From Balanoglossus misakiensis (Eukaryota; Animalia; Hemichordata), in contig CM082583.2 in the NCBI GenBank assembly GCA_040954595.2, positions 7,562,849 through 7,626,848 of the forward strand: DNA of 64,000 nucleotides, written 5' to 3'. The position numbers and the translations under genes were made by a program. The notes under the pieces are model-generated. The model worked only from the letters and a program-made list of their open reading frames with translations. It was not told the origin of the DNA and ran no database searches. Positions 1 to 64,000 of the stretch are shown in pieces (position 1 is the stretch's first letter; every line of letters begins with the position of its first letter).

Positions 1-16
1 TTTTTACATCACTTAC

Positions 17-47
17 CCCGGCACACAGAATGTGTGGAAGACGCCAT
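17..47 (-). CDS. Probable first coding exon (MASSTHSVCR-G) of a gene that continues beyond the left edge, head-to-head with TUBGCP4
   Basis: Minus strand reads ACC ATG G (strong Kozak), then 31 nt open, then a consensus donor G|GTAAGT. Too short to identify the product. Confidence 0.45.
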
Positions 48-479
48 GGTCGACAGTGTAGGGGCAGTTCAATGTTCCAAGTCCAAACCACAATTTTTAT
101 TTCTCCAAATTATCACTCGTAGAACAATTACGCGGCAGGCAAATAACGGACTGAAACCTGACCAGGAAATGGATTATGTAAACGATCATGTGATTAAGAA
201 ATAAACCGTATGATGTCATATTTGTCGGAAGCAAACAATGACAAACAAACATTAACATTACTGAGTCGTGTATACTAGTATGTCGTACATTATTTATCAT
301 GATCATGTACATATCAGATTACCACAATGAGTAGAACTCTAACTGTACTTACAGCATATACAACGTTGTACCTGTATCTTGATCAGACGGAAATATAATG
401 TTTCGCCAAAGGAAACGGCTGTTAAACTTCAACACGGGCGCTCGAACCCTGTATCGAAATCATCATTGCCATAATCACG

Positions 480-660
480 TGTGCGGAAGGGGATTCCCCC
501 TGACGTCATGCATAGAACCCAAAGTGGGCTCTGATTGGTCAAGCTCCAGCCGCCATTTTCGACACTGGGAAAGGGGGAATACCTCCCACCATCGTGTGTA
601 AACTTTCTCGTTTCCACAACAACCGTTGGAAATAGCTGAAGAGCCTTGTATATAAATGAC
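480..660. promoter_or_regulatory. Promoter of TUBGCP4, probably bidirectional
   Basis: kB-like palindrome GGGGATTCCCC (489-499), CRE TGACGTCA (501-508), inverted CCAAT CTGATTGG (531-538), YY1-like CGCCATTT (551-558) and TATATAAA (649-656), just before ATG 666. Confidence 0.5.
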
Positions 661-665
661 TGAAA

Positions 666-3600
666 ATGTTGCATGAATTGCTTTTGGCGCTGAGTGGTTT
701 CCCTGGAAGTATATTCATTTACGAAAAAACGAAAGGTATCCAGGTGAGATATAATGTACCTGCTCGATCGCGATCGAACTCTTACTTATTCTTGCCAGGC
801 GAAATACATCTCTGCCCGGCCGGTCATAGTGTGCCAAAGCCTTCAGTTTACTTCAGTGCAGTGAATTTTACCATACTGCATGCATGTTTTCTTGTGACAG
901 GCCACGATACCAACCAAACGCAATCCCAAAACATGAACGACATCAAAATATATAACGGGTAAAACTTGTGGTAACATGCTCCATGTTTCTAGTAACCGTG
1001 ATCTGAGCATGCTGTCTAGTCTAGACTATTTTGATGTGTCTGGCGCATCCCTGCCTCACAGAGAGCACGGGTAGAAAAACTGATCTCCTTTCAATTACAA
1101 GTTAACTTTCTATGAAGACTGCACAATTACACGGGTTATTTGAAACTGCCACACACAATACACTATACATGTACTAAGTCCATATACTTCAAGACAATAG
1201 TACATGTACATGTATATTGGTGTATTTTCAGGTGGTACGTGATTTACCATTCATACATAGAAGTGAAGTTGATCTCCTGAATAGAATTTGCCGTCTTGGC
1301 ACCTACTACAAGAAGTTTCAAGAATTCATCAAGACCTACAGGGGTACACCAACCTTGTTTGAAAACAACACAGCAAAAGGTGGGTGACAGTAATTATTCA
1401 CACAAAAAATCAAATATCACAGCTTAACCAGTACACAAACACTTTATTCATATGCATATGATCATTACTAAAGTTATTTATTTGTTATTGAAAGGGGAAC
1501 ATAATCTGAGTTTTAAACCATCCAGCATAAAAATTTTTCCTTTGAAATTGTATTTCAGTTAATGAAAACAGAAGATTGCAAGATGGTATTTACTTGAGGG
1601 GACTGTGTAGTGGGCTTGACAAAGTGTTGGAGCCCTACAGACAGGATCTATTAGATGTGGAAAGACAGGTAAACCACGCCTACAAAAAGTCTGCTCTGAG
1701 TTGAACCAGCAGTGAGAACGCGTGTGTATGTCCTGAATGTGTATATTACCAAGTGGATATAACTAAGTGTTGCTCATAGGGTTATTAGCACATTCTTTTA
1801 AAAAAGTCATTATATTTCTCCTGTCAGATTCTCCAAGATCCCCACCTCACAATTGCATTTATTCAAGAGCGCTTGGAAAAATATCAGTCCCTGTTTCCAG
1901 CCCTGGCGACTGTCCTCGATCAAATCCTGTACCACAAAGTTCATGGCTGTCACATTTTAGAAATCATTCACCGTAACGCTGCGTGTGGTCTCCCATCGTT
2001 AAAACAGGCGTTGGAAAGGTAAGTATCAACTATTTTAAAACCCGGAATACTAGTAGTAAATATATACATTTTTGAAATCAAAGTAAGACGATCTTGATTT
2101 CTAAGAATTGGTAGTTGTAACTTTATAGTGTGATCAAATGGAATGTGCTGTAAGTCACACTGAAGTAGTGTTTTTTATGTTGAAAAAGTCGACACACTGC
2201 AGTATCTGTATCCTACCCATGGAAATTTGACCCGAGTAGCTTCTCCTGAGTGAAAACAATGTCTTTTCTTTGACTATGACAGGATTCTGTTCACCTGCCA
2301 TGGCATCCTGTACAAGCAGCTGACAGCCTGGATGTTACACGGACTCTTACTCGACCACTACAGCGAATTCTTCATCCAAGAGAGCGTCGACAGCACTCCC
2401 AGTACGCCGAAGCAAGAAGACGACGAGGTGGACCTGGGCATTGGCGGAGTTACCGGCAAACAACTTCGAGAAGCCATGGTAATGAGATTTTCTGGATTTT
2501 TCTCTGAACATTATATCTTACAGGTGTTTTTGCTATGCCAAAAATGTGACATGGTGGCCATAGTTAGATAAAGGTGATTTTCCCTGCCCACTTGTATGTA
2601 CTGTAAATGTAAGATTAACATTGTTGCGCAATGCTTAAAGGTATACAGTCACCTCCAATTTACATACGCCCATATACGGCTGAAATGGCATATTTGTGCG
2701 TTCTAAAGAACATATGGTGGCGCTCTTTTTTTCGCGTGTACCACCCACTGAAAATCTGTGATTGGCTAGATCTCAATCTGCCATGGTAACTATAGATAAT
2801 TTTCCATAGGTGACCGTATACCTTTAACACCATGTGTCTCGTTTGACAGAAACTAGCCACAGAGCCTTTCACCACAAGCCGACACGAGTACCAGTCTTTC
2901 TCCCTTCGGGCACAGATGCTGCCCAGCTACATACCAACCCGGCTGGCAGAAAAAGTCCTCTTCATCGGTGAATCTGTGCAGGTCTTTGAGAATCAACAGC
3001 AGGGCAATCTACTACGGCATACAGGTTGGCATGTCTGACCACTTCTGCGTCAGAGTTGTTTTTCAGTTGATTTCACCAATTTCTAATTAAAACACCTCCA
3101 AGTAGATGTCTTGCCTTGTTGTAGTTCTCAAGAGACAGTATCTGAAAATGTAACTACCATATATTATGATGCATCCCCCAAGTTATAACAGATTGAACAA
3201 CAAAAATCAATCAACACGCACAGTTAAATGACATGTTACATTTTCTGAAAAATTCTAAAATTGGAGCGAAACATTGCGTTTTCTGATGCATATAAATGCA
3301 ACCTTCTTTTCTAGGGTCCATTCTGAAGGATAGAGAAGAAGAATTTGCCAAAGAACTCGTCAGGCTCCAACAAGAGCATGTATTCTGTCTGATGTCATTT
3401 GAAGCTGTGATTGATACAATCAGGGCCTGTGTGGCAGAGGTGGGTGATTTCTGAAACGGAAATTGTATGGGAGTAACGGTTATTACATGTGGTGCCCCTG
3501 ACATAGCGTGATTATATATTTTGTCTTTCGGAGATGTCAAACCTGTCTAATAAAGTTTAATATTTTAAACTTCTTGTTAATTTGCATTGCAGCATCTATG

Positions 3601-6197
3601 GAAACTGGTGGTTGAAGAATCGGAACTGATTGGTAATCTGAGAATTCTGAAAGATTTCTTTCTCCTTGGGCGTGGTGAGCTGTTCCTTGCGTTTATCGAT
3701 CAGGCTAAAGGGTTACTGAAACTTCCTCCAACAATGACAACTGAGCATGGTAAGAAAATGTGGTCAAGTGACGTAACGTAACATAATGAATATGCACTTG
3801 CAAGAAATCAAAGAGGTACTACCAAACCAGAGTGTCGTGTTATTCAGATAAACATTAAATTGCTTGTCTGCCATTGGACAGTATACATTTTCACAAAGAC
3901 GCAGTGAAAAATTGATACCTATATATATAAATGTAAGAATCCATTATTGTATGTCTGACTGTAGATGTGAATGCAGCCTTCAAACAAGCAGCCCGCAAAG
4001 TACTTCTCGAAGACGACACATTCCTATCCAAATTTAGGATGTCAGTGGATCACAAGACTATGTTCAAATCGTCTTCCAAGAGTGAGTATGTCTCTATTGA
4101 TATGTCTCCAATAATGCAATGGATGACTCAGAAATTCTTCACACTGTCATCATTTGACAGCTAGAATACAAAGTTGGAATTCTTAGTAAATTAATCTTAT
4201 GGTATGTCTACTTTGCATCATTTAGAATCAGAATCTGAAACGGGTGCACATTCTAAGGCTGCTGTTACCGAGAGTGGCTGGCATTATCTGGGTTTGGTGT
4301 ACACAGTGGAATGGCCCTTGCATATTCTTCTCACAAAGTCTGTTCTTGAAAAGTAAGTCTTTTTGTTACGTTTTGTTTTTGATGTTTTTTCCCCATAATA
4401 ATGTATCCACTTTAGGGGAGGCTGCAAATTTAATTGTGATAGTTTACTGTTAGTTAGTTGGCTGACACAATGTGCTGCTACTTCTTTGATAAATTTCCTA
4501 TGGTCAAAATGTCATGGCTTTTATTCATCGCAGATACAACACCATGTTCAAATTTCTCCTGAACGTGAAGAGAGTTCAGTTGGAGCTGCAACAGTGCTGG
4601 GCCATCCAGATGCAGAGAAAACGACACAAGATGGACGAGGCACACAGCAACATCTCTCATCTGAGAAGACACATGGCTTTTCTTATCGACAATTTACAGT
4701 ATTATCTGCTGGTATGTAATTTCCCTCATGTACTACAGTATATTCCACGTCGTATAGTACAGAGTATTACAAGTCACTGTTCAGGAGAAATCTTGTAGGG
4801 TTTCGTAGGTTTAACAAATGTTTGCACTGTGCCTCTTGTTTCCCCTTGACAGGTGGACGTCTTGGAGACGCAGTTTAGTCAGCTCCTGGAGAAGATCAAC
4901 ACCACAAGAGATTTTGAAACCATTCGTCTGGCCCATGATCACTTCCTGACTTCTCTTCTTGGACAGTCATTTCTACACATGAAACCTGTGAGTAACTCCA
5001 AATGTGTCAACGTGACCTGTGTTTTAGATTCTGAGCAGTTTGTGAGATGCGATTTCTTTCATTCTTTGCCCATTTCTTTGCCTACTTCTACATAGCAGGA
5101 AGAATTACTTGCCTCCAAATCAAAGTTCTCTCTTTTTTTCTGTGTATGCCACTGTATTGTAGAGACAAAAAATTATAGCATGTAAATGTATTATTTCATG
5201 AAAATTACATATTTTCAATTTTTTTATGTGTGTCAATTACTTTGCAGGTTGCCCACTGCCTGAAAGAAATCTTGGATATTTGTTTCTCATTCTGTACACT
5301 ACTAACCCAGACACACACATTGACTGAGAGAGAGATTACTCAGGTGGATAAACTTGCCCAGGTAAACACAAATACGTCAGCCATTTCAATCTCCTACCGG
5401 TTGTGTGACATCATAGTTCACCAGGAGGTCAGGGTGGGTAAATGACTGACAATCTCTTGCCTCGGAGACTCAAAGCTTTTAAAAATTACGTTAATGTTAG
5501 AGGGCACATTGATGATGCCAAGTCATCGACGAATGAAAATCTGAACAAAAGCATCAACTGAATTGTCGACTGAGGGCGCTATTCGGCATGTGAACACAAC
5601 AGAGACAGAGTAATTGCAGATTTTCACGAAAATGCACAATCTGTATATTTACCTGGTAACAGCTTGGAGCTACTCTCTGAATATTCCAGCTCACCACTTT
5701 GCTCTAAATTCATGACCTAAGTTTGTATCAAGCTGTGACCACTGTTTATGTCACCAATATAACAATGGGCCACTAAATAACCCTAACTCCATTTGAAAAA
5801 CTTACTTTTTTATTAAAATTTAAGATGCTGATTTTTTGTTCGTTTTTTTATAGAATTTTAAGAGGCAGTCCTCACTTCTGTTCACAATATTATCAAGTGT
5901 TCGAAGCCACGAATCCAGTCCCTTCCTGGCTCAGTTGATGTTACGAATTGATTTCAACAAGTACTTCAGCCAAGCTGGAGATGTTCTCAGCAGGTGAGAA
6001 GAGAAAACAGTTTCTTCATCCACATAATCTGTGTTGACAGTATCGATAAGGAATGCCATATTTACCTATATGTGAATTAATTTGTCTCTGGCCGGCTGAC
6101 CCTGTTATACCAGCAAGATTTTTATTGTTCATTTTGTGTTTCTCATCACAGTGGAACAGCTGGAGGGGCCGTGCCATATGGAGTTGGTGGAATCTGA
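666..6197 (+). CDS. TUBGCP4: Gamma-tubulin complex component 4, about 15 coding exons
   Basis: Spliced translation gives MLHELLLALSGFPGSIF, YKQLTAWMLHGLLLDHYSEFFI, LKDFFLLGRGELFLAFID, LIDNLQYYL-VDVLETQFSQLL and LAQLMLRIDFNKYF, all GCP4 motifs. Introns are GT-AG and keep phase. Last exon 6152-6197 (…GVGGI*); AATAAA at 6404. Confidence 0.93.
2635..2827. mobile_element. 185-bp non-autonomous DNA transposon (MITE) with TTAA target-site duplication, Kolobok-like, in a TUBGCP4 intron
   Basis: TTAA|AGGTATACAGTCACCT…AGGTGACCGTATACCT|TTAA, a 16-bp TIR with 1 mismatch. A partial second copy lies at 43146-43239. Confidence 0.8.
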
Positions 6198-7074
6198 GAG
6201 CAGCTATCAGCCCATTGCATTGTGCTGTTTATACGTGTTACAAAATGGAGTTTAGACACTGCTGATGACAACGATCTCCAAGAATTGCAAGTGTCCTTTA
6301 AGGAGAGGGTGTCGTCAAAATTGAAATTATGCAGATAATTTCACTTTGATGTCTTTCTTTTTTGTTAGTTTCTCTTATATGAATTGCCAGTTAAAATGAA
6401 TTTAATAAAAATGCCTCTGTGTGATTTAATTGTGGCTCGCCCTGAGAGAAGAGAGAAGATCTCTTATTAATGTTGAGGTCCCTGGTTCCACCTATTTGTT
6501 CGAAGTGGAAAATGATGAGGCAGACAGACTCGGTAAATTGAAATTGGCGAATCAGTATCAGCTTGATTGTGCTCATCAACCTTCCGAATAATCGGTCATT
6601 TTTGCCCAATTTCAGAGTTGACATTTCAGTCGTAGATTTTTCTGTAAAATGGGAGAAATAGAGATGATTCATATAAAATGTTTCATTGCGCAGATGCTTC
6701 GCAATGAAAACACGTATAATATCATAACCATTTGTACGGACGATTAGAAGTTGCTATGACGACGAAATACTGGGTTATAACTGACAACATGAGACGTTGT
6801 TTCACCCCAGGGTTCTCTTGACAAATATGAGGAAACAAGCATGAAAACATTTAGCGATGTTTTTACTGATTTGGTTAAGTACATAATCGCACAAAAATGA
6901 TGAGCACATCCAACAGAGTGAATTGGTCTGTCGTTAATCAGTGGTTTGACGACGCACATTTCATGACATGCGGCCACAGATGGTCTTATCATATCATATC
7001 ATTTTAAATCCTCATGAACACAGTTTCCTGGGTGACCAGCTTTCAATCGATTGTCTCTCTATTGGCTGAAAACA

Positions 7075-9479
7075 ATGAAAGTCTTCGCGTTACTTCTGGT
7101 CTTTCTCCAACTACCCAGATTGGTTTCAGGTATATCGCAAAAACCACATATCATTTACATTCTTGCCGATGATTTGGGGTTCTTCGATGTCAGCTATCGC
7201 GACGGGTCGGTTGTCAAAACGCCGAATATCGACCGACTAGCCGCGGAAGGAGTCAAACTGGAAAGATTTTACGTGCAGCCGTCTTGCATGCCATCCAGGA
7301 GTTGTCTTATGATGGGACGATATCAGGTATTCGCTCATTTGCTTGTGTGGTGTTAATTGTTTTTCAAAGAAGGTCATAATTGACTGACTGTCTTAATTAT
7401 AATTCATTTTCCTGAAGATTCAAGATGGCGGCAATCCTTTCGCATATTACGTGACAGTTCTACACATTTTACGCAGTACACATGCATATGTTGTGTTCTT
7501 TTAGTCGGAATACGAAATTCATGCAACCGTTATCCCAAATGTTACTTATAACCACATAAACACGTCGTTCCAGAGTCGGGTGACCGTTAACGGCACGGAT
7601 TTGTTCGACATATACTTTTTTAGGGATTATGAATTCGGTTGCCATGCCCACAGACGACCATTGTCTCTATAAAGAATGTGGGCAACACTTGAAACTAATG
7701 TCAAAAACTGTGCGGATGGGGAATCGCCAAAATACGCCATATATGTTTTTGTGGAACTTACACACGTGTCAAGTATGTTTTCCAAACTCTACCAGTCCAA
7801 AAACCATCAAATCGAAACTTTTTGCATTATTAATCGGCAGATTCACACAGGTTTTGACTACCGTTGTGTGAGCGGTGAAAGAGTCCGGTTCTGTATGGCG
7901 CCAGACACGGTCACCTTGCCGATGAAGATGAAGGAGAATGGTTACAAAACAACGATGATTGGAAAGTGGCATCTCGGGCACGAACGCAAAGAATGCGTCC
8001 CCACCAACAAAGGATTCGATAGTTTTTTCGGTGAGTAAAGGCGATGATGGCAATGACACTGTAAATGATGTCGATATAGGACCAGTCGACAACATCATCG
8101 TCCTCGTGTGGTCAAACGATGACAATTTACACATTAAAACACATTAAAGTGACTTTTTTATTCAAACTGATGGCTGTTATCCTCTACATACTTATAAAAC
8201 GGACGCGGGTCTCGAATTAACTATTTTTCTTTTTCCAGGTTACCACGCAGCAGCTGAAGACTATTACACTCACAGATTGGGGGTTGGTCGCCCAATGTGT
8301 CGGGATTTGTGGAGAAACTTGGACATTGTGGCCGATAATTACACTAATCAATACTCGACGCATTTATTTACGCAAGAAGCCCAACAAATAATTAGGGACC
8401 AGAACCCAGAAGAGGTACGTCACATGATTAGTCTTGTTCCCTTCCTCAATTCTGACGCTGGCTGTACTACCTGGAGGCTACCACGCACCCCCTCCTTTTA
8501 TTTCAGTGGCTGTTTATTAGAGAATCATTATTTTTAATCATTTTGTTTCTGTCCATGGTGATCAGCCTCTATTCATGTACCTAGCCTACCAAGCTGTACA
8601 CGGACCTCTTCAAGTTCCGCAGGAGTACTACAACATGTACAAAGGAGAGAACATCGACGTCATAAGAAGGACATACGCTGCTATGGCAACGTGCATGGAC
8701 GAAGGGATCGGCAACTTGACTAAAACCTTGAAAGAAGCCGGACTTTGGAATAACACGATTCTGGTATTCTCTTCAGGTAATCAAGATTTCGTTGCGTTGT
8801 GAGGGGCAACAGCGAGGGTCTTTGTACCAGCCTGATTCCCTGACCCAATTTTGTGGTCCGGTATGTGCCGCTCATTTTGCCTAGATTCTGGGTAAATTGG
8901 ACGTTGCGTGCATGACGTCAAACTCGGGACGTCACTGCCGTTGACACTGGTAGGCTACTTTCGTGGTCGACGGTCAAGGAACCACACCATAGTCTAGCAA
9001 TGGACATTTTGATGCTTTTTGTTCCCGTCATCTTCTTAACAGATAACGGCGCCCAGTTTCACACTGGCGGACGAAACTGGCCCTTGAGGGGCGGGAAAGG
9101 CACCAACTGGGAAGGAGGTATCAGGGTGGTTGCCTTCGTGGCGAGCCCTCTATTGGCAAAACCAAAACGAACATCCCACGAACTGATACACATTACCGAC
9201 TTGCTGCCGACCTTCGTACATCTTGCCGGTGGGACGGTGGGGAACATGGCTCTAGACGGTGTTAATGTGTGGAAAACAATCAGGTATAGCATTAGTTTCT
9301 TTTCTTTCCTTTTTATCCACGTCTTGTGATAAATCGTGATTGATATTTCTATAGCGTTTTCATCTAGTTAAGATAACACCCGAAGAGGCTATGGATAATA
9401 TGGATAAAGACAACGGCACATTTTCGATTAAGCTTGAATAGCTGTCGAAGTATACAAACGAATACAACTGTAAATGCAT

Positions 9480-9518
<39 letters not shown>

Positions 9519-9529
9519 CTCGCTCCACC

Positions 9530-9561
<32 letters not shown>

Positions 9562-10393
9562 CTCCTTCCCCATAGTGAGGGTACACCCTCACCGAGGAAA
9601 GAACTGTTAGTGCACATCAGTCCCACTATTTCCATGCAAAACGAGGGCACCGAGGCTTGGTACACGAACAACTTCTTCGACATCTCAACTGCTGCTGCCA
9701 TTATCATGGGCAAATGGAAACTGGTCACAGGACAGTATAGTCAGTATAAACTATGTAATCTGTCTGATCTTTTACGAGAGATTCCACAGAATCCCAATGA
9801 CAGTTACAATTACGGCAGTTTAATTAAAGTCGAGTAAAATTTGAAAGAGAAAGTCCTAGCCTCCTGATCGAAAGGTAGTGATCTATAATATGAAGCTATC
9901 AGCATTGGTGGTCTTGTTGTTGCCCGTACATAACACTGCGTCAATTGGTACAAATTAACATTTGAAAGTGGTTTGTGTCTATTTATTCTCTTGCTCAAAT
10001 CGATTTCAAAGATGCGGGGATACAAAAAGTTCTGGTATTAAAATATGTGTCGTTTCTGTTACATAACTGTATGTAATTCTATAACGTGTACTTTGTCCTC
10101 CTGTCTTCCCAGGATCGCCCAAAACATGGGTGCCACCACCTGAGTACCACAGACCGGAAGAGCAAATATCGCCACCAGCGACAGAAAAGAAAGGGAAAAT
10201 GCTGTGGTTGTTTAATCTCGACCAAGACCCAAATGAGGAACACGACCTATCGGCCTACCGACCTGACATTGTGGTACGATTTCTGAAGAAACTGAGAAAG
10301 TATCAGACAGAATCCGTTTACTGCACTGGCCTTACGGGTCAATCACCATCATGCAAACAACGAGGTGATATGTGGGGACCATCTGATCTGTGA
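7075..10393 (+). CDS. Arylsulfatase B/I/J-like (S1 formylglycine sulfatase), tandem copy 1, 7 coding exons
   Basis: Signal peptide [13 protein letters not shown], then [13 protein letters not shown], catalytic CMPSR (CxPxR), [34 protein letters not shown] and [15 protein letters not shown]. Exons approximately 7075-7326, 7841-8030, 8239-8414, 8566-8776, 9043-9284, 9576-9739 and 10113-10393. Confidence 0.9.
9483..9560. repeat. (CT)n/(CTGT)n microsatellite acting as the polypyrimidine tract of a sulfatase intron
   Basis: Seen directly; ends just before acceptor CATAG at 9571-9575. Confidence 0.9.
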
Positions 10394-11102
10394 ACAAATT
10401 TTAAAGACTGTCTTTTTTTCACAAAGTTATTTCTTCCATATGTATATGAAAGCTCGGGCAAATACAATAAGTCTAACGTCGATCCATATTCCACTCTCCG
10501 TCATTTGATTTTCGACGAAAATACTTCATTTTATAGACTTTGTTATACTTTTGATCGGTATAAAACATACAGATGGAATGAACACCAACACTCATATTAT
10601 GTGCCAAAAGAGTGATGTTTATTAATTGTATATGACAAACGCATATGGCGATGTTTTCCTGGTTTGGATGACTTGGTCGGGCACGTGGTCGCACAAAAAT
10701 CAGTGTACAAATCCACGCAAATCACAAGGTATACTTAAAGTGGAACGTTGTGATCCGTTTTTGAGCCAATTCTGCGAAATGCGATTAAAAAGTACTATGA
10801 AAAACGTTGGTTTCATTCACTTTCACTTACGCATAACAGAGCTACAGTCAGCCAAAAACTGCGCGAACCCGGAAGTGAGTGACGTCAGCAACTCGTTGGA
10901 GCGAGCTTATGCTTATACACGCCTGCACTCACGCGACCGACGACGTTAGCATGGCAACATATTCTCGGGTAGTAGGCTACAATTTTGAACCAGAGATTCC
11001 CTTCTACGACCAAGCGACTGAATTTTACAGAGGACAAAAGTTCATGCAGTTCTGATCTCCGATGTGTCCCGTTTGTCAAGGCTTACACTTGGTGTGGTTT
11101 CA

Positions 11103-11136
11103 GTGAAACCATAGACCCTAGAGTCTATGGTGAAAC
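11103..11136. mobile_element. 20-bp transposon remnant or footprint with 7-bp direct repeats (P-superfamily-like termini)
   Basis: GTGAAAC|CATAGAC-CCTAGA-GTCTATG|GTGAAAC. Confidence 0.6.
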
Positions 11137-12283
11137 AGACTAGACAATGCTGCAATTAAACAATACCCTCCCTCGTTGTCTCTCCCTCGTTGTCACCTTT
11201 TCGAACCACTTTTCTTACAAAAATACTTAGTCACCTTTTATGGAGTTGAAAAGAACGCAGGTGCATCGTCCTGCTCTCCAGGTGTAGTACGTCCGTAGTA
11301 TAATGGAAGCCAATACTATAGTTATTGTATGCATGTTTCGTCTCTTGAAATGTATTAAAACTGCCCTTTTTAGTTGCTTTCATTTGATAACTATGCGATC
11401 GTCAATAAATGGAAATTAAACCCAAATACGTGTACCAAAAAACGTGCAGGAAGGATTTAAAACGGTACGTTTATTATTATCAGCGGCAGTTAGAACAACT
11501 TTGTATAGGCCTTACGGTTTGTTCATAAACGTCGACATGCATGGCATCATGGACATTGCAGGGTCTATGTCTGCACGCATCGACAAATACAATACACGAA
11601 GAGCATTGCCTTTGAAAGAAACTTATCCCCGTCGATTTTCCGAATATGTTTTTAAAATCATGAACTTGACATTTCGCCATGTCAGATCCGCGCAAAGTGT
11701 GTCTGTTTATTGGAAATGACACGTCGAACGTGTAAGTTGCTGACGTCACTGTAGTATTTTCAACGGGCGTCTTCTGCTTGCGCAGGAAGTGAAAGTGAAT
11801 TAACCCATCGGAACGTTGCCGTTTTTGACACCCGGTTTGTACTTTGAAGCCCAAAATTGAGGGTGTCGTTCCACTTTAACTTGCATATTGTCGTTTCGGT
11901 CGAATGTTAACGCACGTGTCGCCATTACAATCCGCAGTCGGAATTTGATACCAACGAACAAAATCTCAGTTTCCCGGGTATCAGCCTTCGAATCCTGGTT
12001 CTTTCACGCGTTCGTGTGGCTATGCATCAAACACCGTGAGGTTTTAGAGTGGTTCGAACCACTAGAGCACGTACTTAAAGACATACCATGGAGCTACCAC
12101 AGATGGGGTTAGTTTCGTGCTTGTACATAACTTGCTGGTATATGTGATTTATAGCGTCACCCATGACAACCGTGCGCCACATATGGTTAGTCCTATGAAC
12201 AAATTTAAAATTCTAGTGTATTTCATGCTTTCATAGCCTTGGTGCCTTTCAGTGGGACATTTTCTCTCCATCAGCCGAAAACA

Positions 12284-15200
12284 ATGCAAGTCTCCACATT
12301 ACACGCACTTCTAGCATTTGTCCAACTATCCACATTGGTTTCAGCAATATCCAGAAAACCACATATCATTTACATTCTCGCCGATGATTTGGGGTTCTTC
12401 GATGTCAGCTATCGCGACGGGTCGGTTGTCAAAACGCCGAATATCGACCGGCTAGCCGCGGAAGGGGTCAAACTGGAGAGATTTTACGTGCAGCCGTCTT
12501 GCATGCCATCCAGGAGTTGTCTTATGATGGGACGATATCAGGTATTCGCTCATTTGCTTGTCTGATGCATTTATTTATTTTTTTCCAAATAATCCGACAA
12601 AACTAACTAATTTCTGTCTTTACACTGCTTTTGTATACTAGTATTAACGTGTACGGTGAAAACACAGAGAATGCATATACTAATGCACTGCTTGCTTATT
12701 TTTCTGAATGGTTGGCCATTTTGTTGGTCATACCGCCGTATGGGTGGATGAAACTTTCTTTTCCTCTCAGTAGTAATAATTGTCATCATCAACATTTATA
12801 CGTTGTTGGCAGATTCATACAGGTTTTGATTACCGTTGTGTGAGCGGTGAAAGAGTCCGGTTCTGTATGGCGCCAGACACGGTCACCTTGCCGATGAAAA
12901 TGAAGGAGAATGGTTACAAAGCAACAATGATTGGAAAGTGGCACCTCGGGCACGAACGCAAAGAATGCGTCCCCACCAACAAAGGATTCGATAGCTTCTT
13001 CGGTGAGTAAAGGCGATGATGGCAATGACACTGTAAATGATGTCGATATAGGACCAGTCGACAACATCAGCGCCCTCGTGTGGTCAAATGTACCACAATG
13101 CATTTTATGGAAAAATATTAAAGTGACTTTTTATGCAAACTACAAGGCGCAGATGCTGTTATTCTCTACATCCTTAAACTACGGTGGTCTCGAATTGCTT
13201 TGTTTTCGTTGAGGGGTGTACCTCTGTTGCTCACTTCATTTACGTATAAGCGTGACCAGGTGTTGAATTGATTAGTTTCGCTGATGTAAAAGCCACGCTT
13301 TGCCACTCGGTCTTGTTACTGGATTGATACTGGTCCGGTAACTTTGCCGTCGCCTTTTATCGGAGTTCGGATCCACAAAGTTACGGTAATTTGCCTGTCC
13401 TGTGTGATGCGTATGCTGGTATGAAGATTGAGACTGCAGTCGGAACTCTGTGTAGGCCGGGTGGTCGTTCAGTGGCCGTGGTTGGTGTGTTTTAAGTACG
13501 CCGTGTGAATTTGGGGCCGTCCCGAGAGTGCGAGTTTCCGTGTCGCGGGAGGTAATACACGAGGCTGCTACGTTCTTTTGTACACTTGCGTAAAACGGAC
13601 AGAAGGGCCAGTATCGTCGTACGTCGAGTCGTAGAACTATCTACTAGACTTAGGACTTGTCTGAATTTTGTTTGGTCACCTGGTCACGCTCGAATTTAGT
13701 TTGTAGTTTACAGCGGGTCGTAACACCAGACATGCATTTTGCTATTTTCAGGTTACCACGCAGCAGCTGAAGACTATTACACTCACAGATTGGGGGTTGG
13801 TCGCCCAATGTGCCGGGATTTGTGGAGAAACTTGGACATTGTGGCCGATAATTACACTAATCAATACTCGACGCATTTATTTACGCAAGAAGCCCAACAA
13901 ATAATTAGGGACCAAAACCCAGAAGAGGTACGTCACATGATTAGTCTTGTTCCCTTCCTCAAATCTGACGTTGGTTGTACTATCTGTAGGCTACCTTGTG
14001 CCCCTTCTTTCATCTCAATGCATGGATGTTTATGAGAGAAGCATTATTTTTTTGTCTTGTTTCTATCCTTGGTATCAGCCTCTATTCATGTATCTGGCCT
14101 ACCAAGCTGTACACGGACCTCTTCAAGTTCCACAGGAGTACTACAACATGTACACAGGAGAAAACATCGGCGTCTTAAGAAGGACATACGCGGCTATGGC
14201 AACGTGCATGGACGACGGGATCGGTAACTTGACTAAAACCTTGAAAGAAGCCGGACTTTGGAATAACACGATTCTGGTATTCTCTTCAGGTAGGCCAATC
14301 ACGAATTATCGCTCGTTGATGATGGTCATGAGCATGCGCATCTCTGTGATGTGAAAACTATCCAATATAAATTGATTGGGACATGCTACCTATTCATGTG
14401 TTCAGATAAACTGCAAACTGCATTGCAAAATATTCAATATATCATTGAACACAGATAACGGCGGCACGTGGCACACTGGTGGACGGAATTGGCCCTTGAG
14501 GGGCGGGAAAGGCACCAACTGGGAAGGAGGTATCAGGGTAGTTGCCTTCGTGGCCAGCCCTCTATTGGCAAAACCGAGACGAACATCCCACGAACTGATA
14601 CACATGACCGACTGGCTGCCAACCTTCGTACATCTTGCCGGTGGAACGGTGGAGAACATGGCTCTAGACGGTGTTAATGTGTGGAAAACAATCAGGTATA
14701 GCATTAGTTTCTTTTATTTCTTTTTATCCATGCCTTGTGATAAATCGTCAGGTTTGTTTTTAGATAAATCGCATTTCATACAATCAAATGCAACTGAGAA
14801 GGAAATTGTACATTGACACTCGAATCACGTGCCCTCTCTCTATCCCTCCCTAGCGAAGGTGCGCCCTCGCCGAGAAAAGAGCTCTTAGTGCACATCAGTC
14901 CCACGGTTTCTCTGCAAGACGAGGGCACAGATGCGTGGTACACCAACCGATTGTTCAACGTTTCAGAAAGCGCTGCCATCATCGCGGGCAAATGGAAACT
15001 AATCACAGGACAACACAGTCAGTATTAACTATGTAATGTTCATTCTATACTTCATAAACTAGCTCAATTACTCCTGTATTTTATTAAAATAATTTATGCA
15101 ACTTATAGATGAAATTAATTAACAAATTCAGCAATTAATATAAAACTCAGCATTTTAAAGTCTACCTTATTCCCCGCCCCCCTCCCCCGCCTTCGCAGGA

Positions 15201-15479
15201 ACGCCCAGGACATGGGTGCCCCCGCCCGAGTTCCACAGACCGGAAGAGCAAATACCACCACCAGCGACAGAAAAGAAAGGGAAAATGCTGTGGTTGTTTA
15301 ATCTCGACCAAGACCCAAATGAGGAACACGACCTATCGGCCTACCGACCTGACATTGTGGTACAATTTCTGAAGAAACTGAGAAAGTATCAGACAGAATC
15401 CGTTTACTGCACTGGCCTAACGGCTCCAACTCCACCATGCAAACAGCGGGGTGATATGTGGGGACCATACGATTTATGA
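12284..15479 (+). CDS. Arylsulfatase B/I/J-like, tandem copy 2, 7 coding exons
   Basis: Same exon layout and motifs as copy 1 ([28 protein letters not shown]). Signal peptide [15 protein letters not shown]; ends WGPYDL*. Confidence 0.9.
13217..13725. mobile_element. About 510-bp insertion in intron 2 of sulfatase copy 2 (solo-LTR-like or TIR element)
   Basis: Absent from the equivalent intron of copy 1. TGT…ACA ends; 14-bp subterminal inverted repeat at 13249-13262 and 13677-13690; no clean TSD. Confidence 0.5.
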
Positions 15480-15730
15480 AAAATTATTGAAAATTCTTTA
15501 TTTAATAGATTTTGTTATTTTTTCGTTCGGGTACGCATAAAATGTATGCAAGTAAAAACAATCACCGACATTTGCACAGTGGGACACAAATACCATGACA
15601 AACAATTGCCAGTCAAGTTCTGCATTTTATTGATGAAAAACGGTTGATAATTTGAAAGTTATGTTTTGTTGTTGTTTTATGTCTATACTTTGTCCGGAAG
15701 TCCGTCAGATTGAGCTTTGTTGCTATTCGT

Positions 15731-16570
15731 TCAAGATGGCCTGTACACAGCAACATCGGAATATTTATCTCCGTAATTTTCGCCGTAATATTCATCCCCA
15801 AAGTAATCATCGTTGTCACCGTTGGCATCGTCATAGTAGTCTTCTTCCTCGTATTCATCCTCGTCCTCATAATCGTCGTCGTCTTCGTCATCGTAATCCT
15901 CGCTCTCGTCATCGTATTGGTCGTCCTCGTCGTCTTCGTCATCATATTCGTCGTCTTCGTCATCATATTCGTCGTCCTCGTCCTCATATTCGTCGTCATC
16001 GTATTCTTCGGTGTCGTCATCGTATTCATCCTCGTCTCCGAGATAGTCCTCATCGTCAGACTCGTTATCATAAATGGCGTCTTCGTCAAAATAATCGTTT
16101 ACTTCAGCGGCATTTCCATTGTCGTCAAAAGCTGCATACCCGTTTTGAAGTTTTTGTGCTTGGTAGGCGTAGTCGTTGTAATTCGCATCGTCGTAAGTTT
16201 TTTGCCTGCGTTTGGGGAAAGAGAACGCTCGTATTAGTTAAAAACATGAAGTTGTTAAAACACTGCAAAATGGACTACCCCCTAAACTTTGGTGATTCAA
16301 ACTGTTGAGAATTTCTCCAGCACAAGACTGGATTTCGTTTTAAGGTACGATTGTAATTATTTACGCGTCCGTGCCAGTGTGAACGTTTCGGGGGATTTTT
16401 CACCCGGCCCGGATTGAATGTCAGGCTGACCGCTAAAGTTAAGCTCACCTTATCATGTTATCGATATCGCCAAAGCGTCTCGGGACCCTTTTCAAAATTG
16501 GCACGGATGACACCAATAAAGTTGTCATGAACATCGCAGATAATGCGAAAAAGAATGCTGCCTTATGCAT
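15731..16570 (-). CDS. Secreted Asp/Glu/Tyr-rich acidic protein, 198 aa, 2 exons (16570-16449 and 16205-15731); no homologue recognised
   Basis: AAG ATG start; signal peptide MHKAAFFFALSAMFMTTLLVSS; donor AG|GTGAGC and acceptor TTCCCCAAACGCAG|G, both phase 2. Exon 2 is open for 157 codons (…DEYDDEDDEYDDEDD…VYRPS*). AATAAA at 15631-15626. Confidence 0.85.
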
Positions 16571-17660
16571 CTTGGTGGTTATTGTCGAGGCAGGGTAAAA
16601 GGTTCAACAACGAAAGATGACTCTGACACTGTCCTAACGGCAGTTAACGTTGTGTGTATAAAAAAACGCCGTTTTGTACTTTTTCGAGAATTTAGAACGC
16701 ATGACGAGAATATTTCTTGCGAGTTCACGTGCTTGTTCCAACGCGCACGCTTCATCGTGCGTGTGTGGATGTTTGCAGACCCGGGCCACGAAAAGTCTGT
16801 CTCGAGAGACTGCAGACATACGGCTAACACCAAGTTGTCAGTGGGACACAAGTAGTCCTATACTCTTGTGTAGATTTTACTCTTTGCAATCTCGAAAAGA
16901 TCCTATTTTTTATTCAAATTTCCCGTGAGCATGTTGAAATAGAACGAGTCGTACATATGTTCGCCGCGCGTTGCGTAACTGTAGTCAGCGCTAGCCGCGG
17001 TCACGTGGAACCGAATGTCGATTTGGTCTGGAAATACGCGCACTGGTGAAGTCAAACGCAAACAAAAACAGACGAAAGTCTAAAAAAAGAGACTATTTTC
17101 ACCTGAATTCAGGATGACTATTTGATCAGATATATTTGGGCGGTTGCCCCTTAGACATCACATGATTAGGTCATTAGGTCTACCAAAGAATCTGTTAATA
17201 GTTGTACATACTTTGGATAAACCAGTAAATTCTATTGTTTCGGATTGAAAAAAAACAGCAACGGGTTTCAACATGAATTCACTTCCGCTTCATTACTTCT
17301 TACAATAGTGAACCTAGTGAAAGTCCGGGGTTTTTCATCAATACAAAAAGGCATGTTACGAAAATTATGCTAATTACAGAGCAACCCTACAGAGATTATG
17401 CATATCAGTTTTAGAACAATCAACTTTTCACTAAAGAATGTTACCGGTAGTGTATTTTAATGACAAATCCGAGCTAGTCCTGTTTATCAGATTACTGATT
17501 TCGTTTCTGAGTTTCAAGTTAACTGCAGACCGGGAAAAATCACAAACAATTTACTGCACTCTCTCGCTCCTCTACCCCCCCCCCCCCCCCAACCAGGAAT
17601 ATAAATTTCATCTGCACTGAGTTTAGACTTACTGGGCATATAATACCCGATTGTAAATTG

Positions 17661-18070
17661 AACGCGATTGGAACTATTTTGGGATAATTGCATTTAGATT
17701 AATTAAAAGTCTGTATACTCGCAGTGCACGTACTACGTACCCGCTGTTTTTGCCATATTGGTTTCTTTAAAGAATGGTATATATGTAAAACACTTTATTT
17801 TCGCGAGCAATACATAGCGTGAAAATGAAAAGTCGCGTAATTTTATTTGAAGATAACGATGCAGTGAATGTAATAAGAGAACGCGAAAATTAATACTCGC
17901 GAAACAGTTGCCTCTCTCGATATCGCGAAAATGTATACTCGCGAAAATAAAGTGTTTTATAGTATTTCCAGCATGTGTACTACTCATTTTGTTTAAAATT
18001 TTAATCATATGCAATTATGCCAAAATTGTTCCAATGATGTTTTGGCGAAAATCATGAAAAGGGAGCATTA
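17661..18070. mobile_element. Old palindromic repeat, copy A, interrupted by a younger MITE
   Basis: Collinear similarity to 19138-19390 (GTCTGTATACTCG…ACGTACCCGCTGTTTT…TTTAAAGAATGGTA…CTACTCATTTTGTT…ATGCAATTAT). Ends are inverted: TTGGAACTATTTTGGGATAATTGCAT versus ATGCAATTATGCCAAAATTGTTCCAA. Confidence 0.65.
17780..17964. mobile_element. MITE of about 185 bp, TA-flanked, Tc1/mariner-pogo-like, nested in the older repeat
   Basis: Perfect 22-bp inverted repeat TAAAACACTTTATTTTCGCGAG (17786-17807) / CTCGCGAAAATAAAGTGTTTTA (17938-17959); internal CGCGAAA subrepeats; missing from the sister copy at 19138-19390. Confidence 0.8.
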
Positions 18071-18380
18071 ATCCATAATCAAAATCGGGTTAGGATCGAT
18101 TTTCCCTTTATTTCCATTACATTATGGTTATAATTCTAAATCAAAGGTTTTGGAAACAGAAAAATGAGAGACAAGTCAAGCACACTGCTCTTTTGTCTTG
18201 CACAAACATGTTACCCTCGTATCATACGTAAGATATTCAATGGGTGAGGTACGGATAAATATTCTTTTGTGTAACGCACAATATCGCGCCCATCCCAGTC
18301 GACGGCCCAGAAGCGCTTAAACCTTTAAGGCTGCAGAACGAGGATTCGTGGTCAGGTCCGCCCGCCTCTGTACGTATAAC

Positions 18381-32315
<13,935 letters not shown>

Positions 32316-32878
32316 CGCCTGTTTGCTGTTCAAAGAAACCAAAGAATAACTCCCAGCAGGAGAATGTGGGCTGTCTTTTTAATACTTCTCATATTTAAGT
32401 GAGAATCATTATTGGTATTTAATTTGCACTACAATGGCCGCCATTAATCCGTTTAACGCCATAGTGAACTTGCAAAAAACAACAACAATATTAACACACT
32501 TTTCAACGTATGCTTTATATCTTCATAAATAAGGTAGCCAGAAACAAACTGAAGGAAGCTCCATCGCAGCAGTTTCTATAATGGAAGTCTTATTGACTCA
32601 AAATTGTCCCAAAAGAAATCAAACTAAGTCACCTTTATGACAGTGCTTGGTTTGTACTCCACTTGCTTCAAATAAGTGTACAAAAAAATACAATGTAAAT
32701 GAGAGTGAAGGCTTGAAGTGAGTCATAGATATCATACGTGGTCTTGCTTGCACAGATGTACAGATATTATCATTTATCACATTTTGCGGGGTGGGGGGAG
32801 ATTTTCAGCTTTTACACATATTTGCCACGCGCGTCTTTAAATATTAAGGTGGTGGATCTCAAACTCACTCTTGTTCTC

Positions 32879-46744
<13,866 letters not shown>

Positions 46745-47088
46745 TTTACTGCAGTGAGTAGGAAGAATTAATGTTAAGTTTTCGGTATAGTTGCACCCGA
46801 AAGCATTGTAGAGATGTTTTCATAAGAAAACAACCGGGAACAGCATGTACCGGAAATTGTCCTCGTTCCCTGATGCTAACCTTTTCTCAACTTAAGCAAG
46901 GAAAGAAACTAACTTTCTTGACGATTGCTTCGTTTTAAGTATTTATTATTGTAGGTAATAAAGTTTTGGAAAATTAAGGGAGAAATTTCTCTTTAAATTT
47001 GTTCTCAATTCATTCTAGATTTTTTGTCTAAGAGCGCACGTGACTTGCTGAAGTTCGAGGATTACACACGCTTTCCAAGGAACTGAAA
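46745..47088. promoter_or_regulatory. Bidirectional promoter between POLR3A and MYEF2/hnRNP M
   Basis: Start codons are 344 nt apart, head-to-head; ETS core ACCGGAA (~46849) and E-box CACGTGAC (47037-47044). Confidence 0.7.
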
Positions 47089-50000
47089 ATGGAGGCAGCC
47101 GAAACGTCACCCAGTGTAGAAGTCGTGGAAGACGAGCAACAATTCAGCGAAGATTTTGCTGAAAATACCGAAAACGGGTAATTACACTACGTATTCACCC
47201 ATTTTGTAGACAATAACGGAGTATGCGTCTTTCTTTTTGCTGATATTTCACATAATTCAACCAGCGAGTAGGTCCTGGCCAATGGGCCCAGGCATAGGGC
47301 ACGCTTTGTCAATTAATGTCAGCAAATTGGTGTCTTGGTGTGAACCACGTTTTTACTCAGTGCTTTCACGTGTTTTGTGAAACAAGGCACCAGCCTGTAA
47401 CGTCTTTTATACCTTTGTAATATTCGAAGAATCGTACGCGGGCACTAGTTGCTTGGCCCGAAGGAAAACTGCAGTGACGGGGGTTACTGACGCGGGGGGG
47501 AAATAACACATGACACATGAGTTTAGACTGACCGAATTGTCGTCTTTGTTTGTATTATATGATGTTGCATTGTGTGGAGATAAACTACAATATTTGCCCT
47601 CGGGGGCAGTCAGACCTCGACCAGATACTTGGGGACCAGTCAGTCAAGTAAAGCAACCTCCTTGGAGGAGTTTGATGTTCGATTTCGAAGCCCTTGGTTG
47701 TCGATTTCAGGGCCTGTTGAACTTGTGTAGTAGGTCATTTATAAAGACAGCATTACAATGTATTGCATGGTCAAGCGGATGACCCTTTGTCTTACAGCAA
47801 TGCTCTGTTAATTGATAGCTACCTTCAGAAACAAAAGGTCATATCTTGCACAGGAGTTCACTTTGGTAGACATCAAAGTGTGCATTTCCACATTTTGCCT
47901 GGCAAACCTAGATCTGGTGTATCCGCAAACCTTTCAGATGTGTTAAAATGTACAAATTCATAGCTTTACCTTGCCTTTGTAATTAAAAATCTACATATCT
48001 CTTGGCAGGGATAAAGAAAGATCCAGGTCCCCTGTACAGAGGGCGAGGTCCAGGTCTAGGTCAAAGGAAAAGGTCGAAAGGCGGCATGGCGACAAGGACA
48101 GGGACAGGAGAAGAAACAGTGGATTCCAACGAGGGAAAGGTGATAGGGAAAGAAGAGACAGGGATAGGGATCGACGTGCATCAGCAAGAGGACCCAACTC
48201 GGCAAACCGTGTATTCATCAGCAATGTACCATATGAAATGAAATGGCAAGAAATTAAAGATTTATTCAGGGAAAAAAGTGAGTCTTGTTACCTGATAGTT
48301 ATGTTGCATCAGTTGCTCTCTGTTGAAAGGCATCTCTGATTGTTTTGAAAATTTAATAGCCCTATTTCAGTAGGAAAGCTGTCAATTTACATGTATTTTG
48401 ATGACTGATTACACTACATGGTGACAAAATTACCCATTTCTCCAGTGCATAGGTAGACTTTGACACATATTAAAGTATAGCACATGTATGATGTACAGAA
48501 AACTAAAAGGAAGTATAATAAGGTTGAAATTGTTTTTCTCTTGTACAGTTGGTGAAGTGACATATGTTGAGTTATTCATGGGAGTCGATGGAAAATCAAA
48601 GGTATGTGTTCAGTGTAATAGAAATCATTGCTCATTTTAAGGAAAGGGTGCAAAAATGTCAGATCAGATCAGAGCGCAAGCTAAGCCAATGATACGCACC
48701 ACTTACCCAACAAACTCACTGGCCATGCCAGAAAATTATCCAGGGATTGTTATCCTATACCTAATACTGATCCTCTCACTATGAAAATTCTTACCACTGA
48801 AGTTATTATTCTTACTTCATACTCATGAGATCAATAACTCATGTTTGTTTGTCAGAAAGTTAATTTATAAATCAGGTGTAACTGTAAAATGATGTGTTTT
48901 ACTAATTTTCCACTTTGTTTTTCCCTCCTTGCTTCCCTGGGATTCTGGCTGTACACTTGCATTCTAGGGTTGTGGGTAAGTTGATCAAACTTCTATACAT
49001 CTTTGCTTGTGAATTGAAAGAAATGTACTAAATATGCAATAGAAATCATGGAAACTGAAAGATAAAGGAAAGTGACATGCATTTCACGCAAAATCTGATA
49101 TATTTACATTGCCTGTATTTTCAGTTCATTTTAAAAAGAACTGTTTGAGCTGAATTTACATCATTTTCAACTCTTCTCATTCTCAGTGTTGTCGATTTCC
49201 GGGACAAAGAAACCATGGACAAAGCAATCAACAAAATGAACAAAGCTGATGTTCAAGGAAGGGCTCTCGTCGTCAAAGAGGTACAGTGTGATGCTGTTGT
49301 TTTCTTCCAGATTATCTGATTTGGTTGGGGTTAATTTGAATAATGATACAAGTAACTGTTACTATTATTCTCCAAAAATTAGGGATTTTGGAGTTATTAC
49401 ACTCAATTTCTATTCTTTGCCTTTTTTGAAAATCTCAACTGTCAGACAAATGGTAAACCTTTACTAAATCTTGCATCTCTCATCTTTCCCAAGGACACTG
49501 ATGGCAGACACACAAGCAAATTCATGAGGCAGCAAGAACGCGAAAGGGGTCCGATTGGTCCCGGCCCTGGACCTGGTCCAGCTCCACGGCCACCTCCTCC
49601 TCCACCACCAGGGAGAATGAGTGGTGGCGGCGGAATGGGGGGTCTGGGTATGGAGGGAATGGGGGGTGGTATGGGAGGAGGCAACTTTGGTGGAGGGGGT
49701 TTAATGGGTGGTGGGGGAGGACGTGGGGGTGGGGGCGGCGGCGGTGGTGGCGCTGGAGGAGGAGGGGGAGGAGCAAGTGAGAACATGTGGTTGAACCAAC
49801 AGATATTGCAACAGCTTGGACTGTCAAGACATGAAGTCAGCAATACTATCTTTCTTGCAAATGTAAGTATGGTTCGAAGTATGTGTATATCTTGCGTGAC
49901 GGATAACCACAGCAGCTGCATTCATCTCGGCCTTTACAGACTGCAGTTTCCCGTCATTCACTTTGACTTCTTGTTGAATCTTGTACACAGCTCGACTACA

Positions 50001-53000
50001 AAGTCACATGGCAGAAGCTGAAGGACATATTTCGTATGGCGGGCAATGTGACGAGAGCGGATATCAAGACCGACAGAGACGGCCGCAGTCGAGGCATGGC
50101 TATTATATCGTTTGAAACCCCAATGGAGGCAGTCCAAGCCTTGTGTATCCTTTGATGTCTTGATCTGTACAGATATTCATATAGTATTTAAGTGTTCTCC
50201 CAAGCGCTCTAAGATTTGATTTGGGAAAAATGATAAAAATTATTATCAAGACGCTGAATTACACAGTTATGCTTATCTGTTCAAGATGTTATTTTTTTTC
50301 CTTAATTTGAATGCAGCAATGTTCAATGGTCAAAATTTGTATGAAAGGCCAATGAGACTCCGAATGGTAAGTTTTTACTCTCCACCCTTCTGTAACTTAC
50401 GTTTGTAAAAGTTAAGATTGTAAATATTTGTTACTATGCCAATTCCTATCAATTTTAATGTCGGAAGTTCAAACGATGCTCGCAAGATTATTGCCTCCTT
50501 TGGCAAAACTGTATGTGTACTTTTTAATTTTAACATATTTTATGATAATCCTGTTGTAGGACAAGCTGAAAGAAGCAGATAGAGAGTTAGAACTGGGTCC
50601 ACCGTTACCAGGTAAGCAAACATGTACATTTTAAAATGCATAAACAAGTGCAGAAATTTGTGTAGGTAATTTGCATCAAACTTATGATTGAGTTCAGAGG
50701 ACTCATAAGCCAAAAACTGGGAATTTCGAAAAATTTGGCTGAATTTGAAACATGCAAATGTATGGGACTGACTCAGAGAAATGGTTAGAAATCATCAAAG
50801 TGACTCAAAGCTTTGAAAAATTATGTTTGTTAATACTGAGAATTTATTTTTCTACAGCTGGTTTGAGCGGAATTGGACCAACTTTGGGGGAGCTTGCCAC
50901 TTCACCTGACAGCAGAAGTGTGGGCAGCCAGGGAATGATGGGATTGGGAGGCGGAAGTGGTGGTGGCAGTAGTTTGGGAATGGGTGGTGGAATGGGAGGT
51001 GAGTGTTCAGCCGGAATATAACTGAAACAATGAACGGAATACAGATTTGATGATTCATGTACTTTCGGGAGTCTTGCGTGTCTAGAAGTATATAATTGAT
51101 CCCGAAGCAACAACCTGAAATCAAGCAATCAAAAGTGTATGCACCCTGGATGTTTTGTGTGTGAATTGCAGTTACAGTTTCTCTTCTTGATGCCAGTTGA
51201 AATAGCTTAACTTGCGTTTTTTTTTTCTCTTTGCAGGTGGGATGGGAGGAATGGGGAGCAGTATGGGAGGCATGGGATCGGGAATGGGCGGAGGAATGGG
51301 ATCTGGGATGGGAGGCGGAATGGGTTCCGGGATGGGAGGAGGCGGTATGGGATCGGGGATGGGAGGCGGTATGGGATCTGGGATGTCGTCTGGAATGGGA
51401 AGCAGTGGACTTGGTGGGCTTGGAGGCAAGTACAACATTATCTGAAAAGTGTTCATTTATTGGCTTGTCTTGTTTTCTCCACTGTCCTCTTTGTGTATGT
51501 CTTCTTGCTCGTCTTGTTCCGAATGTTTTTATTACTCCCGAAGTGTGGAGTGATGCATGAATTAATGTTGAAATGTCTCTTGCCCACCCCAGCTTATATT
51601 AAATGTGATATTGTTGTACTGTAAGTCTTTATGAGTACTATGCAGTTCCTTGAAACAATTTGTCATGCTTGGGTCCAGATTGAAGGGAACGGGAGCCATA
51701 ACCTCTAACCTTTGTGTACTCCATAGTATGGCCAATACTCCTGAAGTAAAATTTGCCTGTTTTATCCATTGCAGGTATGGGCGGTATGAGTGACCTGGGT
51801 GGATCATACGGAGGAGGAGGAGGCAGTGGGGGCATGGGCTTTGGCGAGATGTCCGGGTCGGGGATGGGCGGTCTGGGCAGCTATGGTGGGGGAGGAGGGG
51901 GAGGGGGCGGTGGTAGCTTCGGCTCGAGTATGGGCGGGGGCGGCGGAGGCTATGGCTCGAGTGGTGGGATGTCCGGAGGCATGAGTGGACTCGGCTCCGG
52001 CTATGGCGGCGGCTCCAGCGGATACAGCTCCATGGAAACCGGCAGGGATCGCGGAAGTTCCTTGGGAGGAGGAGGAGGAAGGCAAGGAGGATGCCAGATC
52101 TACGTCAGAAACGTAAGAGTTGCCAGTCATTTTCAGTCTGTCTTTCTCTGAGAGAAGGTTTGATGGTTCAGTTGGGATTTATAGGGTGTAGTTTATGCCT
52201 TCTGTATAAATCTGAAGAATTAGCTGCAGGTCTTGTTGCCATCCTGTTGAATGCATTGCAAATGTCCATTATGTACCAGTATGACATGCTATTCTTTACC
52301 AGTTTCCCCTTGTGGTTTGATGGACCTCTGGTTGATTTTTGTTCCCACAGCTTCCGTACGCTTACACATGGCAGATGCTGAAAGACAAATTCCGAGAGTT
52401 TGGTGAGTGTTGCTTTTATATAATAGGTTTTCATCATCATTTCCAGTTCATGCTGCTGGGATAACAGTGCAGATCACTGCAACCACTTTGCTAAATTTTC
52501 TATTGAAGTTTAGTCTTGTCAACAGCAGGAATGCTTAGCGGCTTGTTCTCTCTTGCTCCCCCCTCCAGGTCGTGTGATGTACGCTGAAATCAAGATGGAT
52601 GGCGGAAAGTCTAAGGGATGTGGTACTGTGAGGTTTGAATCTCCAGACGGTGCAATGAGAGCTATCAGTATCCTTTGATAATAGGAGTCATTCATTTGGT
52701 TGTGGGGCGTGTTCCCTTGGGTGGGGTTTGTTCCGGAATCTGTGTTGTATGTCATCAGTATTTGTGTAGTATGTCATCAATACCTGAATGGGTGACATGT
52801 ATTATTTAGGTGTGTGTGTGAGTGTGTGGTATGTCATTGATATCTTTTAGTGTATCATTTGATATGTCACTGATGTACAAAATATTATTTTACTGTTATC
52901 TGATGTAAGCAGTAGACTTTCTAAAAATTGCATCAACCTTGTTTGGTACAGAACTTATTTCTTCCAGTGTGGAAATATCAAGACTGAACATTTACTCTGG

Positions 53001-53091
53001 GATTATTTCCTTAACCTTCTTTCTCTCAGATATGATGAATGGGGCTAGGGTTGATGGTCGTGAAATAGATGTCCGCCTTGACAAAAACTAG
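47089..53091 (+). CDS. MYEF2: MYEF2/hnRNP M family RNA-binding protein: 3 RRMs, Gly/Met-rich linkers, RS/RD-rich N-terminus
   Basis: RRM1 RVFISNVPYEMKWQEIKDLFREKIGEVTYVELF…KSKGCGVVDF; RRM2 TIFLANLDYKVTWQKLKDIFRMAG…GRSRGMA; RRM3 CQIYVRNLPYAYTWQMLKDKF…GKSKGCGTVRF…GREIDVRLDKN*. Co-orthologue of vertebrate MYEF2 and HNRNPM. Confidence 0.88.
48968..48975 (+). other. 8-nt microexon GGTTGTGG of the MYEF2/hnRNP M homologue
   Basis: TTCTAG|GGTTGTGG|GTAAG; required to join the phase-0 end KSK| to the phase-2 start |T GTT GTC, giving KSK-GCG-VVDF. Confidence 0.85.
50145..50316 (+). other. U12-type GT-AG intron in RRM2
   Basis: T|GTATCCTTTGAT…TTCCTTAAT TTGAATGCAG|CA ATG TTC. Confidence 0.9.
52668..53029 (+). 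other. U12-type GT-AG intron in RRM3
   Basis: A|GTATCCTTTGAT…TTCCTTAAC CTTCTTTCTCTCAG|AT ATG ATG. Confidence 0.9.
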
Positions 53092-53806
53092 AGTACCGTA
53101 TGTAGATATTCCCCCCCAAAAAAGAGGCGCTATTAACTGGGGTTTTACTTTGTTTTGTGGAAGAGACTCGGAGGAAGGGGCAAAGTCTGGTATTTTAACG
53201 GAAGGAAAAAAAAACTGTGAAGAACTTGTTTCCGATCTGACGTTTGGTGGTGGTATTTTTGTACGGTACTGCCGTCTATGTTGGCTGGAACATTCCGAGT
53301 CGTTGGCTGATCCACCATGCAATCGGGTTCGCTAGTGTGTTGCACTCTGGTGTTTATAACTCTACAGATTTTCAAGGAATAGGACACTCGGAACCGATGA
53401 GAATATTTTTTGTCTCTTAGTGTGTTAAGCCAGTTATTGTTAAGAAAGTTTGCTTCATGTTGGTTCAAGCTCTCTATGTTTCGGAGAAATTATGTACAAA
53501 AAAAGCTAATTGTTGCAATTGTGATGGGAAGTCCTCTGTAAAAGTATTCTGGGTTATGTTTTCTTGGCAGGAATGCAAAGGAAAGAGTTGCTGACTTATG
53601 TAAAGGCCAGACTTACTTGATGTGTTTACGCAGTCTTTTTAATTTTTCAAAGTTGTAGGATTCAGACTTCCCTGATATTGGCAAGATGGTTTAGAATGCT
53701 TTTTTTACCTTTGACGTATTTCCTTTGTATCTTTATATATGGTCTAAAGTAAGACTGAATCATTGCCCTGACATTTTTGATGTTGAATGGCCAAAGCAGA
53801 AGTGAA

Positions 53807-53862
53807 TGTAGTTACGTCGATCAAAGATTATGTCTGTAGTTACGTCGATCACAGATTATGTG
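53807..53862. repeat. 28-bp tandem duplication in the MYEF2 3' UTR region
   Basis: TGTAGTTACGTCGATCAAAGATTATGTC / TGTAGTTACGTCGATCACAGATTATGTG. Confidence 0.85.
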
Positions 53863-56588
53863 TAGTACTTTGTATATGCTTCGTTGTTTGTATTCAATTT
53901 GCAAGAGAGGTGTTTTTTATTCCAAACTGCATGTTTGTACAAAAGTTCTGCATTTAGGCATATTGTACTGTAATAGTTACTCAGTGTTTTGGGCCCAGTG
54001 TATTGCTGGAACTTGGCAGTTGAGTGATGTTTTTCTCTCAATCTGAGTTATCAACACGGTGAGTTTATTCCTCGCTTGTCGTGGATTTGTGACATTTTTA
54101 GCTATCCTTGTAGATGAATAAAGATTCCTTGGCATATTTGTCGTAAAGAAGAGCTCAGATATCCTTTTGTTTGACTGGGTTTTGCGTACGTGGATGTCTT
54201 TGTCTCGCATTTCAGCTGATCTGGTGAAATAGTGCTAGGGTGTGTAACCATCCTTACAGAAAATTTGCCTGTTTGGTTGTCGTCTAGTGAAAATGCACCG
54301 CATTTGACCTCGTGTCAAGTTGGTTCAACGTCTTCCAAATTCATCCTTCAGACTTGAAATGCGCTGTATATTCTGTTTGCAGATCTGGTCTTAGTGAAGT
54401 ATTTTTTTTGGCAAAGATAAATAATGATTCAGACGCAAAATGGTTAACAGAAAAACTGCTGTGCCTAGCATCTTGTCACCATTGTTCTCTTGTCGGATGG
54501 AATAGAATTTGTGTGGTTGCGAGCTTGATTTATCTTGTGTGCTTTTATGGGTGTTTGTTGATGGTTGTGTATTCAAGCTGGTTGTCCAACTACTACTTCC
54601 AGTGCTGTGTGTTTACTCTCGTACCTTCCTGCATCTGGCAGTAACACCATGTCTGGGGAATGGTTCCAGAGAATGGCAGCATGTATATGCTTGTAATCTT
54701 TTTTTGATTTCATGCGTTCACTAAGAAGACCTGTGTCATTGGAGCTTGGACGTGTCCAACATCAGATGGATTCGGTCAAGATTGTGGAGTTTTGTGTCCA
54801 TGTGACGTGACAAGACTTGTATGGCATGATCATATCAGAGTGTATTCCCCCATGAACCTCCGAAGTGATGTGATGAACGTGGTTGTGTGACTTCAGAATC
54901 CTTGACGTGGTCAGCTGTTTCCCCCTCACACAGTCGGCAACCTATCAACTGGGATGTTTCTATCAGTCACCTCAGAACTATTGTCTTATTTTTTGATCGT
55001 TAAGGATATAATTTTATTTTAATAGAGATATATGTTAATAAAACTGGATTGTCTGTGCTAGGTAATTGTAACGGGTAGGGTATTGTTATCACTTGTAAAC
55101 TTTTCTAGTGATCCGACCACTGATTGCGGCATCCATGTTTGAAGTGGCATTGGTGTGCTTGTAAGCTAGCTCAGAGAATTTCTCTCAGAAATACGAGCAA
55201 GGTGGGCATGTCACTCGTATTTCAACAAATGTATGTGCTGTAAAGATTAAGAATTTTGTAAAGAAATTGGCGTGTACTGAGTTGCATGGTTTGAAAGCTT
55301 ACCTGGAAAGAACATGTCTTTGTCATAGTGTTGGGGATAGTCACTATTCTGGGGTAATCTAATTGCGTGGTACAGTTGATAAGGAGGAACAACTGGCTAA
55401 TAGTATGTCTTTGAATTCTGAGCAATGCCTCCGAAAAATTCTATTTGCTGGTAAGATTTCCATAATTTTTATGCCTGTGGGTGCCATTTTGGAGTTCATC
55501 TGCATTGATTGTGACAGTTGTACTGTTTGCATGGTTGCTTAGTTGTATGTTGGAAAGTGTTCCATCAACCATCACAGAATAAAGCATCACCGAGCAACTT
55601 TGAATTCAGGTAAGTATGTGCTCTTCTTTTCCAGCCAAGCCTGCTACCATCCCCGGCAGTGTAAGTAATTAGACGTCATTTGACCAGTTTGGACTGGAGG
55701 TGGGAGCTGGAGCTACCAAATTCTGTGTCAAGTTGACATACTGTGTGGACATTTTCTCAAGTTTTTCACCAAGAAGATTTTCAAGTACTAAATGGGGAAA
55801 AATGAGGGTGCATGTTGAGTTGTTTTCAAAGTACTATAGTTGGTAAATAGAATTTTGAGTGGTTGACACCAGTTTTGTAATTTATTAACCCAGTACTGTC
55901 AATATTCGGCATTTACAAAATGGAAAACAAGTGCACACTTGGTTTATTATTGTCTTCCTTTTCCCCTGTTTGTATAGCTTTTAAAAAAAATTAACAATGG
56001 TACATCATTTATGAGCATTGTTAGATTTGTTAAGTCTGCATGGACCAATGTGAAATTTTATAAGTTTTAGGAAAATCTTTAAAGTGACTTAAAATCATTC
56101 AATAAAACAGTTTTGAAGCCTATATCAGTTGTAGCCTTATGGTTATTTCTCTATGGGGGGTTGAAACATTCTTTTTTCCCGCGTGCTTGTGAACATATTT
56201 ACTGACCATTGGACCAGTTGCCAGTGAACTGAAACAAATAGAAAACGGCCCGTGCATCTGTTGAATCAACAGTATGATAAATTATTTATTGGTACTTGAT
56301 GCCTGGTATTCCTAATTCATTGCTTATAGCTAGCTAGAAGTCGTGTGATAGAAGTCTGTCTTTTGGTCAATCTCGGCGGTATTGGCCGAGAAGTACAACG
56401 ATGACTTGTATGTAGGATATGACCACGTCCTTGGAAGTTAGAAGAACATTGTTTTCAGCGTCTCCTGTCTAGTCTCTTGTGGGAGTTGCCAGAGCAACGT
56501 CATCGGTGTGAAAAATCGCGTGGGAACTGCAGTTGTCTTTTACCCGAGTCGTCTAAACCGCGATCTTGGAAAAATCTCGCACGATTTC

Positions 56589-59500
56589 TCATTCCTTATC
56601 ACAGAATCTCCCGGAGAAAGGCTTCTGACATTCGCATATCCAAATTTCCTCGTGCGTTTCTCTGTACCTGGGCGACGTGTGGACACAGCGCCCGCGGCCT
56701 GAGCATTGGTCTGGTTGATATGGCAACCAGTATTCCGTATTGATGCCGGTGGGAAGAAACGGTTTGCCTGTAAGAAGACAAAATACGTGGCACTTCATAT
56801 GCTTGTGGAGTGTTTGCTGTTCAAAACAATGTTGAAACGAATTATTGGAGAGAGATAGTTACCTTTCATAAAAAATACATTGATTTAACCAGACTTTGGG
56901 TCACAGAATAGATTACAAAGATAGATATGTTCGTATGCCAGGTTTTCTTTCTCAAACAATCCGTTTTGGTCAAACACACAGGCCGGTCTCGATAACTTGA
57001 ACCAGTAGGCCTACATAATCTCTACTAGGATTTTATTCTGGTTCTGTATCTGTTGACCCTGCAAAACTACCAGTTTTTGCTTGTTTGTTTACAATACTGA
57101 CCCTCCCCTGTCCAGTGTATGATCCCGGCCTTTCCGATGCGTTTTCGTCTGGATTCGTTCATCTCGACTGCCGGTGCGCCGAGGTACTCCACGTTCCATC
57201 GTCTCTCAAGAACTTGCCACCTGCCCTGGTACAGGATCTGAAGAATGGCCTGGGCGTCCCATAACCATAACTTAGCATCGGCGGGCCTTTCTGCATTCTG
57301 AAACGACAGAATTTAAATCCCTATCGGCTCTATGCTTTCCATATTGTTTTCTGGTAACGCATTTGTATTAAAATATACCCACCAACTTCAGCCAAAATTC
57401 CACATCTTGGACGAGGTTGTGGCGACGGTAGTAATCGAGGTCCATGACAAATACGCCGCAGTTGAAAATGTTCACGGTCTTGTTGAACGGTCTGTTGTAC
57501 CTGTCGTTGTAATAGTTGGATAGAAATTAATGAAATACCAAGCCACGCATTTCGTCCGTATAGTTTATTAAAATATAAACATAAATCTCAACTGAAGCTT
57601 TGGTGCTCCAATTTACTGTGTGTGCATGTTGGTAGAGGCTCATTCGCTCACCTTTGATGATTTAGTTTCTGTCTGTATAAGACGTATGCAGTCACTTGAA
57701 AATGTGCTTGAACTTTTTTCTCATCAAACAAGTGACAAACTGTTGCCGCGATCTGTCCGTGGACCAGTAAAGATTTTTTTTCGGACACGGATAACGCTGC
57801 TTACCTCTGTTCGTAGAGTTCAGCGACGGCGTCAACGTCGAATTCCTCGTGTATGTAAGACCGATGGTTGTCGACGGCGAGAAAGGGTGCCGTCAGATTG
57901 GCCGCCTCAGACCAAAGATCTTCAATAGGGGATTGCACTACTAGATCCATGTCTAGGTAGATAGCTTTGGAAACATGTGGAAATAGCCTACAGCAAAATA
58001 AAGGAGTGGAAACGCATTTTTTCTACAACTACGCATACCTTTAATATCCGCAGCATTACAAATATCTATAATATTGTTACTATTTCCCCTCCTGTGATAG
58101 ACTTATAGTTCTAATTTATAGCATCCAGCTATAACAAAATTTACGAATTGGCTAGCTGCCTGTGTATAACGCTCTAAACTTATAATGCAAATGCAGTCCG
58201 TAACCTTTTGTCCTATCCGAAATGTGTGAGAGAAAACGCCGCATAAAGACAATGCACCAATATCAGCGACAGGACAACTGGACAATAGAGGTTGAAAACG
58301 CGCTAGATTTAAATTAAGTAGAGCACCGATGCCAACATATTTACTTGCTTCTCTCCGCAAGGGTCAAAAAGCTCTACGAAATGACCAATTCATCAACCTA
58401 CCTGTAAAAGTATGCCCGAGCGTAGTTACACGGACTTTTGAGGCGTTGGAGGAAATAGGATTTCTCCCATAAATCTTTCATGTCTGGGCCCAGTATAGTA
58501 CCATCGAATTCGACAATTTCAATCTGAAATTTATAAAAGTAAGCAGGGCGATAGCAAGAAGCAGTGAAGGCGTATTTATATGTGTAATAGAAACCCACGG
58601 GAAATTAAGAGATCAAAAGAGGACATCCAGAAGAACCCGTACTCGACTTACAAGAAGTGAATTTAGAGGGTCCAGAACTTATCGCATACGTGGACTCCAC
58701 AGTTGACTGCCTGATCATAGCCCATACAACAAAGAAAGGAGATAGGAGGCTAGGGGTAGCTGGAGTTTATTCTGGATATTTTTTAATTGCTAATCCACTG
58801 ACACGCCATGGAAATTGTGTACGCACCCGCTATGCGGATTGCCAAAAAGTTCGTCAGCACTGGGTTTTGAATGAGTGCGCGTCTACCAGCTCGTAACTGA
58901 AGCCCTAATGGGGGTTGTCTTACGTAACTTTGACATGTAACATGGAGCCACAACGTGGCATACGGTATTCTCTTTCGGAGGATGTGGTGGCCCTGAAAAG
59001 GGCCGTTTTGTTTGGGTTTTGAAACTAAGAATTACTTCTTAGCCTTCTTGGCAGCTGGCTTCTTTGGTTTTGAAGCCTTCTTGGGAGTTTTCTTAGTGGT
59101 AGCCTTCTTCACGGGCTTCTTCGGTTTCTTGTCTTTCTTCGGCGTCTTTGCTTTGGTCGTTTTCTTTGCTGCTGCCGCCTTCTTTGGAGTCTTCTTGGGT
59201 TTGTCTGCCTTCTTTGGTGTCTTTGCCTTGGGTTTCTTGGCTGGCTTCTTCTTAGGGGTCGCCTTGGGCTTCTTGGCGGGTTTCTTCTTGGGTTTCTCCG
59301 GCAACTTACCGACTCGCAGACGACCGGTAACGCCGGAGGCTGTGGAGCCCTTGGGGCGAACGAGCAGACCAGATTCGAGACCAGATTTCAGAGCCCGGCG
59401 GAGACTTGAGGTGAGATGAGACGCGCTGACGGTAGTGTAGTGAGACAGAATATAGCCCTTGATTGCCTGAACCGAGCTACCTTTGGTATCTTTCAGGGTC

Positions 59501-62500
59501 TTGATAGCTTCGACCACCATGTCGATGGTCTTCGGGTGGGTAGGGGCGGCCTTGGCCTTGGTCTTCTTGACGGGAGCAGATTCAGCCATGGTGAGTTTAT
59601 CGGTGACGACGGGAGTCCTTGATCAACAGACTAAGCAGAGCGATATGCCTGTAAACACTCAGAGAAGCCACCTTTATCTACAGTTCGCGAACGTCGGAGA
59701 AAACAATGCATTGAAATAAGGTGCTCTGTGCTCATTGTCCGCCATTTTGCCAACTCAATTTGTGTTTCTCTCGGACTGTTTCAGGAGCATTTTCGCTAAA
59801 GGCAGAATTATAAACAATGTAACATTGGTAAAATAATTTAGAATATATCCTCCACTACACTTTGGTGAAGTTTAATCATACATTTCGACATTGTAAACAA
59901 CTTTTTCGTTGAATTACAAATACCATACCATGTCAACATTTCCCTCTCTGAAGACAAGTTTGTGTTTTCTGGCCGTGAAATATTGCATTTTTTCCCAAAT
60001 TTAACTAGTTCTATGTATGTTTTCACAATGAAGCTTGTTAGCAAATATATCAATTAGAGAATTATGTCGAAGATGGTTGTTCTTCTTTGCTTCTCTGTCG
60101 AGAATTTGGCCCAAACGCAGACGTAAGCTGAAACTGGCCGGTCTGCGACACCAACGGTAGCCATTGCTAAATTTATGCGGATAGACGTCGACTCCGGGAA
60201 CAGATAAAGTAAAATTTGCAGTAGGCCTAGGTGCAATATTCACCTTTTCCCCAAAAACTATTTTATACTTTAAAATAATGAAATCTCCTTACCATGCCTT
60301 CGGGAATTTCCAGTCCATGACATTGTAGGTACTCCAGCAAACTCTCTTTCGTTTCCCCACACACGATAAAATGAATTCGAATTCTTTGGGGACTTCTTGT
60401 ATTTGATAATATGGAATTAATCACAGTAGGCCCACCTTTAATCAAGATAACAATAATATGCCAAGTATAAGCATTGGGTCATTATGGGACGCCTTGGTCC
60501 ATGAATCTGGGGGTAGGGGTAGTCGGGAAGAGGGATTCTACCGTAGGGGACTGTAAGGTAAGAGCCACCGCAGTGGAATGACATTAGGAGGGGAGATAGA
60601 ATGCACCATCTCCGTGCACACAATTTCCAAAAATGAATGCCAATATCACATGTCTGATTAACGGACTGGCTTTGACAATGATCCGTCCGCCTGTTGCGGT
60701 CGTGTGTCGTAACCTTGACAACACATCGATTACAGCTCTTTTTCACTTGCCAGTTCAAGTGTCAGTGGGCTTGGCGATCACTTGGTTCATTTGGGGGCAT
60801 GCGCGTTAATGGGTAAAATGATTGGATATTTTATTAGGCGAGGCCGTCAGTACATATTTTATATGCTTTATATATCCATGTCAGCCAGCTGTTACGAAGG
60901 ATCGCCATAAATCCAGGCGGGTTGTGACCAGAGTGCCTCGTGTTATGATACTGGGAATTAAAAAGAACTGCACGAACTCGCCCTGTCTAACACTGTACTA
61001 GTCACAGGTATTGTGTCTGCTTTTTCTTGGTTCTGCCACAATACAAACTCATGGTCTGATGACCTGCCAACATTTTATGTAACTCAGGTCAATCGCAGAT
61101 CTGATCATCCGTTGATGTAGACTGTATTTAGAAGAGCCAAGAAAAGGCAGACCTTGTAGGCCACACATCACGGTCTTGCTCACACATTCTCATAGTTTGC
61201 CCTGACTCTTCGCCGGAAGAGCATAACCGCCATGCTGCCTTTACACCATGCAACTAACGAACATACATCATGATTTTGATCCGAGAAATTCCACGCTCCA
61301 TCGACAGAGCCGCACTAGCTGCACCAAAATAATCCCCTGATTAATGGTCTTGTACTCGCCAGCAGAAATATTTAAATTTTGATGGTAATCATAACGTACA
61401 AACACTGACGAGGAGAAATATAAATAACGATTTAGAGAGTATCGTTGTATAGTGTAGGCACACGAACAGTGCGTACGCTTCAAAATGGGTCTAGAGTTAT
61501 GAGAGGATTAGGCCTACTTCCGTTCTCAGTGATCTTGTAATTCAGTGAACAAATTTGAAGACAAGATCAGGCTGAAGGTGGCATGTCGAACCTCACGCAG
61601 AATACACGCTGCAATGTCAATGCAGAGAGCTACAGGTGGTTGTTACTCTGTTTGCCTGCGTTCATGCGAAATAAATCTGTGTCGCACCAACGTCTCTGAT
61701 TTCGATCATCTTGGAGATATAAGAATGAGCAGTTGGCGGACTTTAATATGCAATGTTCAGAGATCTGATCGGGGGAAGGCCAATGTTTTTTTCAGGATAT
61801 CGATGGTGGCAACGTTGTCTGCAAATCACGTATCAATGTCTGACAAATACAGGGAATCGACACGTGTTCGACAAATAAAATTGACATTTTATTGGGGCCA
61901 ACGCCCGAGGTTAATAATAATACCGTCATACGTCACTGGCAGATGGTATGTCATCCATGACACGTAAGTTATATTGCAGTTTCAAACCAGATTGGCTCAC
62001 CGATAACAGTTTCTCTTTAATGGCTAGCAAAATAGAACTAAGGAAGAATCAATAATCAATTAGACTTCAGTTGACGATAAGGAAAATTATGAAAGATGTT
62101 ACCGTTGAAACTTTAGGAAAAGATCGGTCTTGTATTAGGAAAATAAATGTATGTCGGATCCCTCGCAGACTGAACAAAACAAGTGTAACGAATTCAGACT
62201 TAATTTGAGAATCAAAAGTGCCTTTTTTTCTTATATGGTAGCTTTTTGAACTCTTGTGGGTCGTGTTAGACGGCATTACATAAATTTGCAATTGCTTGGT
62301 TACGGAGGTTCACATGGGAATCCATGTTATAAGAGCAACACAGCTATACATTATGTGCATGGTCCTCAGACCACTTAGTTTAATAATGATTGAAGTCTTA
62401 CATATACCAACCTGGAAAGTGCCTTATATCGGCCGCTAATATGATGTGAATATATCCATCAGATACGCGTGGTAGGCCTAAGTCTGTTTTATCTGCGACT

Positions 62501-62661
62501 GGGCCATATTCTCGCTCCGCTGCAATATCTGTGGCCTCCGGGGTCATGTCTCTGACCCTATGCTGCTGTCGATCGAGCCAGTGGAATGTCCTCACAAACA
62601 CCAAACCGCACAGTAACACCGCTGAATACACAAAAAATGTTGGTCCCAGTTTTCGACGCAT
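56589..62661 (-). CDS. Glycosyltransferase family 8 (GLT8D-like) type II membrane protein with a C-terminal EGF-like module, 7 coding exons
   Basis: N-terminal TM segment (MRRKLGPTFFVYSAVLLCGLVFV), then IHIILAAD, TVINSILSNT, NYARAYFYRLFP, KAIYLDMDLVV (DxD), FNCGVFVMDL, RWNVEYLG and IIHWTGEGKPF, then CSGRGRC…CEC…FSGRFC*. Confidence 0.85.
58968..59004 (-). terminator. Replication-dependent histone 3' processing signal: stem-loop plus histone downstream element
   Basis: AAAAC GGCCCT-TTTC-AGGGCC ACCACA (stem-loop 59004-58989), then purine-rich GAAAGAGAA (58976-58968). Confidence 0.93.
59032..59589 (-). CDS. Linker histone H1, 185 aa, intronless, nested in intron 2 of the GT8 gene
   Basis: Globular domain HPKTIDMVVEAI…KGSSVQAIKGYI…LRRALKSGLESGLLVRPKGSTASGVTGRLRVGK; Lys/Ala/Pro-rich tail with TPKK motifs. 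Confidence 0.96.
   Translation of the reverse strand: MAESAPVKKTKAKAAPTHPKTIDMVVEAIKTLKDTKGSSVQAIKGYILSHYTTVSASHLTSSLRRALKSGLESGLLVRPKGSTASGVTGRLRVGKLPEKPKKKPAKKPKATPKKKPAKKPKAKTPKKADKPKKTPKKAAAAKKTTKAKTPKKDKKPKKPVKKATTKKTPKKASKPKKPAAKKAKK
59672..59767 (-). promoter_or_regulatory. Histone H1 promoter elements
   Basis: H1 AC-box AAACACA (59767-59761), GC box GGCGGGAC (~59744-59737) and TATA-position element GATAAAG (~59678-59672), in the order expected for H1 genes. Confidence 0.6.
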
Positions 62662-64000
62662 TGCCGGTGGGAAAAAAACTTCAGGAACCCAAATCAAAGA
62701 GAGATCGCGAAGTGCGAAGGCGCGGATGTATGGTAGCGCAGAACTGTCGCACACTGGAAGCCATACACGTGTGGCCGGTAGAGGACAGATTTCATCGACG
62801 TCAACACATTCCTTGGTGATATATTAATACCCTGGTCAACTTTCGATCGCCCAGAACCTATTTAACGGTCGACATCTTCCCCACAGTTCCTTAATTGCCT
62901 TCAGAATCGGAGGAGAAGAGACCAGTCACTGTTCAATAAGTTTCGTTTTTGTCAGCTTGCGTCCACACACATATATACTCCCACTAATACTGGCGTCAGC
63001 TTGCTAGTCTCGTTTTCAAACTCACAGTAGGCTTACCAGATACCAATAAAATCCTTATATTATACCAAACATAGGAAAATCCTCTCCCAAAACAGTTCAC
63101 AACTTGTTTCACATTTCCAAATTGTATTATCTGCTCAGGGTTGCGGAAATCCGCATTTTCAGAAGTTTTCAAACAATAACGATAACAATGAAATTTAAAA
63201 TCGCATTTGCACACATTTACCAATGGAACTTCACTGACTGTTATAGAAACAAACAACATATGCGCTTTCACATCATTCAGTGATTGTACGGTTTACCTTC
63301 AGGGGTCACCTCATTGTATCGATTCTGACACGAACGCTAATCATATAGTCCACCACAAAGGAACGTGTTTTCACACACAGTTTTACCGGCGCTTATCTCT
63401 GTCGATCGGACAACACCTCCGTACATCAGTTTGTGATTGGACGAGTATAAGTAAATTTTACGGGTCTCGGAGTTTTACAGCACACCAAACGGTTTAATTC
63501 CGCAAACCTCCGATCGGTTATGGAAAAACAAGAAACATGATTTTAACAATGTAAATGAGGCAAGGAGAGTCTATACATGTACAAGCAGGCCGAAACTAAT
63601 ACCACCGTAACGAAAAAGTGTAAATTTTGAAAAAAAATATCATGGTCTTTATACACCTCGTGTGGTTAGGGATGGACATTGTGACACAATGTTGGTATAA
63701 TACATGCTTTCTCATTGGCTAATATATCCCAGGTGCACATCGATTTGCATGCGCATGTCACTGTATTTTAGTCACGCCACCATTATGGACGCATACTAGG
63801 ATATCTCCGACACAGAATTTTCAAGCGAAGTGGAACGGTTTTGTTCTCAGTTTGACAACCCGATACCACGGAATAACAGACGTCGACAAGATTTTAAACT
63901 AACGGTAAAACGGGTATGTGAAAGGCTCCCGTGAACAGTGCATAATTGACGGAAAACGGAGACATCGCGTACCACAAAATGCCCGCAAGTCAACCAGGTG

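What the first reader, a model, noticed from the sequence alone, without database searches (positions are those of the whole stretch)
58524..60292. Solitary histone gene nested on the same strand inside a glycosyltransferase intron
Seen: GT8 intron 2 (donor at 60292, acceptor at 58524) holds the whole H1 unit (promoter, ORF, stem-loop, HDE) in the same orientation as the host, and no core-histone genes occur in the window. Inference: every host pre-mRNA carries a U7/SLBP cleavage site. S-phase histone processing could therefore truncate the GT8 transcript and couple its output to the cell cycle. Conversely, the host promoter could make spliced or read-through H1 messages.
Basis: partly seen in the sequence, partly recalled or inferred. 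Interest (0 to 1): 0.7.

Follow-up and report, generated by a model that had tools for sequence, protein, structure and literature searches.

The report
Linker histone gene inside glycosyltransferase intron
A sugar-transferase gene, likely from an acorn worm, carries an intact linker-histone gene with a histone-type RNA end signal inside one intron on the same strand; the two likely work as separate genes, with the host splicing the signal out, so this is probably an ordinary nested gene rather than a cell-cycle switch.

Summary
The anatomy is confirmed. A seven-coding-exon GT8 glycosyltransferase (396 aa, all GT-AG, 56% identical to a Saccoglossus protein across the exon 2-3 junction) holds a 185-aa intronless H1 in coding intron 2, same strand, with a Histone3 stem-loop and downstream element. 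No core histone lies in the window. The H1 belongs to an acorn-worm family found beside H3 in two metagenome loci; it shares their 3' element (52-54 of 58 columns) and a promoter 10-mer near -100. So it is likely a dispersed replication-dependent-type H1 with its own promoter, copied as DNA. U7 cleavage of the host is untested (no RNA run listed). Published work argues both ways, on balance against: introns block stem-loop processing and human H2B/H2A pre-mRNAs splice the signal out, yet their splicing rises on cell-cycle arrest. Host-promoter messages cannot encode a whole-H1 fusion. Nested genes are common and HILS1 is an intronic H1 precedent. The scan noted histone-type 3' ends on intron-nested genes in two other genomes (antisense, non-histone); I found no note of this arrangement. 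Interest 0.3; regulated truncation about 8%.

The parts
62412..62661 (-). GT8 coding exon 1 (ATG at 62661; N-terminal hydrophobic segment, likely a type II membrane anchor)
   Evidence: best 19-residue hydropathy window 2.08 at residue 5
60293..60435 (-). GT8 coding exon 2 (AAG acceptor, phase-0 donor)
58524..60292 (-). GT8 coding intron 2, 1769 nt, GT-AG, hosting the H1 gene
   Evidence: junction aligns without a gap to XP_002736850.1
59761..59767 (-). H1-box-like AAACACA at -178 (consensus recalled); same word at -172 in L001, only AAACA variants in L002
59688..59697 (-). H1 promoter 10-mer CCGACGTTCG at -108, shared with two related H1 genes at -99 and -102
59673..59680 (-). TATA-like TAGATAAA (weak; by position only)
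59032..59589 (-). Intronless linker histone H1 ORF, 185 aa, 30% Lys, 2.7% Arg
59304..59312 (-). Donor-like site inside the H1 ORF (intron would start at 59309; 7 of 9 matches to the donor consensus); use untested
58989..59004 (-). Histone 3' stem-loop (6-bp stem, 4-nt loop)
58962..58988 (-). Spacer with predicted cleavage site (58985/58984) and purine-rich histone downstream element (core 58976-58968)
58766..58771 (-). AATAAA about 215 nt past the predicted cut; possible back-up poly(A) signal, not above the window's background of 0.83 per kb
58402..58523 (-). GT8 coding exon 3
57805..57987 (-). GT8 coding exon 4 (holds the DxD motif, motif role recalled)
57383..57500 (-). GT8 coding exon 5
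57102..57297 (-). GT8 coding exon 6
56589..56767 (-). GT8 coding exon 7, with an EGF-like stretch just under Pfam's cut-off; stop 56591-56589

Best explanation
An intact, intronless H1 gene with a histone stem-loop end lies on the same strand inside coding intron 2 of a GT8 glycosyltransferase gene, and it is likely a dispersed copy of the acorn-worm replication-dependent H1 family that is transcribed from its own promoter and cut by SLBP/U7, while the host likely splices the whole unit out. The copy most likely arrived as DNA, because it keeps upstream promoter motifs and the downstream element that a mature mRNA lacks. Host transcripts likely escape U7 cleavage most of the time because they are intron-containing, spliced RNAs; any loss is predicted to be a small leak, not a switch. 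Shown: nesting, reading frames, conserved elements, family. Inferred: expression, processing, route of arrival, host escape.
For: Host frame intact over 7 exons, 217 of 385 aligned residues identical to XP_002736850.1. Of the top 20 H1 hits, 13 carry names and all 13 are acorn worms; best 88% to Ptychodera flava XP_070571032.1. Family members sit next to H3 in 2 of 2 full-length related loci (L001, L002). The 3' element matches 4 of 4 related elements at 52-54 of 58 columns, against 28-29 of about 61 just downstream in the 3 with flanking sequence. Promoter 10-mer at a conserved position. Globular-domain dN 0.17-0.18 versus dS 1.4-2.6. Copies away from the main group recur: Glandiceps 7 on one contig and 1 on another, the latter sister to one of the 7 (95/90); P. 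flava 2 plus 1. No repeat or inverted repeat brackets the unit among those shown. Literature passages: introns block stem-loop processing (PMC3661734); both elements can be spliced out (PMC9756948); single histone genes are common in sea urchins (PMC13525598); most host/nested pairs show no expression relationship (PMC11694760); U7 knockdown rarely raised hosts of intronic HDE-like repeats, 13 of 59 (bioRxiv 10.1101/2023.08.25.554787; these lack the stem-loop).
Against: No RNA evidence for either gene, so expression is not shown. dN/dS reflects the family over a long branch, not this copy: a recent silent copy would look the same, and this genome's other H1 copies could not be seen. The intron-block result is from mammalian constructs and was read second-hand. 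Spliced histone forms rise in arrested cells, so competition with splicing can follow the cell cycle. An active nested promoter can stop host transcription (PMC13309782, abstract and introduction).
Confidence: 0.6

Rival explanations
1. Promoter-driven interference: the H1 promoter fires in S phase (or in one tissue) and its transcription stalls or terminates host polymerases, so GT8 output would dip with H1 activity without U7 cutting the host RNA.
For: At H13/Mcts2, nested transcription triggers host intronic termination, even with the intronic poly(A) signal removed (PMC13309782, abstract and introduction). The H1 promoter motif is conserved. ATTAAA lies at 59876, upstream of the H1 promoter, and AATAAA at 58771.
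Against: Those hexamers are not above background (0.83 AATAAA per kb). Most host/nested pairs show no correlation. The same introduction says same-orientation collisions push polymerases forward in vitro. No expression data.
Confidence: 0.15
2. Silent or recent orphon: the H1 is a young DNA copy from a cluster elsewhere, kept quiet by host transcription through its promoter, and is intact only because it is young.
For: Copies group largely by species, so dispersal is frequent and often recent. No Saccoglossus H1 entry lies on the 797,736-bp scaffold of the GT8 relative (0 of 12 with a contig length). The downstream element is 2 nt shorter than in all 4 related elements. A degenerate single-locus H1 copy is described in Hydractinia (PMC5011920, passages).
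Against: No stop, frameshift or stem defect. The 2-nt difference may be a species difference. The window H1 is nearer the lone P. flava copy (path 0.17) than the two neighbouring ones (0.20, 0.21), which would fit an old dispersed gene, though that branch has no support.
Confidence: 0.13
3. One reading: U7/SLBP cuts host pre-mRNA at the nested signal in S phase often enough to tie GT8 output to the cell cycle.
For: The signal is in the host pre-mRNA, well conserved, and 460 nt before the acceptor, so it is made before the intron can be closed. An active H1 promoter 700 nt upstream could bring processing factors to the locus (inference). H2AX is processed outside clusters. Spliced histone forms rise on arrest.
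Against: Introns prevent proper stem-loop processing; the host already has one intron and a donor upstream. U7 snRNP is scarce and concentrated. The cut product would encode only a 140-aa fragment lacking the catalytic exons. No sign that the arrangement is conserved. No reason was found why this enzyme should follow S phase.
Confidence: 0.08
4. Assembly artefact: a repetitive histone copy was joined wrongly into the intron.
For: Histone loci are hard to assemble (PMC13525598, passages). No reads could be laid.
Against: No N in the window; both flanks are non-repetitive within the region; no H3 or other cluster neighbour came along.
Confidence: 0.03

Closest known systems
Metazoan replication-dependent histone genes and their dispersed single copies (PMC13525598, PMC9526256, PMC5011920; passages read)
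   Same: Intronless ORF, stem-loop 27 nt after the stop, purine-rich downstream element; single genes outside clusters are described in sea urchins and Hydractinia.
   Different: Here the single gene lies inside a spliced non-histone gene on the same strand; S-phase expression is untested.
HILS1 (H1.9) in an intron of alpha-sarcoglycan (PMC6069787; passages read)
   Same: A lone linker-histone gene nested in an intron of an unrelated gene.
   Different: HILS1 is a divergent spermatid variant; from recall it is polyadenylated and has no stem-loop. Its orientation was not in the passages read.
Human HIST1H2BC, HIST1H2BD and HIST1H2AC spliced isoforms (PMC3661734, PMC9756948; passages read)
   Same: A pre-mRNA in which stem-loop and downstream element lie in an intron and are either cut or spliced out; the spliced share rises in arrested or differentiated cells.
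   Different: There one histone promoter makes both forms and no intron precedes the signal; here a separate upstream gene with an earlier intron reads through.
Mouse H13/Mcts2 (PMC13309782; abstract and introduction read)
   Same: A nested gene with its own promoter in a host intron, able to shorten host transcripts.
   Different: Mcts2 is an imprinted retrogene acting by transcriptional interference and poly(A) sites, not by U7; its same-strand orientation is recalled, not read.
Sperm protamine-like proteins PHI-2B/PHI-3 (database names of the best hits)
   Same: Winged-helix domain similarity gives the relatives this automatic name.
   Different: The protein is Lys-rich and Arg-poor (30.3% and 2.7%) and the family lies beside H3 with shared stem-loops, as canonical H1 does.

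Membership tests
Replication-dependent histone gene | Intronless histone ORF | tested here: met
   558-nt single ORF, PF00538 E=1.4e-22
Replication-dependent histone gene | Conserved 3' stem-loop close to the stop codon | tested here: met
   RF00032 35.1 bits, cut-off 34; 27 nt after the stop
Replication-dependent histone gene | Purine-rich downstream element | tested here: met
   52-54 of 58 columns identical to 4 related H1/H3 ends
Replication-dependent histone gene | Pairing of the downstream element with this animal's U7 snRNA | not testable with these tools
   No genome held; no U7 in the window
Replication-dependent histone gene | S-phase, non-polyadenylated expression; NPAT/HLB association | not testable with these tools
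   No RNA run listed
Replication-dependent histone gene | Location in a histone cluster | tested here: not met
   No other histone in 64 kb; only 4.4 kb of sequence is visible on the H1's 5' side. It is therefore filed as a dispersed, replication-dependent-type gene, not a cluster member
Same-strand nested gene | Whole gene inside one host intron, same orientation | tested here: met
Same-strand nested gene | Own promoter | tested here: inconclusive
   Conserved 10-mer and H1-box-like word; no start site mapped
Retrocopy | Lacks promoter and sequence past the mature 3' end; poly(A) tract or target-site duplication | tested here: not met
   Promoter motif and downstream element are kept; no bracketing repeat among those shown
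Sperm protamine-like (PL/PHI) protein | Arg-rich composition (criterion recalled) | tested here: not met
   Arg 2.7%, Lys 30.3%
Sperm protamine-like (PL/PHI) protein | Sperm-restricted expression | not testable with these tools
Glycosyltransferase family 8 | PF01501 domain above cut-off | tested here: met
   Two single exons score 25.4 and 26.7 bits against 24.3; the 56%-identical relative scores 99.2
U7-attenuated host gene (proposed) | Host RNA cut at the nested stem-loop, dependent on U7/SLBP | not testable with these tools

The most novel reading that the evidence does not exclude
The nested H1 turns its host into a U7 substrate: in S phase the H1 promoter draws histone-processing factors to the locus, GT8 pre-mRNAs are cut at 58985/58984 before intron 2 closes, and a glycosyltransferase is switched off with DNA replication. 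This would be a natural non-histone gene attenuated by the histone 3'-end machinery.
Probability: 0.08. Interest if true: 0.75.

Novelty: new member of a known kind. Interest (0 to 1): 0.3.

Why it matters
As it most likely stands, it is one more dispersed histone gene and one more nested gene. Its value is as a natural test of substrate choice: the same stem-loop and downstream element are transcribed in an intronless RNA (H1) and in an intron of a spliced RNA (GT8), at one locus. Measuring both would show whether promoter identity and splicing are enough to protect a non-histone transcript from U7, and how a lone stem-loop histone gene is processed away from a cluster, which PMC13525598 (passages) calls little studied. 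If the host were cut in S phase, it would be a new route to cell-cycle control of ordinary genes.

Tried and rejected
Expression: no RNA holder listed; no evidence either way. Whole genome: none held, so other H1 copies, U7 snRNA and flanks were not seen. Synteny: an exon 4 search found 1 relative among 10 candidates, from Saccoglossus; searching with that protein found only itself among 1122 candidates; a scan of metagenome contigs found no GT8 relative among 592 stretches; the 10 next relatives looked up, of 150 listed, include four named acorn-worm proteins that are paralogues at 34-45% on contigs bearing none of the listed H1s. So the insertion could not be dated; the 0 of 12 result for Saccoglossus is weak, since annotation can miss same-strand nested genes and only 120 of 524 H1 hits were listed. 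H1 scans: 3 loci in metagenomes, of which L003 is a weak partial match and was not examined; 1 weak viral match with no histone ORF; none in prokaryote genomes. Transposon or retrocopy marks: none among the 20 direct families and 25 inverted pairs shown or 5 tandem rows. In-frame GT8-H1 fusion from an upstream acceptor: none among 98 AG sites scanned, the first 60 nt of the intron left out; in-frame products arise only from AGs inside the H1 ORF, nearly all AAG lysine codons. A 10-nt antisense match to the stem-loop flank at 56242-56251 looked striking but 40 of 200 shuffles reach it: rejected. The 'sperm-specific' label: rejected as an automatic name. The H1 tree leaves the window's position unresolved. 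Papers fetched but not used for a claim: PMC4053861 (passages), PMC5546720 and PMC2586383 (reference entries only), PMC6210712 (passages). No paper on a same-strand stem-loop histone gene in a non-histone intron, or on acorn-worm histone gene layout, came up in 10 full-text searches; the library lacks most subscription and older papers, and no supplements were read, so host/nested tables such as those of PMC11694760 may list mammalian cases.
Full report
What was checked. I read 56000-64000 on the minus strand, rebuilt both genes, compared them with relatives, and searched the literature. No genome and no RNA run were available, so nothing about expression is shown.

The host. Seven coding exons on the minus strand (62661-62412, 60435-60293, 58523-58402, 57987-57805, 57500-57383, 57297-57102, 56767-56589), all with GT-AG ends, give a 396-aa open frame, identical at 217 of 385 aligned positions to Saccoglossus kowalevskii XP_002736850.1. 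The exon 2-3 junction aligns without a gap, which is the best available support for the 60292 to 58524 intron. Two single exons pass Pfam's GT8 cut-off. The protein has an N-terminal hydrophobic stretch and a C-terminal EGF-like stretch just under Pfam's cut-off. Non-coding 5' exons were not resolved, so 'intron 2' counts coding exons.

The nested gene. An ORF at 59589-59032 encodes a 185-aa H1. Twenty-seven bases after the stop is a stem-loop (59004-58989), the only Rfam hit in the window (35.1 bits, cut-off 34), followed by a purine-rich element. No core histone is present: 1 of 31 ATG-started ORFs of 95 aa or more has a histone domain, an H3 tblastn is blank, and there is one perfect stem-loop match.

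What kind of H1. Of the top 20 hits, the 13 that carry names are all acorn worms; the best is Ptychodera flava XP_070571032.1 at 88%, so the window is likely from a ptychoderid or near relative (inference). The databases call many of these proteins 'sperm-specific PHI-2B/PHI-3-like', but the protein is 30% Lys and 2.7% Arg, and two metagenome loci place the family next to H3; L002 is a 3600-bp H1-H3 repeat. The window's 3' element matches the four H1 and H3 ends of these loci at 52-54 of 58 columns, while the sequence just beyond falls to 28-29 of about 61, although synonymous sites are near saturation (dS 1.4-2.6, dN 0.17-0.18). Upstream, the 10-mer CCGACGTTCG lies at -108 here and at -99 and -102 in the relatives; 5 of 1000 shuffles and 2 of 426 window tiles reach that length, position not counted. 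This is the anatomy of a replication-dependent H1 with its own promoter. Because promoter motif and downstream element are both kept, it likely came as DNA, not as a retrocopy; no bracketing repeats were seen.

How usual is a lone copy. Glandiceps has 7 listed copies on one contig and 1 on another, the latter sister to one of the 7 (95/90); P. flava has 2 on one contig and 1 on another. Whether those are alone or intronic I could not see. Single histone genes are described in sea urchins (PMC13525598, passages) and Hydractinia (PMC5011920, passages). About 12-17% of mouse and human genes host a nested gene, with only a slight bias to the opposite strand (PMC11694760, passages). Rat Hils1, a linker histone, lies in intron 9 of alpha-sarcoglycan (PMC6069787, passages). 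The insertion could not be dated: no P. flava or Glandiceps orthologue of this GT8 was found, and 0 of 12 Saccoglossus H1 entries with a contig length share the GT8 relative's scaffold, a weak hint that the nesting is not shared.

Would the host be cut. The signal is in the host pre-mRNA, 460 nt before the acceptor; that much follows from the sequence. [quoted passage not shown] For it: spliced histone forms rise on arrest and differentiation, so the two routes can compete; H2AX yields a stem-loop mRNA in S phase without NPAT or a cluster (PMC9526256, passages); and an active H1 promoter in the same intron could bring the factors close (inference). All of this is mammalian or fly work. A cut host RNA would encode a 140-aa fragment ending 1278 nt before the cut, so the effect would be loss of GT8, not a new protein. 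A second route to coupling needs no U7: nested transcription alone can terminate a host (H13/Mcts2, PMC13309782, abstract and introduction).

Host-driven H1 messages. Of 98 AG sites between the donor and the stem-loop (first 60 nt left out), none upstream of the H1 ATG gives a product that reaches the H1 stop; the nine with the best pyrimidine tracts stop within 4-45 codons. In-frame products come only from AGs inside the H1 ORF. So such messages would be poor sources of H1. In the other direction, a donor-like site at 59309 inside the H1 ORF, joined to host exon 3, would give a 94-aa tailless H1 with an early stop; the relatives lack the GT there and I treat it as likely chance.

Verdict. Best reading (0.60): a dispersed replication-dependent-type H1 working from its own promoter, with the host splicing it out. 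Rivals: promoter interference (0.15), silent recent copy (0.13), regulated U7 truncation (0.08), misassembly (0.03). No paper on this exact arrangement came up in 10 searches of an incomplete library, but each ingredient is known. Earlier scan notes describe histone-type 3' ends on antisense intron-nested non-histone genes in two other genomes and nothing on this locus. Novelty: new member of a known kind. Interest 0.3, mainly as a clean test case for U7 substrate choice.

Noticed in passing
L002 1-3861 (and L001 426-2503): A 3600-bp repeat unit holding only H1 and H3 on one strand, with no H2A, H2B or H4 ORF among 10 ORFs of 70 aa or more and only two stem-loops. An H1-H3 doublet repeat is an unusual histone array; the contig may be a collapsed unit.
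   Followed up: partly
window 58976-58962 and L001, L002: The downstream element is conserved over about 15 nt across H1 and H3 ends, which predicts the 5' end of the acorn-worm U7 snRNA; the window's copy is 2 nt shorter than the four others.
   Followed up: partly
window 56589-56767 (-): The GT8 ends in an EGF-like cysteine stretch, also present in the Saccoglossus and Glandiceps relatives, all below Pfam's cut-off: a GT8-EGF family with several acorn-worm paralogues.
   Followed up: partly
window 59304-59312 (-): Donor-like site inside the H1 ORF; splicing to host exon 3 would give a 94-aa H1 without its tail. Not shared by relatives.
   Followed up: partly
window 56232-56251 (-): Sequence antisense to the stem-loop's 5' flank and arm near the GT8 3' end; 40 of 200 shuffles give as long a match, so likely chance.
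   Followed up: yes
window about 7036-10393 and 12209-15479 (+): Two tandem, closely similar sulfatase genes (PF00884).
   Followed up: no
window 15731-16237 (-): A 168-aa frame with a long Asp/Glu/Tyr-rich acidic tract.
   Followed up: no
window about 18321-31767 (+), 36712-37041 (-), 47983-53091 (+): By ORF content: an ABCC-type transporter (weak TMD0 hit), an RNA polymerase largest subunit (PF04998) and a Gly-rich RRM gene resembling MYEF2/hnRNP M (name recalled), the last converging on the GT8 3' end.
   Followed up: no
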